From the NCBI GenBank assembly GCA_016937865.1, contig JAFGVS010000016.1:1-51928 (forward strand): a DNA stretch of 51,928 nucleotides, given 5' to 3'. The notes beneath the pieces were generated by a model that saw only the letters and a list, made by a program, of their open reading frames with translations, had not been told where the DNA came from and searched no databases. This DNA is from Alphaproteobacteria bacterium. Its GTDB lineage: Bacteria; Pseudomonadota; Alphaproteobacteria; Rs-D84; NBLK01. Both the position numbers and the translations under genes were made by a program. Numbering within the stretch: the first letter of the stretch is position 1; each line of letters starts with the position of its first letter. Positions 1 through 51,928 of this stretch are shown piece after piece.

Positions 1-54
1 ACCTAATCCGTCTTCAAGGGGGGGGGCTTCGATGAGTGCGATTTCGGTTTGCAT
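1..54 (-). CDS. 5' end of an unidentified CDS running off the left edge (MQTEIALIEAPPLEDGLG...)
   Basis: ATG at 54..52 is preceded by GGAGAG 7 nt upstream on the minus strand. The frame stays open to the window edge. Only 18 codons are visible, so no product can be called. Confidence 0.3.
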   Translation of the reverse strand, partial: MQTEIALIEAPPLEDGLG

Positions 55-278
55 GTTAATCTCTCCGTGTGAAAGGAGATTATGCAAGTCTTTAAGTTTC
101 AACTTCTTCATTTTTCTAAATTTTAGTTTATAAATAATAAAATATTGTCTCGGAGTATATGGGTTTTTTATCCAAAGTCAAGTTCCTATGTATTTTATTT
201 GTTTTTTCCCTTGCGTTTCAGACAGATCGATAATAATATCGGCCTGAATAAATAGAAAAAGAAACAAGGACCTAAAAT

Positions 279-560
279 ATGAAAAGATCTAACATTATCC
301 GTGCGTTGTGGAAACGCAACAAAGGTTTGTCTTTAAAAGAAACAGAAATTATTATTCTTTCTGTTTTTGATAAAATGGCGTCTAGCCTTAAAAAAGGGGA
401 TCGTATCGAGCTACGTGGCTTTGGTGTTTTTGAGTCAAAAACAAAAGTCGGGTTTCTCGCACGTAATCCGCGCACCAACGAACAAGTGAATGTTGCTTCT
501 TCCCGGAGTATACGCTTTAAACTTGGTAAAAACCTTTTCAATCAAATTAACAAACTTTAA
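279..560 (+). CDS. ihfB: Integration host factor beta subunit / HU-family DNA-binding protein
   Basis: 93 aa with IELRGFGVF...ARNPRTNEQV...RFKLGKNL, the HU/IHF arm motif. The FK.GK.L ending is typical of IHF-beta. Confidence 0.7.
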   Translation: MKRSNIIRALWKRNKGLSLKETEIIILSVFDKMASSLKKGDRIELRGFGVFESKTKVGFLARNPRTNEQVNVASSRSIRFKLGKNLFNQINKL

Positions 561-571
561 GATTAATCCAA

Positions 572-1399
572 ATGACTAAAATCTCACAAAAATACAAAGA
601 TTTGCCTAAAGGGCAGTGGCGTCCGTGTAAAGGATGTGGTGCTGTTGGGTATATTAAACACATCGATCGTAATTTTGGCATTTGTCCAGCATGTGGATAT
701 CACAATGCGTTGACGCCAAATCAGTGGTTTGAAACCCTCTTTGATGATGGTAAATTTGAAAATATTGCTGTTTCGGTTAAAACAGATAATCCGTTGGGCT
801 TTGTTGCGCAAAAAGATTATGATACACAATTGGCCGCTGCCCGTAAAAAAACAGGGCAAGACGATGCTGCCCAATCTGCCATTGGTCGAATTAACGGAAT
901 TAAAACCGTTGTTTTTGCGATGAACTTTACTTTTATTGGTGGCTCTATGGGACGCTATGTTGGTGAAGCTTTTTTATGTGGTGCCGATAAAGCGATACAA
1001 GAAAAATCTGCGTTTTTGGCGATTCCAGCCAGTGGTGGGGCGCGTATGCAAGAAAGTACGCTTTCTTTGATGCAATTGGCGCGAACAACCCTTGGGGTTC
1101 AAAAGCTACGCGAAGCCGGATTACCTTATATCGTTTATTTAACCCATCCAACATATGGTGGTGTGACAGCCTCTTTTGCCATGGTTGGGGATATTCATTT
1201 GGCGGAACCAACTGCTTTGATTGGATTTGCGGGACCGCGTGTGATTGAACAAAATATTCGTCAAAAATTACCCAAAGGGTTTCAAACGGCGGAATATTTG
1301 GCCGAACATGGTATGGTTGATGCTATTGTCGCACGGGCTGATTTAAAAGAAAAATTAAGCAATATTCTTGGTATATTGATGAAAGCGGAGATGAAATAA
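572..1399 (+). CDS. accD: Acetyl-CoA carboxylase carboxyltransferase beta subunit
   Basis: N-terminal Zn ribbon CKGCG...CPACGYH followed by the carboxyltransferase core (GGSMG, GGARMQE). Confidence 0.9.
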
Positions 1400-2250
1400 T
1401 GCAACTGCTTCCTTTTGAAAAAGATCTAAATGCAAAAGATATTGAAAAAAAATATCAAAATTTAACCGCATGGGAAACCGTTCAGGTGGCGCGTCATCCA
1501 AATCGTCCTCATTTTGTGGATTATTTGAAGCATCTTTTTACGGATTATCAACCGCTGCAAGGTGATCGCTGTTTTGGCGATGATAACACCATTTTGGGTG
1601 GATTGGCTCGGTTTAATGGTCAGCCTGTTGTCGTTATGGGACAAGAAAAAGGGCATGATGCCCAAAGCCGTGTGAAACATAATTTTGGGATGCCTAATCC
1701 CGAAGGTTATCGTAAAGCAATTCGTTTGATGGGGTTGGCTGAAAAGTTTGGATTGCCTGTTCTTTCGTTTGTGGATACGCCAGGTGCTTTTCCAGGCATT
1801 GAAGCTGAAGCCCGTGGTCAAGCCGAAGCCATTGCGCGCGGCATTGATGCCGGTCTTGGTTTGAAAACGCCGTTTATCACAACTCTTATTGGGGAAGGTG
1901 GATCTGGTGGCGCGATTGGTATTGCAACTGCTAATAAAATATTGATGTTGCAAAATGCTTATTATTCTGTGATTTCGCCGGAAGGGTGTTCTTCGATTTT
2001 ATTTAAAGAAAGTGGGAAAGCTGCTGAGGCTGCTGAAGCGTTGAAACTAACGGCTGAATCACTTTTGCAAAATGGCATTATCGATGAAATTATTGCTGAA
2101 CTGGTTGGTGGGGCTCATCGTAATTTAGTTGAAACGATGGATAATGTTCGTTCTGTTTTACAAAAGAATTTGAAAGAACTATCTGAACTTTCTGCGGAAG
2201 AGTGTAAGCAACATCGGTGGGACAAATTTGAAAAAATGACGAGAATATAA
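1399..2250 (+). CDS. accA: Acetyl-CoA carboxylase carboxyltransferase alpha subunit
   Basis: [47 protein letters not shown] and GGAHRN motifs. The start overlaps the accD stop as TAATG. Confidence 0.9.
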
Positions 2251-2252
2251 AT

Positions 2253-2277
2253 AAACGCCGAAAGGCGTTTATTTTTT
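2253..2277 (+). terminator. Rho-independent terminator after accA
   Basis: aaacgcc-gaaa-ggcgttt hairpin followed by a T-run. Confidence 0.7.
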
Positions 2278-2429
2278 CCGTATTTCTGTGGGAAATTAAT
2301 TCTATGGACGCTATGCGTGATTTTTCGGACATCATTCGATGTACCCCAACGTACATCTTCGTCCTTAAATCACGTCTTTCGTCTCATATAACTGTTCGCG
2401 ATGCGAACTTTAATTTCGTTTTTTTGCGG
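2276..2429 (+). repeat. Dispersed structured repeat, copy 1 (subfamily A)
   Basis: Shares ...GGAAATTAAT...GTGATTTTTCGGACATCATTCGATGTACCCCAACGTACATCTTCGTCCTTAAATCAC...TTTAATTTCG... with the copies at 9188, 16617, 18491 and 45333. Confidence 0.85.
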
Positions 2430-2477
2430 GATTGAGGTTTTTTGAGGAAGATTAGATTGTAGTCGAGACATTGGAAA

Positions 2478-2505
2478 CAAAAAATCCCCAATCGGGGATT
2501 TTTTA
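2478..2505 (-). terminator. Rho-independent terminator after tsf
   Basis: aaaaaatcccc-aatc-ggggatttttt palindrome with A and T runs on both sides. It lies 3' of tsf. Confidence 0.7.
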
Positions 2506-2526
2506 TATGTAACGTTTGGATTTCAA

Positions 2527-3429
2527 TTAAGCTAATTGTTTTGCGACTTCGTCTGCAAGGCTTTCGGATTTCTTTTCGATTCCATCACCCAAGATAAAGT
2601 GTTTAAAGCCTGTTAATTCGGCACCAGCTTCAGCGACGATTTCTTTAACGGTTTTCTTTGGCTCCATTACAAATGCTTGTTCTAAGAGTACAATTTCAGA
2701 ATAGAATTTTTTCATACGACCTACCAACATTTGATCGACAACCGCTTCTGGTTTTCCAGAGGCAAGGGCTTCTTCTTTTAAGAAATTGCGTTCTTTTTCA
2801 ACTGTTTTTGCATCTACAGATTCTGTTGAAAGGAAATCAGGTTTTGCCGCCGCAATATGCATGGCTACTTTTTTACCGACTTCTTCAAGCGCAGCGGTGT
2901 CAGATCCTTTTAATCCAACCAATACACCAATTTTCCCCATATTTTCCCCAGTTGATCCATGGATGTATCCGGTTACAACGTCTGCATTTAAAACAGCAGA
3001 ACGACGAATGGAAAGGTTTTCCCCGATAGATGCAATTTTGTCTGTTAAAACATCCGCTACCGTTTTGTTTGTGTTTGCACATGTTGTGTTTTTAAGGGTT
3101 TCAACATCTGCGCCCGCGGTTAATGCTGTTAGGGCAACGTTTTTTGCAAAGTCTTGGAAATCTGCATTACGAGCTACGAAATCTGTTTCGGCATTTACTT
3201 CGACAATAGCGCCTTTGTTACCGTCGAATGCAATTGAAATAACCCCTTCGGCAGTCACGCGTCCAGCTTTTTTTTGTGCTTTTGATAGACCTTTTTTACG
3301 TAAAAAGTCGATCGCTGCTTCAAAATCACCGTTTGTTTCTACGAGGGCTTTTTTACAATCCATCATGCCAACGCCTGTTTTTTGACGGAGTTCATTTACC
3401 ATTGAGGCCGTAATTTGTGTCATATCCAA
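2527..3429 (-). CDS. tsf: Translation elongation factor Ts
   Basis: N-terminal UBA-like VNELRQKTGVGMMDCKKAL, full length 300 aa, immediately downstream of rpsB. Confidence 0.95.
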   Translation of the reverse strand: MDMTQITASMVNELRQKTGVGMMDCKKALVETNGDFEAAIDFLRKKGLSKAQKKAGRVTAEGVISIAFDGNKGAIVEVNAETDFVARNADFQDFAKNVALTALTAGADVETLKNTTCANTNKTVADVLTDKIASIGENLSIRRSAVLNADVVTGYIHGSTGENMGKIGVLVGLKGSDTAALEEVGKKVAMHIAAAKPDFLSTESVDAKTVEKERNFLKEEALASGKPEAVVDQMLVGRMKKFYSEIVLLEQAFVMEPKKTVKEIVAEAGAELTGFKHFILGDGIEKKSESLADEVAKQLA

Positions 3430-3447
3430 TCCTTTTATCTAATCGTT

Positions 3448-4314
3448 TTATTTAGCTTCTGTTTCTGTTTCAGCTGTTTCTTCCGCTTTCTTTGCAGGTT
3501 CTTTTTTTACTTCTTCTGCTTTTTTTTCAGTTTTAGGTGTTGCTTTTTTTTCTTCTTTTTTAACTTCTTTTGCAGGTTCTTCTTTTGTCAGTTCTTTGGC
3601 AACAGATTTTTTGTCGACGGCGGAAACAAATTTTTCTAATCCACTGAGAATTGCATCGCTGAACAGGTCTGCGTACAAAGAAATTGCTTTGCTTGAGTCG
3701 TCATTTCCTGGAATAATGTAGTCTACATTATCTGGATTACAGTTTGTGTCACAGATTGCAACAACCGGAATACCCAATTTTTTTGATTCGGCAAGGGCAA
3801 TGTTTTCACGTGTAATATCAATAATAACAACTGCGGCTGGACGGTGCATTTTGCGAATTCCGCCAAGGGCCATTTCTAATTTTGTGCGATCGCGTTCCAT
3901 ATTAAGCTTTTCTTTTTTTGTATAGCCTAATTTTTCTGCGTCTTCTAATTCTTTTTCGATTTTTTCAAGATGTTTGATTGATTTAGAGACGGTTTTAAAG
4001 TTGGTTAACATTCCCCCTAACCAACGGTGATTTACATAAAATTGGCCTGTTTTTTCAGCCATTTCACGGACTTTGTCGCTTGCTTGGTTTTTTGTACCCA
4101 CAAACAAGATTTGTCCACCAGAGGCCGCTGTTTTTTCAAGGAAAGCCAAAGCTTCTTTCATCATAGGGGCTGTTTTTCGAACGTCAATAATACTGATTTT
4201 ATTGCGTGTATCGAAAATATAAGGGTTCATTTTTGGGTTGCGACGACGGACTTGGTGTCCAAAGTGTACGCCATTTTCTACGAGTGTTTTTACATCGAAT
4301 GTCGGAAGAGTCAT
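3448..4314 (-). CDS. rpsB: 30S ribosomal protein S2 with a Lys/Glu-rich C-terminal extension
   Basis: GVHFGHQVRRRNPKM and WLGGMLTNF motifs. About 55 extra C-terminal residues rich in K, E and A. Confidence 0.95.
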   Translation of the reverse strand: MTLPTFDVKTLVENGVHFGHQVRRRNPKMNPYIFDTRNKISIIDVRKTAPMMKEALAFLEKTAASGGQILFVGTKNQASDKVREMAEKTGQFYVNHRWLGGMLTNFKTVSKSIKHLEKIEKELEDAEKLGYTKKEKLNMERDRTKLEMALGGIRKMHRPAAVVIIDITRENIALAESKKLGIPVVAICDTNCNPDNVDYIIPGNDDSSKAISLYADLFSDAILSGLEKFVSAVDKKSVAKELTKEEPAKEVKKEEKKATPKTEKKAEEVKKEPAKKAEETAETETEAK

Positions 4315-4329
4315 AATTTATATCCTTTC

Positions 4330-4430
4330 TTTTCCGGTTAGTTATCGCTTTTAAAAAAAAGCAATCCTCTGCCGTGCAAGTCGCTTCAATTCCTTGAAGC
4401 ACCGGGAGAGACGAGGTTGTCTCTGTACGC
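4330..4430 (-). promoter_or_regulatory. Possible structured rpsB 5' leader
   Basis: Two short hairpins lie upstream of the rpsB RBS: cttcaa-ttcc-ttgaag at about 4384-4399 and agagac-gaggtt-gtctct at about 4407-4424. The function is not established. Confidence 0.25.
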
Positions 4431-4493
4431 ACGACATGTGTTATGAGGGAGGACTTTAATATGAATCTCTTTAGAAAGCAAGTCTTTTTTATA

Positions 4494-4522
4494 TTGACTC
4501 TTTCGTTCTTTTAAAGTAATAA
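4494..4522 (+). promoter_or_regulatory. Sigma70-type promoter for rpmB
   Basis: TTGACT, 17 nt spacer, TAATAA. The -35 lies within the shared TTGACTCT motif. Confidence 0.5.
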
Positions 4523-4554
4523 TAGGGCGCAATTTAATAAAAAAGGATTTTAAA

Positions 4555-4920
4555 ATGGCTCGTCAATGTGAAGTTACTGGAAAAAAACGCATGGTTGGAC
4601 ACAATGTGTCTCATGCGAAAAATCGTACAAAACGTACTTTTTTACCAAATACACGTGTTCTTTCTTTTATGAGCGAACTATTGGGACGTGCTTTCAAATT
4701 GAAAGTATCATCGCATGGTCTTCGCACCATTAACCACAAAGGTGGATTGGATAATTATGTTTTAAATTCAAAACCTAAGAATTTAACAGATGAAACATTG
4801 GCTATTAAAAAAGCTTTATTGAAAAAAAATCCAGCTCTTTTAGACCAAAAATTGGTTAAAAAAGAAAAGCCGGTTAAACGTGTTTCTGCGCGTGCTGCGA
4901 AAAAAGCTGCGACTAAATAA
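4555..4920 (+). CDS. rpmB: 50S ribosomal protein L28 with a Lys-rich C-terminal extension
   Basis: MARQCEVTGKK..GHNVSHA.NRTKR.F.PN signature, plus a tail of about 40 aa rich in K and A. Confidence 0.9.
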   Translation: MARQCEVTGKKRMVGHNVSHAKNRTKRTFLPNTRVLSFMSELLGRAFKLKVSSHGLRTINHKGGLDNYVLNSKPKNLTDETLAIKKALLKKNPALLDQKLVKKEKPVKRVSARAAKKAATK

Positions 4921-4936
4921 GTTTTTATTATATATT

Positions 4937-4964
4937 TAAAATCCCGCAATTGCGGGATTTTTTT
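4937..4964. terminator. Bidirectional terminator with perfect palindrome ATCCCGCAATTGCGGGAT
   Basis: The 18-nt perfect palindrome is flanked by an A-run and a T-run, between convergent rpmB and the 4963..5529 gene. The identical core recurs at 12535-12552. Confidence 0.75.
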
Positions 4965-5529
4965 AACGTTCGAATTCAATGATAAAAGAAACTAATTCTT
5001 TTTCATTTTCAAGGAGTTTGAATATTTTTTTAGCTCTATCTTTAGGTGTCGCATTTATGATATCTGTTTTTGGGAGACAGCCTGGCGCAAACAAGCCCGT
5101 AAAGTTTTTTACATCTGGCACCTCGCATTTCTTTATGATTTCTTGTATTGGTTTTTGTAAGCCGTAATTATTTTCTGCATTAAATTTAAACCGAAGTTCG
5201 GTACCATCAATTATATATTTGTATGTGGTTTCTTTTTCTAGATCGAATGGATTGCCGAGCCAATAATTGGAATCTTTAAGGCCTTTGGCATAATTTGTAT
5301 CGTATGTTAAGTCTAGCATAGGGTATTTTGCGACGGCTTGTCCATTTTCGAAGTAATAAGCTTCTTCAATTTCTGGAATATAGGAAATTGTTTTTAAGGA
5401 AAGTGTAAAGATGGGCATTCCTTTTTTAATTTCCCCTGTGCGTTCGAAATAGCCTTTCCATGGTTCTTGACCATTCATCCATCCGCCGGACCCTAAGACG
5501 GTTATATTTTTTATATCAAGTTCTTTCAT
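4963..5529 (-). CDS. Hypothetical protein (188 aa, no signal peptide)
   Basis: Long ORF with AAGGA upstream of the ATG. No motif recognised. Confidence 0.6.
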   Translation of the reverse strand: MKELDIKNITVLGSGGWMNGQEPWKGYFERTGEIKKGMPIFTLSLKTISYIPEIEEAYYFENGQAVAKYPMLDLTYDTNYAKGLKDSNYWLGNPFDLEKETTYKYIIDGTELRFKFNAENNYGLQKPIQEIIKKCEVPDVKNFTGLFAPGCLPKTDIINATPKDRAKKIFKLLENEKELVSFIIEFER

Positions 5530-5675
5530 TTTTATATCCTTTTTTATCTGGTATGGGTGAAATTTTAAAGGGATCTTTATATTATGTCAAGATTTTGTTT
5601 TCCTTTTGTTTTTGATCTTGAAAGATGGGATTTTTTGATTTATAGTCCTTTGGTAATATCTAAAAGGAATTTATC

Positions 5676-5816
5676 ATGCGACGTCGACAAGAAAGAGGCA
5701 AGTTGAAAACTTATTTTTGGTGGGGAATTGCTTTGGCCGTTGTCTTTTTATCTATTTATGTGCCCCCGGTTGCACAGCAAAAAGTTGAGAAAACACTCGA
5801 AGTTCAAGGAAAATAA
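5676..5816 (+). CDS. Possible small membrane protein (46 aa, MRRRQERGKLKTYFWWGIALAVVFLSIYVPP...)
   Basis: Not in the ORF track because it is under 60 aa. AAGGA lies 8 nt upstream of the ATG, there is one hydrophobic helix, and a terminator-like hairpin follows. Confidence 0.3.
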   Translation: MRRRQERGKLKTYFWWGIALAVVFLSIYVPPVAQQKVEKTLEVQGK

Positions 5817-5836
5817 TATCACATTAAAACGATAAG

Positions 5837-5868
5837 ATCCCAGATCTATTCTGGGATGCCGTTTTTTG
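5837..5868 (+). terminator. Terminator-like hairpin just upstream of miaB
   Basis: atcccaga-tctat-tctgggat followed by gccgtttttt. Confidence 0.45.
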
Positions 5869-5882
5869 TAGGAAAGAAAAAT

Positions 5883-7178
5883 ATGAAGAAATTTTTTATC
5901 CAAACTTTTGGATGCCAAATGAATGTTTATGATAGTGATCGGTTGCATGCGACGCTGGCGACACGTGGTTGGGCGCCAACAGATAAAATAGAAACGGCAG
6001 ATCTTGTTATTTTAAATACGTGTTCTGTCCGTGAGAAGGCGACGGAGAAAGTTTTTTCTCATTTGGGTAAGATTAATAAGCTGAAAAAGAAATATAATTT
6101 GGAGATGAAAATTGCGGTGATTGGCTGTGTGGCCAAGGAATTAGGCAAAGTTGTGCGACATCGCGCCCCTTATGTGGATTATGTTTTTGGGCCACAAAGT
6201 TGGCATTTATTGTTGGGGGCTTTGGAAAACACCCCAACCTTATGTGATACAGGGAATTATCGTTTAGATAAATTTAAGGATTTAGCAACGGTTAAAACAC
6301 AGGCGGTTTCGGCTTTTATTTCAATACAAGAAGGTTGTGATAATGTTTGCACGTATTGCATTGTACCGTTTACACGTGAACGTGAGTTCTCACGTGATTT
6401 TGATACGGTTATGAAGGAAGTTGACCAGGTTGTTTCTAATGGCGCACGGGAAATTGTTTTTTTGGGCCAAAATGTAAATAATTATAAAGATGAAAATGGA
6501 AAAAATTTGGCAGATTTAATTCGGGCGACGGCGAAGATTGAGCTTGTAAAACGGATTCGTTATGTCACCTCTTATCCAACCTATTTAACAGATGAATTGA
6601 TTGATTTGTTTGGATCTGAGCCAAAGGTTATGCCTTTTTTGAATTTGCCTATTCAAGCGGGATCAAACGCGGTTTTGAAAAAAATGAACAGGCATTATAC
6701 GCGTGAAGATTATTTTGCGATTATTGATAAAATTAAAAAAGTAAATCCTAACGTTGTTGTCTCTTCTGATCTTATTGTTGGATTTTGCGGTGAAACAGAA
6801 GAAGATTTTCAAGATACAATGGACGCGGCTAAACGTGTTCCGTTTTTAGTTTCTTATTCTTTTAAATATTCACCACGTCCACATACGCCGGCACAAAAAG
6901 CCTTTAAAGACGATGTTAACCCCAAAGACAAGGCAGAGCGTTTAAAACGGTTGCAAGACTTGCTTCATCGAATTCAAAAAGATTTTAATCAGGCCTGTAT
7001 TGGTAAAACGGTTGAGGTCTTAATTGACCAAGATAAAGGGGCTGGGGTTTTTCGTGGCCGATCTCCTTACATGCAAAATGTGAAAATTGATACGGATAAA
7101 GAGGGTCTTTTAGGGGAGGTTGTTTCCGTTAAGATAAAGGACGCTTCTTCTTTTCTGTTATATGGAGAACTTGCATGA
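5883..7178 (+). CDS. miaB: tRNA-i6A37 methylthiotransferase MiaB (radical SAM)
   Basis: FIQTFGCQMN, the radical-SAM CDNVCTYC motif and a TRAM-like C-terminus. The ORF track starts at 5856, but the ATG at 5883 (MKKFFIQTFGCQMN) fits the family N-terminus and lies after the hairpin. Confidence 0.9.
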   Translation: MKKFFIQTFGCQMNVYDSDRLHATLATRGWAPTDKIETADLVILNTCSVREKATEKVFSHLGKINKLKKKYNLEMKIAVIGCVAKELGKVVRHRAPYVDYVFGPQSWHLLLGALENTPTLCDTGNYRLDKFKDLATVKTQAVSAFISIQEGCDNVCTYCIVPFTREREFSRDFDTVMKEVDQVVSNGAREIVFLGQNVNNYKDENGKNLADLIRATAKIELVKRIRYVTSYPTYLTDELIDLFGSEPKVMPFLNLPIQAGSNAVLKKMNRHYTREDYFAIIDKIKKVNPNVVVSSDLIVGFCGETEEDFQDTMDAAKRVPFLVSYSFKYSPRPHTPAQKAFKDDVNPKDKAERLKRLQDLLHRIQKDFNQACIGKTVEVLIDQDKGAGVFRGRSPYMQNVKIDTDKEGLLGEVVSVKIKDASSFLLYGELA

Positions 7179-7579
7179 TAGAATTAAATTGCCAATCTGA
7201 TTTATGGACGAAATCTCATCAAGCGTTTGTTTTGAAACAAGCCCAAAAGGTTGCAACGCATTTAAACTTAACCGGTGAAATTTCTTTTCTTTTAACTGAT
7301 GACGCGACAATTCAAAAGCTGAATAAAGATTATCGTGGCAAAGATAAACCAACCAATGTGTTGTCTTTTGAAACAGAAGACGCTGAAATGCTGGGTGATG
7401 TGGTTTTGGCCTTTGAAACAATTGAGCGCGAGTCTGCGCAAGAAAAGTCATTTGAGCATCATCTAACGCATTTGATTGCGCATGGGATTTTACATTTGAT
7501 TGGGTATGATCATATCGAAGACTCTGAGGCCGAAATTATGGAAGCTAAGGAAGATGAGATTTTAGATCAGATTTTTTAA
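7175..7579 (+). CDS. ybeY: rRNA maturation endoribonuclease YbeY
   Basis: HGILHLIGYDH zinc motif, 134 aa, ATGA overlap with miaB. Confidence 0.9.
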   Translation: MIELNCQSDLWTKSHQAFVLKQAQKVATHLNLTGEISFLLTDDATIQKLNKDYRGKDKPTNVLSFETEDAEMLGDVVLAFETIERESAQEKSFEHHLTHLIAHGILHLIGYDHIEDSEAEIMEAKEDEILDQIF

Positions 7580-7890
7580 TTTAAGGTTTCCAGGGATTTA
7601 TTATCAATGCGGACCCGGGAGAACATGTCTTCCAATGCCGTTTCAGCGAATTCAATAAACTTTTCTTGTTCTTCTTTATTCGCGCCGAGGAGTTCAAGGC
7701 TTTGAATTTCGTTGAGGCAAGAATATTTGACAGATTTAATCAGGTCGGGATCTTTTGAAAGCATCAAAAGGGATGAGCGCATGACAATGCTACGCAAAAC
7801 AAGTAATTCGGCTTGGATTTTTAAAGCAAAATCTTTTTTGTTGTTTTTGTCTTGTTTCAATTTATTAAAAATGCGGTTGAGCCAGGCCAT
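7576..7890 (-). CDS. Hypothetical protein (104 aa)
   Basis: ORF only. No motif recognised. Confidence 0.45.
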   Translation of the reverse strand: MAWLNRIFNKLKQDKNNKKDFALKIQAELLVLRSIVMRSSLLMLSKDPDLIKSVKYSCLNEIQSLELLGANKEEQEKFIEFAETALEDMFSRVRIDNKSLETLN

Positions 7891-7948
7891 TTATTTCCTA
7901 TTTGTTTCTCTGTACTCTAAAGATAGAAGTTAAAAGTTAGAATTTCAA

Positions 7949-8599
7949 CTATTGATCCATTTTACTTCGGATGAGTTTAATGAGTGGGGTTTCTTCCCCA
8001 TCGGAACATTTAATGGCATATGCGTATGCGGATTTATAATCTTGTGCCACCCCGTAGCCCAACATATAGAGTGTTGCCACATGGAAGGCGGATACTTTGT
8101 CCCCGTTGTCGGCTGCCTTTTTCAAATATTGCATGGCTTTTTTATAATCTTGTTTTAATCCCATGCCGTCTTTGTACATGAGACCGATTAATGCTTGGGC
8201 TTTTATACTGTTGCCATTTGCTGCTTTTTCTAGATATTCTTGTGCTTTTTTATAATTTTGATAGGCTTTTGAATCTTTATAGAAAAGACCAAGGTGATAG
8301 GATGCCTGTACCAATCCTTTGTCGGAAGCTTCTTTCATCCATTTCGTATATTTTTCATAATTTTCTTGTTCATAATGTTGTAAAGCCAGTTCATATTGTG
8401 CCTCTACATATCCCTTTTTGGCTTTTTCTTGGAGTGAAAAAGGGATGAAGATATAAACAAGGATTCCTATTCCTATGAGAGTCATTATTGCACTTAAGAT
8501 AAGTATCAATGAATGTTTTTGTGGCTTATGTCTTTTATTGGGTCCTTTTAGGACGGGTTTAATTTGGAGAGAATGTAGAATATTTTTATTTGTGTTCAC
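7949..8599 (-). CDS. Sel1-repeat (TPR-like) protein with an N-terminal membrane anchor
   Basis: Repeated A...LG.MY..G.G..QDY.KA..Y..KAA units. The TM segment is LILILSAIMTLIGIGILVYIFI. GTG start with AAGGAG upstream. Confidence 0.8.
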   Translation of the reverse strand: MNTNKNILHSLQIKPVLKGPNKRHKPQKHSLILILSAIMTLIGIGILVYIFIPFSLQEKAKKGYVEAQYELALQHYEQENYEKYTKWMKEASDKGLVQASYHLGLFYKDSKAYQNYKKAQEYLEKAANGNSIKAQALIGLMYKDGMGLKQDYKKAMQYLKKAADNGDKVSAFHVATLYMLGYGVAQDYKSAYAYAIKCSDGEETPLIKLIRSKMDQ

Positions 8600-8611
8600 G
8601 GGCGGTCTCCT

Positions 8612-9184
8612 TTAACTCATCCAATATATGATGATTCCGAGCAAGATGCAACCTAAAATGAAGAAAAATTCTAGTCGTTTTTCAATAAAGGTACGTGCTT
8701 TCTCTCCATATTTAAATAATAACCATGCAATGAGATAAAAACGTAGAAAGCGGCTGATGATAGAAGCCATAATAAAAACAACTGGTTGGGTTTGTACCAT
8801 TCCACTAAATAAGGCAATGACTTTATAAGGGAAAGGGGTTAATCCGGAAATAAATATGAAAAGGGCATCCCATTGTGCATAGATATTTGCGATTTCATTA
8901 AATACAGGCATTAAGTTTAGACTGTTTAAAATTGGGGTGCCGAGTAAAACGAAGAACCATCTTCCAACGGCATATCCTGCTATTCCACCGAGCACCGACC
9001 AAAAACTGGCGACAAAAGCAGCGCGAAAAGAATTTTTAGGCACGGTTAAACAGATTGGGATCAGCAGCATTTCAGAGGGAAAGGGTGAAAAAATGGATCC
9101 AAAAAAGGAGATGATCCCCAGGAAAAAGAGGGCATGTGGCTTTTGGGCATGGGATATAAAAAAATCATAGATTTTTTTAAGCAT
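8612..9184 (-). CDS. YqaA/DedA-family inner membrane protein
   Basis: Multi-pass membrane protein (FFGSIFSPFPSEMLLIP...). The ORF-track start at 9280 runs into repeat copy 2. ATG 9184 (MLKKIYDFF) has AGGAGA upstream. Confidence 0.7.
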   Translation of the reverse strand: MLKKIYDFFISHAQKPHALFFLGIISFFGSIFSPFPSEMLLIPICLTVPKNSFRAAFVASFWSVLGGIAGYAVGRWFFVLLGTPILNSLNLMPVFNEIANIYAQWDALFIFISGLTPFPYKVIALFSGMVQTQPVVFIMASIISRFLRFYLIAWLLFKYGEKARTFIEKRLEFFFILGCILLGIIIYWMS

Positions 9185-9187
9185 CTT

Positions 9188-9335
9188 ATTTCTCCTGGAA
9201 ATGCATTCTGTGGATGCTATATGTGATTTTTCGGACATCATTCGATGTACCTTATGTACATCTTCGTCCTTAAATCGCACCTATTATCTCACATAACCAC
9301 GAACTGTCGTTCGTTTCCATTTCACCTTGTTTTTG
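9188..9335 (+). repeat. Dispersed structured repeat, copy 2 (subfamily A)
   Basis: Aligns with copy 1 over nearly the whole length, including GTGATTTTTCGGACATCATTCGATGTACC..ATGTACATCTTCGTCCTTAAATCGC. Confidence 0.85.
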
Positions 9336-9381
9336 TTTTGAGATTTTCGTTTTTTACTTTTGTTTACAGTTTTTATTTTTC

Positions 9382-9615
9382 TTAATTTTTTGTTGGCATG
9401 TCGCCTTTTGATTCGATGAATTTAAATCGTGGGACGGTTTGACCTTTATATTCTACTGTTTCTAAAAACATGTTTTTTGGACGTGCCCATAGTTTACCAT
9501 CGTGTGTATAGATGACGAATTCTTCCAATGTTTCAGAATGAAACGCGCTGCCAATAACAACACAGTCATGACCTTTGTAATGAAGGTATCTTCCCCACAA
9601 GACAACATCTTCCAT
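9382..9615 (-). CDS. DUF1653-like small protein
   Basis: GRYLHYKG...VIGSAFHSETLEEFVIY...LWARPKNMFLETVE...VPRFKFI matches the remembered DUF1653 pattern. The ATG at 9615 overlaps the bamD stop as TAATG. An alternative ATG lies at 9642. Confidence 0.65.
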   Translation of the reverse strand: MEDVVLWGRYLHYKGHDCVVIGSAFHSETLEEFVIYTHDGKLWARPKNMFLETVEYKGQTVPRFKFIESKGDMPTKN

Positions 9616-10337
9616 TATAGTTCCTTCACTTTTTTTGTCCATTTTGAGTCGGGATGGTTGATTTCCAGCAATTTTTGCATGACGGCGGCTTGGTCTGGCA
9701 AATGGATGGCGGTATAAATTTCAGCCATACGGTAGAGCGCTTCTTCACGCATAATGCTTTTTGGGAAGGTTGTGAGCACCAGTTGAAAGCGTTTTAGTGC
9801 CGCAAGGTGGTTTTCTTCTTTTAGAAGTTTCCGTGCAATAAACATTTCTTTTCCGGCGAGATAATTTTTTAACATGATAATTTTAGCTTCCACATTTTTA
9901 GTATATGGACTTTTGGGAAAGCGTTCTGTTAACAGTTCCATGGTTTTTAAAGCTTCGATTGTTGCGTGTTGTTCCCGACGCACGTCTGAAATTTCATTGT
10001 AATAAATCATCGATTTTAGATATAAAGCATAATCTACATTTTTGTGGGCAGGATGTAATTTTAGAAAATGATCTAAGGCGTCAATCGCCTCGACATGTTT
10101 ATCTCCTTTGAAATAGGCATAGGCCGTCATATACATCCCTTGTGCAGCCATCTCTGATTCAGGGTGTTGGCGTTCGATTTCAGTGAATTCCATGGCGGCG
10201 GCATTCCAATTAGTGTCGTCTAGATATTCTTGTGCCTGAGCATAGATTTCTTCTACGGAACGCTCTTTATATTCTGGGCGATCTGGGCCACAGGCCGTTA
10301 ATAAAATTAAAGAAAGCAGAATTGTTAATTTTTTCAT
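9615..10337 (-). CDS. bamD: Outer membrane protein assembly factor BamD (lipoprotein, TPR)
   Basis: Lipobox LLTAC, TPR-like body, about 240 aa. Confidence 0.85.
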   Translation of the reverse strand: MKKLTILLSLILLTACGPDRPEYKERSVEEIYAQAQEYLDDTNWNAAAMEFTEIERQHPESEMAAQGMYMTAYAYFKGDKHVEAIDALDHFLKLHPAHKNVDYALYLKSMIYYNEISDVRREQHATIEALKTMELLTERFPKSPYTKNVEAKIIMLKNYLAGKEMFIARKLLKEENHLAALKRFQLVLTTFPKSIMREEALYRMAEIYTAIHLPDQAAVMQKLLEINHPDSKWTKKVKEL

Positions 10338-10397
10338 TTGTTTTCCATCCTTGCTTTCGTTAGTATAAGGATTGTATTAAAAAATAAAAGTAAAAAG

Positions 10398-11873
10398 ATG
10401 AGTTTTTTTAAATCTGTTTTTTTAACGTCAGGGTTGACGTTTGCGAGCCGTGTTTTGGCTTTTTTTCGTGATCAGATGCTGGCGTTCTTTTTGGGAACCA
10501 GTGCGTTGGCGGATGCTTTTTTCTTGGCCTTTCGTTTGCCAAATACTTTGCGCTCTATGTTTGCGGAAGGGGCTTTCCAGACGGCCTTTGTGCCTATTTT
10601 GTCTCGTTTAGGTTTAGGAACCGCCCGTGGGCGTGACTTTACAAATCGCATTTTATTCATTCTTTTTGCTATGACGTCTGTGATTGTTGGTTTAGGTGAA
10701 ATTTTTATGCCTGAGATTCTCCATCTTTTTGCACCAACATTTTCGGAAGTCCATTTTGATACAGCTGTTCTTTTAGGTCGCTGGATGTTTCCTTATATCA
10801 TTGTTGTCTCTTTAGTGTCTTATGCCGTGGCGATTTTACAAGTTCAAAAACGTTTCTTTTGGGCCGGGTTGTCTCAGGTTATTTTTAATGCTGGTTTTTT
10901 AGCTTTTATCCCGTTATTTGTTTATTTTACGGAAGATCCGGCTTTGTCAGCGGCTTTATCCGTTATTACAACCGGTGTTTTTCAAGTTTTATTTTATCTT
11001 GTTTTTGTGCGTGTTCACAGTACACTGCCTCGCTCTGTTGTGACACTGCCTCAGACGGTTCGAATCTTTTTTCAAAAGTTTGGTCCAGGGGTGTTTGGGA
11101 GTAGTATTTATTATGTGAATACGCTTATGTCGACTGCTTTTGCCGCTTTGTTTTTAGGGGCGCTTTCAATTATGCATTATGCGACTCGTTTGTTTTTATT
11201 GCCTGTCGGTGTCTTGGGGGTTGCCGTTAATAGTGTCTTATTGCCATTCCTTTCAGAAAGTTTGATCTCTAATCCAAAATACGCTCGTCACTTGTTTGCA
11301 AAGTCTCTTTTAGCCTTACTTTGGCTTGGATTGCCTATTAGTTTAGGTTTTTTCTTTCGGGCAGAGCCTGTTATTTCGTTATTATTTGAACATGGGGCTT
11401 TTGACGCCATTGCGACAATAAAGACAGCAAAGATGTTACAGGTTTTTTCTTTTGCAATTATTCCGATTTTGTTATCGGGTGTTTTTTCGACGTTGTTTTA
11501 TGCTAAAGGGGATACGAAAACACCGGCGAGTTTGAGTGTTTGGTTTTTTGTTGTGCATGTTTTGGCTTTAATTGGATTGACACATTTTTATGGTATGTAT
11601 GGTTTGGCTGGTGCGGTTGTGCTCAGCCAGTGGACACGTTTACTCGTTTTGGCAGGTGTTTGGATAAAAAAATATCAGTTTATGCCTTTTTTCAATATGG
11701 GTTCTTTTCTTAAAATCCTTATTCTAAATATCCTTTTTGGTGTTTTGTTATTTATAACAGTTCGATCCAATTTAGGATGGATGGGCATTATTTTAGATAT
11801 TGGCTTTTTTGGGTTGTTCTATTTTATTCTTTCGTTTGTTTTGGGTTTATTTGGACTTTTAAAGAAAGCGTAG
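10398..11873 (+). CDS. murJ: Lipid II flippase MurJ (MviN)
   Basis: GLTFASRVLAFFRDQMLAFFLGTSALADAFFLAFRLPN... N-terminus and a polytopic body. The ORF-track start 10338 is a TTG. ATG 10398 fits the family N-terminus. Confidence 0.9.
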   Translation: MSFFKSVFLTSGLTFASRVLAFFRDQMLAFFLGTSALADAFFLAFRLPNTLRSMFAEGAFQTAFVPILSRLGLGTARGRDFTNRILFILFAMTSVIVGLGEIFMPEILHLFAPTFSEVHFDTAVLLGRWMFPYIIVVSLVSYAVAILQVQKRFFWAGLSQVIFNAGFLAFIPLFVYFTEDPALSAALSVITTGVFQVLFYLVFVRVHSTLPRSVVTLPQTVRIFFQKFGPGVFGSSIYYVNTLMSTAFAALFLGALSIMHYATRLFLLPVGVLGVAVNSVLLPFLSESLISNPKYARHLFAKSLLALLWLGLPISLGFFFRAEPVISLLFEHGAFDAIATIKTAKMLQVFSFAIIPILLSGVFSTLFYAKGDTKTPASLSVWFFVVHVLALIGLTHFYGMYGLAGAVVLSQWTRLLVLAGVWIKKYQFMPFFNMGSFLKILILNILFGVLLFITVRSNLGWMGIILDIGFFGLFYFILSFVLGLFGLLKKA

Positions 11874-11891
11874 CTCGCGTTGCTTTTCTGA

Positions 11892-11920
11892 TTGACTCTG
11901 TGAATTTATGTCTTTATAAT
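11892..11920 (+). promoter_or_regulatory. Consensus sigma70 promoter for rplU-rpmA
   Basis: TTGACT, 17 nt spacer, TATAAT. Confidence 0.65.
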
Positions 11921-11959
11921 GCTGGTGCTTTGAAATAAATAATCTTTAAGGATATAGAC

Positions 11960-12253
11960 ATGTTTGCAGTTTTTACATCAGGTGGAAAACAATTAAAAGT
12001 TCAAGAAGGTGACATTGTCGCCGTCGAAAAATTAGGCGATCAAAAAGAGGTCGTTTTCGATAAAGTTTTAATGGTTGGAGACAAAATTGGCGCCCCTTAT
12101 ATTGAAGGCGCAACGGTTAAAGCCTCTGTTTTGGAGACAAAATTGGATGATAAGGTGATTATTTTCAAAAAGAAAAAACGTCAAAATTATCGTCGTAAAA
12201 TTGGACACCGTCAACCAATCACCGTTGTGAAAATTACAGAAATTAAAGGATAA
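11960..12253 (+). CDS. rplU: 50S ribosomal protein L21
   Basis: MFAVFTSGGKQLKV.EGD... signature, followed by rpmA. Confidence 0.95.
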   Translation: MFAVFTSGGKQLKVQEGDIVAVEKLGDQKEVVFDKVLMVGDKIGAPYIEGATVKASVLETKLDDKVIIFKKKKRQNYRRKIGHRQPITVVKITEIKG

Positions 12254-12259
12254 TGAGAT

Positions 12260-12508
12260 ATGGCACATAAGAAAGCAGCCTCTGGATCAAGAAATGGTCG
12301 CGACTCCGCTGGACGTCGATTAGGTGTAAAAATCTTTGGCAATCAAGCCGCAAAAGCTGGAAATATTATTGTGCGTCAACGTGGTACGAAATTCCATGCT
12401 GGTGCAAATGTTGGTATGGGAAAAGACCATACGCTTTTTGCTTTGATGGATGGTACCGTTACTTTTGTGCGCAAACGGAATAACCGTAAATATATTGATG
12501 TGAATTAA
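12260..12508 (+). CDS. rpmA: 50S ribosomal protein L27
   Basis: [23 protein letters not shown]...[22 protein letters not shown]. Confidence 0.95.
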
Positions 12509-12527
12509 TCAAAAAAGTTTCATGATA

Positions 12528-12559
12528 GAAAAAAATCCCGCAATTGCGGGATTTTTTTT
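12528..12559. terminator. Bidirectional terminator with the same ATCCCGCAATTGCGGGAT palindrome
   Basis: Core at 12535-12552 is identical to 4941-4958. The T-run overlaps the stop codon of the convergent gene, as at 4963. Confidence 0.75.
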
Positions 12560-13220
12560 ATTCTGCTCTAAACCATAATCGGTTGATATAAATCCTCATT
12601 TTTTCGTGCGCTTCTTCATTTGAAATCTTTTTCTCCTTTATTTCTGTGAATACTTGTGTCAGCTGTTTTTCAATTTCATTTTTTTCTTTTGACTCTAAGG
12701 TGCGGACATTTTTTTCGGTATATGTTATCATTACTTTTGTCATTTCTGCCGGGGTTTTCGCATTGGTCATTCCCATAAAAAGAGAGCTAAATTGTGCAAA
12801 TACAAAGATGAAAAAAACCATAATTAATGATGGGATGACAATGGCGGCTTTTCGGGTGCCTCCTTTTTCTTTTAAGAGCTCAAGTCGTGCTGCTTTGTCT
12901 TTGACGCGTGCTTCAATTTCTTTTTTTGTTTTTTTATAACGATTGTATAAAATCATTGGAATTCCAACTGTTCCCAAGATTGTTGAGATGATTATTTTTG
13001 TTTCTGGCTCAATAGGTATTAAGAAAAATACCGCGAACCAGATAGAGGCTTCTAAAAAGGCTCGACGGTACCATAAATACCAAAAACCAAATAAGAATGC
13101 CGGCCATAAGAAAATAAAAGATTTTGGGTTTTTATCATATTTTTTGAAAATTTTTTCAAATGATTGTGCTTTTTTAGAATCGCCAATATAGGCAGATAAA
13201 GCTTCTTTTTCGTAAGACAT
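12558..13220 (-). CDS. DUF2628-like membrane protein
   Basis: FIFLWPAFLFGFWYLWYRRAFLEA resembles the DUF2628 core. Extra TM segments and a K/E-rich C-terminus are present. Confidence 0.5.
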   Translation of the reverse strand: MSYEKEALSAYIGDSKKAQSFEKIFKKYDKNPKSFIFLWPAFLFGFWYLWYRRAFLEASIWFAVFFLIPIEPETKIIISTILGTVGIPMILYNRYKKTKKEIEARVKDKAARLELLKEKGGTRKAAIVIPSLIMVFFIFVFAQFSSLFMGMTNAKTPAEMTKVMITYTEKNVRTLESKEKNEIEKQLTQVFTEIKEKKISNEEAHEKMRIYINRLWFRAE

Positions 13221-13266
13221 AGTCTCTCCTTGCGTTTTATTTGTTTGATGTTTAGTTTAGCATGAT

Positions 13267-14235
13267 ATGGGGAAGATTTCAAAACCTTTATTATTTTGGT
13301 ATTATAATTCTGCACGGGATTTGCCTTGGCGTGTCGTTAAGGACTTGCATCCTAATCCTTATTTTGTTTGGGTCAGTGAAGTTATGCTCCAACAAACTGG
13401 TGTGAAGACGGTTATTCCTTATTTTCAACGTTTTATTCAGGCTTTTCCGACCGTTGATGTCTTGGCGAAAGCAAATCAGGATCAAGTCTTGTCGCTTTGG
13501 CAAGGATTGGGGTATTATTCGCGGGCTCGTAATTTGCATGCGGGGGCAAAGCAAATTGTTGCGATGGGTGAATTTCCACAAACGGCCATTGAACTTTTGA
13601 AAATTAAAGGGATTGGCCCATACACATCGGCAGCCATTGGCTCTATTTCATTTGGGGAGACCATTCCGGTGGTCGATGGTAATGTAAAGCGGGTGTTTTC
13701 CAGATTGTTTTGTTTAGAAGAAAAAGGGCAGGCGTTGCATGACCGGGCTTTTGAATTGTCTTTGGCGGAAATTGAATCTTCCCCTGGGGACTATAATTCT
13801 GCCTTGATGGATTTGGGTGCGACGGTGTGTTCTCCGCGTAATCCGCAATGTGAGATATGTCCTTTAAAACTAAATTGTTGTGCGTTTAAAGCTGGATGTG
13901 TGTTGGACTATCCGAAAAAAATAGAGAAAAAACCAATGCCGACGAAATATGGGATCGTGGCTTGGGTGGAAAAAGACGGTGAGCTACTTATTCGAAAACG
14001 GGAACAAGGTATTTTAAAAGGATTATATGAATTACCTTGGGATGAGGTTGAAAAGACAGATTATGATAAAATTGATTCTGATTTTGTAAAACATACCTTT
14101 ACGCATTTTCATCTCTATTTAAAAATTGTTCGAACGAAGAAAATCCAGGAAGGGCAATTCATTCTTTTTGAAAGTTTGAAGGATTATCCATTTTCAACTT
14201 TGATGAAGAAAATACTTAAGAAATTTAGATTATAA
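13267..14235 (+). CDS. mutY: A/G-specific adenine DNA glycosylase MutY
   Basis: LPWR...PY.VWVSEVMLQQT, GLGYYSRARNLH, the 4Fe-4S cluster C.PR.P.C..CP....C, and a NUDIX-like C-terminal domain. Confidence 0.9.
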   Translation: MGKISKPLLFWYYNSARDLPWRVVKDLHPNPYFVWVSEVMLQQTGVKTVIPYFQRFIQAFPTVDVLAKANQDQVLSLWQGLGYYSRARNLHAGAKQIVAMGEFPQTAIELLKIKGIGPYTSAAIGSISFGETIPVVDGNVKRVFSRLFCLEEKGQALHDRAFELSLAEIESSPGDYNSALMDLGATVCSPRNPQCEICPLKLNCCAFKAGCVLDYPKKIEKKPMPTKYGIVAWVEKDGELLIRKREQGILKGLYELPWDEVEKTDYDKIDSDFVKHTFTHFHLYLKIVRTKKIQEGQFILFESLKDYPFSTLMKKILKKFRL

Positions 14236-14263
14236 AAAAACCTCGGAAAGATCCGAGGTTTTT
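14234..14263. terminator. Bidirectional terminator between mutY and pal
   Basis: aacctcgga-aaga-tccgaggtt flanked by A and T runs. Confidence 0.7.
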
Positions 14264-14281
14264 AATTCTGTGTCAAAAAGA

Positions 14282-14743
14282 TTATTTTGCAACAACAGTG
14301 ATAGAGCGACGGTTCATAGCCCATGCTTCTTCATTGTGTTCTGCAACTTCTGGACGTGTTTCACCGTATGAAACAGTTTTGATGCGTGATGCTTCAACGC
14401 CACGTTCCATTAGGAAGTCTTTAACAGCGTTTGCACGACGTGATCCAAGACCTTGGTTATATGCGTTTGTTCCGCGTTCGTCACAATGACCTTCAACTGT
14501 AACATTCACATCTTTGTACATATTTAACCATTCAGCTTGAACTGATAGTTTGTCTTGTGCTTCTTGTTTTAGATCGTACATGTTGAAGTCAAAATATACT
14601 TTTGCGCCAACACGAGCTGCGAAGTCTTCTGCTGTTCCTGGTGTAACGCCATCAACTGGATCACCTAGAGATGTGCTATCTCCGGCACAAGCTGCTAGCA
14701 TTGCTGACATTGCAACAACAGTAAGAAATTTAAGTGCTTTCAT
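14282..14743 (-). CDS. pal: Peptidoglycan-associated lipoprotein Pal (OmpA family)
   Basis: Lipobox MLAAC. VTVEGHCDERGTNAYNQGLGSRRANAV OmpA-like motif. The ORF-track start 14848 is an upstream extension. ATG 14743 has AAAGGA upstream. Confidence 0.9.
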   Translation of the reverse strand: MKALKFLTVVAMSAMLAACAGDSTSLGDPVDGVTPGTAEDFAARVGAKVYFDFNMYDLKQEAQDKLSVQAEWLNMYKDVNVTVEGHCDERGTNAYNQGLGSRRANAVKDFLMERGVEASRIKTVSYGETRPEVAEHNEEAWAMNRRSITVVAK

Positions 14744-14812
14744 TTTATATCCTTTAATTTTTCCGCAATTCAATCTGCGATTCTTGCCTATTCTACTTGC
14801 TTTTTTTCGGAA

Positions 14813-15547
14813 ATGCAATACAATTCCTGGATGAGTGATAAAAAACATACGGCTTTCTTAAATTTTCTTTCAGAGTCAGGTGTTTCAGATTTGCAGACTG
14901 AAGTTCCGATTCCTTTGAATACTTGGGGAAAAGCAAAACCAACCCCCGTTTTGTCTCATATTTCTGTGGCAAAAGAACCTGTTTCTTCTTTGACTTTTGA
15001 ATCTCTCGATGACATTAAGCAGGCTTTAGAGACCTTTGACAAATGTGGGTTAAAAAAATATGCAAAACACACGATTGTTGGGGAAGGTATTACAGATCAG
15101 CCTCTTGTTATGTGTATTGGTGAAGCACCGGAAGCAGATGAAGATCGTTTGGGACGTCCTTTTGTTGGAGAGGCAGGACAATTATTAGATAAAATGTTGG
15201 CTGCAATTGGGCTTTCACGTGAAACAAATACCTATGTTACAAATGTTATTCCATGGCGCCCGCCGGGTAATCGTCCCCCAACGGAAGAAGAAATAGCGCT
15301 ATGCAAACCTTTTTTAATGCGTCAGATTGAATTAATTAAACCTAAATTTATATTGCTTTTAGGTGGTGCTCCGGCGCATGCGTTGACAGAGCGGACAGAC
15401 GGGATTACGCGTTTAAGGGGTGGTTGGTTGAGTGTTTGTGATATTCCGTCGCTGCCGACATTTCATCCATCTTATCTTTTGCGAACCCCTGTGAAGAAAA
15501 AAGAAGCGTGGGCTGACCTATTATCCTTACAAAACCGGATACACTAA
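14813..15547 (+). CDS. Uracil-DNA glycosylase, family 4
   Basis: IGEAPEADEDRLGRPFVGEAGQLLDKML (motif A GEAPG-like) and FHPSYLLR (motif B). An alternative ATG lies at 14831. Confidence 0.8.
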   Translation: MQYNSWMSDKKHTAFLNFLSESGVSDLQTEVPIPLNTWGKAKPTPVLSHISVAKEPVSSLTFESLDDIKQALETFDKCGLKKYAKHTIVGEGITDQPLVMCIGEAPEADEDRLGRPFVGEAGQLLDKMLAAIGLSRETNTYVTNVIPWRPPGNRPPTEEEIALCKPFLMRQIELIKPKFILLLGGAPAHALTERTDGITRLRGGWLSVCDIPSLPTFHPSYLLRTPVKKKEAWADLLSLQNRIH

Positions 15548-15571
15548 TTTTCTGAAAAATCATTTTTTTAC

Positions 15572-15600
15572 TTGACTCTGGTGGGTATTTCCGCCAAACT
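15572..15600 (+). promoter_or_regulatory. Putative promoter for rplM-rpsI
   Basis: TTGACTCT -35 motif shared with three other r-protein promoters. The -10 (CAAACT at 17-nt spacing) is weak. Confidence 0.35.
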
Positions 15601-15633
15601 CGCGGTGCTTTATGTAAATAACAAGGAATAGAA

Positions 15634-16113
15634 ATGAAAACTTTTTTGAAAACTTTTTCAGCAAAACCAACGGATTGCGACGGAAAATGGTGGATTATTG
15701 ACGCAACAGATTTAACGCTGGGTCGTTTATCTTCATTTGTTGCAACATACCTACGTGGAAAACATAAACCAATTTATACACCAAGTATGAATTGCGGTGA
15801 TCATGTTGTAATTATTAATGCTGAAAAAATTGGATTGAGTGGAAATCGTAAATTGACAGATAAAACATATTATCGTCATACAGGACATCCAGGTGGAATT
15901 AAAGAGACAACGCCTGAAAAGATTTTAGATGGTGCACATCCAGAGCGTGTTATCGAAATGGCTATTAAACGCATGATCCCAAGTTCACCACTTGGTAAAG
16001 ATCAATTAAGAAAACTTCATGTTTATGCTGGGGATACACATCCACATATGGGACAAAACCCAACATTGATTGATTTTGGGTCACACAATATTAAAAACAT
16101 ACGGAGAAAATAA
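15634..16113 (+). CDS. rplM: 50S ribosomal protein L13
   Basis: W..IDA....LGRL.S.VA..LRGKHKP.YTP..D.GD.V.I.NA signature. Confidence 0.95.
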
Positions 16114-16115
16114 GC

Positions 16116-16553
16116 ATGACAGAACAAGTTCAAGCTACAGAAGTTAAGGTTGCTAAAGTTGATAAACTAGGCCGTACGTATTCAACAGGAAAACGTAAAG
16201 AATCTGTTGCACGTGTTTGGATTAAACCAGGAAATGGTGATATTAAAGTTAACGGCAAAAAGATGACGGAATATTTTCAACGTGCGACTTTGCAAATGAT
16301 GGTTAATCAACCTTTTGGCATTGTTGAAAAAGCTGGAAAATATGATGTTATGGCGACTGTTTGCGGTGGCGGATTAACAGGTCAAGCCTCAGCGATTAAA
16401 CACGGTATTAGTAAAGCGCTTACTTTGAGCGATGAAACAATGCGTCCTGCTTTGAAAAAAGAAGGTTTCTTAACACGCGATTCACGTACGGTTGAACGTA
16501 AAAAACCAGGTCAACCTAAGGCGCGTAAGTCTTTCCAATTCTCAAAACGATAA
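16116..16553 (+). CDS. rpsI: 30S ribosomal protein S9
   Basis: [11 protein letters not shown]...GGG..GQA.A..HGI..AL and a C-terminal RKK.G..KARK..QFSKR. Confidence 0.95.
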
Positions 16554-16574
16554 GAGATTTGAAATTATTTATAA

Positions 16575-16607
16575 AAAAAGAGTGGAATATATCCACTCTT
16601 TTTTTAT
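16575..16607 (+). terminator. Rho-independent terminator after rpsI
   Basis: aaaaagagtgga-atata-tccactcttttt. Confidence 0.75.
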
Positions 16608-16616
16608 TAATAATCT

Positions 16617-16760
16617 TTCCGTATTCTGTGGGAAATTAATCCTGGCTGTGTAAATTGCCGTTACGCGGACATCATTCGATGTACCCCAACGTACATCTTC
16701 GTCCTAAAACGACAATATCCCCTGGTCATCACCACTACGTTTTAATTTCGTTGTGTTGCG
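16617..16760 (+). repeat. Dispersed structured repeat, copy 3 (subfamily B)
   Basis: TTCCGTATTCTGTGGGAAATTAAT...GCCGTTACGCGGACATCATTCGATGTACCCCAACGTACATCTTCGTCCTAAAACGAC...TTTTAATTTCGTTGTGTTGCG. Confidence 0.85.
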
Positions 16761-16775
16761 AGTTTTTCTTTTTGA

Positions 16776-17315
16776 CTAGTTGTTTTTTTGTTTCGTACTT
16801 TTTATAGTAGAGGTATTATTGGATATAATATCAACCTTTAATGAGTTGTTGTTTTCCAGTAAGTTAATAAGTAATTCATTTATATGATATTGTTTGTTTT
16901 CTCTTTCTGCCCAGCCTTGTGGAGCATAGCCTCCACTCATAATGTCTGTTTGTTCTATATTTTTAAAACCAAGGCATTTTCCAACTTCACTTAATAATTT
17001 TGTTGTTAATATGTCCCATTCATAAGTTATTTGATATTTTTCTTCATCATTATGCCATCTTTTTATTAAACTTTCATATAATCTTTTCCACGCAGAAATT
17101 ACACTTTTGTCATCATAGAACTCAACCTCAATTAAGTTGAGGGCTGCCACAAAATCAAAAGATAGCTTATTTCTTCTATCTCTCATTAAAGCTCTAAAAA
17201 TCTGCAATCGCATATCTTTTTTACTTCTTCTATTATCAAGCCAACGAGTAATTATAACTGCTAAAATTGGCCCAACAATAACAGCAGCAGTCATTATTAT
17301 GTTTTCATTTGTCAT
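16776..17315 (-). CDS. Hypothetical N-terminally anchored protein (179 aa), very AT-rich
   Basis: ORF with one N-terminal TM (AAVIVGPILAVIITRWL). No family recognised with confidence. Confidence 0.55.
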   Translation of the reverse strand: MTNENIIMTAAVIVGPILAVIITRWLDNRRSKKDMRLQIFRALMRDRRNKLSFDFVAALNLIEVEFYDDKSVISAWKRLYESLIKRWHNDEEKYQITYEWDILTTKLLSEVGKCLGFKNIEQTDIMSGGYAPQGWAERENKQYHINELLINLLENNNSLKVDIISNNTSTIKSTKQKNN

Positions 17316-17389
17316 TTTTTATCCTTTTTGTTTTTCAACCTATGGTAGATGCCTTTTGTTATTTAAGCAAGTTTTTGTTTCTTCTTATT

Positions 17390-18484
17390 TTAAAACTTCA
17401 AAATTTTAGCAAGCAAAGTATTTAAAAACTGTCTTCCAAGTGTGGTGGTTTGGATGGATCCGTTGTTTTGGATCAGCCACGTTGGATTGGCGGAATCTAA
17501 ATCAAGGCAGTCTGAAAATTTTAGCCTGGTTTTTTCGGTAAGGAATGATTCGTTTAAAGGTAAATTGGTGCGCAGCCACATCATGACGATTTCTTCGGCG
17601 CGGGTTTGGTTTGAAATGGTATTTATTTCACAGCCTTCTTTTTTCGAGCTATTTAAGTTCGACGGGCCAACGGTTTCGATCCAATTTTGATTCTCCGTTT
17701 CAATGCGTCCGTGCGCCGAAGGACCCAATCCCATGTATGAATCGCCTTTCCAATAGGCCATATTGTGTTTGGAAATGTCTGATTTTTTTTTCGCGAAGTT
17801 GGAGATTTCATAGTGGTCATAGCCTGCCGATACACATTGATCACGTGTGGTTTCATAAAATTCTCCGTTATCCAAGTCATTTTCTGAGAATCTCTGTTTA
17901 AACGGCGTGCCTGATTCTAGGCTGAGGGAATAGAGCGATAGGTGTGGGATATTTTGTTTTAAAATCAAATCCAAATCGGTTTGCCATTTTTTCAGGGTCA
18001 TTTTAGGCAATCCATAGATAAAATCACATGAAAAGGTCTTAAAGTTTTTACGTGACGTTTCGATTAAATCAAGCGCATGTTTTTTTGTATGGCATCGACC
18101 CAGGAATTTTAAAAGATCTTCATCAAAAGATTGTACGCCAAACGAAGGACGGGTGAGGCCGGCTGTTTTAAATTCCAGCAGGTCTTTTGTTGTTATGGTA
18201 TTTGGGTTGATCTCTATTGTGACTTCTGGATTTGGGGTGATTGTAAATCGTCGTGAAATTTCGTTGATGATGTTTTCAAAAAAAATCGGAGGCATTAATG
18301 ACGGTGTGCCGCCACCGAAATAAATCGTTGTGATCTCAAAGCGCTTTTTGTCTAAGTTCAATTGATCGAGGTCGCGTAGATAAAAAGGCGTCAGGTCTTC
18401 TATCTGTCCGATTTCTTTATAAAAAGCGCAATAGGGGCATTTCGACCGGCAGAAGGGGACATGGATATAAATAGATAGGGGCAA
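17390..18484 (-). CDS. hemW: Radical SAM heme chaperone HemW (HemN-like)
   Basis: IYIHVPFCRSKCPYCAFY (CxxxCxxC) and the HemN_C-like tail. The apparent start is a TTG with the SD inside repeat copy 4. Confidence 0.85.
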   Translation of the reverse strand: MPLSIYIHVPFCRSKCPYCAFYKEIGQIEDLTPFYLRDLDQLNLDKKRFEITTIYFGGGTPSLMPPIFFENIINEISRRFTITPNPEVTIEINPNTITTKDLLEFKTAGLTRPSFGVQSFDEDLLKFLGRCHTKKHALDLIETSRKNFKTFSCDFIYGLPKMTLKKWQTDLDLILKQNIPHLSLYSLSLESGTPFKQRFSENDLDNGEFYETTRDQCVSAGYDHYEISNFAKKKSDISKHNMAYWKGDSYMGLGPSAHGRIETENQNWIETVGPSNLNSSKKEGCEINTISNQTRAEEIVMMWLRTNLPLNESFLTEKTRLKFSDCLDLDSANPTWLIQNNGSIQTTTLGRQFLNTLLAKILKF

Positions 18485-18490
18485 AATTTT

Positions 18491-18669
18491 TATTCTCCTG
18501 GAAATTAATTTTATGGGTATACATTGCCGTTGTCGCGGGCTGCATGCGATGTACCATATGTACCGGTCGTTTGAAAATTACATCCCCCAGATATAATTTT
18601 TGCACCGATGGCCCTAAAACGACAATCTATTCTCCATAACAGCGCTTTGCTTTAATTTCGCTTTGTTGC
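18491..18669 (+). repeat. Dispersed structured repeat, copy 4 (subfamily B, with an internal extra segment of roughly 40 nt)
   Basis: The ends match copies 3 and 5 (TTCTCCTGGAAATTAATTTTATGGGTATACATTGCCGTT... and ...CCTAAAACGACAAT...GCTTTAATTTCGCTTTGTTGC). The centre is diverged or expanded. Confidence 0.8.
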
Positions 18670-18676
18670 TTGTTTT

Positions 18677-19252
18677 TTATTCGTTTAACTTTTTTACTTT
18701 ATCCATAATACGTTGGTATGTTGGTTTGAGGTGTTCTTCGGAAACACGATTTAAAATATCGTTAACGGGTATCCATTCAATGCCTGAATTTTCTTCTGGA
18801 AGATGTTGAATAGAAGCATTTTCATTTGCTTCAAATAAAAAAACGGGGTTAATGTGAATATGGTCTGGGATAAATTTTCCATGTTTTATATGTGGTGCAA
18901 CGACGACAATATTCAAGTCAAACGGTGTTTCAAAAACAGGATGAAATGCTTCTTTTTTTAATCCTGATTCTTCCATGACTTCTTTTTTTGCAACATGCAA
19001 AAGATCAAGGTCTCCGTCAGAATGTCCTCCGAGCCAAGCCCAACTTTGATAAATGTTATGAAAAGCCATTAAAGCTTTATCTCTATTTTTGTTTATAACC
19101 CAAGCTGTTGGTGTTAAGTGCCCAATTAAATTTTCACGTACGCCCCAAAGTTCTTTTGGAAAGTTTTTTAAAAATTGAAGACATGATTCTTTATAATGTT
19201 TTTCGTTTTCATCATAGGGGGGGTGGTTTTGAAATGTTTGAATGATATCCAT
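18677..19252 (-). CDS. NUDIX hydrolase
   Basis: Nudix box GGHSDGDLDLLHVAKKEVMEESGL. Confidence 0.8.
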   Translation of the reverse strand: MDIIQTFQNHPPYDENEKHYKESCLQFLKNFPKELWGVRENLIGHLTPTAWVINKNRDKALMAFHNIYQSWAWLGGHSDGDLDLLHVAKKEVMEESGLKKEAFHPVFETPFDLNIVVVAPHIKHGKFIPDHIHINPVFLFEANENASIQHLPEENSGIEWIPVNDILNRVSEEHLKPTYQRIMDKVKKLNE

Positions 19253-19287
19253 TGTTTCTCTTTCTTAAATATGTTACTGTTTTTTTT

Positions 19288-19977
19288 ATGCCTTTGATTA
19301 CAAACCTTATTGCAGATTTGACAGCCTATCAAGGAAAAGATTCATTTAATCCGTGGGCGGATTATCATCCGCATTTTGATATTGGGCCTTTTGCGCCGGC
19401 GATTCGTGTGTCTAATTTAGAGGCTTATTTAGATATGCGTCAGAATGCAAAATATATTTTAATTGGGGAAGGACTCAGTTATCAAGGAGGGCATTTTTCA
19501 GGTATGGCGATGACCTCAGAACGCCAAGTGATGAATGATACAGAAGATTTTATTTTTAAAGGCATTAAACAACGGACAAGTCATCCTATGTCTACAGATA
19601 AGCGGACCGTTCAGACGCAAGGTTTTACGGAAAATACAGGGTCGATTGTTTGGAAGACGTTGGCGCCTATTTTAAAACCAACAGAGTGGATCACGTGGAA
19701 TATTTTTCCCTGGCATCCACATAAACCAGATCATCTTTTAACTAATCGTTTGCCACGCGAAGACGAAATCGCCGTGGGTCTTGCTTTATTTCAAAAACAT
19801 TTTAATTTCCTTGGAAAAAATCGTATTCTGATTGCCGTTGGTAAAACATCGGGGCGTACTTTAACAGATGCAGGTTACTCTGTTTTGACAATTAGACATC
19901 CCGCAAATGGGGGGGCACCTCAGTTTAAATCGGAGATTGAAGAAATTGTTAGAAATAATAATATGTTAGTCTTGTAA
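19288..19977 (+). CDS. Uracil-DNA-glycosylase-superfamily-like protein (tentative)
   Basis: ILIGEGLSYQGGHFSGMAMTSE and IRHPANGG resemble UDG-fold motifs A and B. The ORF-track start 19252 is a TTG. The first ATG is at 19288. Confidence 0.4.
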   Translation: MPLITNLIADLTAYQGKDSFNPWADYHPHFDIGPFAPAIRVSNLEAYLDMRQNAKYILIGEGLSYQGGHFSGMAMTSERQVMNDTEDFIFKGIKQRTSHPMSTDKRTVQTQGFTENTGSIVWKTLAPILKPTEWITWNIFPWHPHKPDHLLTNRLPREDEIAVGLALFQKHFNFLGKNRILIAVGKTSGRTLTDAGYSVLTIRHPANGGAPQFKSEIEEIVRNNNMLVL

Positions 19978-19995
19978 AAAAATACACACACAGAC

Positions 19996-20024
19996 TTGAC
20001 AAGGAAACTCCGAATCTGTATAAT
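19996..20024 (+). promoter_or_regulatory. Consensus sigma70 promoter
   Basis: TTGACA, 17 nt spacer, TATAAT, upstream of the 20062 ORF. Confidence 0.6.
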
Positions 20025-20061
20025 GGTATAAAATATTGGTTTGTAAAAAAAGAGGTTCGAT

Positions 20062-20337
20062 ATGGGACGTAAGCCTGTTAAACAAATTGCTAAGGCAAAA
20101 ATTTCTTCTCAAAAAGCGAGTGAAACACGTTTGGATCCAAAAGGGTTTGGAGAAGTGATTTCGTTTGATTTGGATCATATTGAAAAGACCTTAGAACAAG
20201 CTAAAAAAGTTTCTGAAAAATATAAAATTGATCCTTCTAAGTTGGTTAAACCAACGATCGATAAGGAAAAAGAGCTGAAAAAACAAATTATGGCTCATAA
20301 CCCTAATCGTTTCGGGTTTAAAACACTCGATAATTAA
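20062..20337 (+). CDS. Hypothetical basic protein (91 aa)
   Basis: ORF downstream of a consensus promoter. No motif recognised. Confidence 0.5.
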   Translation: MGRKPVKQIAKAKISSQKASETRLDPKGFGEVISFDLDHIEKTLEQAKKVSEKYKIDPSKLVKPTIDKEKELKKQIMAHNPNRFGFKTLDN

Positions 20338-20360
20338 ATTTTTTCTGTTTATTAATCTAC

Positions 20361-20389
20361 TTGACTCTTTGGTCTGTTCCGGTTACTAT
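20361..20389 (+). promoter_or_regulatory. Promoter for rpmJ
   Basis: TTGACT(CT), 17 nt spacer, TACTAT. Confidence 0.55.
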
Positions 20390-20423
20390 CGGTGCCGAAT
20401 AAATCAAATAAGGAACTTATGAT

Positions 20424-20561
20424 ATGAAAGTTTTACGCTCTTTAAAATCTTGGAAAACACGTGGTAAAGTGAAGTTAGTTCGTCGCGGTAAGCGTGTGTA
20501 TGTTATTGATGTTGAAGGAAAAAATCCAAGACTAAAAGCTCGCCAAGGAAATAAAAAATAA
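20424..20561 (+). CDS. rpmJ: 50S ribosomal protein L36
   Basis: Not in the ORF track because it is only 45 aa. MKVLRSLKSWKTRGKVKLVRRGKRVYVIDVEGKNPRLKARQGNKK matches the L36 pattern (MK...SLK......V.RRG..YVI.K.NPR.KARQG). AAGGAA RBS. Confidence 0.85.
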   Translation: MKVLRSLKSWKTRGKVKLVRRGKRVYVIDVEGKNPRLKARQGNKK

Positions 20562-20623
20562 GCGAACAAAGCAACATTTTACAGGTATCTATAAAAGAAG
20601 ACGGACAAAAACTCCGTCCTTTT

Positions 20624-21388
20624 TTGCATAAGAGATATCTTTCTTTGCCACTTTCGATGATTCATAAGTGGTGTCGCACTGGACAATTGCGTGTTAATAG
20701 TAAACGGGTTAAATTTAATGCTGTTTTAAAAGAAGGTGATGAAATTCGTTTGCCGCCTTTTGCGCCTAATTTCAAAGGTGAAAAGCAAGAAAAAGTTTTT
20801 GAAGCGCCGATTCTTTATCAGGATGATGACGTAATTGCTTTTGATAAGCCTGCTGGATGGAGTATTCAAGGTGGCGATCGTAATATTTTAGATGACCTGC
20901 GTTATGCCTCTTTTTTTCCTGTTCATCGCATTGACGCCCCAACACAAGGTGTTGTTCTGTTCGCAAAAACACATGCCATGGCGAAGTTTCTTTCAAATGC
21001 TTTTGCCGAGAAGCGTATTAAAAAAACATATATGGCCTTGGTTCATGGAACGGTTCGAAAAAAGCGCGGGGTTATTTCTTCTATGTTGACGATTAAGGAT
21101 AAATCTGTTTTAGCACAGACGGTTTACAAAGTTTTATCCGATAATGGCAGACAAGCTCTTTTAATGTTGCGTCCTTTGACGGGACGAAAACATCAATTGC
21201 GTCGACATTGTGCAGAGGTTTTGAATGCCCCGATTTTGGGAGAATATCGATACGCGCAATCTTCTGAAAAAACTTTACACTTGTTGGCTTTTTCGTTATC
21301 CTTCTTTCATCCGACCCTTGAAAAATGGTTAAATATAAAGGCTGATCAACCAAAATGGCTCTTAAACAATTGTTCTTTAAAGGATTAA
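20624..21388 (+). CDS. RluA-family 23S rRNA pseudouridine synthase (RluC/RluD-like)
   Basis: HRIDAPTQGVVLFAK catalytic motif. S4-like N-terminus. 20624 is a TTG. The conserved N-terminal sequence continues in frame upstream to 20555 without any ATG, GTG or TTG (see finding). Confidence 0.85.
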   Translation: MHKRYLSLPLSMIHKWCRTGQLRVNSKRVKFNAVLKEGDEIRLPPFAPNFKGEKQEKVFEAPILYQDDDVIAFDKPAGWSIQGGDRNILDDLRYASFFPVHRIDAPTQGVVLFAKTHAMAKFLSNAFAEKRIKKTYMALVHGTVRKKRGVISSMLTIKDKSVLAQTVYKVLSDNGRQALLMLRPLTGRKHQLRRHCAEVLNAPILGEYRYAQSSEKTLHLLAFSLSFFHPTLEKWLNIKADQPKWLLNNCSLKD

Positions 21389-23658
21389 AATCCACTTTTC
21401 GTTTTTTGAAAGGCTTGACGAAAATTAGCACAAAATCTGTGCGTCTTTGTCTTAAAATTATTTTTTTAACACTACTCGCTGGTCTTATTTCTATTTTTGT
21501 TTTTTTCTCTACTGTTGATTTAGGTACTTATCGAGTTGTGATTTCTCAAAAAATTTCAAACGCTATTGGGTTTAAAACCCAGATCAAAGGCGATATGGAA
21601 TTCGATATTAAATATATGCGTCCTGTTATTGAATTGAAAAAGATTGAGGTTTATAACCCAACTTGGGCTTCGGAAAAATTCTTTTTAAAAGCAAATCGTG
21701 CTTTTTTATCTGTTGATTTCTTTTCTTTGTTGCGTGGCGAAGTTCATATTCATGCTCTTTTTTTGGATGGTGTTGTGGCCAATTTTATTGAAAAAGGGAA
21801 AAAACAAAACTGGCTTCCTTCTAAAAATCAATCTGATTTGGAAAAACAGAAAAAGATAGAAAAAAAAGATTCTCAGTCGCCTTTAGAAAAAACATTTGTT
21901 CCGTTGAAGTTTCCCGTGAATGCGTCTATTCGTAATTTTTTGTTAAAACGTGTACAGGTTAACTATTCTATTAATAGCAAAAAAGAAACGTATGACATTG
22001 AAGAATTGAATCTTAAGATGGAGACTAATAAAACCGAAACGGATTTAAGTGGCTATGTTTCTTATAGTGGAGATCGTTATGCTTTATTTGCAAAAACGGC
22101 CTCTTTGGAAAAAATTTTAAAACGTAAAGGTGTTTATCCATTGGATCTTTCTTTGCGTTCACCGAATATCGCATTGATGTTGAAGGGTAAATTGGGATTT
22201 CCTTTTTCGGATTTTTTATCCGAGTTAAAATTGACCATTGAAGCCTCTGATTTGAATCGTACTTTAAAACCCTTTGGTTTGGATGTTTCGTATACCCATT
22301 CGGTTAATCTGTCTTCTAAATTATATTTAACAGAAAAGTTTTTTCGTTTTTCTGATTTAAAATTGCGTGTAGCAAATAGTGACATTACAGGGGATGGTTA
22401 TGTTTTGCTTAAAGAGAAAAAGCCTTTTGTTAAGTTGAATCTTTTGTCTACTTTGTTTGATATTCCACGTCTTTTTGATACGGAAGGGCCTTCTGTGCAT
22501 TCAAATGCGCCAAAAGCTTATGAAAAAGAAGGTCGAGATCCAAAAGCTTTTATTGGGGTACCTTTTCCTATTTCGGTTTTTAATACGTTTAATGCGGATT
22601 TAGATCTTTATGTTAAAACACTTAAAGCGATGAGTACAATGCCTATTCATTCTATTCATGTAAAAGGGACACTCTTAAATGGCGTGGGGGCTGTTAAAAG
22701 TATTGAAACCAAATATGCCGGGGGCAATGTTTTACTTCAAGGTGTTGCTGATTTTTCAGATCGAAAACAAATGAAAGCCAAGGTCTCTTTGAAGGGGGAC
22801 GATGTTTCGGTCGGAGAAATTATTGAAATGTCGGGAAGTCGTCGTGTTTTAAACCCAGATACGAGTTTGGCAGATGTTGAAGGCTTTTTGGAAGGGAATG
22901 GGCCGGATTTAGCCACTTTTATGGGCTCGTTGGATGGTGTTTTTAAGGTAAATACACAGAAAAAAACATGGGGCTATGATATTGCGCAATACTTTTTAGG
23001 TCAGGATTTAATTATGTCCTTTGTCGATAAATTTAAGGAACGCGGAAAAGATTTAGATATTGAATGTGTTGCGGGCCATGTTCGAATTAATCATGGTGTT
23101 GCCACGACAAAGCGAAGCATTGCCTTACAGTCGGATAAAATTAATATGGTGGTTGAAGGCCATGTTGATTTAGGCAAAGAATATACAAAAGTTTCATTGA
23201 TTTCATTACCTGTTTCTGGATTGCGTTTAGGTTTATCGGATTTTTTGAGCTTGGTTAAAATTCAAGGACCGATGGCTTTGCCTGATTTTAACATTAGTGG
23301 GTCTAAATTTATTGAAAAAGGTTTAGAGTGGGGCCTTGCTGCAGGTGTTGCCGCTGTTTTTACAGGGGGATTATCTGCGGTTGCTGCCGGGATTGGTTTT
23401 TTAGGGAAATCTTGGTTTGATTCCTTTATGCAAGATGAACATCCATGTCAGTCTGCATTGCTGGCAAAATATGTGGATGAGGATCAACAAAATCCGATGA
23501 AAACACCGGTTGCTGGATCTATAATTGTCTTGAATAAAGAGGTGAGTGGCCTTTATGGGAGTCATAAAAGAACATTTAAAGGTTTTTTAAATAAGATGAA
23601 TCAAAATCTTAACCGATCTAAAAAGAAGCTTATGTCTTCTCAGAAACAGTCAAATTAA
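21355..23658 (+). CDS. AsmA-family envelope protein
   Basis: N-terminal anchor followed by YRVVISQKISNAIGFKTQIKGDM (AsmA N-terminal style). AsmA_2-like C-terminal region (INHGVATTKR...MVVEGHVDLGKE). Overlaps the rluC 3' end by 34 nt. Confidence 0.7.
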   Translation: MALKQLFFKGLKSTFRFLKGLTKISTKSVRLCLKIIFLTLLAGLISIFVFFSTVDLGTYRVVISQKISNAIGFKTQIKGDMEFDIKYMRPVIELKKIEVYNPTWASEKFFLKANRAFLSVDFFSLLRGEVHIHALFLDGVVANFIEKGKKQNWLPSKNQSDLEKQKKIEKKDSQSPLEKTFVPLKFPVNASIRNFLLKRVQVNYSINSKKETYDIEELNLKMETNKTETDLSGYVSYSGDRYALFAKTASLEKILKRKGVYPLDLSLRSPNIALMLKGKLGFPFSDFLSELKLTIEASDLNRTLKPFGLDVSYTHSVNLSSKLYLTEKFFRFSDLKLRVANSDITGDGYVLLKEKKPFVKLNLLSTLFDIPRLFDTEGPSVHSNAPKAYEKEGRDPKAFIGVPFPISVFNTFNADLDLYVKTLKAMSTMPIHSIHVKGTLLNGVGAVKSIETKYAGGNVLLQGVADFSDRKQMKAKVSLKGDDVSVGEIIEMSGSRRVLNPDTSLADVEGFLEGNGPDLATFMGSLDGVFKVNTQKKTWGYDIAQYFLGQDLIMSFVDKFKERGKDLDIECVAGHVRINHGVATTKRSIALQSDKINMVVEGHVDLGKEYTKVSLISLPVSGLRLGLSDFLSLVKIQGPMALPDFNISGSKFIEKGLEWGLAAGVAAVFTGGLSAVAAGIGFLGKSWFDSFMQDEHPCQSALLAKYVDEDQQNPMKTPVAGSIIVLNKEVSGLYGSHKRTFKGFLNKMNQNLNRSKKKLMSSQKQSN

Positions 23659-23660
23659 AT

Positions 23661-23691
23661 AAAAAAACCCGATTAGATATCGGGTTTTTTT
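23661..23691. terminator. Bidirectional terminator between the AsmA-family gene and tatA
   Basis: aaaaaaacccgat-tagat-atcgggttttttt. Confidence 0.7.
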
Positions 23692-23704
23692 GAACGTAAA
23701 GAAA

Positions 23705-24004
23705 TTATTTTTTCTTTGTTGTTTTTTTAGCAACGGGCTTTTTTGCTGTTGCTTTTTTAGCCACTGGCTTTTTAGCAACAGGTTTTTTAGTTGTTGTTTT
23801 TTTAGCAACTGGTGCTTTTTTCACAGATGGTTTCGTTGTTTTCTTTGCGTCAGATTTTGTTTTGACGGGCTCGTCTTTTAAGCCTGTTTTAAAGGCTTTA
23901 ATGCCTTTTGCAAAGTCAGCCATTAGTGTGGATATTTTTCCAGATCCAAATAAAAGAACAACGATTACAAGAATTAAAAGTAGTTCCCAAAAGTGTGGCA
24001 TCAT
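23705..24004 (-). CDS. tatA: Twin-arginine translocase subunit TatA/E with a Lys-rich repeat tail
   Basis: [36 protein letters not shown] is the TatA TM plus amphipathic helix. It is followed by a tail of about 50 aa of KKPVAKK-type repeats. Confidence 0.85.
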
Positions 24005-24027
24005 AATTTTCTCTCCTTAATTTTTGA

Positions 24028-24273
24028 TTATATATCTAGTGCGTCTGCGTACAATCTGATCATTTCTTCTTCTTGAGCGCGTTTTTCAGGATCAATATTT
24101 TTCAATTTGATAACTGTTTTTAGAATTTTAGTATCAAAGCCGGATGCTTTTGCCTCATCAAAAATTTCTTTTAGATCGCCACTTAAATTTTTCATTTCAT
24201 CCATAAGGCGTTCAATGCGTTGAACAAAAGATTTTATTTGATCTGATGCGATATTTCCTGTTGTTTTGGTCAT
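24028..24273 (-). CDS. DUF2312/UPF0335 protein (GapR-like nucleoid-associated protein)
   Basis: L.SFV.RIERL..E...L..D.KEI..EAK..GFD.K.L...I.L pattern typical of alphaproteobacterial DUF2312. Confidence 0.8.
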   Translation of the reverse strand: MTKTTGNIASDQIKSFVQRIERLMDEMKNLSGDLKEIFDEAKASGFDTKILKTVIKLKNIDPEKRAQEEEMIRLYADALDI

Positions 24274-24376
24274 AGTTAATTTTCCTCTTTCTTTTTTTAA
24301 GAATGCGGTTTATACTGCACCCGTTCTTTGCGTAAAAGCGTAAAAGAGTTGTTCATCAAAAGCAAGAGAAAAAATA

Positions 24377-25813
24377 ATGCCACAACATACTTTTACAAAA
24401 ATCTTATCCTCAATTGGTCCTTCAAGTGAAGATCCAAAAGTTTTAGAAAAACTTTTTATGGCTGGTGTAGATGTTTGTCGAATGAACTTTAGTCATGACT
24501 CTCACGAGAATCACGAAAAACGTTATAATAACATTCGCGCCCTTTCAAAAAAATTGAAACGTCCAATTGGAATTCTTGGAGATTTACAAGGTGCAAAACA
24601 TCGTATTGGTCAGTTTGTAGGCGAAAAAGCCAAAATCAAACCGGGACAAAAATTTACTTTTTATTTGAATAAAGTAGAAGGAAATTCAACGCAAGTTACT
24701 TTGCCACATAAAGAAGTTTATGCCTCTGTAAAAAAAGGTACAAAAATTCTTATTGATGATGGACGCATTGGTATGGAAGTTTTAAACGTATCAAAAGATA
24801 TGGTTGAAACAAAAGTTATTTATGGAGAAGAAATCAAAGATAATAAAGGATTTAATATTCCGGATGTTATTTTGGATATGCCTCTTTTAACCGAAAAAGA
24901 TAAAAAAGATCTTAAATTTGCTTTGAAATTAGGTGTTGATTTTGTGGCGGTTTCTTTTGTGCAAACGGTTAAAGATATTTTAGAAGCCAAGAAACTTATT
25001 GGCGGAAAAGCCAAAATTATTGCGAAAATTGAAAAACCTTCTGCGTGTGAAGATTTTGAAGCGATTGCCCGTGAATGTGATGCGATTATGATTGCGCGTG
25101 GGGATTTGGCGATTGAAATTGGTCATGCAAAAGTGCCAGTGATGCAACGTATGATGATTGAAACATGTCGTCGTTTAGGCGTTCCTGTGATTACTGCGAC
25201 AGACGTTTTTGATTCAATGACTAAAAAACCATTGCCAACACGTGCGGAAGTAAACGATTGTGCAACGGCGGTTTATCTTGGGACAGACGCCATTATGACA
25301 TCTGGTGAAACGGCGGCTGGGAATTATCCGGTTGAAACGATTAAAATGATGGCAGATGTTATGGATACTGTTGAAAATGCGCATAATTACCGTTCTCAAC
25401 TTGAACCACGTCATACAGATTTTGTTGAATTTACAACCCCTGAAACATTGGCTCTTTCTGCAACAGATACGGCTGACCTTGTCCAAGCCAAAGCCATTAT
25501 TGTTTTCACACGTTCTGGCAATATGGCACGTCGTGTTTCTGCGTATCGTCCGGAAGTGCCTGTATTGGCAATTACAAAAGATGAACAAGTTGCAAATCAA
25601 CTTTGTCTGTCTTATGGGGTTAAATCTGTGCATATTGGTGTACAGTTTAAAACCGTTAAAGATATGGAAAAAGAAGTGCTTCAACAAGCAAAAGCATTTG
25701 GTTTGAAACGCGGTGATAAAATCGTGATGATTGCGGGTAAAAAACCTGGTGCAACCGATACGGCGGTTTATGAAGAAGGTGGCGCAAACTTTATGACAGT
25801 TGTGACCCTTTAA
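24377..25813 (+). CDS. pyk: Pyruvate kinase
   Basis: KI..SIGPSS......L...G....RMNFSH, MIARGDL..EI and the rest of the core. 478 aa. Confidence 0.95.
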   Translation: MPQHTFTKILSSIGPSSEDPKVLEKLFMAGVDVCRMNFSHDSHENHEKRYNNIRALSKKLKRPIGILGDLQGAKHRIGQFVGEKAKIKPGQKFTFYLNKVEGNSTQVTLPHKEVYASVKKGTKILIDDGRIGMEVLNVSKDMVETKVIYGEEIKDNKGFNIPDVILDMPLLTEKDKKDLKFALKLGVDFVAVSFVQTVKDILEAKKLIGGKAKIIAKIEKPSACEDFEAIARECDAIMIARGDLAIEIGHAKVPVMQRMMIETCRRLGVPVITATDVFDSMTKKPLPTRAEVNDCATAVYLGTDAIMTSGETAAGNYPVETIKMMADVMDTVENAHNYRSQLEPRHTDFVEFTTPETLALSATDTADLVQAKAIIVFTRSGNMARRVSAYRPEVPVLAITKDEQVANQLCLSYGVKSVHIGVQFKTVKDMEKEVLQQAKAFGLKRGDKIVMIAGKKPGATDTAVYEEGGANFMTVVTL

Positions 25814-25825
25814 GTTTATTAAAAA

Positions 25826-25858
25826 TAAAAAAAGAGCTCCCATTTGAGCTCTTTTTTT
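25826..25858 (+). terminator. Rho-independent terminator after pyk (probably bidirectional)
   Basis: aaaaagagctc-ccattt-gagctcttttttt. Confidence 0.75.
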
Positions 25859-25871
25859 GAAATTATGTTTT

Positions 25872-26393
25872 TTAGTAATTTACAGTTACAGTATAACCGG
25901 ATCCATTTTGTGAAGTATATGTTCCAGCTGTCTCATTTCCTGTAAAATCAACTGAACCACCAATGACAAAATTCCCACTTCCTTTTGAATCTAAGGCAAA
26001 GTTTCCAATAGTTTTAACAGACCCTTCTAAAATTGGATCAAATATTAGAGTATTTCCCGATCCATCATCGAGAGTAGCGGTTGATCCCGTTATATCTATG
26101 TTAATTAAGGCTCCCGGAGCCCCAGATATATTCATTCCCCCTGCCTCTGGAAATCCAGAACAAACATAAGAACTGGGACAAGAAACAACTTCATTGTCGG
26201 GATCAATAGAAACAGTTTGAGGGCCTGCGGCAGGATCAATTGCAATTGTTCCCAAATTAATTGGTAAATTTGCGTTAACTGTCAATGGATTTGATAATTC
26301 TGCTTGTGCGTGTCCGGTTCCAGTTGCAGCCATGACGCCTGAACTCAAAACAATACCCATTGTGAATAATGATAGCTTAAATAAATTTTTCAT
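25872..26393 (-). CDS. Secreted DUF4402-like protein
   Basis: Signal peptide ...SSGVMA. G/T/S-rich beta-type sequence ending GTYTSQNGSGYTVTVNY, as remembered for DUF4402 (G.Y.G.F.VTV.Y). Confidence 0.5.
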   Translation of the reverse strand: MKNLFKLSLFTMGIVLSSGVMAATGTGHAQAELSNPLTVNANLPINLGTIAIDPAAGPQTVSIDPDNEVVSCPSSYVCSGFPEAGGMNISGAPGALINIDITGSTATLDDGSGNTLIFDPILEGSVKTIGNFALDSKGSGNFVIGGSVDFTGNETAGTYTSQNGSGYTVTVNY

Positions 26394-26472
26394 AAGATAT
26401 TTTCCTTTTTTTTAAAGAATGCTGTGTTTGTTATACACAGAAATCATCATATCATATTTTGAGTATCTTTGC

Positions 26473-26498
26473 AAAAAAAACAGCCTCCGTAGAGGCTG
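26473..26498 (-). terminator. Rho-independent terminator after the 26504 lipoprotein gene
   Basis: cagcctc-cgta-gaggctg preceded by A8 on the plus strand, which is a T8 trail on the minus strand. Confidence 0.65.
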
Positions 26499-26503
26499 TG
26501 TTC

Positions 26504-26896
26504 TTATCTAAACAATTTTCCCATTTCGACGGCATTGGAATACACATCGGCCGTGAATTTTAAAGGGTCCTTTTGTTTGGCGGCAAGGTCATTTAAGGCC
26601 ATAATACTCTCTTTTGTGGTGTCGAGGTAGGTTTTTATTTTTCCGGTTGCTGTGCCGGTTGCAAAAAGCAATCCATATTTCCATTTATTTTTTGGCAATT
26701 CATCTTTTACGAAGTTGGCATAGTCTTTGATTTGTGTTGCCGTGTTTAATCCATGTTTATTAAATACTGGCATAAGTGTTTGGCAAACTTCTTGGGAAAC
26801 CCCTGGTTTTAAGAAGTAATAGCATGTGGCTTGATTCATAAAGCCTTGGCAGGCCGTGATAAGTAGCGCAATTGTTGGGATTAAAATTTTTTTCAT
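26504..26896 (-). CDS. Hypothetical lipoprotein (130 aa)
   Basis: Lipobox LLITAC. Confidence 0.6.
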   Translation of the reverse strand: MKKILIPTIALLITACQGFMNQATCYYFLKPGVSQEVCQTLMPVFNKHGLNTATQIKDYANFVKDELPKNKWKYGLLFATGTATGKIKTYLDTTKESIMALNDLAAKQKDPLKFTADVYSNAVEMGKLFR

Positions 26897-27018
26897 AACA
26901 GTTCCTTTTATTTATTGTTTGTTTAGGCATTATAGAAAGGCTGATTGTGTTTAGTAAAGAAGATTTACTTTTTAGTTTCTTTCGCTATGCTAAGCTCACT
27001 TTAATTAAGAGGTTTGTT

Positions 27019-27213
27019 ATGGATGAAAAAAAGAAAAAAGCAATTCGCGGACTTTTGGAAGAAAATTATTTAAAGGAACCCTTGGGTTCTCCTGGGGAGG
27101 CTCTTATTTTATCACAGCTGTTTAGATTGCATGGATTGAAAAAAGCATCCAAATTTCTTTTTTCAAGAGCGATACAGGCCTTATTGCGCGATAGAAATAG
27201 ACCTTCTTTATAA
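27019..27213 (+). CDS. Hypothetical small protein
   Basis: ATG 27019 with AAGAGG 8 nt upstream. The ORF-track start 26947 is a GTG. Confidence 0.35.
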   Translation: MDEKKKKAIRGLLEENYLKEPLGSPGEALILSQLFRLHGLKKASKFLFSRAIQALLRDRNRPSL

Positions 27214-27269
27214 ATAAAAAAGCTCCCCTTCCCAGAAAGCTTTTTTTCTCCTTCCCTAAGGGTTACCCC

Positions 27270-27602
27270 TTAAGCTACTTTCAGCGTTTCTTTTTCCGCT
27301 GAGATTTCGATGACTTCGCGGGCTTTCATGAAAATCATTTCTTTGATTTCACCAACGAGATCTTCATTTGATAAATCTTGAATTTTTTTATCAAAACGTT
27401 CGTATTGAATTTGAAGGCATGTAAATGCGCCAATCAATTCAGGACGTGATAAGGTTTCAATCATACGACCTTTTCCATCCGTTGTTTTGTGCAAGATTTG
27501 TTTTAGATTAACAAGATCTCCCTCTGGGTTTACCCATACGATGGTTCCCAATACTTGATCAATTGCTTCCATTACTTTTGTCATTTTAACTTCTTGTGTC
27601 AT
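27270..27602 (-). CDS. Hypothetical protein (110 aa)
   Basis: ATG 27602 with GGAGAA upstream. The ORF track extends to 27647. Confidence 0.5.
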   Translation of the reverse strand: MTQEVKMTKVMEAIDQVLGTIVWVNPEGDLVNLKQILHKTTDGKGRMIETLSRPELIGAFTCLQIQYERFDKKIQDLSNEDLVGEIKEMIFMKAREVIEISAEKETLKVA

Positions 27603-27787
27603 GGTTTTCTCCTTCCCAGTTTGTGCCCTTAAAATTTTTTGACCCATATTTTTTAAATGGCTATACCTCCTTTATGAATCATTCCGATTCTCCTGTCAAC
27701 CCCTAAAATGAAAAAAACACGTTTTTTTTGCACTTTTTTGCATTTTTTCCATAAAAACCCTCAAAAAACCATAAAAAAATATCTTTT

Positions 27788-27821
27788 CCCCATTGACACC
27801 CATGATTTTCCAATGCTATTT
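27788..27821 (+). promoter_or_regulatory. mraZ promoter with a candidate MraZ operator
   Basis: TTGACA (27793-27798), 17 nt spacer, CTATTT. On the minus strand, TGGGG (27792-27788), TGGGT (27802-27798) and TGGAA (27812-27808) form a 10-bp-phased TGGGN-like direct repeat that overlaps the -35 and the spacer. Confidence 0.4.
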
Positions 27822-27841
27822 TCTTCTTATAAGGAACAAAA

Positions 27842-28291
27842 ATGACACTTTTTTTATCAACTTTTATTAATCAGATGGATCCGAAGGGACGGGTTTCCGT
27901 GCCGGCATCTTTTCGTGAACAAGTTGGTCTTGTTAAAACAGGGCGTGTTATTTTGTATCGTTCTTTTACACATCCTTGTATCGAAGGATGTGATATTGAT
28001 CGGATGGCACTATTGTCCAATGCTGCGGATCAAATGCCGTCGTTTTCAAAAGAACAAGATAGTTTGATGTCTTTGGTGTTTGCAGATGCTCGTCCTCTTA
28101 ATATTGATGGTACGGGGCGAATTGTTTTACCAGAGGATTTACAAATACATGCTAGATTGTCTAAGAAATTAGCTTTTGTGGGACGCGGAAAAACATTTCA
28201 AATTTGGGATCCAGATTTATTTGAAAAAAATCAAAAATCTTTGCGTGAAGATGCCTTGAAAAAAGCACCTTCTGTTGTTTTGTCGTCTTAG
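27842..28291 (+). CDS. mraZ: Transcriptional regulator MraZ
   Basis: Two SpoVT/AbrB-like halves (DPKGRVSVPASFR and DGTGRIVLPEDL). Confidence 0.9.
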   Translation: MTLFLSTFINQMDPKGRVSVPASFREQVGLVKTGRVILYRSFTHPCIEGCDIDRMALLSNAADQMPSFSKEQDSLMSLVFADARPLNIDGTGRIVLPEDLQIHARLSKKLAFVGRGKTFQIWDPDLFEKNQKSLREDALKKAPSVVLSS

Positions 28292-28403
28292 TTCTTGAAT
28301 AATTGCTTTTATTTCGTCTATGGTTTTAGTGTGGTGTAAAAAAAACTTTTATTTCACCTCGGTTTATGTTATTATTTGTTTAAGGAAGAATGGGAGAGGC
28401 TTT

Positions 28404-28799
28404 ATGAAAAAAATATTAGCCCCATTGTTTGTTGTTTTATTGGCGGCATGCTCGTCTACGTATTGGTCCGAGGAAAAGAAAGGTTTTGAATCTTTCCGAG
28501 ATATCCCTATTCCTGCGTATTCGTATATGGATAAAAAAGAAACATCCATTGTTAATCATGATGATATTTGGCTTGGGGTATTAAAATTTGCTGTATCAAA
28601 TACGGTTCCGGTTATGTTTGATTATTATCAAAAAGAAATGAAGCGTTTTGGATGGAAGCAGCTGACTTTTTCCAAAGAGGATTATGACAATTATACTTTG
28701 ATATTTATGCGTAAAGATCGTATTGCTCATATTTCTTTTATGCCACATCCTATTGATGGGACGCATATTAAATTTGTGATGTCGGAGAAATCAGAATAA
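28404..28799 (+). CDS. Hypothetical lipoprotein
   Basis: MKKILAPLFVVLLAACSS lipobox. The ORF track starts upstream at 28320. Confidence 0.6.
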   Translation: MKKILAPLFVVLLAACSSTYWSEEKKGFESFRDIPIPAYSYMDKKETSIVNHDDIWLGVLKFAVSNTVPVMFDYYQKEMKRFGWKQLTFSKEDYDNYTLIFMRKDRIAHISFMPHPIDGTHIKFVMSEKSE

Positions 28800-29320
28800 T
28801 GTCAGATGAAAATCGTGCTGTTTATACACCCCCAACCATTGGGGAGAAACGAGACCAGGATCTAAATAGGACTCCGCGGTGGCGTCGTGTTCTTTTATTT
28901 ATTTTTGTGTTGTTCTTTATTTCAGGTGGGGTTGCTGTATTTTTGACCGATCCTCGCATTTTAAATGGTTTATCTACGCCATCTATTGTTGCTTCTGAAG
29001 TTTATGTCCCTGTGGCTCTTTTAGAAGATAATGCCGGGAATGAAGTTTTATCTTCCTTGGGATGTGTTGTTTCGGATATGCAATATGGTGTTGCCCCTTT
29101 ATCTTATTTTGAACGTATAAAGAAGGAAAAAATTTTTCATATTGATGATCCTGAGGCGCTATTGGAGGCTTTTGGTTGTTTAATGCCGACGATGTTGGCG
29201 AATGGTTTACAGGGCATTCCTGTGTCTGCAACTCTTGGATCTGAGGTCTATGCTGAGATGCCGTCTGTTGTTCACGGTGTGTTTTCTGTTGGTTCTTATT
29301 CTATCTCTTTGGGTGAATAA
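28799..29320 (+). CDS. Hypothetical bitopic membrane protein
   Basis: TAATG overlap with the preceding gene. One TM (VLLFIFVLFFISGGVAVFL). Confidence 0.55.
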   Translation: MSDENRAVYTPPTIGEKRDQDLNRTPRWRRVLLFIFVLFFISGGVAVFLTDPRILNGLSTPSIVASEVYVPVALLEDNAGNEVLSSLGCVVSDMQYGVAPLSYFERIKKEKIFHIDDPEALLEAFGCLMPTMLANGLQGIPVSATLGSEVYAEMPSVVHGVFSVGSYSISLGE

Positions 29321-29344
29321 AAGGCGTCTTTTAAATCTATTTTT

Positions 29345-30778
29345 TTAGAGTTTTCCTTCAAGATGAAGGGCGACGAGTTGTTTTGCCTCCATTGCGAATT
29401 CGTGTGGGAGCAGGGAAAGGACGTCTTTACAAAATCCGCTGACGATTAAAGATGTGGCGGTGTCTTCATCGAGACCCCTTGATTTTAAATAAAATAATTG
29501 TTCTGGGTTGATACGTGCGGTGGAGGCTTCGTGTGCAATTGAAGAACTGCTGTTGCGGCAAATATTTGTGGGCAAGGTATGTCCGCCGGCCGTTTCCCCG
29601 ATGATTAAATTATCACATTCCACCATTGAGGTTGAGTTTGTGGCACTTTTTTTGATGTCGACCAAACCACGGTAGGTTTGTGCGGATTTTCCGGCGGAAA
29701 TCCCTTTGGCGACAATGCGGGATGTTGTGTTTTTGCCAATATGAATCATTTTTGTGCCGGTGTCCGCTTCTTGTGCGTGATTGGTCATGGCGACGGAAAA
29801 GAAGTCGCCTTTTGATCCGTTGCCTTTTAAAACACAGGAAGGGTATTTCCACGTATAGCGTGATCCAACCTCTAGCTGTGTCCACCGCATATAAGCGTCG
29901 TCTTCAACGTGCGCGCGTTTGGTGACGAAATTATAAACTCCGCCTTTTCCGTTTTCATCCCCGCCGTACCAGTTTTGGACGGTCGAGTAATAGACTTTGG
30001 ATTTTGGTTTGGCGATGACCTCGACGATCGCGGCGTGCAATTGATTTTCATCATATTGTGGGGCGGAACAGCCTTCCAGGTAAGATAGTTCAGAGCCTTC
30101 GTCTGCGATGATTAGGGTTCTTTCGAATTGCCCAACGGCTTTTGTGTTTAATCGGAAATAGGTTGAAAGTTCAATTGGACATTTCACGCCTTTTGGAATA
30201 TACACAAATGTTCCATCGGAAAAGACGGCGGTATTCAAAGCACCATAAAAATTATCTGCGATGGGGACGACGGATCCCATGTGTGCCATGACAAGGTCAA
30301 AATGGTTTTGGATGGCGTCAGAGAAGGAGCAAAAAATAATCCCATGTTTTTCCAGCTCGGCACGATAGGTTGTGGCCACCGATTGTGAGTCAATGACGGC
30401 ATCGACCGCGATTCCAGAAAGCATTTTTTGTTCTTCGATTGGGACGCCGAGTCGTTTATAGATCTCAAGTATTTTTGGATCGATCTCATCCAGGCTTTTG
30501 GGTTCAGCGCCTTGGTTTTTTGGTGTCGCGTAGTACGAATAGTCTTGATAGTTTATTTTGGGATAGTTAAAGGCGGCCCAGTGAGGCTCGTCCATTTTGA
30601 GCCACAAAGCATATGCACGCAGGCGCATATCCAGGATTTCTTTGGGTTCTTTCTTTATCGAAGAGATGTAACGGATGACATCCTCATTCAAGCCTTTTTG
30701 AATGGAGTCTGTTTCGAGAATTGGGGCACTTTTTTGAAAAGAGTGTGTGCTTAACTTTTGTTTTATTTTGTTGTCCAT
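29345..30778 (-). CDS. sufB: Fe-S cluster assembly scaffold protein SufB
   Basis: Full-length SufB pattern (YSTVQNWY, HIGKNT.S.I..KGIS.G, EA...L.GF). Confidence 0.95.
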   Translation of the reverse strand: MDNKIKQKLSTHSFQKSAPILETDSIQKGLNEDVIRYISSIKKEPKEILDMRLRAYALWLKMDEPHWAAFNYPKINYQDYSYYATPKNQGAEPKSLDEIDPKILEIYKRLGVPIEEQKMLSGIAVDAVIDSQSVATTYRAELEKHGIIFCSFSDAIQNHFDLVMAHMGSVVPIADNFYGALNTAVFSDGTFVYIPKGVKCPIELSTYFRLNTKAVGQFERTLIIADEGSELSYLEGCSAPQYDENQLHAAIVEVIAKPKSKVYYSTVQNWYGGDENGKGGVYNFVTKRAHVEDDAYMRWTQLEVGSRYTWKYPSCVLKGNGSKGDFFSVAMTNHAQEADTGTKMIHIGKNTTSRIVAKGISAGKSAQTYRGLVDIKKSATNSTSMVECDNLIIGETAGGHTLPTNICRNSSSSIAHEASTARINPEQLFYLKSRGLDEDTATSLIVSGFCKDVLSLLPHEFAMEAKQLVALHLEGKL

Positions 30779-30911
30779 ATGGTGGAGTCTAGGAAGATCA
30801 TATTAGGGATGCAAGCGGAAAGTTTTACGTCGCATTTAATTTCTTGACATTTCAACTATTTTTAGGTATTCCTATTTATTAAGTATAGTTAACCATTAAA
30901 AAATAAAAATT

Positions 30912-31223
30912 ATGGATATTAAAAAAAGTTTATTTATTCCGGGCGTTGTTTTTTCAGTTGGATTTCTCATCCTTTTGATGGGGATATTTTTGGATCGAAA
31001 TCTCCAATTTTGGGGGGCTCTCTTAATGATTGGAGGAATAGTTGTTTATTTAGTCAAAGGTTCTAAAATTACTGATTCTAATAAATCAGTTGATGTGGCT
31101 AAATTAAAAGAAGAGTTAAAAAAAGAATTCGAACATGATGCTCTAAAGAAAACAGTCGCAGATCTTGAAAAACAAGTAAAAGATTTGAAAAAAGAAAATG
31201 AAGATTTAAAAAAAATTCCTTAA
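30912..31223 (+). CDS. Hypothetical small membrane protein with a coiled-coil tail
   Basis: Two TM segments followed by KLKEELKKEFEHDALKKTVADLEKQVKDLKKENEDLKK. Confidence 0.5.
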   Translation: MDIKKSLFIPGVVFSVGFLILLMGIFLDRNLQFWGALLMIGGIVVYLVKGSKITDSNKSVDVAKLKEELKKEFEHDALKKTVADLEKQVKDLKKENEDLKKIP

Positions 31224-31230
31224 AAAACAA

Positions 31231-31265
31231 AAAAAAGCTGCAGTCAAAAATGGCAGCTTTTTTTA
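31231..31265. terminator. Bidirectional terminator
   Basis: aaaagctgc...gcagctttttt between convergent genes. Confidence 0.6.
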
Positions 31266-33380
31266 TGGGCAGTCTAGTGTTTGCCATTTTCCTTTTGGTA
31301 GATTATTAAAATAATCAGGATATTCTTTTATCACCGCTTCTATGTCTTGTGTCCGTACGGAATTATTTGTTTCAAATAAATATTTAAACTTGTCTATATC
31401 GATGAGTTGTGTTTTTGGATTTTCTTGTTGTAGAAATAAGTTGTATGCGCCAGTTTCACCCATTTTACTATACATAGAGCTTTTTAAAGTTGTTTTCCAT
31501 TCATCTTTGATCCAATTATCCCAGATTTCTGAAACAGTTGAGGTTGGTGTTTTTATTTCGGTCAATCGAGCCCAAACTTCACTGCTAAATATGCTTTCTA
31601 CCATAGGAGAATCCTGGCAGAACATTTCTATTATATTTCGTTCGGGAAATTTAGAGCTGTCCATATCTGTGAATGTTTCTAGAATTATATTGTTAATATT
31701 ATATCCCCATGCGACACATCCTTCTGCTTCTCCATCTAAGCCACCTAGTTGTCCTGATACAATTTTTTTAATAGTATAACTTACAAACCTGTTTATTTTT
31801 AAAGCACATAAGTCTTTTTCAGCTTGATTAACAACTATGACGTTTTCCTTTTCTTCTTCCTCTTCCTCTTCAGTTTCTGTTTTAGGATCAACACAGAATT
31901 CATCGATCGGTGTTTCTTTTGCTGTCGCTATATCTTCCAATATTTCTGGGTTTAGTTTGGTTTTCCCTTGGCAAAGTGGTTGGCATTTTGGATCACTCGC
32001 CGTTGCATCATATTCCCACCCTATGATGTTTTTGCCTCTCTTTCCGCCTTGTGTGAAGATGTTTGTGCAATTTGTTGCTGCGGTCTCACATTTCTTTTTT
32101 GCTGGATCATCGGCATCAAGCGCAACCCGATCTTCATTACAAATTAGACGGCATGGAGACGCAACGGGCGTCCCGAATATATGGCCAACTATGCTTGCTC
32201 TTCCAAATCCGTTTGGTGGTGCATCAAAGGCAGCACATTCATTTGTTGGTGGGTTTATATTAGGGTATTCAACAACAACTGGTATACAGTTTGTTTTATT
32301 TTCATTTGGTTCAAAGCCTGGTTTACAGTTCGAGATAAAGCAGCCGCCCCATCCATAGGAACTTCCTGCCCGATAATCAAAGGCAACTGCGTTTAGTTTC
32401 GCTTTGGTTAAGCTAGATGGAATAGGGGGAAAGAGTGCCGCTGTGTCGCCTAGGTCGTTATTTGCTTTACAGTTGGTGCCATCATCTTCAAGACACTCAA
32501 GGTCATATTCATCTTTCATATAGCCTTTTGCACATTGTTTAATGTGACAGCCGTTGATGCCGTGTGATGTGTTTGCTTCGTCATACATCCATTCCATGAT
32601 GTGCAAATCTTTGTTGGTGGCGCGCCCTGTATTATGCAAACGGACATAATCGGCAAAATTTGGACCTGCTGTTAATGGGATTTGGGTTGCGCCATTATTT
32701 GCTAAACACTCGGCCTTTAATTTTCCACATTGTTTTGTATCTGGGTCATAATCGTCTGTCCAGGTTGCCGGTTCACATTCACATTTTACTTTGGATTTTT
32801 TTGTTTCATCGACGCAGGTGTCATCTTTTAATTTCCAAGTGAGTTTGCAATCTTGTGGGCCACGGGCTAGACACTCTTCTTTGATTTTAAGATTTTCTTC
32901 GTAAACGTTTTCGCCTTGTGACTTTGTGGCCTCGACTTTGTCGCCGGTGCTTTTTTTGAATCGATCTGCTAATTTTTTGGCTTCGCTGACAGCGGTTTTT
33001 CCATACATAAATCCAAGTCCCATGGAGCCAATAAGTTTTAGATTATTTGTTTTATATTTTTCAACAATGGTTTGAAGCGATAAATAACGATTTTGTTGGC
33101 AGAAATCTGGGAGTAAATCTTGGCAACCTTTCCGGTAATCTTTATCGCGGAAAGATTCACGCGTTAAACGTTCTGTAAAAAAGGTAATACATTGTGGTAC
33201 TTCGTCTAATTGATTTTTTAAATCAGGGTCTTTTGATTCGGTCATCGCGATTTTTGCAATCACGCGTTCACAGTCTTGCGGAGTAACATTACGCAAGTGT
33301 GTCGTGAGGTGTAACGGCAATGCCTGCACACTTATGGATACACTGACCATAATCGATAAAAATAAAAAGAGCCTTCTCAT
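31263..33380 (-). CDS. Secreted cysteine-rich protein (about 705 aa) with repeated C-x3-C modules and an acidic linker
   Basis: Signal peptide MRRLFLFLSIMVSVSISVQA. About 30 Cys counted by eye. Modules include GCHIKQCAKGYMKDEYDLEC and GGCFISNCKPGFEPNENKTNC. An E-run (TETEEEEEEEKE) is present. The ORF-track start 33416 is a TTG. Confidence 0.75.
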   Translation of the reverse strand: MRRLFLFLSIMVSVSISVQALPLHLTTHLRNVTPQDCERVIAKIAMTESKDPDLKNQLDEVPQCITFFTERLTRESFRDKDYRKGCQDLLPDFCQQNRYLSLQTIVEKYKTNNLKLIGSMGLGFMYGKTAVSEAKKLADRFKKSTGDKVEATKSQGENVYEENLKIKEECLARGPQDCKLTWKLKDDTCVDETKKSKVKCECEPATWTDDYDPDTKQCGKLKAECLANNGATQIPLTAGPNFADYVRLHNTGRATNKDLHIMEWMYDEANTSHGINGCHIKQCAKGYMKDEYDLECLEDDGTNCKANNDLGDTAALFPPIPSSLTKAKLNAVAFDYRAGSSYGWGGCFISNCKPGFEPNENKTNCIPVVVEYPNINPPTNECAAFDAPPNGFGRASIVGHIFGTPVASPCRLICNEDRVALDADDPAKKKCETAATNCTNIFTQGGKRGKNIIGWEYDATASDPKCQPLCQGKTKLNPEILEDIATAKETPIDEFCVDPKTETEEEEEEEKENVIVVNQAEKDLCALKINRFVSYTIKKIVSGQLGGLDGEAEGCVAWGYNINNIILETFTDMDSSKFPERNIIEMFCQDSPMVESIFSSEVWARLTEIKTPTSTVSEIWDNWIKDEWKTTLKSSMYSKMGETGAYNLFLQQENPKTQLIDIDKFKYLFETNNSVRTQDIEAVIKEYPDYFNNLPKGKWQTLDCP

Positions 33381-33490
33381 GCGTGTTATTTTAACTGTAA
33401 AAGCAATTGCTTGCAAGTTTTTATTTTAGTGTTGTGTTAATCCCTAAAATATGATACACTTGGGCTAGGTAGAGGAAAGAGAAGAAAACC

Positions 33491-35362
33491 ATGAAATTAA
33501 AAAACTTATTCATTTTCAGTGGCTTAGTTGTCCTTGTTTTCGTTGGTATGACACCAGTTTATGGACGTGTTTCTAGTCGTGCTCAGGGCACACGTTACGC
33601 TGGGTCAGGTAGTTATTCGAGTGATGTTGTTACCCGCAACCAGAATTATGTTGCAACAACAGGGAATACAACAGGCGGTGGTATTGGCGATCCGTTGGGT
33701 GGTCAAGGATGTGATGATGAAGGACTTTGCACGAAGTGTAAACGCCTCGTTGCACAATCTTTGCAGTCGTACTGTCGTGAAAATGAATGTTCAGAAGCAT
33801 CGAATGCTTTTATTATCGCAAAAGCGTTGCCGTTGAGTTCAACCTTGGTGAATATTGATCAAGCTTTGTATGATTCCCCTTCTACGGCGGTTTCAAGTCC
33901 AGTTTTGGCGCAGGGGCAGGGATATGATCAATCCTTGGTTCAAGCGTGTCAGCCTTCTTTGGTTAAACATGTCGAAGAATTCTTGCCAGCTTATTATGAT
34001 ATTGTGACACAAGAATGTCACACACAATATAAAACAGCGATTGATCATTATATGGCTAATAATAAGGGTGGCTTTAAAATGGGGCCTGCTGGGCAAAAGG
34101 GTGCTATTCGAAATTTTGAACTTTTAGAATATTTTAAGCTTCATTCAACACCAGATTATGCAACAAGTCTTTATCAGGATACGACTTCAGAAGATTATTT
34201 CTTTAGTGCGTATTGTATGGCGCAAATGGCAGATTCCGTAAAGCGTTCTTTGATCGATTTGTATTTGCCTGATATGTTCACGTATCAACGTAATATGTGT
34301 CGTCGTTCTTATGAAATGGCTATGCAGAAATATTGTAACGCTGGTGGTGGTATGGGATGCCGTGGGGAAATTGATTATATGACATTGATTATGAATCAAA
34401 GTTTCTTAAATCAAATTCGTTCTGACAACACACAAATTAATTGTGCGACTGAATTATCTCAGGATGTACGTGAAGCTTTGGTTGAAGAAGTGACCCGCAA
34501 GCAAAATATGTGTGCCCGTGAAATGGGACTTTATAATGCGGAAAAAGATATGTGTCAGTTCTCTATTTCTTTGATTGATGCGAAGAATAAAGAAATTGAA
34601 CGTAAACAATATTTTGAAGGCGAAACTGTGAAGTGTAACGAAACTGACTTTATTGATCCATATTCTAAAGAAGGTCGCAAACGTGTTGGTAAAGGATGGT
34701 TGATGTCACAAACCGGGGCGAACATTCTTTATGGAACAGGCGGTGCCGTTCTTGGATCCATGGTTGGTGGTGGCATTGGTGAAAACGTTGCGGAAAAGGC
34801 TAAGTTAAACCAAGTTTTAACGAACAATGGTGTGAGTAATGAAGATTTAGCTTTAGTGCGCAAAAAAGTTGTTGGTTTGAGTGGCGATTATTTGAATGCT
34901 GAAAAAAAACTTGTTGGTTCTGGGAAAATTGAAAAAGACATAGCTCAAAGCATTATAGAAGATCTTTATGATGTTGAAAAAGAGGTTGATGATGATGGCG
35001 TGGCTAATCCAGATAAAACGACTTGGAAAGTTGGTCGTATGCTAATAGGTACAAAAAATGCAAAAACTGTTGGTAAAGTTGTCGGTGCTGTTGCCGGTGT
35101 TGCCGGTGGTGTTGCTGGATCAAAATTTGTATACAAGAAGCTTTATCAAGAAACAAAATGTTATAAAACATGGCGTTTGGCTGCAGAGACTTTAGATGAC
35201 GCTGTTTCTTTAGAAGTGCTTTCGGATACAGATCGTCCATGGGCTGAATGGGGTAGTTCAAAGGCTCTTCCTACCTTAGTTCAAGGTATGCAAGTTGAAA
35301 TCGATTCTTTGTCGGTTTACGACCGTGAGTATCCAGGTGAACCAGAATGGGAAAATAAATAA
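33491..35362 (+). CDS. Secreted cysteine-rich protein with two glycine-zipper segments (623 aa)
   Basis: Signal peptide ending TPVYG, GAGGAAAGAG RBS, about 16 Cys, and the segments GTGGAVLGSMVGGGIG and VGAVAGVAGGVAG. Paralogous to the next gene. Confidence 0.75.
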   Translation: MKLKNLFIFSGLVVLVFVGMTPVYGRVSSRAQGTRYAGSGSYSSDVVTRNQNYVATTGNTTGGGIGDPLGGQGCDDEGLCTKCKRLVAQSLQSYCRENECSEASNAFIIAKALPLSSTLVNIDQALYDSPSTAVSSPVLAQGQGYDQSLVQACQPSLVKHVEEFLPAYYDIVTQECHTQYKTAIDHYMANNKGGFKMGPAGQKGAIRNFELLEYFKLHSTPDYATSLYQDTTSEDYFFSAYCMAQMADSVKRSLIDLYLPDMFTYQRNMCRRSYEMAMQKYCNAGGGMGCRGEIDYMTLIMNQSFLNQIRSDNTQINCATELSQDVREALVEEVTRKQNMCAREMGLYNAEKDMCQFSISLIDAKNKEIERKQYFEGETVKCNETDFIDPYSKEGRKRVGKGWLMSQTGANILYGTGGAVLGSMVGGGIGENVAEKAKLNQVLTNNGVSNEDLALVRKKVVGLSGDYLNAEKKLVGSGKIEKDIAQSIIEDLYDVEKEVDDDGVANPDKTTWKVGRMLIGTKNAKTVGKVVGAVAGVAGGVAGSKFVYKKLYQETKCYKTWRLAAETLDDAVSLEVLSDTDRPWAEWGSSKALPTLVQGMQVEIDSLSVYDREYPGEPEWENK

Positions 35363-35377
35363 TAGGCTGATATAGAT

Positions 35378-36943
35378 ATGAAAAAAATACTCTTTGTTTT
35401 TCTTGGGATTAGTTTACTTGTTGCGAGTGGTGCTTTTGCGGCACGCACCAAGGGGATTGTGAGTCCAAAAATAAAAACGAAAACAATCGAAGTTGAAAAG
35501 ATTGTGAAAGTGCCAGGCCAATCTGTTGTTATTAAAAATGAAGTGAACATGAATGTTGGTGCTTGTGCTGAAGAGTATCGTTATAAAACGGTTTCTTATT
35601 GTGCGGGTCATAATGGCTGTAAAGAAATGAGTTCTATTGAAGCCCTGATGGAAATTGATCCGTTGATTTCTGCGGGATGTCGTGAGCTGGCCTATAATTC
35701 TAAATTGACTGCCATTGAAGATGGGATTGCGGTACATTTACGTTGTTTGAATGCGAATGGTCTTTATGATCTCAATAAAGGCGTTTGTCGTTTTACGGTT
35801 GAATTGCGTCGTGGTAAAAAGGTAAAAGAAACGGCAGAAGTTTGGGAAGATATTGAATATACGTGTGGTAAAGAACTTTTCCCAATGGCGGCCAAAAACC
35901 GTCGTAATGCTATTATTGGTGGTGGTGTGATTGGTGCAGGTGCAGGTGCCGTTGGTGGTGGATTACTGTTTAAAAACGTCTTTGGTGAAAAAAAGATGTT
36001 AAAAGATCTTTTCTCAAAAGATCCATGTAATGTTTCGGATGAAGGGAAACGAAAAGAACTTGTAAAAAAATTACGTAAAGATGAAATCACAGACTATGCT
36101 GCATTTGTTGAATCTTTAAAGACTGCTGGTGTTTCTGATCCAGCCGGTTGTGCAGATAGTTTTTTCCGTCAAAGTTATATTGAAGGGGTTTATTTGAAAG
36201 TTTCAACATATTTTCAACGTATCGAAGATAATATGTTTGCGTTTAAGGAACGTGTATTCTTTGGTGTAAATAAAGATAATCTTGGAAATGAAGCAACAGA
36301 GATATTGGATCAATTGTCTGAAACATTAACTAAAGAAGGGGTTGAAAAGTGTGTGAAAATTTCAGTTTACGGTTATGCTTCTGCACCTGGGACAACAGCA
36401 TTGAATCAAAATTTATCTGAGCGTCGTGCAAAAAAGGTTGCTGGGTATCTTAGAAACAAAGGTTTGACTGTTTCAGAGATTTATCCCGAAGGCGAACAGA
36501 TAAGTCCTACTACAGAATATACTTATAATCGTCGGGCAGACATTGCGTTGGATTTGCCAGCTGGATGTACCCCGAATTCATCAAATGTTAGTGGTGGAAG
36601 TGCTGAATTTGAAGAAGTTGAAGGTAAAGAAGCTACTTCTGAAATTATTCCAATCGATGGACAGAATTTTGTCTTAGACCATGCAAAGTTCCAAACGAAA
36701 GAAAACTTTGCAAAAGGCGCGATGATTGGGGCACCGGTTGGTGGATTGGTTGGTGCCGGACTTGGGGCTTTGTTCACAAAGTATAAATGTTATCTTTCAG
36801 GTACAGATGAGTTGCTTGCGAAATGGAATAAGACTTTTAAGATTTCTCCGCCAGCATCTTTGATCCCGGCTGATTCGATTACCACAGGGACTTCCAGTTC
36901 TTATTCGGCTTCGACATCGATAGAGACGAATGTTACTCAATAA
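35378..36943 (+). CDS. Secreted cysteine-rich glycine-zipper protein with an OmpA-like peptidoglycan-binding domain (521 aa)
   Basis: Signal peptide ...ASGAFA. GGGVIGAGAGAVGGGLLF. OmpA_C-like segment FGVNKDNL...ISVYGYASAPGTTALNQNLSERRAKKVAGYL...NRRADIAL. Second zipper GAPVGGLVGAGLGALF. Confidence 0.75.
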   Translation: MKKILFVFLGISLLVASGAFAARTKGIVSPKIKTKTIEVEKIVKVPGQSVVIKNEVNMNVGACAEEYRYKTVSYCAGHNGCKEMSSIEALMEIDPLISAGCRELAYNSKLTAIEDGIAVHLRCLNANGLYDLNKGVCRFTVELRRGKKVKETAEVWEDIEYTCGKELFPMAAKNRRNAIIGGGVIGAGAGAVGGGLLFKNVFGEKKMLKDLFSKDPCNVSDEGKRKELVKKLRKDEITDYAAFVESLKTAGVSDPAGCADSFFRQSYIEGVYLKVSTYFQRIEDNMFAFKERVFFGVNKDNLGNEATEILDQLSETLTKEGVEKCVKISVYGYASAPGTTALNQNLSERRAKKVAGYLRNKGLTVSEIYPEGEQISPTTEYTYNRRADIALDLPAGCTPNSSNVSGGSAEFEEVEGKEATSEIIPIDGQNFVLDHAKFQTKENFAKGAMIGAPVGGLVGAGLGALFTKYKCYLSGTDELLAKWNKTFKISPPASLIPADSITTGTSSSYSASTSIETNVTQ

Positions 36944-36975
36944 AATTTTCCCCGGTTTTCCGGGGATTTTTTTTG
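36943..36975 (+). terminator. Rho-independent terminator after the island
   Basis: tccccgg-tttt-ccgggga followed by T8. Confidence 0.75.
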
Positions 36976-37040
36976 CTTTGGGAATCATCTTGATTTTTGT
37001 CTAGGAATCCTTCACTATCTTTTCCGAAGGAGTTTTTTTT

Positions 37041-38114
37041 ATGTTGGCGTATTTAACGGATTTATATCACTTATCATTCTTTTCCTTTTTAACGGTTCGA
37101 AGTTTTTTGGCGCTTTTAACAGCCTTGTTTATGAGTTTACTTTTAGGGAGCAGGGTTATTGCATTCTTGCGTCATTGGCAGGGCAAGGGACAACCTATTC
37201 GTGCGGACGGGCCGAAGAGCCATTTAGCCAAAAAAGGCACGCCAACCATGGGTGGTTTTTTATGGTTGTCTACGCTGTTGTTGTCTTTGTTTTTATGGGG
37301 TAATTGGGTCCACCCTTATTTGTTGATTCTTCTTTTTGTTACTTTTTCTTTTGCCGCGATTGGTTTTTTTGATGATTATTACAAGGTGAAAAAACGTAAC
37401 TCTGCGGGATTGCCAGGGAAGCTTCGTCTCTTGTTGGAAACGATATGTGCAACCGTTGCGGTTGTGGCGATTTCTTATTTTACACCAGATGCCGAGACGA
37501 CAAAACTGGTCTTGCCATTTGTGAAAGCGTGGCAATTTGATATTGGTTATTTATACTATGCGTTGGGTGTTTTTGTGATTGTTGGATCGGCAAATGCCGT
37601 TAATATCACAGATGGGTTGGACGGACTTTCGACGTTAACTTCTATTTCGGCAACCTTTGTTTTTATGATTCTTGCGTATCTTATTGGGCGTGTTGATTTT
37701 TCAGCGTATCTCTTTTTGCCATACCTTTCTAATGCCACAGAGTTAGTTGTTTTTGCTGGTGCATTACTCGGGTCTTTGTTTGGCTTTCTTTGGTTTAATG
37801 TATCCCCTGCAAAAGTTTGGATGGGGGATATGGGATCATTGCCGTTGGGTGCGATTTTCGGAACGATGGCGATCATGACAAAATCGGAATTTGTGTGGGC
37901 GATTGCAGGTGCTTTGTTTGTGTTCGAAATCTTGTCTGTGATTTTACAAGTCGCTTATTTCAAACGTACTGGTGGTAAACGGATTTTTAAAATGGCGCCT
38001 CTTCATCATCATTTTGAATTATCTGGTTGGAAAGAAACAACGGTTGTTTTTCGCTTTTGGATCCTTTCTTTGATTTTTGCGTTGATCGCGCTTGCGACTT
38101 TAAAATTGAGATAG
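37041..38114 (+). CDS. mraY: Phospho-N-acetylmuramoyl-pentapeptide transferase MraY
   Basis: KKGTPTMGG, NAVNITDGLDGL, and PLHHHFELSGW.E..VV.RFW. Confidence 0.95.
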   Translation: MLAYLTDLYHLSFFSFLTVRSFLALLTALFMSLLLGSRVIAFLRHWQGKGQPIRADGPKSHLAKKGTPTMGGFLWLSTLLLSLFLWGNWVHPYLLILLFVTFSFAAIGFFDDYYKVKKRNSAGLPGKLRLLLETICATVAVVAISYFTPDAETTKLVLPFVKAWQFDIGYLYYALGVFVIVGSANAVNITDGLDGLSTLTSISATFVFMILAYLIGRVDFSAYLFLPYLSNATELVVFAGALLGSLFGFLWFNVSPAKVWMGDMGSLPLGAIFGTMAIMTKSEFVWAIAGALFVFEILSVILQVAYFKRTGGKRIFKMAPLHHHFELSGWKETTVVFRFWILSLIFALIALATLKLR

Positions 38115-38124
38115 AGAGTTAAAT

Positions 38125-38687
38125 ATGCCCAAAATTCCAAGTCATGCCAAATGTGTTTTTAAAGGGGTTCTGTTTGATGTGTACCAATGGGAACAAATGG
38201 GGTTCGATGGCACAACAACAACTTTCGAGATGTTACGGCGGAAAGCTGGTGTTCAGGTTTTAGCTTTGAACGGAATAGATGTTTATTATTTGGAGGAAGA
38301 ACAACCCTTAAAGGGAAAATATCGCGGGCTTGTTGGCGGTAGTGCAGAAAGTTATGAGGAAGATCCGTTGGATGTGGCCAAACGTGAATTGTTGGAAGAA
38401 ACGGGGATGGTGGCAAAAAATGGATTTTGCTTTCTTCGTCGAATTATGTTCCTAAAACAGATTGGGACTTTTATATGTATGTGGCTTATGGGTGCGAAAA
38501 GATTCAAGAGCCAGCCTTAGATTCATGTGAAAAAATTGAAATTAAAAAAATGCCTTTGGATTTATTTCTTCGCGATATCGCGACCGATCCGAAATTTCAT
38601 TCTTTTGAGTTGCGACGGATGCTCGTTGATACAGATTTAAAAAAGCAAGAAGAGTTGAAACAATGGTTAATGAAAAATTCGATTTAA
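38125..38687 (+). pseudogene. NUDIX hydrolase split by a frameshift at an A6 run
   Basis: ORF 38125..38520 carries the Nudix box (GGSAESYEEDPLDVAKRELLEETG). The natural continuation WILLSSSNYVPKTDWDFYMYVAYG... is in the -1 frame (ORF 38427..38687). The junction is at AAAAAA 38415-38420. Confidence 0.65.
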
Positions 38688-40015
38688 AAAACAAGCGTAT
38701 TTTAATTGTTGGGTTTGGGAAGACAGGACGATCTGCTGCGAAATTTTTGCAGGGAAAGGTCGGCTCTTTATTTGTTTGGGATGACTCTGAAAATGGACGT
38801 CAAAACATCAAAACAGCCGGTTATTTAATACCGACTTCTATTGAAGATATTGATTATAAAGCCCTGGATTTTATTTTATGGTCGCCAGGTATTCCCCATT
38901 ATGCGCCGGCACCCCATCCGATTGCTCTTGCGGCAAAAAAGGCCAAAGTGCCTTTGATTTGTGATATTGATTTATTTTATCAGTTATATCCGAAATCAAA
39001 ATATATTGGTGTGACGGGATCCAATGGAAAATCAACTACTGTTTCTTTGTTAAAACATATTTTTGATGAATTGGGTAAGTCCGCCTATTTAGCGGGAAAT
39101 ATTGGTCAGCCTATTTTTGATTTGCCCCCCCCGAAATCGAGTGACTTTATTATTTTGGAATTATCGAGTTATCAATTAGAACTTTGCCCTCATTTGCGAT
39201 TAAAGATAGGCGCGCTGTTGAATATTACTCCCGATCATTTGGCGCGCCATGATGGTATGAAACACTATATTTCGGCTAAGGAAGAAATTCTAAAAAAAGC
39301 AGATCAAAAAATTGTATGTACGGATACGCCAGAAGCGGCTAAATTGGCAAAGAAGTATTTCGCTATTCCCGTTTCTACGACCCATGAAGTTGAAGGTGGC
39401 GTTTATGCCAAGGATGGATCTGTTTCTAATTGGATGACTGCCAAGCCTCGTCGTTATATTGATTTGGATGCTGTGTCGTATTTAAAAGGTACGCATAATG
39501 CGCAAAATATTGCAGTGGCTTTTGCCGTGGCTAAAACAGCGAAATTATGTGGACGTCGCACAACGAAGGCTGTCTATTCTTTTACAGGGCTTGCACATCG
39601 TCAGGAATATGTCGTGAAGAAAGCGGGGATTGTTTATATTAATGACAGTAAGGCGACAAACGCCGAAGCAACAGAACCTGCGTTACAAACCTTCAATAAT
39701 ATTTATTTGATTGCAGGAGGGCAGGCGAAAGAGGGTGGCTTAGATTCTATTTTACCTTTGATCAAAGAAAAAGTTCGCGGTGTTTATTTGATTGGTGCCG
39801 CGATGGATTTATTTGCCAATCAGTTAGGATCTTTGGTTCCTGTTGTTAAAAGTGGGACTTTGGATCAGGCGCTAAAGGATGCCACTACACAGGCCCGTGT
39901 GGACGCCCATAAAAATCCAACTGTTTTACTTTCTCCGGCGTGTGCCTCATGGGATCAATTTGATTCATTTGAACATCGCGGGGATGCGTTTAAAAAATAT
40001 GTTAAGGCACTTTAA
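38663..40015 (+). CDS. murD: UDP-N-acetylmuramoylalanine--D-glutamate ligase MurD
   Basis: ILIVGFGKTGRS, GVTGSNGKSTT, LNITPDHL, DSKATN. Confidence 0.95.
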   Translation: MVNEKFDLKNKRILIVGFGKTGRSAAKFLQGKVGSLFVWDDSENGRQNIKTAGYLIPTSIEDIDYKALDFILWSPGIPHYAPAPHPIALAAKKAKVPLICDIDLFYQLYPKSKYIGVTGSNGKSTTVSLLKHIFDELGKSAYLAGNIGQPIFDLPPPKSSDFIILELSSYQLELCPHLRLKIGALLNITPDHLARHDGMKHYISAKEEILKKADQKIVCTDTPEAAKLAKKYFAIPVSTTHEVEGGVYAKDGSVSNWMTAKPRRYIDLDAVSYLKGTHNAQNIAVAFAVAKTAKLCGRRTTKAVYSFTGLAHRQEYVVKKAGIVYINDSKATNAEATEPALQTFNNIYLIAGGQAKEGGLDSILPLIKEKVRGVYLIGAAMDLFANQLGSLVPVVKSGTLDQALKDATTQARVDAHKNPTVLLSPACASWDQFDSFEHRGDAFKKYVKAL

Positions 40016-40132
40016 AAAATGGCCATCTAAAGAGCGCCGTATATGTATTATAAATTGTATTTCAAAAATAGAATTTGATTTTAGTCTTAAGATGTACTAT
40101 GCTTTTTGTATCAACTAAAAAAGGAGAAGAAG

Positions 40133-40747
40133 ATGTTAAAAAAATTGTTTTTTCTAGGTATTCCACTTGGTATTCTAACGGCTCTTATTGGATGGGCAAC
40201 CTGTGGTAATTTGTTTAATTGGATTTATCAAATTGATCCAACCTATATTTGGCTATCGCCTCTTGAGATGAATATCCCGTTGATTTGGGGTTCTAGCATT
40301 ATTTCAGCGATGATTATGGTATTTGCGTTTGGTGTTGTTAAAGATAAGATGTCTCAAAAATGTCGTATTGCACGTGGTTTATCTTTTGGATTATTGATTT
40401 GGTTGGTTGCGATTGTGCCAACTGAAATGTCTGCCTTCCTTTATACTGTGACTGCGGATGAAGTTATTCTATATCATTTGATTTTGGGACTTGTTATGTC
40501 TGTTTTACAAGGGATCTTTATTTCTGTTCTTTATGACGAAGCTCTTCCACTTGGATGTTGTTCTGATAATTGTAAAGTTGCTGCTCCGAAAGCTGTTTCA
40601 AAACCTGTTGTTAAAACGAAGGTAAAAGCATCGCCTAAACCGAAAGCAAAAGCCAAAGTTCAAGCAAAACCTGTTGTTAAAACAAAGGTAAAAGCATCGC
40701 CTAAACCAAAGGCAAAAGCCAAAGCCGCACAGAAGAAAAAGAAATAA
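40133..40747 (+). CDS. Hypothetical polytopic membrane protein with a Lys/Ala/Pro-rich repeat tail
   Basis: ATG at 40133 (MLKKLFFLGIPLGIL) with GGAGAAG upstream. About 4 TM segments. The tail is KPVVKTKVKASPKPKAKAK repeated twice. Confidence 0.6.
   Translation: MLKKLFFLGIPLGILTALIGWATCGNLFNWIYQIDPTYIWLSPLEMNIPLIWGSSIISAMIMVFAFGVVKDKMSQKCRIARGLSFGLLIWLVAIVPTEMSAFLYTVTADEVILYHLILGLVMSVLQGIFISVLYDEALPLGCCSDNCKVAAPKAVSKPVVKTKVKASPKPKAKAKVQAKPVVKTKVKASPKPKAKAKAAQKKKK
40601..40724 (+). repeat. Tandem duplication, 66-nt period, 2 units (coding)
   Basis: aaacctgttgttaaaacGaaggtaaaagcatcgcctaaaccGaaAgcaaaagccaaag at 40601 recurs at 40667 with three substitutions. Confidence 0.85.
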
Positions 40748-40763
40748 GTTTTCATTTCTATTT

Positions 40764-40789
40764 AAAAGCCCTTTTTAGGGTTTTTTTTT
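40764..40789 (+). terminator. Probable terminator
   Basis: Short ccct/aggg stem followed by T9. Confidence 0.45.
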
Positions 40790-40870
40790 CATTTTTTTAT
40801 GTTTTTTTGTATTTTTTCCTTGGTTTTCTGTTCTGGGTATGCTATCAAATTGTGTGTCTAAAAAGATTAA

Positions 40871-43273
<2,403 letters not shown>

Positions 43274-43285
43274 TTCTTAACGTTC

Positions 43286-43316
43286 AAAGATCCCTGTATA
43301 AGCGGGGATCTTTTTT
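43286..43316 (+). terminator. Rho-independent terminator after gyrB
   Basis: aagatccc...gggatctt followed by a T-run. Confidence 0.6.
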
Positions 43317-43387
43317 CTTTAAATTTAATTTAATTTTTGGCATGATGGATGGATTGATTCATTTTTAAACTTGTAAAGGAAATTGTT

Positions 43388-44764
43388 ATGGCCGTTAAAT
43401 TAATGGAAACTTTAGTCGCATTTTGTAAACGTAGGGGATTTGTTTTTCAAGGCTCTGATATTTATGGTGGACTTAAAGGGACGTATGATTTTGGGCCTCT
43501 TGGGGTTGAATTAAAGAAAAATTTGCGTCAAGCCTGGTGGACGACAATGGTTTATGAACGTGATGATGTCGAAGGTATTGAGTGTACCCATATTTCAAAT
43601 AAACTTATATGGAAATACTCGGGACATGAAGATAGTTTTTCAGATCCTTTGGTGGAATGTAAAGATTGTCATACCCGTATGCGGGAAGACAAAATGGTGG
43701 ATAAGACAAAATGTGATAAATGTGGTTCGACAAATTTAACAGAACCACGGCCTTTTCATCTCATGATGAAAATCGATATGGGGCCTGTTGCTAATGATGA
43801 AGATTATGCGTATTTGCGTGCTGAAACGGCCCAAGGTACTTATATTAACTTTAGAAACGTCATGGATTCGACATCGCGAAAAATTCCTTTCGGTATTGCA
43901 CAACATGGGCAATCCTTTCGAAATGAAATTACGCCACGTAATTTTTTATTTCGAACACGTGAATTTGAGCAAGCAGAAATGCAATTTTTTGTCGAACCTG
44001 GGACAGATAAAGAATGGTTTGAAACGTGGAAAAACATTCGAACAGACTGGTGGATTAAACAAGGCCTTTCAGAAAAAAATCTTCGTTTTGAACCGCATTC
44101 TCCAGATGATTTAGTGTTTTATGCGAAGCCGCCAACAGGCGATATTGAATATAAATTTCCACATGGTTGGGATGAGTTAGAAGGTATTCATAATCGCACG
44201 GATTATGACCTTGGAACACATACCAAAAATCAAAAAGAATTTGATATTCAGGCGACAGTAAAAGAAAACACGCACTCGAATACGAAGTTGAACTATTTGG
44301 ATCCACAAACAGGACAGAACTATATTCCTTTTGTGATTGAGGTTGCGGCCGGTTTAAATCGTGGTATTATTGCGGTATTGAATGAAGCTTACGCCGAAGA
44401 AGATTTAGGGGATGGAAAATCCCGTATTGTTTTGAAATTAAAAAAACATTTGGCGCCAATTAAGGTTGCGGTTGTGCCTTTGGCAAAAAATAATCCAGAG
44501 CTCGTTGCCCTGGCAAAGGATGTTAAAAATCGGTTGCAAAAACTTGGTCTTGGACGCATTTTATTTGAAAACACCGGAAATGTTGGAAAAGCGTATCGTC
44601 GTCATGATGAGGTTGGGACGCCGCTTTGTTTGACGATTGATTTTGAATCTTTAGAAGAAAAACCTGCCAGTTTGACGGTGCGCGATCGTGATACGATGAA
44701 GCAAGAACGTATTGAAATTGATCAAATCGAAACGTATGTTTTAAATTATTTTAAAGGTGAATAA
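43388..44764 (+). CDS. glyQS: Glycine--tRNA ligase, dimeric (alpha2, GlyQS) type
   Basis: CKRRGFVFQGSDIYGGL.G.YDFGPLGVELK.N....WW, a Cys4 insertion (C.DC...C.KCG), and an anticodon-binding C-terminus. Confidence 0.9.
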   Translation: MAVKLMETLVAFCKRRGFVFQGSDIYGGLKGTYDFGPLGVELKKNLRQAWWTTMVYERDDVEGIECTHISNKLIWKYSGHEDSFSDPLVECKDCHTRMREDKMVDKTKCDKCGSTNLTEPRPFHLMMKIDMGPVANDEDYAYLRAETAQGTYINFRNVMDSTSRKIPFGIAQHGQSFRNEITPRNFLFRTREFEQAEMQFFVEPGTDKEWFETWKNIRTDWWIKQGLSEKNLRFEPHSPDDLVFYAKPPTGDIEYKFPHGWDELEGIHNRTDYDLGTHTKNQKEFDIQATVKENTHSNTKLNYLDPQTGQNYIPFVIEVAAGLNRGIIAVLNEAYAEEDLGDGKSRIVLKLKKHLAPIKVAVVPLAKNNPELVALAKDVKNRLQKLGLGRILFENTGNVGKAYRRHDEVGTPLCLTIDFESLEEKPASLTVRDRDTMKQERIEIDQIETYVLNYFKGE

Positions 44765-45199
44765 ATGGATAAAGAACGTAAAAAACATATCATTGTTGGG
44801 GCACTTGCTTTTCTGTTTTTATGGACTTTTTTTGCGCTTATTCGACAACCAAGCACCGTCGGTGGTTATCAGCTTTCGATGGTTTTTGACCGCGCGGATG
44901 GTCTTCGGAATGGTGACGATGTTCGTTTAAATGGTATGAAAATTGGTGAGGTTGTTGCAAAGGAAATTAATGCCGATTATCAAGCAGTTGTGACTGTTGA
45001 AATTGAAAGTATTCAATTACCAGATGACAGTATTGCATTTATTCAAACGGATGGTCTTTTTGGTGGAAAATATATTCAAATTGGTGTTGGAGGCAGTGAA
45101 GATCATTTTGAAGATGGGGATGAAGTTGAATATACGCAAGGATCGGCAGATATCGAAGGGTTGGCGCGGGAAGTGATCCGCCGTATCAAGAAGAAATAG
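44765..45199 (+). CDS. mlaD: MlaD-like MCE-domain protein
   Basis: N-terminal TM. FDRADGLRNGDDVRLNGMKIGEV...DGLFGGKYIQI. Confidence 0.75.
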   Translation: MDKERKKHIIVGALAFLFLWTFFALIRQPSTVGGYQLSMVFDRADGLRNGDDVRLNGMKIGEVVAKEINADYQAVVTVEIESIQLPDDSIAFIQTDGLFGGKYIQIGVGGSEDHFEDGDEVEYTQGSADIEGLAREVIRRIKKK

Positions 45200-45243
45200 C
45201 TTGAAAATTTTTTAAAGCTTTCTATAATGAGGGCTGTCTTTAT

Positions 45244-45325
45244 GGGAATGTGGCGGAACTGGTAGACGCGCCAGACTCAAAATCTGGTTTCTTCGGAAGT
45301 GGGAGTTCGATTCTCCCCATTCCCA
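45244..45325 (+). tRNA. tRNA-Leu (anticodon CAA)
   Basis: Hand-folded cloverleaf. Acceptor GGGAATG/CATTCCC. D-arm GCG-GAACTGGTAGA-CGC. Anticodon arm CCAGA-CTCAAAA-TCTGG. Long variable arm TTCTTCGGAAG. T-arm GGGAG-TTCGATT-CTCCC. No encoded CCA. Confidence 0.85.
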
Positions 45326-45332
45326 TTTTAAA

Positions 45333-45476
45333 TTCTTCGTTTCTATTGGAAATTAATCTTATGGGTATATATTGCCGTTTCGCGGACATCATTCGACGTA
45401 CCTCATGTACGTCTTCGTCCTAAAACGACAGTATCTTCTCCATAACACTACTACGTTTTAATTTCGTTTTGCTGCA
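45333..45476 (+). repeat. Dispersed structured repeat, copy 5 (subfamily B)
   Basis: Begins 8 nt after the tRNA-Leu. TTGGAAATTAATCTTATGGGTATATATTGCCGTTTCGCGGACATCATTCGACGTACCTCATGTACGTCTTCGTCCTAAAACGAC...TTTTAATTTCGTTTTGCTGC. Confidence 0.85.
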
Positions 45477-45790
45477 AAATCGCGATTTTTAACAAATGTG
45501 TTCTTGCAAACACTTTAGTTTGTCCAAACGGAATCACATCAAAATGGTGATATTCTTTTCCAATCACGTATCGACATACGCGACTGGAAAAATAAATCTG
45601 GTTTCAATGTACCTTTAAACAAAATTATTGAAAAATCTCAACACGTCTTGGGTCCTCGGGTTTTCTAGACGTATTTTTGGGTAAGTTTTTCGTACATTTC
45701 TTTTTTTATGTGTATATATAGTTTTTCTCTTTTTGATTTTTTTGTTTTTTGTGATATCTTCTTCGAAATACTCATTTAAAGGAGACGGAC

Positions 45791-45976
45791 ATGTCTAAGG
45801 AAAAAACAGAAAAGTCAACTGCACAAAAAATAGCAGAATTAAAAATAGAACAGGAAAAATTGTTGCAGGAGAATCCAAATCTTCCTCGATTTCGTGGGGC
45901 TATTGGTCTTGTTCAAAAAGAAACTGAAAAGACTTCTGAGGTTGTTAAAAAACGCAGGAATTTTCGCGCGGTTTAA
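45791..45976 (+). CDS. Hypothetical small basic protein (61 aa)
   Basis: AAAGGAG RBS 6 nt upstream of the ATG. No motif recognised. Confidence 0.4.
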   Translation: MSKEKTEKSTAQKIAELKIEQEKLLQENPNLPRFRGAIGLVQKETEKTSEVVKKRRNFRAV

Positions 45977-47065
45977 GCTTTTTTCATTAGCATTGCATTA
46001 AGGAATTCGTCGAGTTCGCCATCAAGGACCGCTTTGGGGTTAGAGCTTTCCACATTTGAACGTAAATCTTTAACCATTTGGTATGGATGCAAGACATAAG
46101 ATCTGATTTGATTTCCCCAGCCAATTTCGGTTTTATTGGCTTCAGATGCATTTTTTTCGGCCTGTTTTTCCCGCATTTCTTTTTCATATAAACGGCTTTT
46201 TAACATTTTAAAAGCGACTTCTTTATTGCGATGTTGGGAGCGTTCCATTTGGCATTGCACGACAATTTTGGTTGGGATATGGGTAATGCGCACCGCAGAA
46301 TCGGTTGTGTTTACATGTTGTCCACCTGCGCCGGACGCGCGATATGTGTCAATGCGGCAATCGGCCGGGTTAATTTCAATTTCAATGTTTTGATCGATGT
46401 CTGGGTAGACCCAAACAGAGGCAAAGGTCGTATGGCGTTTTGCATTTGAATCAAATGGGGAAATGCGCACCAGTCGGTGTATCCCGCTTTCGTGCTTTAG
46501 CCAACCATACGCGTTTTCACCTTTGATGTGTAAGGTGGTTGATTTTAGGCCGACTTCTTCGCCACTTTGTTCTTCGATGAGTAAAGCGGTATAGCCTTTT
46601 CGTTCGGCATAGCGCATATACATGCGTTGTAACATCAGTGCCCAATCACAGGATTCGGTGCCACCTGCGCCGGCGTGGATTTCGAGGAATGCATCTTCAG
46701 AATCTGCTTCTCCAGACAAAAAGGTTTCGATTTTGGCGTTTTGAAGGTCACTTACAAGTGTATTTGATTCGATATCGAGTTCTTTTAATAGATCTGTTTC
46801 GTTTTCTGTTTCCGCCAGATCACTCATTTCTTTTAGGGTATCGAAACGGTGCTTTAATGTGTTGAAGTTCTCTAGTTTTCGTTCAAGTGCTTTTTTTTCT
46901 TTTAGAACTTTTTGGCTGTTTTTAAGATCTTCCCAAAATTTAGGGGCTTCTGTTTTTTTATGGAGTGATTCAATTTCTGTTTTTAAAGAAATTGGGTCAA
47001 AGAAACCTCCCAAGCTCTGTGATTAGCTTTGAAGATTGGGTTAAATTTGTTTTTAGGTCTGACAT
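45973..47065 (-). CDS. prfB: Peptide chain release factor 2, with a programmed +1 frameshift
   Basis: Frame 0 reads MSDLKTNLTQSSKLITELGRFL from ATG 47065 and ends at CTT TGA C (TGA at 46999-46997), preceded by GGGAGG. The +1 frame continues DPISLKTEIE... through SPF and GGQHVN to 45973. Confidence 0.9.
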
Positions 47066-47163
47066 GTGATGCATGATATTTTATTTTGATATAAAAATCA
47101 ACTTTCTACTTGTTTTTGAAAAAAATACCTTTATTATTAAACGTAAGAGATAAAGGAGATCAC

Positions 47164-47331
47164 ATGAAAAAGTTATTTATTGCCGGGCTGTTAGGCCTTT
47201 TCCTATCAAGCTGTGGTGGCTCTATGTATCATCGAGATCCTGTTGGTGTTGGACATGATAATGCGGAAATGAAACTTTCCCCATGCGCTTGTATTCTTGT
47301 TCCTCAAAACGGTGATCACGTTGTTATATAA
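47164..47331 (+). CDS. Small lipoprotein (55 aa), possibly VirB7-like
   Basis: AAAGGAG RBS. Lipobox FLSSC. Short Cys-containing mature part with VPQN. The ORF-track start 47110 is an upstream extension. Confidence 0.6.
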   Translation: MKKLFIAGLLGLFLSSCGGSMYHRDPVGVGHDNAEMKLSPCACILVPQNGDHVVI

Positions 47332-47529
47332 TCATTCTAAATATATAAGATTTATTTAGCAAAAACGGATAGGAGTACACAGAAGAAAGACTTGATTTTC
47401 TTTTTTATCTTTTTTGTATCTTTTCAGCAATTTTAATTTAGCCATATTTTATATGCCAGAATTAAAATCAACTGACAATTTTTCAAAAAATAAAAAAATA
47501 ACATCAATATCTATTTAGAAAGACTATAT

Positions 47530-48246
47530 ATGATGCTTCCTATTTTTCCTTTTAAGGTTCATTTGAAAAACCGTCCTGCGCGGCGTTCTATTCGATTGCT
47601 TCGATGGATTGCTTTTGTTTTGACGGTTTTATTTACGATTAATGCTCTAATTGGTTTTGGTTTTTTGACTTTGCTTAAACAAAAAGAATTGTCGCCTCGC
47701 TTTGTTTCCTTTGATTCAAAATTGTCTTCTTTTCGTCTATTTTCAGCGGATTCTGTCCCAGGGAAAGTGGTAAAATCTGCCCGTGATGTTTTACGCGAAA
47801 AATTTGTTCGGGATTATGTTTTAAAACGAGAAATGTGGCAGTTGGATATGGCGAATAATCATCACCGATTGTGTGATTGTTTACAAGATGAGCGTGAAAA
47901 AAAATTGATTGAAAAGACACGAAATCGTACGGTTGAGCCACGGTGTAGTGTGTGTTTGATGTCAACGCAGGCTGTTTTTAAAGATTTTTTTGATAAGACG
48001 TATCCTGCTCGGAAAGAACGCTCTAAAGATAATTGGGTTCAATTGCCCTCTATTCGTACGGTTGAACTATACAAAATTATTCCACCGGAACGTGGTAAAG
48101 GGTTAACGTTGATTTATAAAATAGATTATGAAATCGAAGATCAATTGTGGCAGGCTTATGTTAGTGTGCGGGATCTTTTGAAACCGGATGAGTATCTTTT
48201 TCAGGTTGTGGATTACGGGATATTACCTTCTCCTTCTGAAAAATAA
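47530..48246 (+). CDS. Bitopic membrane protein, possibly VirB8/NTF2-like
   Basis: Short cytoplasmic N-terminus and one TM (WIAFVLTVLFTINALIGFGFLTL). Periplasmic domain with KELSPRFVSFD..., EKFVRDYVLKREMW and a C-terminal FQVVDYG. Confidence 0.55.
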   Translation: MMLPIFPFKVHLKNRPARRSIRLLRWIAFVLTVLFTINALIGFGFLTLLKQKELSPRFVSFDSKLSSFRLFSADSVPGKVVKSARDVLREKFVRDYVLKREMWQLDMANNHHRLCDCLQDEREKKLIEKTRNRTVEPRCSVCLMSTQAVFKDFFDKTYPARKERSKDNWVQLPSIRTVELYKIIPPERGKGLTLIYKIDYEIEDQLWQAYVSVRDLLKPDEYLFQVVDYGILPSPSEK

Positions 48247-48271
48247 AAATGGAATAAAAAAGAAAGATATT

Positions 48272-48934
48272 ATGAGTCGTTTATGGACCTTTTTATTTTC
48301 GCTGGTTGCACTTAGTGGGGTGCTTGTTTCCCTGTTTTTTGCGTATGGTATTTTTAAAGCTTTGTGGTTTGGGGATTATTATAGTTTGGTGCCGGCCTTT
48401 TTAAAACAAGATACGACGATTCAAGCGGTTTATCCTTCTAGCCCATCTTATATGACAAAAGCGCAAAAAAAACTTTTAGTTTCCCATTTAATAGAAGATT
48501 ATTTGGTCTATCGTTATACGATTTTACCAGATGATGATTTAATGGCACAACGTATGGGACAATGGTGGAGTGAACACAAGTCTCCTATTGATGCGCCGTA
48601 CGCGATTTGGGTTTCCCCCAATGAAAATGGTTCTGTTTGGCGGGGTTTTATTGATCCTGCGGGTGGGTTTGCGCCACGTGTTTTGCAATTGGTCAAAGAA
48701 GGAAAAACGCGCACGGTTGAAATTCTAAGTTCGCCTTATAAAGAGAAAGATTTCTGGAATGTGCGTTTAAAGCTTTATACATATGCGCCGGATACCGATC
48801 GTGTGACAATTTCTTATTTGAAAATTCAAATGGCGGTTTCTTTGGGGGATTTTATGCGCTCTTTTTCTGTCGCACAACTGAACCCGGCGCTGCTGTATAC
48901 GTTTAAAGTTGACTCTTTTAGAGAAGTCTATTAA
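48272..48934 (+). CDS. Bitopic membrane protein, paralogue-like partner of 47530..48246
   Basis: ATG 48272 (MSRLWTFLFSLVALSGVLVSLFF). HLIEDYLVYRYTI and a C-terminal LNPALLYTFKVDSFRE. The ORF track starts upstream at 48188, inside the previous gene. Confidence 0.55.
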   Translation: MSRLWTFLFSLVALSGVLVSLFFAYGIFKALWFGDYYSLVPAFLKQDTTIQAVYPSSPSYMTKAQKKLLVSHLIEDYLVYRYTILPDDDLMAQRMGQWWSEHKSPIDAPYAIWVSPNENGSVWRGFIDPAGGFAPRVLQLVKEGKTRTVEILSSPYKEKDFWNVRLKLYTYAPDTDRVTISYLKIQMAVSLGDFMRSFSVAQLNPALLYTFKVDSFREVY

Positions 48935-50097
48935 CGGTAAAGCGTATATCCCATTGTTTTTAATTTTACCAAAGGTAAGTAACCTGTGTTTTCTGGTACC
49001 GTTTTATATTCAATTTGTCCGTTTATATCCGTTAATAAGCTATGATCACTGAGGGCAATGTACTCCCCTTGGCTTTCTTGTGCTTTTAAGATCAATCCCT
49101 CTCCTGCGATGTGTTTCGATTTAAAATACGTCGTTGAATTATACGCAATATCCTGAAAAGCACTCATATGTGTATAGGGTAATACTTCGATTCCGTGTGG
49201 TACGGTTAGTTGTAAGCTTGTCCATGTATTTGGATTTGTCGTTGTATTTAGATCTTCTTGTTCGGTCGTATAAAAAATATCTAATTTCTCGCTTTTCCCT
49301 TTCATGATAAAAGGAATAATATTCGAATTTGTATCCGTTAAAACGGATCCAATGTATCTGTGTTTGCTGTAACTCCCAGAAACATTTAATAGATTTGTTG
49401 CATTTAAATCGGTGTCGAATCCGGCATCGATTTGTTTTGTTGTTGGATCACATAAAATAAACACATGATAGGTGGTTGAAGGTTGAGCTGTTAATGGGGC
49501 GGGCATGCCTCCTGTGTCAGACCCAGCCACCCAGGTTGCGTCTAATTTTTTTGTTAGTGCGCTGGATAATATCATGGAGGTTGTTTTGTCAGCGCTTTTC
49601 GCTTCGCCAGGGCTTACCGTAATATCATGATCTGCGTCTGTACTAAGTGATAATGTTAGCGCATTAATATAGCCGTTTGGCAATCCTTCAATTGAAGAAA
49701 GGGATGCTTTTAGTGTGGCGGGTGTGATGGCTTTCGATGTTTCGATGCCGGCTTGGGCTTCGGAAGTTGTGGCCAATTGAAGTACGCCTTTTTTGACTTC
49801 CGTTGCAATGGCCGTTGTCACTAGATTTGATAAATCGGTTTTTGCGATTCCACGTGCGGCAATATCTTCGCTGGCAATATTTGTCATGTCGGCGAGGGCA
49901 AGGCCGCGGGTTGCAAAGTTGGCGTCGGATACGTTGGATAGATCTTCACGGGCGAGCGGATATCCACCGGCTTTGGTGCCATCGTGGACTCGCACTGTTT
50001 CTTTATCTGTATCGACGGTAATTTCGCCTTCTAGACCTGTGAAAATGGCATGTTCCGAAGTTGTGCCGCGGCGCCATTGGACTGATTTTGTTGTCAT
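48931..50097 (-). CDS. Phage tail-fibre-like protein
   Basis: The N-terminus VQWRRGTTSEHAIFTGLEGEITVDTDKETVRVHDGTKAGGYPLA is a tail-fibre/Mtd_N-like motif. Also GVLQLATTSEAQAGIETSKAITPATL. AAGGA RBS. Confidence 0.65.
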   Translation of the reverse strand: MTTKSVQWRRGTTSEHAIFTGLEGEITVDTDKETVRVHDGTKAGGYPLAREDLSNVSDANFATRGLALADMTNIASEDIAARGIAKTDLSNLVTTAIATEVKKGVLQLATTSEAQAGIETSKAITPATLKASLSSIEGLPNGYINALTLSLSTDADHDITVSPGEAKSADKTTSMILSSALTKKLDATWVAGSDTGGMPAPLTAQPSTTYHVFILCDPTTKQIDAGFDTDLNATNLLNVSGSYSKHRYIGSVLTDTNSNIIPFIMKGKSEKLDIFYTTEQEDLNTTTNPNTWTSLQLTVPHGIEVLPYTHMSAFQDIAYNSTTYFKSKHIAGEGLILKAQESQGEYIALSDHSLLTDINGQIEYKTVPENTGYLPLVKLKTMGYTLYR

Positions 50098-50238
50098 TGT
50101 TTTATTCCTTCTTTTTTGTTTGTTTTATTTTTGGAGATAAAAAAAGGGCGCAAATGGCCCGTTGATTTTCTTTAGGTAGAGACTTTTTTATCGAAATCAA
50201 GTCTTTTCTATTTTTTTATTAAATAAGTTCTGTTTTGT

Positions 50239-50267
50239 TTGACTTGCCTTGATTCAAAACCTATCCT
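50239..50267 (+). promoter_or_regulatory. Putative promoter for the NMO-family gene
   Basis: TTGACT, 17 nt spacer, TATCCT. Confidence 0.4.
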
Positions 50268-50321
50268 TATGTGGAAATCGAATCCTCCTTAAAGGGATAT
50301 TTGAAAATAGAAAGGATAAAT

Positions 50322-51713
50322 GTGCAATTTAATCTTCCAAAGATTTTTTATGGTGGTAAAGAAGTTGAAGCAATTATAGAAGGCGGAAAAGGTATTAACG
50401 TTTCTACCGGCTTGACGGCTGGGCGATTTGCAGCCTGTGGCGCCATCGGGACATTTTCAGGTGTTAACCCGGATGCTCGTGATGAAAATGGGAATTTAAT
50501 TGAACGTGTTTTTCAAGGTAAAACGCGCCAAGAGCGTCAGAAAGAATTGGTTGATCATGCCATTAAAGGTGCTTTGACTCAGGCGAAGATTGCGCACGTG
50601 GAATCCAAGGGACAGGGTCGGATATTTATGAATGTTCTTTGGGAAATGGGCGCTTGTGTCGATATTTTAGAAGGTGTTCTTTCTAAGGCAAAAGGCCTGA
50701 TTCATGGGATTACTTGTGGTGCCGGCATGCCATATCAATTGGCGGAAATTGCCGCGAAATATACGACTTATTACAATCCAATCGTTTCTTCTGCACGTGC
50801 TTTTAAAATTTTATGGAAGCGTTCTTATGAAAAAAATAAAGAATGGTTGGGCGCGGTTGTTTATGAAGATCCTTGGAAAGCCGGTGGACATAATGGTTTG
50901 TCTAATGCTGAAAATCCAAAAGAACCACAACGTGCGTATGAACGCCTGGTTGAATTACGTACTTTTATGAATGAAGTTGGCTTGAAGGCTATTCCTATTA
51001 TTATTGCCGGAAGTGTATGGTGTTTATCTGAATGGGTGTCTGTGATTAATAATCCACAAATTGGTCCGGTTGTATTTCAATTTGGAACACGTCCTTTGGT
51101 AACCCAAGAAAGTCCGATTACAGAGGATCACAAGCAATATTTGTTTTCGTTAACGGAAGGCGATGTTTCTTTGCAACAATTCTCACCAACTGGGTTTTAT
51201 TCTTCTGCTGCTCGGAATGATTTTTTGAAAATGTTAGAACAGCGTTCTGCGCGTCAAGTGCCTTTTTCAATGGAACCTAAAGATGATTTGACGGCACAGG
51301 TTGCGCTTAATGGTCAAACTATTTTTGTTTCAGAGGCGGATCGTGAAAAAATTGCTGGATTTATCAAAGATGGGTTTGATGTTGCGATGAAAACGCCTGA
51401 TTCAACCGTTGTTTTTGCCTCTTCCGAAGAAGCAAAAACGTTACGTCAGGATATGCGTGATTGTGTTGGTTGTTTATCTGTTTGCCAGTTTTCCGGATGG
51501 AGCCAATATGAAGGCGTTAATCCACAGGCAGATCCACGGTCGTTTTGTATTCAAAAAACATTGATGGATATTTCACATGGTGGAAAAGTCCAAGATAATT
51601 TGATTTTTGCGGGGCAAATCGCTTCTCGTTTTGGGACGGATCCTTTTTATGAGGGTGGAAAAAAGATTCCAACGATTGCAGAATTGGTCGCCAAAATCAA
51701 AACAGGCGCATAA
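50322..51713 (+). CDS. Nitronate monooxygenase (NMO) family FMN-dependent oxidoreductase
   Basis: GGKGINVSTG..., ITCGAGMP, and DPWKAGGHNG. The ORF-track GTG at 50271 sits at the predicted transcription start. GTG 50322 has AAAGGA 5 nt upstream. Confidence 0.75.
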   Translation: MQFNLPKIFYGGKEVEAIIEGGKGINVSTGLTAGRFAACGAIGTFSGVNPDARDENGNLIERVFQGKTRQERQKELVDHAIKGALTQAKIAHVESKGQGRIFMNVLWEMGACVDILEGVLSKAKGLIHGITCGAGMPYQLAEIAAKYTTYYNPIVSSARAFKILWKRSYEKNKEWLGAVVYEDPWKAGGHNGLSNAENPKEPQRAYERLVELRTFMNEVGLKAIPIIIAGSVWCLSEWVSVINNPQIGPVVFQFGTRPLVTQESPITEDHKQYLFSLTEGDVSLQQFSPTGFYSSAARNDFLKMLEQRSARQVPFSMEPKDDLTAQVALNGQTIFVSEADREKIAGFIKDGFDVAMKTPDSTVVFASSEEAKTLRQDMRDCVGCLSVCQFSGWSQYEGVNPQADPRSFCIQKTLMDISHGGKVQDNLIFAGQIASRFGTDPFYEGGKKIPTIAELVAKIKTGA

Positions 51714-51734
51714 AACCTTGTTATTATCTTTAAA

Positions 51735-51760
51735 GAAAAGCCTTTTTCAGGCTTTTTTTT
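51735..51760 (+). terminator. Rho-independent terminator
   Basis: aaaagcct-ttttc-aggctttt followed by a T-run. Confidence 0.7.
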
Positions 51761-51787
51761 ATGTTAAAATTATGCTATACTCTTTTC

Positions 51788-51928
51788 ATGAAGAGAATTC
51801 TTATCCTTTTTTTCGTAGCGATGCCGGGTGTGCTTTTTGCGCAGATTGATCCGATGATGATTCAACAAGGGATTGGGACCGTTATCGGCCTTAAAAATAA
51901 AGTGGGTGAAATAAAGTCGAAAACAAGC
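51788..51928 (+). CDS. 5' part of a secreted protein gene running off the right edge
   Basis: MKRILILFFVAMPGVLFAQ signal peptide. The frame is open to the window end. Confidence 0.4.
   Translation, partial: MKRILILFFVAMPGVLFAQIDPMMIQQGIGTVIGLKNKVGEIKSKTS

Follow-up and report, generated by a model that had tools for sequence, protein, structure and literature searches.

We describe a family of palindromic repeats of ~145 bp in an uncultured alphaproteobacterial lineage, five copies of which lie in the window, by which we mean the whole 51,928-nt stretch of DNA that was analysed (38% G+C). The element is probably a non-autonomous, lineage-specific palindrome belonging to the type represented by the Rickettsia palindromic elements (RPEs), and it resembles MITEs of the ERIC and Correia type as well. 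Its palindromic form, the divergence of its copies, their intergenic sites, an in-frame insertion in what is modelled as a surface loop of a protein, and the fact that no transposase was seen together point to a new family of the RPE kind. One genome holds several diverged copies, and the hairpin has been kept despite 20–40% divergence between them. Sequence comparison further indicates that its insertion sites vary from lineage to lineage, one of them lying in frame within the hemW gene of a related species.

The copies were defined with a covariance model built from the five window copies only (R1), with which a reading of the sequence and a MAFFT alignment concur. An unfiltered two-strand scan of the window returned exactly these five copies and nothing else, at 2280-2431, 9186-9337, 16620-16763, 18489-18673 and 45337-45479: they scored 127–160 bits, compared to 17 bits for the next-best match on either strand. 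A second model that includes the homologue of another species (R2) recovered the same five. All five copies are on the + strand and, according to the ORF list and Pfam, all are intergenic, in line with the initial annotation, which had reported five intergenic copies in one orientation and whose coordinates agree with the R1 boundaries to within ~5 nt. Pairwise identity among the window copies is 59–80%, and a repeat finder identified the element as the sole substantial dispersed repeat family of the window. Together with two homologues found in relatives, seven copies are known. The coordinates of the copies and their parts are collected in Table 1.

Table 1. Positions of the repeat copies and of features within them, in window coordinates.
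Feature	Position	Strand	Score or basis
Copy 1, subfamily A	about 2280..2432	modelled on +	R1 135.3 bits, R2 147.4 bits
Copy 2, subfamily A	about 9186..9338	modelled on +	R1 135.9 bits, R2 144.2 bits
Copy 3, subfamily B	about 16619..16764	modelled on +	R1 148.1 bits, R2 148 bits
Copy 4, subfamily B	about 18488..18674	modelled on +	R1 126.8 bits, R2 124.5 bits
Copy 5, subfamily B	about 45337..45480	modelled on +	R1 160.4 bits, R2 152.7 bits
Closing stem 5' arm GAAATTAA, copy 1	2292..2299		pairs with 2410-2417, RNAalifold
Closing stem 3' arm TTAATTTC, copy 1	2410..2417		RNAalifold
Apical core, copy 1: GGAC / ATCATTC:TTC / GATGTAC-loop-GTACATC / GTCC	2326..2364		repeat family D19
Side hairpin GTTCGC-GAT-GCGAAC, copy 1	2394..2408	+	terminator scan, folds
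Private insertion of ~41 nt, copy 4, in 3' arm of apical hairpin	18568..18608		alignment gap
Putative Shine-Dalgarno AGGAGA of DedA-like gene (ATG 9184-9182; MLKKIYDFF)	9191..9196	-	in conserved left end, copy 2
Putative Shine-Dalgarno AGGAGA of hemW (TTG 18484-18482)	18494..18499	-	in conserved left end, copy 4

Database searches placed the element in no known family. At gathering scores, Rfam recognised a tRNA-Leu in the whole window and no family for the element, and at E <= 10 copies 1 and 3 matched terminator-type noise only; with the paired changes described below being real, the description of the element as a novel structured dispersed repeat in the initial annotation was borne out. 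CRISPR, tRNA-derived and 6S-like readings were ruled out by the sequence and by the same lack of an Rfam match. Six-frame translations contained no ORF or start codon common to the five copies and no conserved short hydrophobic ORF with a Shine-Dalgarno sequence, by which a type I toxin-antitoxin repeat was rejected. Plasmid searches (PLSDB, distant BLAST) gave nothing relevant to the element. Two patterns, both drawn from the species-specific apical core, were run against public genome_contigs and metagenome_contigs: GTACN{4,5}GGTACRTCGMATGNNGYCCG had no match in either set, and GTACRTCTTCGTCCTWAAA had 7 genome and 44 metagenome matches, none fitting the model. When chimeric six-frame peptides were used to look for called proteins containing the element, the window copies gave 0 matches and the copies of the two relatives a single chance match, to a weevil protein. 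The window sequence itself recurs in GCA_016930325.1, in which copy 3 is also present, and in the Logan run SRR13394436. A Logan contig of the same organism ends at window position 16627, inside the first bases of copy 3, as would be expected because repeats disrupt assemblies. Contigs reaching past the ends of the window are not on record.

The element is bounded by the motifs GGAAATTAAT on the left and TTTAATTTCG on the right. The left end is exact in four of the five copies, copy 2 reading GGAAATGCAT, and CATTCGATGTACC occurs with at most one mismatch in all five copies and nowhere else in the window at that level. The initial annotation had noted two ends and a central hairpin; these motifs stand, but the pairing of the two ends with each other had been overlooked. 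They contain the complementary segments GAAATTAA and TTAATTTC, so the entire element is one closed, rod-like hairpin. From the outside in, the rod consists of a closing stem, a long interrupted middle stem, a GGAC/GTCC clamp, an asymmetric internal loop and an apical stem, the models having a length of 143–153 positions with 33–38 consensus pairs. The closing stem is an A/T-rich helix of 8 bp (RNAalifold columns 13-20 with 174-181) that is 97.5% paired and contains one compensated pair, a change from U-A to G-C in copy 2 (GAAATGCA/TCCATTTC). In the apical part, a conserved asymmetric internal loop with ATCATTC opposite TTC is followed by a 7-bp stem and a variable loop; the minus-sense form of the internal loop, GAAUGA:AA, fits neither the K-turn nor the loop-E consensus and is absent from the relatives' copy, and both motifs were rejected. 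Some 10–15 T-rich bases beyond the closing stem are conserved on both sides, and the alignment has an invariant TTCT, then three variable bases, then the closing stem. Patterns of the outer part of the element are exemplified by TTCTNNNGGNNATTAAT ... CTTTAATYYC. Integron attC sites were also considered and rejected: R''/R' sites (RYYYAAC ... GTTRRRY) and cassettes are absent, the ends are those given above, and the neighbouring genes are housekeeping genes. Two features are restricted to some of the copies. First, a side hairpin in the 3' part is limited to subfamily A among the window copies; in copy 1 it is followed by TTTAATTTCGTTTTTTT and resembles an intrinsic terminator on the + strand, and its counterpart in copy 2 lies at 9299-9314. 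Second, the private insertion of copy 4 has a sequence unique in the window and folds as a small hairpin of its own.

The copies belong to two subfamilies that differ in the middle stem with complementarity kept: GTGATTT/AAATCAC in subfamily A (copies 1 and 2) and TTGCCGTT/AACGACAA in subfamily B (copies 3, 4 and 5). Both subfamilies had been recognised in the initial annotation, and the GGGC/GCCC change of copy 4 and the T.G pair of copy 2 that it pointed out are likewise present in the alignment. Kinship among the copies is mosaic, copies 1 and 3 sharing the left end and an apical core (98% identical) with different middle stems, and copies 1 and 2 sharing the middle stem. Standard pairs make up 94.2% of pair cells in the five copies, and 16 of the 38 pairs have changed on both sides, a result equalled by none of 500 column shuffles; when partners were slid by 1–3 columns as a control, 31–45% of cells paired and at most three pairs were compensated. 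Including the two relatives' homologues gave 93.1% paired cells and compensation in 18 of 33 pairs, values again reached by none of 500 shuffles. Paired changes had previously been taken to indicate selection on the fold. The changes are real, but alone they do not show RNA function: a hairpin required for mobility, or correction of quasi-palindromes by template switching, gives the same pattern. That copies as old as those of the window have kept their pairing could equally mean a host-level function.

Direct support for the RPE- or MITE-type option of the initial annotation came from relatives of the organism. HemW homologues were gathered, their contigs were fetched and these were scanned with R1 and R2. 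In the two closest relatives, L059 (GCA_029935775.1, which matches Logan L060) and L058 (GCA_029935735.1), the window-derived model R1 matched L059:183-328 at 61.5 bits (E 1.6e-12) and L058:263-404 at 30.8 bits, and R2 scored 127 and 83 bits. Both matches fall within hemW, on the sense strand of the gene, which corresponds to the window's minus orientation. In L059, the hemW frame is open through the element and the other five frames are closed, and the protein is predicted to carry a 51-residue insert (SINEIKQSSG...PKINHQ) in frame with hemW. Protein alignment showed this insert to be missing from six other HemW proteins, the window's own and five homologues, and the remainder of the L059 protein matches the window HemW at 63% identity as far as the C terminus. 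On one side of the insert is the helix after the CxxxCxxC motif, on the other the YFGGGTPS strand; on a confident model of the window HemW (pLDDT 92) this position is loop 42-49, between helix 32-41 and strand 50-57, which suggests that the element entered a surface loop of the protein.

The in-gene copy is still a rod with the subfamily A side hairpin, and both its closing stem and its middle stem show additional compensated pairs; a different apical hairpin replaces the window-type core in the relatives' copies. In middle stem and side hairpin the L059 copy is subfamily A-like, whereas the window copy adjacent to hemW belongs to subfamily B, indicating independent insertions. Since the N-terminal hemW segment of L059 is without a canonical start codon and a run of Ns interrupts the element in L058, the fusion protein remains a predicted one. 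Gene callers began HemW of both relatives at an ATG within the element, by which the radical-SAM cysteine motif was lost. The evidence for mobility consists of one presence/absence contrast, a single insertion being known to be absent from orthologues. No copy was detected in ~55 kb of relatives at 56–58% HemW identity (L003, L004, L005 and L061-L064); these relatives do have palindromic repeats of other kinds. A 14-nt repeat, AATCACCAAGAGAA, is present both upstream of the L058 hemW and where the in-gene copy ends, a marginal (1/500 shuffles) and A-rich match. The nearest named HemW matches are ~36% identical.

The initial annotation had inferred a plus-strand RNA from the T.G pair of copy 2, an inference that fails when all copies are considered. 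Each left arm was aligned with the reverse complement of its own right arm, and the mismatches comprised 8 G.T (wobble on the + strand) and 10 A.C (wobble on the - strand), giving no strand signal. The folding energy of the - strand RNA was lower by 3–10 kcal/mol in all five window copies, and the relative's copy gave -35.8 kcal/mol for the - strand versus -28.7 for the + strand; these six comparisons are not independent because the copies share loops. A T-rich tract comes after the rod on the + strand, where a terminator scan gave terminator-like scores for copies 1 and 2.

The greater stability of the minus-sense RNA in 6/6 comparisons and the 93–94% pairing held through 20–40% divergence are what one would expect if the host selected the element as a cis-acting RNA module of operon transcripts, present in minus sense in 3' UTRs or between cistrons, with mobility secondary or extinct. 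Such a module might keep 3' exonucleases off the upstream mRNA, protect the downstream cistron at its 5' end, form a processing site or act as a portable ribosome-binding site, and in the opposite sense it might be a one-way terminator against antisense or convergent read-through, for which the terminator-like scores of copies 1 and 2 on the + strand speak. Effects of such a type have been published for Correia and ERIC elements (PMC10969869). However, neither strand is favoured by the G.T and A.C counts, the apical core differs from one species to another, and a copy within a coding sequence poorly fits a UTR device. We consider this reading unlikely, and it is compatible with an RPE-like element rather than exclusive of it.

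The genomic setting of the copies bears on the same question. Copy 1 sits between facing terminators, that of accA (hairpin at about 2253-2277) and that of tsf (about 2479-2506). Copy 2 lies between a DUF1653 gene (9382..9642, -) and a gene with a DedA/VTT domain (8612..9184, -), as assigned by Pfam. Copy 3 follows the rpsI terminator (hairpin 16580-16598) and ends 12 nt short of the stop codon of a DUF6680 gene (16776..17315, -), so that in the minus sense it begins 12 nt past this stop codon. Copy 4 occupies the entire spacer from the stop of a NUDIX gene (18677) to the start of hemW (18484), and copy 5 starts 11 nt past tRNA-Leu(CAA) (45243-45326, +; ARAGORN). No copy (0/5) is found in a divergent, promoter-bearing spacer. 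Copy 3, placed so close behind a stop codon, and copies 2 and 4, placed between co-directional minus-strand genes (DUF1653 then DedA-like; NUDIX then hemW) with AGGAGA within the element, agree with a module in the transcripts of its host, but copy 1, enclosed by terminators, and copy 5, ~490 nt from the nearest co-oriented gene, are not obviously transcribed.

Copies 2 and 4 end 1–5 nt ahead of the next start codon, and in both the three variable bases of the left end are CCT, which produces AGGAGA on the minus strand. The motif precedes the ATG of the DedA-like gene by 6 nt and the TTG of hemW by 9 nt, and this TTG is the sole start codon in its ORF; the N terminus of the window HemW is 3–12 residues shorter than those of its homologues. 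From this short N terminus and the placement of AGGAGA, the end of the element in copies 2 and 4 appears to provide the downstream gene with its ribosome-binding site.

The same surroundings weigh against a family of trans-acting sRNA genes transcribed from the + strand, the repeated structured RNA that the initial annotation had allowed for, which found neither promoter nor terminator support. Bacteria do have multi-copy structured sRNA families, and both the terminator-like side hairpin of copies 1 and 2 and the T-rich + strand sequence that comes after the closing stem could be read in this way. However, copies 1 and 3 directly follow foreign terminators and copy 5 a tRNA gene, and in the five-copy alignment no conserved sequence extends beyond ~12–16 nt upstream of the closing stem, which together leave no room for a shared promoter. 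Promoter-like sites are at chance level (57 versus 54.8 in shuffled sequence). An internal outward promoter was rejected as well: TAnnAT-like hexamers precede the closing stem in all copies, with poor -35 regions and a scan at chance. The + strand folds less well than the - strand and has no specific excess of wobble pairs, the apical loop is variable with no conserved single-stranded seed, the relatives' homologue lies within an ORF and is antisense to the + orientation, and there is no Rfam match. An sRNA family is the least supported of the rival readings and in our estimate very improbable.

A common orientation could also have arisen at the DNA level. The entire window has positive GC skew and negative AT skew, so that all copies share one orientation relative to replication; the comparison with the replication strand that the initial annotation had proposed gave, within the window, 5/5 co-oriented copies on a strand of leading-strand-like composition. 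Strand-specific insertion into the lagging-strand template would explain this co-orientation on the G- and T-rich strand if the element were a relic or a non-autonomous partner of a single-strand DNA transposon, either of IS200/IS605 type or a REP/BIME mobilised by a RAYT. Hairpins are the recognition feature of IS608 TnpA and of RAYTs, and the mechanism predicts that no target-site duplication is formed. By reading, no duplication is consistent across the flanks of the five copies and of L058/L059, copy 4 alone having a 9-nt GAATAAAAA on both sides, in A-rich DNA. Several observations argue against such an origin. First, five copies share an orientation by chance with a probability of 1/16. 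Second, the element is a single 145-bp hairpin with complementary ends, not a pair of subterminal hairpins or a 20–40-bp REP headed by GTAG/CGTC (PMC3733652). Third, there is no conserved tetranucleotide at the element end, TTCT being separated from the closing stem by three variable bases. Fourth, the rod is weaker as single-stranded DNA, and in copy 3 it is indistinguishable from shuffled sequence (z -1.3 and -0.9). Lastly, the cognate transposase that the initial annotation had suggested looking for (IS200/IS605 or REP-associated TnpA) is not encoded in the window, none of whose 57 ORFs is a transposase (Y1 or other), RAYT, integrase or IS-like gene. We therefore regard this origin as highly doubtful. 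Paralogy among the ORFs is limited to an OmpA domain common to two of them.

Among known palindromic elements, RPEs offer the closest parallel. They are interspersed palindromic repeats of 100–150 bp that occur between genes and within protein-coding genes, often as in-frame fusions (PMC1779305, PMC10969869). Like RPE-1 to RPE-10, the element is a hairpin-forming palindrome of this size with several diverged copies per genome, found between genes and in frame within genes with the host ORF kept open (here in one gene of one lineage), in an AT-rich alphaproteobacterial host and with no associated transposase known (PMC1779305, PMC10969869). In contrast to RPEs, the host is recorded as an Alphaproteobacteria bacterium MAG rather than as a Rickettsia, and the likeness is one of behaviour; in-gene occurrence is represented by the copy in the relatives' hemW, whereas the window copies are all intergenic and have stop codons in their minus-sense frames.

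The element shares with ERIC/IRU an imperfect palindrome of similar length and a location in transcribed intergenic regions and at gene 3' ends (PMC10969869). ERIC orientation matters for the effect on mRNA, and intragenic copies occur occasionally (PMC10969869). ERIC belongs to another phylum, is unrelated in sequence and has an RNase E cleavage effect established by experiment, whereas our element is known from sequence analysis and, in contrast to ERIC, carries Shine-Dalgarno sequences for downstream genes in what appear to be two cases. Correia elements (CREE/NEMIS) of Neisseria are likewise MITEs of ~100–200 bp that form RNA hairpins, adjoin genes and give them expression signals (PMC10969869), but they have long terminal inverted repeats, a TA target duplication, an IHF site and defined promoters, as opposed to the chance-level promoter-like hexamers and lack of a consistent duplication seen here. 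REP/BIME units are extragenic palindromes at operon ends and between cistrons with proposed roles in mRNA stabilisation or termination, as would suit our element; they are described as 20–40 bp long, with a GTAG/CGTC head, often in inverted pairs and linked to RAYTs, in contrast to a single unit of ~145 bp and no RAYT in the window (PMC3733652). A classical MITE would also have terminal inverted repeats, here GAAATTAA/TTAATTTC, although conservation runs ~10–15 nt past them and no consistent target-site duplication is present. The separate subterminal hairpins, non-inverted ends and abutting target tetranucleotide of IS200/IS605-type elements are all missing, as is a TnpA in the window.

We propose that the RPE-like element is, or used to be, selfish DNA whose spread would require the hairpin. 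The hairpin may have been kept since propagating lineages need it, or its arms may have been corrected by template switching. Copies would survive at sites where the damage is slight, namely behind terminators or a tRNA gene, between cistrons and in a surface loop of a protein. Within host mRNAs they would be transcribed passively in the window-minus sense. In the opposite orientation, the hairpin with its T-rich tract would terminate transcription and would be selected against inside operons, which could account for the common orientation. Two copies may have been co-opted to provide the Shine-Dalgarno sequences of downstream genes. Going further, use by the host might be what has preserved the hairpin through 20–40% divergence, the element having been domesticated as an orientation-dependent expression module, which in one sense lets transcription pass, buffers mRNA ends and supplies a ribosome-binding site and in the other terminates, or it might be moved by a hairpin-specific enzyme; we think this bolder version rather improbable.

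To our knowledge, in-frame "protein-coding palindromes" have been documented almost entirely from Rickettsia. A family of unrelated appearance in a different, uncultured lineage of Alphaproteobacteria would extend the phenomenon beyond that genus. The traits that set the family apart are a copy within a radical-SAM enzyme, two copies that appear to supply ribosome-binding sites, and a strongly compensated structure. In practical terms, the element breaks assemblies and misleads gene callers, as with the hemW starts of the relatives. It also offers a second system for tracing the enzyme behind mobilisation and for learning whether the hairpin is required as DNA or as RNA. Should a hairpin-specific enzyme be responsible, finding it would explain how RPE-type elements transpose.

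In the two closest relatives, L059 (GCA_029935775.1) and L058 (GCA_029935735.1), which carry a homologue of the element inside hemW, the sequences flanking the in-gene copy differ. A 15-bp duplication, TTAGATTCTCTCAAT, lies directly 5' of the element in L059 and is absent from L058 (L059:150-182 vs L058:240-262). The 5' end of hemW also differs between L059 (1-60) and L058, and in L059 it lacks a canonical start codon. L058 carries a 14-nt exact repeat, AATCACCAAGAGAA, with one copy 5' of the ATG of hemW and the other at the element's end (1/500 shuffles).

Within the window, Logan contig L002, assembled from run SRR13394436 and belonging to the same organism, ends at position 16627, in the first bases of copy 3 of the element, as would be expected if a multi-copy repeat had broken the assembly. 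The same run also holds a second related alphaproteobacterium (contigs L062/L063; GCA_016936785.1) whose HemW is 56% identical to that of the window, and no copy of the element was found in 6.3 kb of its sequence. Between copy 5 and prfB lies a 61-codon ORF that overlaps the prfB stop and gives no Pfam match; should this ORF prove genuine, copy 5 would not have a minus-strand gene as its neighbour on the right. At 46995-47075 on the minus strand, 5' of the prfB ORF, the sequence GGGAGG TTT CTT TGA CCC is the classical release factor 2 site for +1 programmed frameshifting, including the Shine-Dalgarno-like element, and it is preceded by a short ORF starting ATG CAT CAC ATG.

Coordinates of features in the window and, where a contig is named, in its relatives
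Feature	Position	Strand	Remarks
prfB ORF	45973..47013	-	
61-codon ORF	45791-45976	+	good Shine-Dalgarno sequence AAAGGAGA
Mtd_N protein, 388 aa	48931-50097	-	Pfam Mtd_N (major tropism determinant N-terminal domain), E 7.7e-14
27-nt palindromic terminator AAAATCCCGCAATTGCGGGATTTTTTT	4938-4964, 12529-12555		two identical copies
Tandem repeat, 66-bp unit x2	40599-40724		95% identical; lysine-rich tail of ORF 40106..40747
Tandem repeat, 15-bp periodicity	23694-23813		tail of TatA-like ORF 23705..24004
Relatives' palindromic repeats	L005:10908-10985; L003:356-606; L005:10996-11050		

The Mtd_N protein may resemble phage tail fibres or may be the target protein of a diversity-generating retroelement. 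Neither of the ORFs upstream of it (47530..48246 and 48188..48934) has a Pfam match, and no reverse transcriptase was seen within the window.

Repeats of other kinds were also present, including the two in-gene tandem repeats. Both AAAATCCCGCAATTGCGGGATTTTTTT terminators separate convergent genes, and a closely similar form, AAAAAATCCCCAATCGGGGATT, lies 3' of tsf (about 2479-2506); the three make up another family of repeated hairpins in the window, with a very short unit. Other palindromic repeats occur in relatives without the element (L003 and L005), among them a perfect 29-bp inverted repeat, GTGAGATTCCTGCCTTCGCAGGAATGACA, and a motif common to both contigs, TTTACCCC(G/T)CCCCAAAATAGTAA...CCCTCCCACAAGGGG. 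The clade seems to be generally rich in palindromic repeat elements.

Follow-up and report, generated by a model that had tools for sequence, protein, structure and literature searches.

Do three neighboring genes for cysteine-rich exported proteins, diverging from a common control region, constitute one functional unit? This question is raised by a locus, here called A, B and C, in the alphaproteobacterial contig JAFGVS010000016.1 (assembly GCA_016937865.1), positions 1 to 51,928 of which are referred to as the window. The original prediction treated the three genes as one island. The conserved unit, however, is the B-C operon and not a three-gene island.

Organization of the locus

The predicted gene coordinates and lengths, the 15-nt spacer between B and C (35363-35377) and the 110-bp divergent region between A and B (33381-33490) were all reproduced from the sequence (Table 1). 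The terminators proposed for both ends were borne out by fold energies compared with those of shuffles. The first hairpin, placed between a small plus-strand ORF (30912-31223) and the 3' end of gene A, has folding energies of -14.1 (plus strand) and -13.2 kcal/mol (minus strand), with z about -3.4; none of 200 shuffles folded equally well, and a consensus terminator scan of the window did not list it. The scan did find the hairpin 3' of C (36949-36966, followed by a T-run; -14.9 kcal/mol, z = -3.8), which can also be read as a terminator on the minus strand. The G+C content of the locus is not atypical for the window. Describing its position as a dcw breakpoint is fair, as mraY comes next at 37041 and neither murF nor murE lies upstream of it.

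Table 1. Features of the A, B and C locus (window positions; aa, residues of the respective protein)
Feature	Position	Strand	Description
Bidirectional hairpin terminator	31233..31262	.	A-run, GCTGC stem, T-run; read from sequence
Gene A	31263..33380	-	705 aa, Sec signal peptide, 30 Cys
Candidate promoter of gene A	33388..33416	-	TTGCAA, 17 nt, TAAAAT, 7 nt to ATG; scan, 9/12 matches
B-C operon promoter, conserved	33432..33460	+	-35 TTGTGT (33432-33437), 14 nt, extended -10 TGA-TACACT (33452-33460)
Purine-rich putative ribosome-binding site of B	about 33474-33484	+	downstream of B-C promoter
Gene B	33491..35362	+	623 aa; signal peptide aa 1-25
B motif RY.G..SYSS.V.T.NQNYVAT	aa 35-56	+	invariant, unstructured
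B Cys-rich domain	aa 74-382	+	15 invariant Cys; last 7 are the module common to C
B glycine zipper 1	34715..34783, aa 409-431	+	GANILYGTGGAVLGSMVGGGIGE; small-xxx-small runs, hydropathy peak; aligns with C zipper 1
B insert	34784..35056, aa 432-522	+	helical, hypervariable, without conserved Cys
B glycine zipper 2 and tail	35057..35359	+	zipper aa 523-547; single tail cysteine Cys557
Gene C	35378..36943	+	521 aa; signal peptide aa 1-21
C beta-strand-like segment	aa 35-58	+	
C 7-Cys module	35558..35893, aa 61-172	+	C63, C75, C81, C101, C123, C137, C163
C glycine zipper 1	35903..35974, aa 176-199	+	RNAIIGGGVIGAGAGAVGGGLLFK
C OmpA-like domain	36233..36562, aa 286-395	+	inside insert; Pfam PF00691
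C glycine zipper 2 and tail	36710..36850	+	zipper aa 445-467; single tail cysteine Cys471
Intrinsic terminator after C	36949..36975	+	7-bp stem, 6 G-C pairs, then T-run

GyrB of the organism is at most 61% identical to that of any GTDB species representative. BamD, MurJ, AsmA, Pal, MraY and MurD are all encoded in the window; this is the ordinary envelope toolkit of a diderm and shows that the cell has an outer membrane and peptidoglycan. Neither the toolkit nor the GyrB comparison supports the suggested intracellular lifestyle.

Gene A is a separate family

The ORF of gene A extends from 31263 to 33416 on the minus strand, and its start was set at the ATG at 33380 because orthologues begin with MRR. 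Wherever the sequence reaches far enough upstream, in four A loci (the window, L005, L007 and L093), a -10 hexamer lies 6-8 nt 5' of the ATG, and a TTGCAx -35 element 17 nt further upstream is clear in three of them, L005 being the exception. No Shine-Dalgarno sequence is visible upstream of gene A, and we infer that the geometry of the candidate promoter would be compatible with a leaderless mRNA.

At the N-terminal end of the protein, about 300 aa are conserved and include an EGF-like C-x7-C-x10-C-x10-C-x-C-x15-C stretch. Next come four repeats, each pairing a beta-hairpin with C-x3-4-C-x2-G[YF]-xn-C, and then an acidic linker that leads to a C-terminal part of variable sequence. The protein has no match in Pfam, NCBIfam or the PDB and no detectable homology to B or C. 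It evolves much faster, with 40% identity where SufB shows 83% and the base of B 80%. The family shares its narrow lineage with B-C (e.g., GCA_054385435.1 and GCA_029935615.1), but A homologues never adjoin B-C in the relatives examined, and three times they lie next to sufB. In GCA_029935615.1, A and B-C are found on different contigs with different neighbors. On sequence grounds, gene A is thus an unrelated neighbor of the B-C operon and a member of a separate family.

B and C form a conserved operon and share one scaffold

B and C remain adjacent in all five close relatives (MAG contigs L001, L003, L004, L010 and L012); the spacers measure 6-64 nt, and the flanking genes are different in each. 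The promoter pattern TTGT(G/T)T-N14-TGA-TA(C/T)A(C/G/A)T is kept 5' of B in the window, in these five and in the distant L008. A distant B-like member, P0015, has no adjoining C partner. An exhaustive profile search with B of 1.84 billion representatives returned only two clusters, and the pair appears to be restricted to a handful of uncultured alphaproteobacteria.

Several comparisons indicate that B and C are paralogues on one scaffold. Aligned with hhalign, they match over 195 columns (E = 2.7e-4), and when both families are aligned jointly with MAFFT, they have the same invariant columns: Cys, F-P-R, zipper, K-C, TD, W and P. Among 2044 ORFs, a C-family HMM matches P0015 (E = 8e-7); its next-best matches outside the C family are B proteins, bar the window's Pal-like OmpA protein, which matches in the OmpA region only. 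The scaffold runs from a signal peptide through a 7-Cys module, glycine zipper 1, an insert and glycine zipper 2 to an invariant KCY tail. The cysteine spacing of the C module is identical to that of B from C270 to C382, and B extends the module with an N-terminal Cys-rich part to 15 Cys in all. The insert is short and helical in B and OmpA-like in C. The tails read ETKCY...TDR..EW...DSL..YDREY.G.P.WE.K in B and TKYKCY.SGTD..LAKW.K.F.I.P in C, the invariant columns in common being K, C, TD, W, K and P. AlphaFold2 models of B and C, with pLDDT values of 47.8 and 49.8, respectively, were of too low quality to be used.

Pfam glycine-zipper matches in B and C, such as the weak ones at aa 445-466 of C, fall below the gathering thresholds. 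Only C carries a Pfam domain (OmpA, 47 bits vs. a cutoff of 27.2). The description of the products as lacking any recognizable family is incomplete, as each of B and C has two glycine-zipper segments and part of C is similar to YiaD, with an NCBIfam score of 67 bits where the cutoff is 175.

Export signals and cysteine content

The counts of about 30, 16 and 12 cysteines made by eye for A, B and C proved exact. They amount to 4.3%, 2.6% and 2.3% of residues, with a median of about 1.3% for window ORFs of at least 200 aa. Sec-type signal peptides, likewise anticipated, can be read from all three sequences as a basic n-region, a hydrophobic core and a small-x-small cleavage site (putatively VQA↓L, VYG↓R and AFA↓A, respectively), and no lipobox cysteine is seen in the three N-termini. 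The proposal of lineage-specific, Cys-rich envelope proteins holds for B and C, which are restricted, Sec-exported and include one OmpA-like module; a unit of three is not supported.

In 13 B and C proteins, the base contains 15 or 7 cysteines, the tail always one, and the insert in every case an even number (0, 2, 4 or 6). The base count is odd in 12 of the 13, the exception being the L003 orthologue of C with one extra cysteine. This parity suggests a tail-to-base disulfide and an oxidizing location, and would set base and tail on the same side.

A conserved base and a variable insert

For the Cys domain of B, the window and L010 share 80% identity; for SufB, the window and L094, which is closely related to L010, share 83%. 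At about 80% identity, the scaffold is thus about as conserved as a housekeeping protein. Identity of the B insert, by contrast, is only 16-48%, vs. 66-93% for the Cys domain. In the closest pair, L004/L012, the scaffold is about 93% and the insert 46-48% identical, and the OmpA-like domain of C (dN 0.51) is changing at about nine times the rate of the base (dN 0.06), which would be unusual for a housekeeping peptidoglycan anchor.

Sequence matches of this domain in the PDB are to OmpA, YfiB, Pal and YiaD, and Foldseek returned OmpA-like folds only. Its motif, GYASAPG...NQNLSERRA, retains the peptidoglycan-binding Arg, and N343, L346 and R350 are conserved as in periplasmic peptidoglycan binders. 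In Acinetobacter baumannii OmpA, Asp271, equivalent to the Asp of the (H/Y)TD motif, binds diaminopimelate (DAP) (PMC5974059). The Pal protein encoded in the window retains this Asp, whereas C has an invariant Ser335 instead. Given this replacement, in what is also the fastest-evolving part of C, anchoring to peptidoglycan cannot safely be deduced; for the C insert, non-canonical binding to the cell wall or to a related glycan is probable.

Model and alternatives

The sequences show the genes, the conserved operon, the paralogy, the domain plan, the pattern of conservation and the parity of the cysteines. From these we infer a model of localization, complex formation, disulfide connectivity, ligand and topology, which we hold with moderate confidence: the paralogous, Sec-exported B and C may form a hetero-complex that is restricted to their lineage, associates with the outer membrane and can be compared with YiaD or SlyB. 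Both proteins would cross the inner membrane completely, because their zippers are too glycine-rich for stop-transfer, and would fold in the oxidizing periplasm into a disulfide-rich base of helices and beta-strands, onto which a disulfide would lock the tail. The zippers of each protein, and of the pair, would then pack into an outer-membrane-associated helical bundle, by analogy with the 2TM glycine zippers of SlyB, YfgH and YiaD. In the resulting hetero-oligomer, the strongly conserved base would touch a conserved envelope partner, and the variable inserts would project from the opposite end of the bundle.

Some observations count against this model. B and C have no lipoprotein signature, and to our knowledge every characterized outer-membrane glycine-zipper protein is a lipoprotein. 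A membrane-spanning zipper hairpin would put base and insert on opposite sides of the outer membrane, which a fully periplasmic arrangement leaves unexplained. The missing DAP-binding Asp and the fast evolution of the OmpA-like domain, the subthreshold Pfam scores of the zippers, the lack of a C partner beside P0015 and the parity break in the L003 orthologue also run counter to it.

An alternative that we regard as unlikely is surface display. Here the zipper hairpin would span the outer membrane, having entered it from the periplasmic side as SlyB does, with base and tail periplasmic and the insert, including the OmpA-like domain of C, exposed as a variable binding or antigenic module. SlyB-type proteins have an outward-facing hairpin loop, as seen in the SlyB structure, and cysteine parity would place base and tail together. 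In both proteins only the inserts are hypervariable, even where scaffolds are near-identical; the L004 orthologue of B carries a 145-aa Ser/Gly/Thr-rich insertion in its insert, and the OmpA-like core differs between close relatives by an indel and raised dS, fitting cassette-like replacement, and lacks the canonical DAP-binding Asp. Relaxed constraint can equally give fast evolution, however, N343, L346 and R350 are conserved as they are in peptidoglycan binders of the periplasm, and we know of no route by which a helical hairpin could take a domain of 90-250 aa through the outer membrane.

The original prediction of a single disulfide-stabilized, peptidoglycan-anchored complex of A, B and C, acting in host interaction in an intracellular bacterium, is improbable. 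In its favor, the three genes are adjacent and divergent in the window, all products are Cys-rich and Sec-exported, and the A family shares the narrow lineage of B-C; against it stand the separate location of A in every relative examined, its recurrent neighbor sufB, its lack of homology to B or C and its faster evolution, besides the absence of any pointer to an intracellular lifestyle in the window or the GyrB comparison.

We consider it very improbable that B and C are inner-membrane proteins with the zippers as two true transmembrane helices, base and tail in the periplasm and the insert in the cytoplasm. Cysteine parity would again place base and tail on one side, and the Kyte-Doolittle peaks of the C zippers (1.65-1.69) are borderline for transmembrane segments, but Hessa-scale sums are +3.5 to +6.2 kcal/mol for the zippers vs. 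-1.4 to +3.0 kcal/mol for the signal peptides and oppose Sec-mediated integration. A cytoplasmic OmpA-like domain would have no ligand, and the even insert cysteines suggest disulfides and therefore an oxidizing compartment.

Least probable of all is a role as membrane-damaging glycine-zipper toxins or contact-dependent inhibitors akin to Cdz proteins or bacteriocins: there are weak matches to bacteriocin, microcin and glycine-zipper models, and such zippers are known in pore-forming toxins and in a T7SS effector (PMC12955049), but B and C are large and Sec-routed, their base is conserved at housekeeping level, C has an OmpA-like domain, none of seven loci has a linked immunity, transporter or secretion-system gene, and a search for relatives on viral contigs found none.

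Comparison with known systems

By sequence and modeled fold, aa 286-395 of C are a bona fide member of the OmpA C-terminal/Pal/YfiB family (PF00691), keeping the NxxLSxRRA motif and its Arg. It differs from that family in the invariant Ser at the (H/Y)TD Asp, in its position as an insert between two zippers and in its hypervariability between close relatives.

Chlamydial OmcA and OmcB form, with MOMP, an exported, Cys-rich envelope complex of a restricted lineage. The likeness to our locus is one of concept only, as Pfam, NCBIfam, PDB and profile searches detected no sequence similarity. Moreover, a peptidoglycan synthesis toolkit is present here, and in contrast to the chlamydial cross-linked lattice, cysteine parity in B and C points to intramolecular structural disulfides.

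SlyB, YfgH, OsmB and YiaD are outer-membrane glycine-zipper lipoproteins, the last with an OmpA C-terminal domain (bioRxiv 10.64898/2025.12.22.696046). Like C, Escherichia coli YiaD (NCBIfam NF053611) combines a glycine zipper and an OmpA-like domain in an exported envelope protein; its structure 2k1s matches C by sequence and by fold, and its model matches C in two stretches (E = 1.7e-18), though far below the family cutoff. Unlike YiaD, C has an SPase I-like signal peptide without lipobox, an added N-terminal 7-Cys module, a split zipper with one helix before and one after the OmpA-like domain, a conserved KCY tail and Ser for the DAP-binding Asp, and it is encoded alongside a paralogue, B, that itself lacks an OmpA-like domain.

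With SlyB, YfgH, OsmB and the Rickettsia 17-kDa antigen, B and C share GxxxG-type small-residue zippers in exported envelope proteins; the Pfam matches to Gly-zipper_Omp and Rick_17kDa_Anti are weak, below threshold and cover half of each model. SlyB-type proteins are lipoproteins, which B and C are not, and their helices are joined by a tight turn, whereas those of B and C lie 90-250 aa apart, separated by the insert, and are accompanied by large Cys-rich domains. By analogy, an oligomeric, outer-membrane-stabilizing role of the SlyB type would be plausible for B and C.

Gene layout and cysteine content

Gene A, on the minus strand, and genes B and C, on the plus strand, were found at the positions and with the lengths originally predicted (see the table), with a 15-nt spacer between B and C and a 110-bp divergent intergenic region between A and B. 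A recount of the cysteines gave 30 in A (4.3%), 16 in B (2.6%) and 12 in C (2.3%), exactly the numbers first estimated by eye, against a median of ~1.3% for the long ORFs of the window. Both flanking hairpins, described as bracketing terminators, folded significantly better than shuffled sequence. Reading of the N-termini agreed with the Sec-type signal peptides assigned to all three products: each is SPase I-like without a lipobox, that of C being MKKILFVFLGISLLVASGAFA/ARTKG, with the first Cys at residue 63. As an observation, the original prediction is accurate. The only ORF of the window richer in Cys than A (209 aa, 9.6% Cys) runs antisense within the pyruvate kinase gene; it is almost certainly spurious and was rejected as a further Cys-rich gene.

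Positions of genes and promoters in the window and on contigs of relatives
Feature	Contig	Position	Strand	Remark
Gene A ORF	Window	31263-33416	-	Start ATG 33380, from orthologs beginning MRR...; 705 aa
Gene B	Window	33491-35362	+	623 aa
Gene C	Window	35378-36943	+	521 aa
Gene A promoter candidate	Window	33388-33416	-	TTGCAA-17-TAAAAT, 7 nt from ATG
A-ortholog promoter	L007	~2600-2645		Geometry in common with window
A-ortholog promoter	L093	~965-1012		Geometry in common with window
A-ortholog promoter	L005	~8330-8378		Geometry in common with window
Gene for B-type protein P0015	L008 (JAVBPW010000001.1, 455 kb)	10001-12271		756 aa
Small lipoprotein gene	L004	6014-6529	+	After gene C
Small lipoprotein gene	L012	3949-4368	+	After gene C
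Pal-like lipoprotein gene	Window	14282-14848	-	Lipobox LAAC
Cys-rich ORF	Window	25214-25843	-	Antisense
Pyruvate kinase gene	Window	24377-25813		
Sel1-repeat protein gene	Window	7949-8599	-	
DUF4402 protein gene	Window	25872-26393	-	
NUDIX hydrolase gene	Window	38125-38687	+	Overlapping ORFs 38125-38520 and 38427-38687
Mtd_N-domain protein gene	Window	48931-50097	-	388 aa
Upstream neighbour of Mtd_N gene	Window	47530-48246		
Upstream neighbour of Mtd_N gene	Window	48188-48934		

The B-C operon and its neighbour gene A

Five proteins are close homologs of B (54-67% identity), and on all five of their contigs a C ortholog lies 6-64 nt downstream. The genes flanking the pair differ on every contig, comprising unknown genes, gatB, glyA plus an HTH regulator, and lpxC. 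On contig L007 the homolog of gene A lies behind pyruvate kinase, on L005 it is flanked by unknown genes, and on L093 and L094 it is found immediately upstream of sufB. In the window, too, gene A lies upstream of sufB, with a small opposite-strand ORF alone between them, and in assemblies GCA_054385435.1 and GCA_029935615.1 gene A and B-C are on different contigs. Profile-profile comparison of A with B and with C found no relationship, and homology of A to either was rejected. Given these other contexts and the lack of relationship, the juxtaposition of A and B-C is local to the genome of the window. The unit is therefore two genes, B-C, with A as a neighbour, and not the three-gene island first proposed; a complex of all three proteins is unlikely.

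The divergent region holds two independent promoters. That of B-C has an extended -10, TTGT(G/T)T-N14-TGA-TAnAnT, conserved even in the distant contig L008. For gene A, a -10 hexamer lies 6-8 nt from the ATG at all four loci with upstream sequence (window, L005, L007 and L093), and a TTGCAx -35 element 17 nt upstream of it is clear in three of these (window, L007 and L093). As no Shine-Dalgarno sequence was found at the starts of gene A or its orthologs, this spacing suggests that the mRNA of the gene A family may be leaderless.

Pfam, NCBIfam and PDB sequence searches gave no match for A or B. In Pfam, cEGF (E = 0.61) and CPL1-like (E = 0.045) hits to protein A fell far below the cutoffs for EGF-like or cEGF membership, and the resemblance to EGF is limited to cysteine spacing. 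Gene A is only ~40% identical over a distance at which SufB is 83% and the Cys domain of B 80% identical.

Two variants of the B-C arrangement were observed. On L008 the most distant B-type protein, P0015, is encoded between enolase and secA, with the B-C promoter motif kept and no C gene adjoining. In one sub-lineage (L004 and L012) gene C is followed by a gene for a small lipoprotein whose lipobox reads ...SIAGC and whose C-terminus (...NLSRRIEIYLEY) is OmpA-like; this gene could be a third operon member absent from the window. Composition gives no support to horizontal transfer of the region.

B and C as paralogs on one scaffold

Alignment with hhalign matched B 269-488 to C 59-257 (E = 2.7e-4) with seven cysteines in register. 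In a joint MAFFT alignment of eight proteins, the columns invariant in both B and C cover the 7-Cys module, an F-P...R linker, both glycine zippers and, in the tail, K-C and T-D...W...K..P. An HMM built from six C proteins and scanned against 2044 ORFs matched the B-like P0015 across the whole scaffold (E = 8e-7); outside the C family, B proteins were the next-best matches, except for the Pal-like OmpA protein of the window. By profile and alignment, B and C are evidently paralogs on one scaffold.

The common plan runs from signal peptide through Cys module, zipper 1, insert and zipper 2 to a K-C-[YW] (KCY) tail, and is found in this order in seven B-type and six C-type proteins. In B the plan is extended by a further Cys-rich region at the N-terminus, which brings the total to 15 Cys, and by the motif SYSS.V.T.NQNYVAT, which is invariant and unstructured; an internal duplication of the N-terminal half of B (a C-x11-C-x4-7-C helix) was a single weak hint, not significant (E = 0.024), and was discarded. 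The insert of B is helical and ~90 aa long, extended in P0005, the ortholog on L004, by a 145-aa Ser/Gly/Thr-rich stretch. In C a helical linker is joined to an OmpA-like domain, and in P0015 the insert is an unrecognised domain of ~250 aa with four Cys.

Conservation contrast and cysteine parity

Region-by-region comparison of all ortholog pairs indicated that the scaffold is under strong constraint and that the insert evolves fast. In the closest pair (L004/L012), identity is 81-96% in the Cys domains, zippers and tails, compared with 48% for the B insert and 46% for the C OmpA-like core. This core has an indel and a raised dS (1.2 versus ~0.5), a pattern that fits either cassette replacement or rapid divergence. 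Between the window and L010 the Cys domain of B shows 80% identity, which is comparable to the 83% of SufB between the window and L094, a contig closely related to L010; the base is thus under housekeeping-level constraint.

Among the 13 B and C proteins, the base has 15 or seven Cys (eight in one ortholog) and the tail exactly one. The number in the insert is always even (0, 0, 0, 4, 0, 2 and 4 in B; 4, 4, 6, 4, 4 and 6 in C). The simplest reading of these counts is that insert cysteines were gained as disulfide pairs, which would imply an oxidising compartment, and that the odd base Cys pairs with the tail Cys, which would draw zipper 1 and zipper 2 close to each other; alternatively, the bridge could be intermolecular, between B and C.

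Glycine zippers and the OmpA-like domain

Repeated, heptad-like small-xxx-small (GxxxG-type) runs in hydrophobic, putatively helical segments span residues 415-434 and 520-544 of B and 178-195 and 447-464 of C, and are conserved in the orthologs. C scored below threshold for Gly-zipper_Omp (PF13488, 19.3 bits vs 25) and Rick_17kDa_Anti (PF05433, 12.3 bits vs 24.2), aligning to the second half of either model only, and B matched neither. Summed on the Hessa biological hydrophobicity scale, values for the zippers range from +3.5 to +6.2 kcal/mol and those for the signal peptides from -1.4 to +3.0, so that the zippers should be translocated by SecYEG and not be retained in the inner membrane; an inner-membrane topology is unlikely.

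AlphaFold2 modelling recovered the OmpA-like fold of C but gave no usable overall model. The pLDDT was 47.8 for B (6-sequence alignment) and 49.8 for C (joint 8-sequence alignment of C and B), with values of 50 or less in the zipper segments of both; only the OmpA-like part of C was credible (pLDDT 70-88). With the C model, Foldseek returned OmpA-like folds and nothing else, all PDB matches at E ≤ 1e-3 being of this type (PA0833, YfiB, Pal, YiaD, OmpA and MotB). PF00691 matched C at aa 294-372 with 47.0 bits (threshold 27.2), and its orthologs on L010 and L012 with 56 and 30 bits; the ortholog on L003 had no PF00691 match. Profile, PDB sequence match and modelled fold all support the predicted OmpA-like domain of C as genuine. 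It is the only domain that Pfam and NCBIfam recognise in C, beside sub-threshold glycine-zipper and YiaD matches.

In A. baumannii OmpA, Asp271 and Arg286 bind diaminopimelate (PMC5974059). In C the Arg is retained as the invariant R350, and the Asp position is occupied by Ser335, invariant in all six orthologs. The Pal-like lipoprotein encoded ~20 kb upstream serves as an internal control: it retains the canonical GHCDERG...RRA motif, which indicates that the Asp-to-Ser change is specific to C. This replacement and the hypervariability of the insert make conventional peptidoglycan anchoring uncertain, and the anchoring originally proposed was overconfident.

Distribution and genomic setting

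Searched exhaustively with an HMMER profile, 1.84 billion cluster representatives yielded only two clusters for B, P0015 being the sole addition. A word-indexed search of 5.8 billion clusters yielded six for B and six for A (each five besides the window's own) and, for C, a single match in addition to the protein from the window. When GTDB genomes, JGI metagenomes and IMG/VR were scanned with profiles of B, A or C, no relatives were found; one viral OmpA-like domain proved unrelated. So far, members of the family come from about seven MAG lineages of uncultured alphaproteobacteria, the window itself being a contig from a MAG of this kind. Against GTDB species representatives, GyrB identity did not exceed 61%, indicating a deep, poorly sampled alphaproteobacterial lineage. 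No sign of the intracellular bacterium once supposed was seen in the window, which encodes BamD, MurJ, AsmA, Pal, MraY and MurD.

Several other loci of the window were recorded. A NUDIX hydrolase gene between mraY and murD breaks their usual adjacency; it appears split, which may reflect a frameshift, decay into a pseudogene or misassembly. A Sel1-repeat and a DUF4402 protein are also encoded; such proteins are often secreted or surface-associated. A further product has an N-terminal Mtd_N domain (E = 7.7e-14), named for the major tropism determinant of the Bordetella phage diversity-generating retroelement. Its two upstream neighbours have no Pfam match, and a search of 45300-51928 for direct repeats of at least 40 nt (template/variable) found none; the possibility of a retroelement of this kind near the gene was set aside.

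Model for the B-C pair

The B/C scaffold combines known envelope modules with a novel Cys-rich base, and its contrast between conserved base and hypervariable insert is unusual; a housekeeping-conserved base beside such an insert is the usual mark of an exposed or partner-tracking surface. In our leading model, to which we give about an even chance, both proteins fold oxidatively after export and assemble by way of their zippers into a hetero-oligomer associated with the outer membrane. The conserved base would bind a partner in the envelope that is itself conserved, and the insert of C would make non-canonical contact with the wall or with a related glycan. The original interpretation is partly right for B-C, with A wrongly included, the lifestyle unsupported and the wall anchor overstated.

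The same assembly might instead display its variable inserts on the cell surface, which would better account for the hypervariability and the lost Asp than the leading model, but would require an export route without known precedent; we consider this improbable. Slimmer still is the prospect that B and C represent an undescribed alpha-helical outer-membrane class, in which a split glycine-zipper hairpin would cross the outer membrane, a periplasmic disulfide-locked base would clamp both its ends through the tail-to-base disulfide, and a hypervariable domain would be swappable at the surface. The domain so displayed would be the OmpA-like one in C, a helical or Ser/Gly/Thr-rich one in B and, in P0015, the unrecognised one of 250 aa. 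If true, the split hairpin would constitute a modular surface-display scaffold without beta-barrel or lipid anchor. A toxin role is unlikely.

B and C make up a well-defined orphan family with a testable model, of modest practical impact for now. Should the hetero-oligomer model hold, the pair would permit direct study of the association of glycine-zipper helices with the outer membrane, and would show the role of an OmpA-like domain after loss of its DAP-binding Asp.

Among known proteins, C reaches 67.1 bits against the YiaD family (NCBIfam NF053611), below the cutoff of 175 for whole-protein membership, and YiaD is a lipoprotein with a lipobox, whereas C lacks the lipobox Cys. The B-C assembly would be analogous in function to the glycine-zipper envelope stabilisers SlyB, YfgH and YiaD. 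If the leading model holds, glycine-zipper and OmpA-like modules that in enterobacteria are known only as these small lipoproteins would here form a paired, disulfide-locked scaffold with an exchangeable domain.
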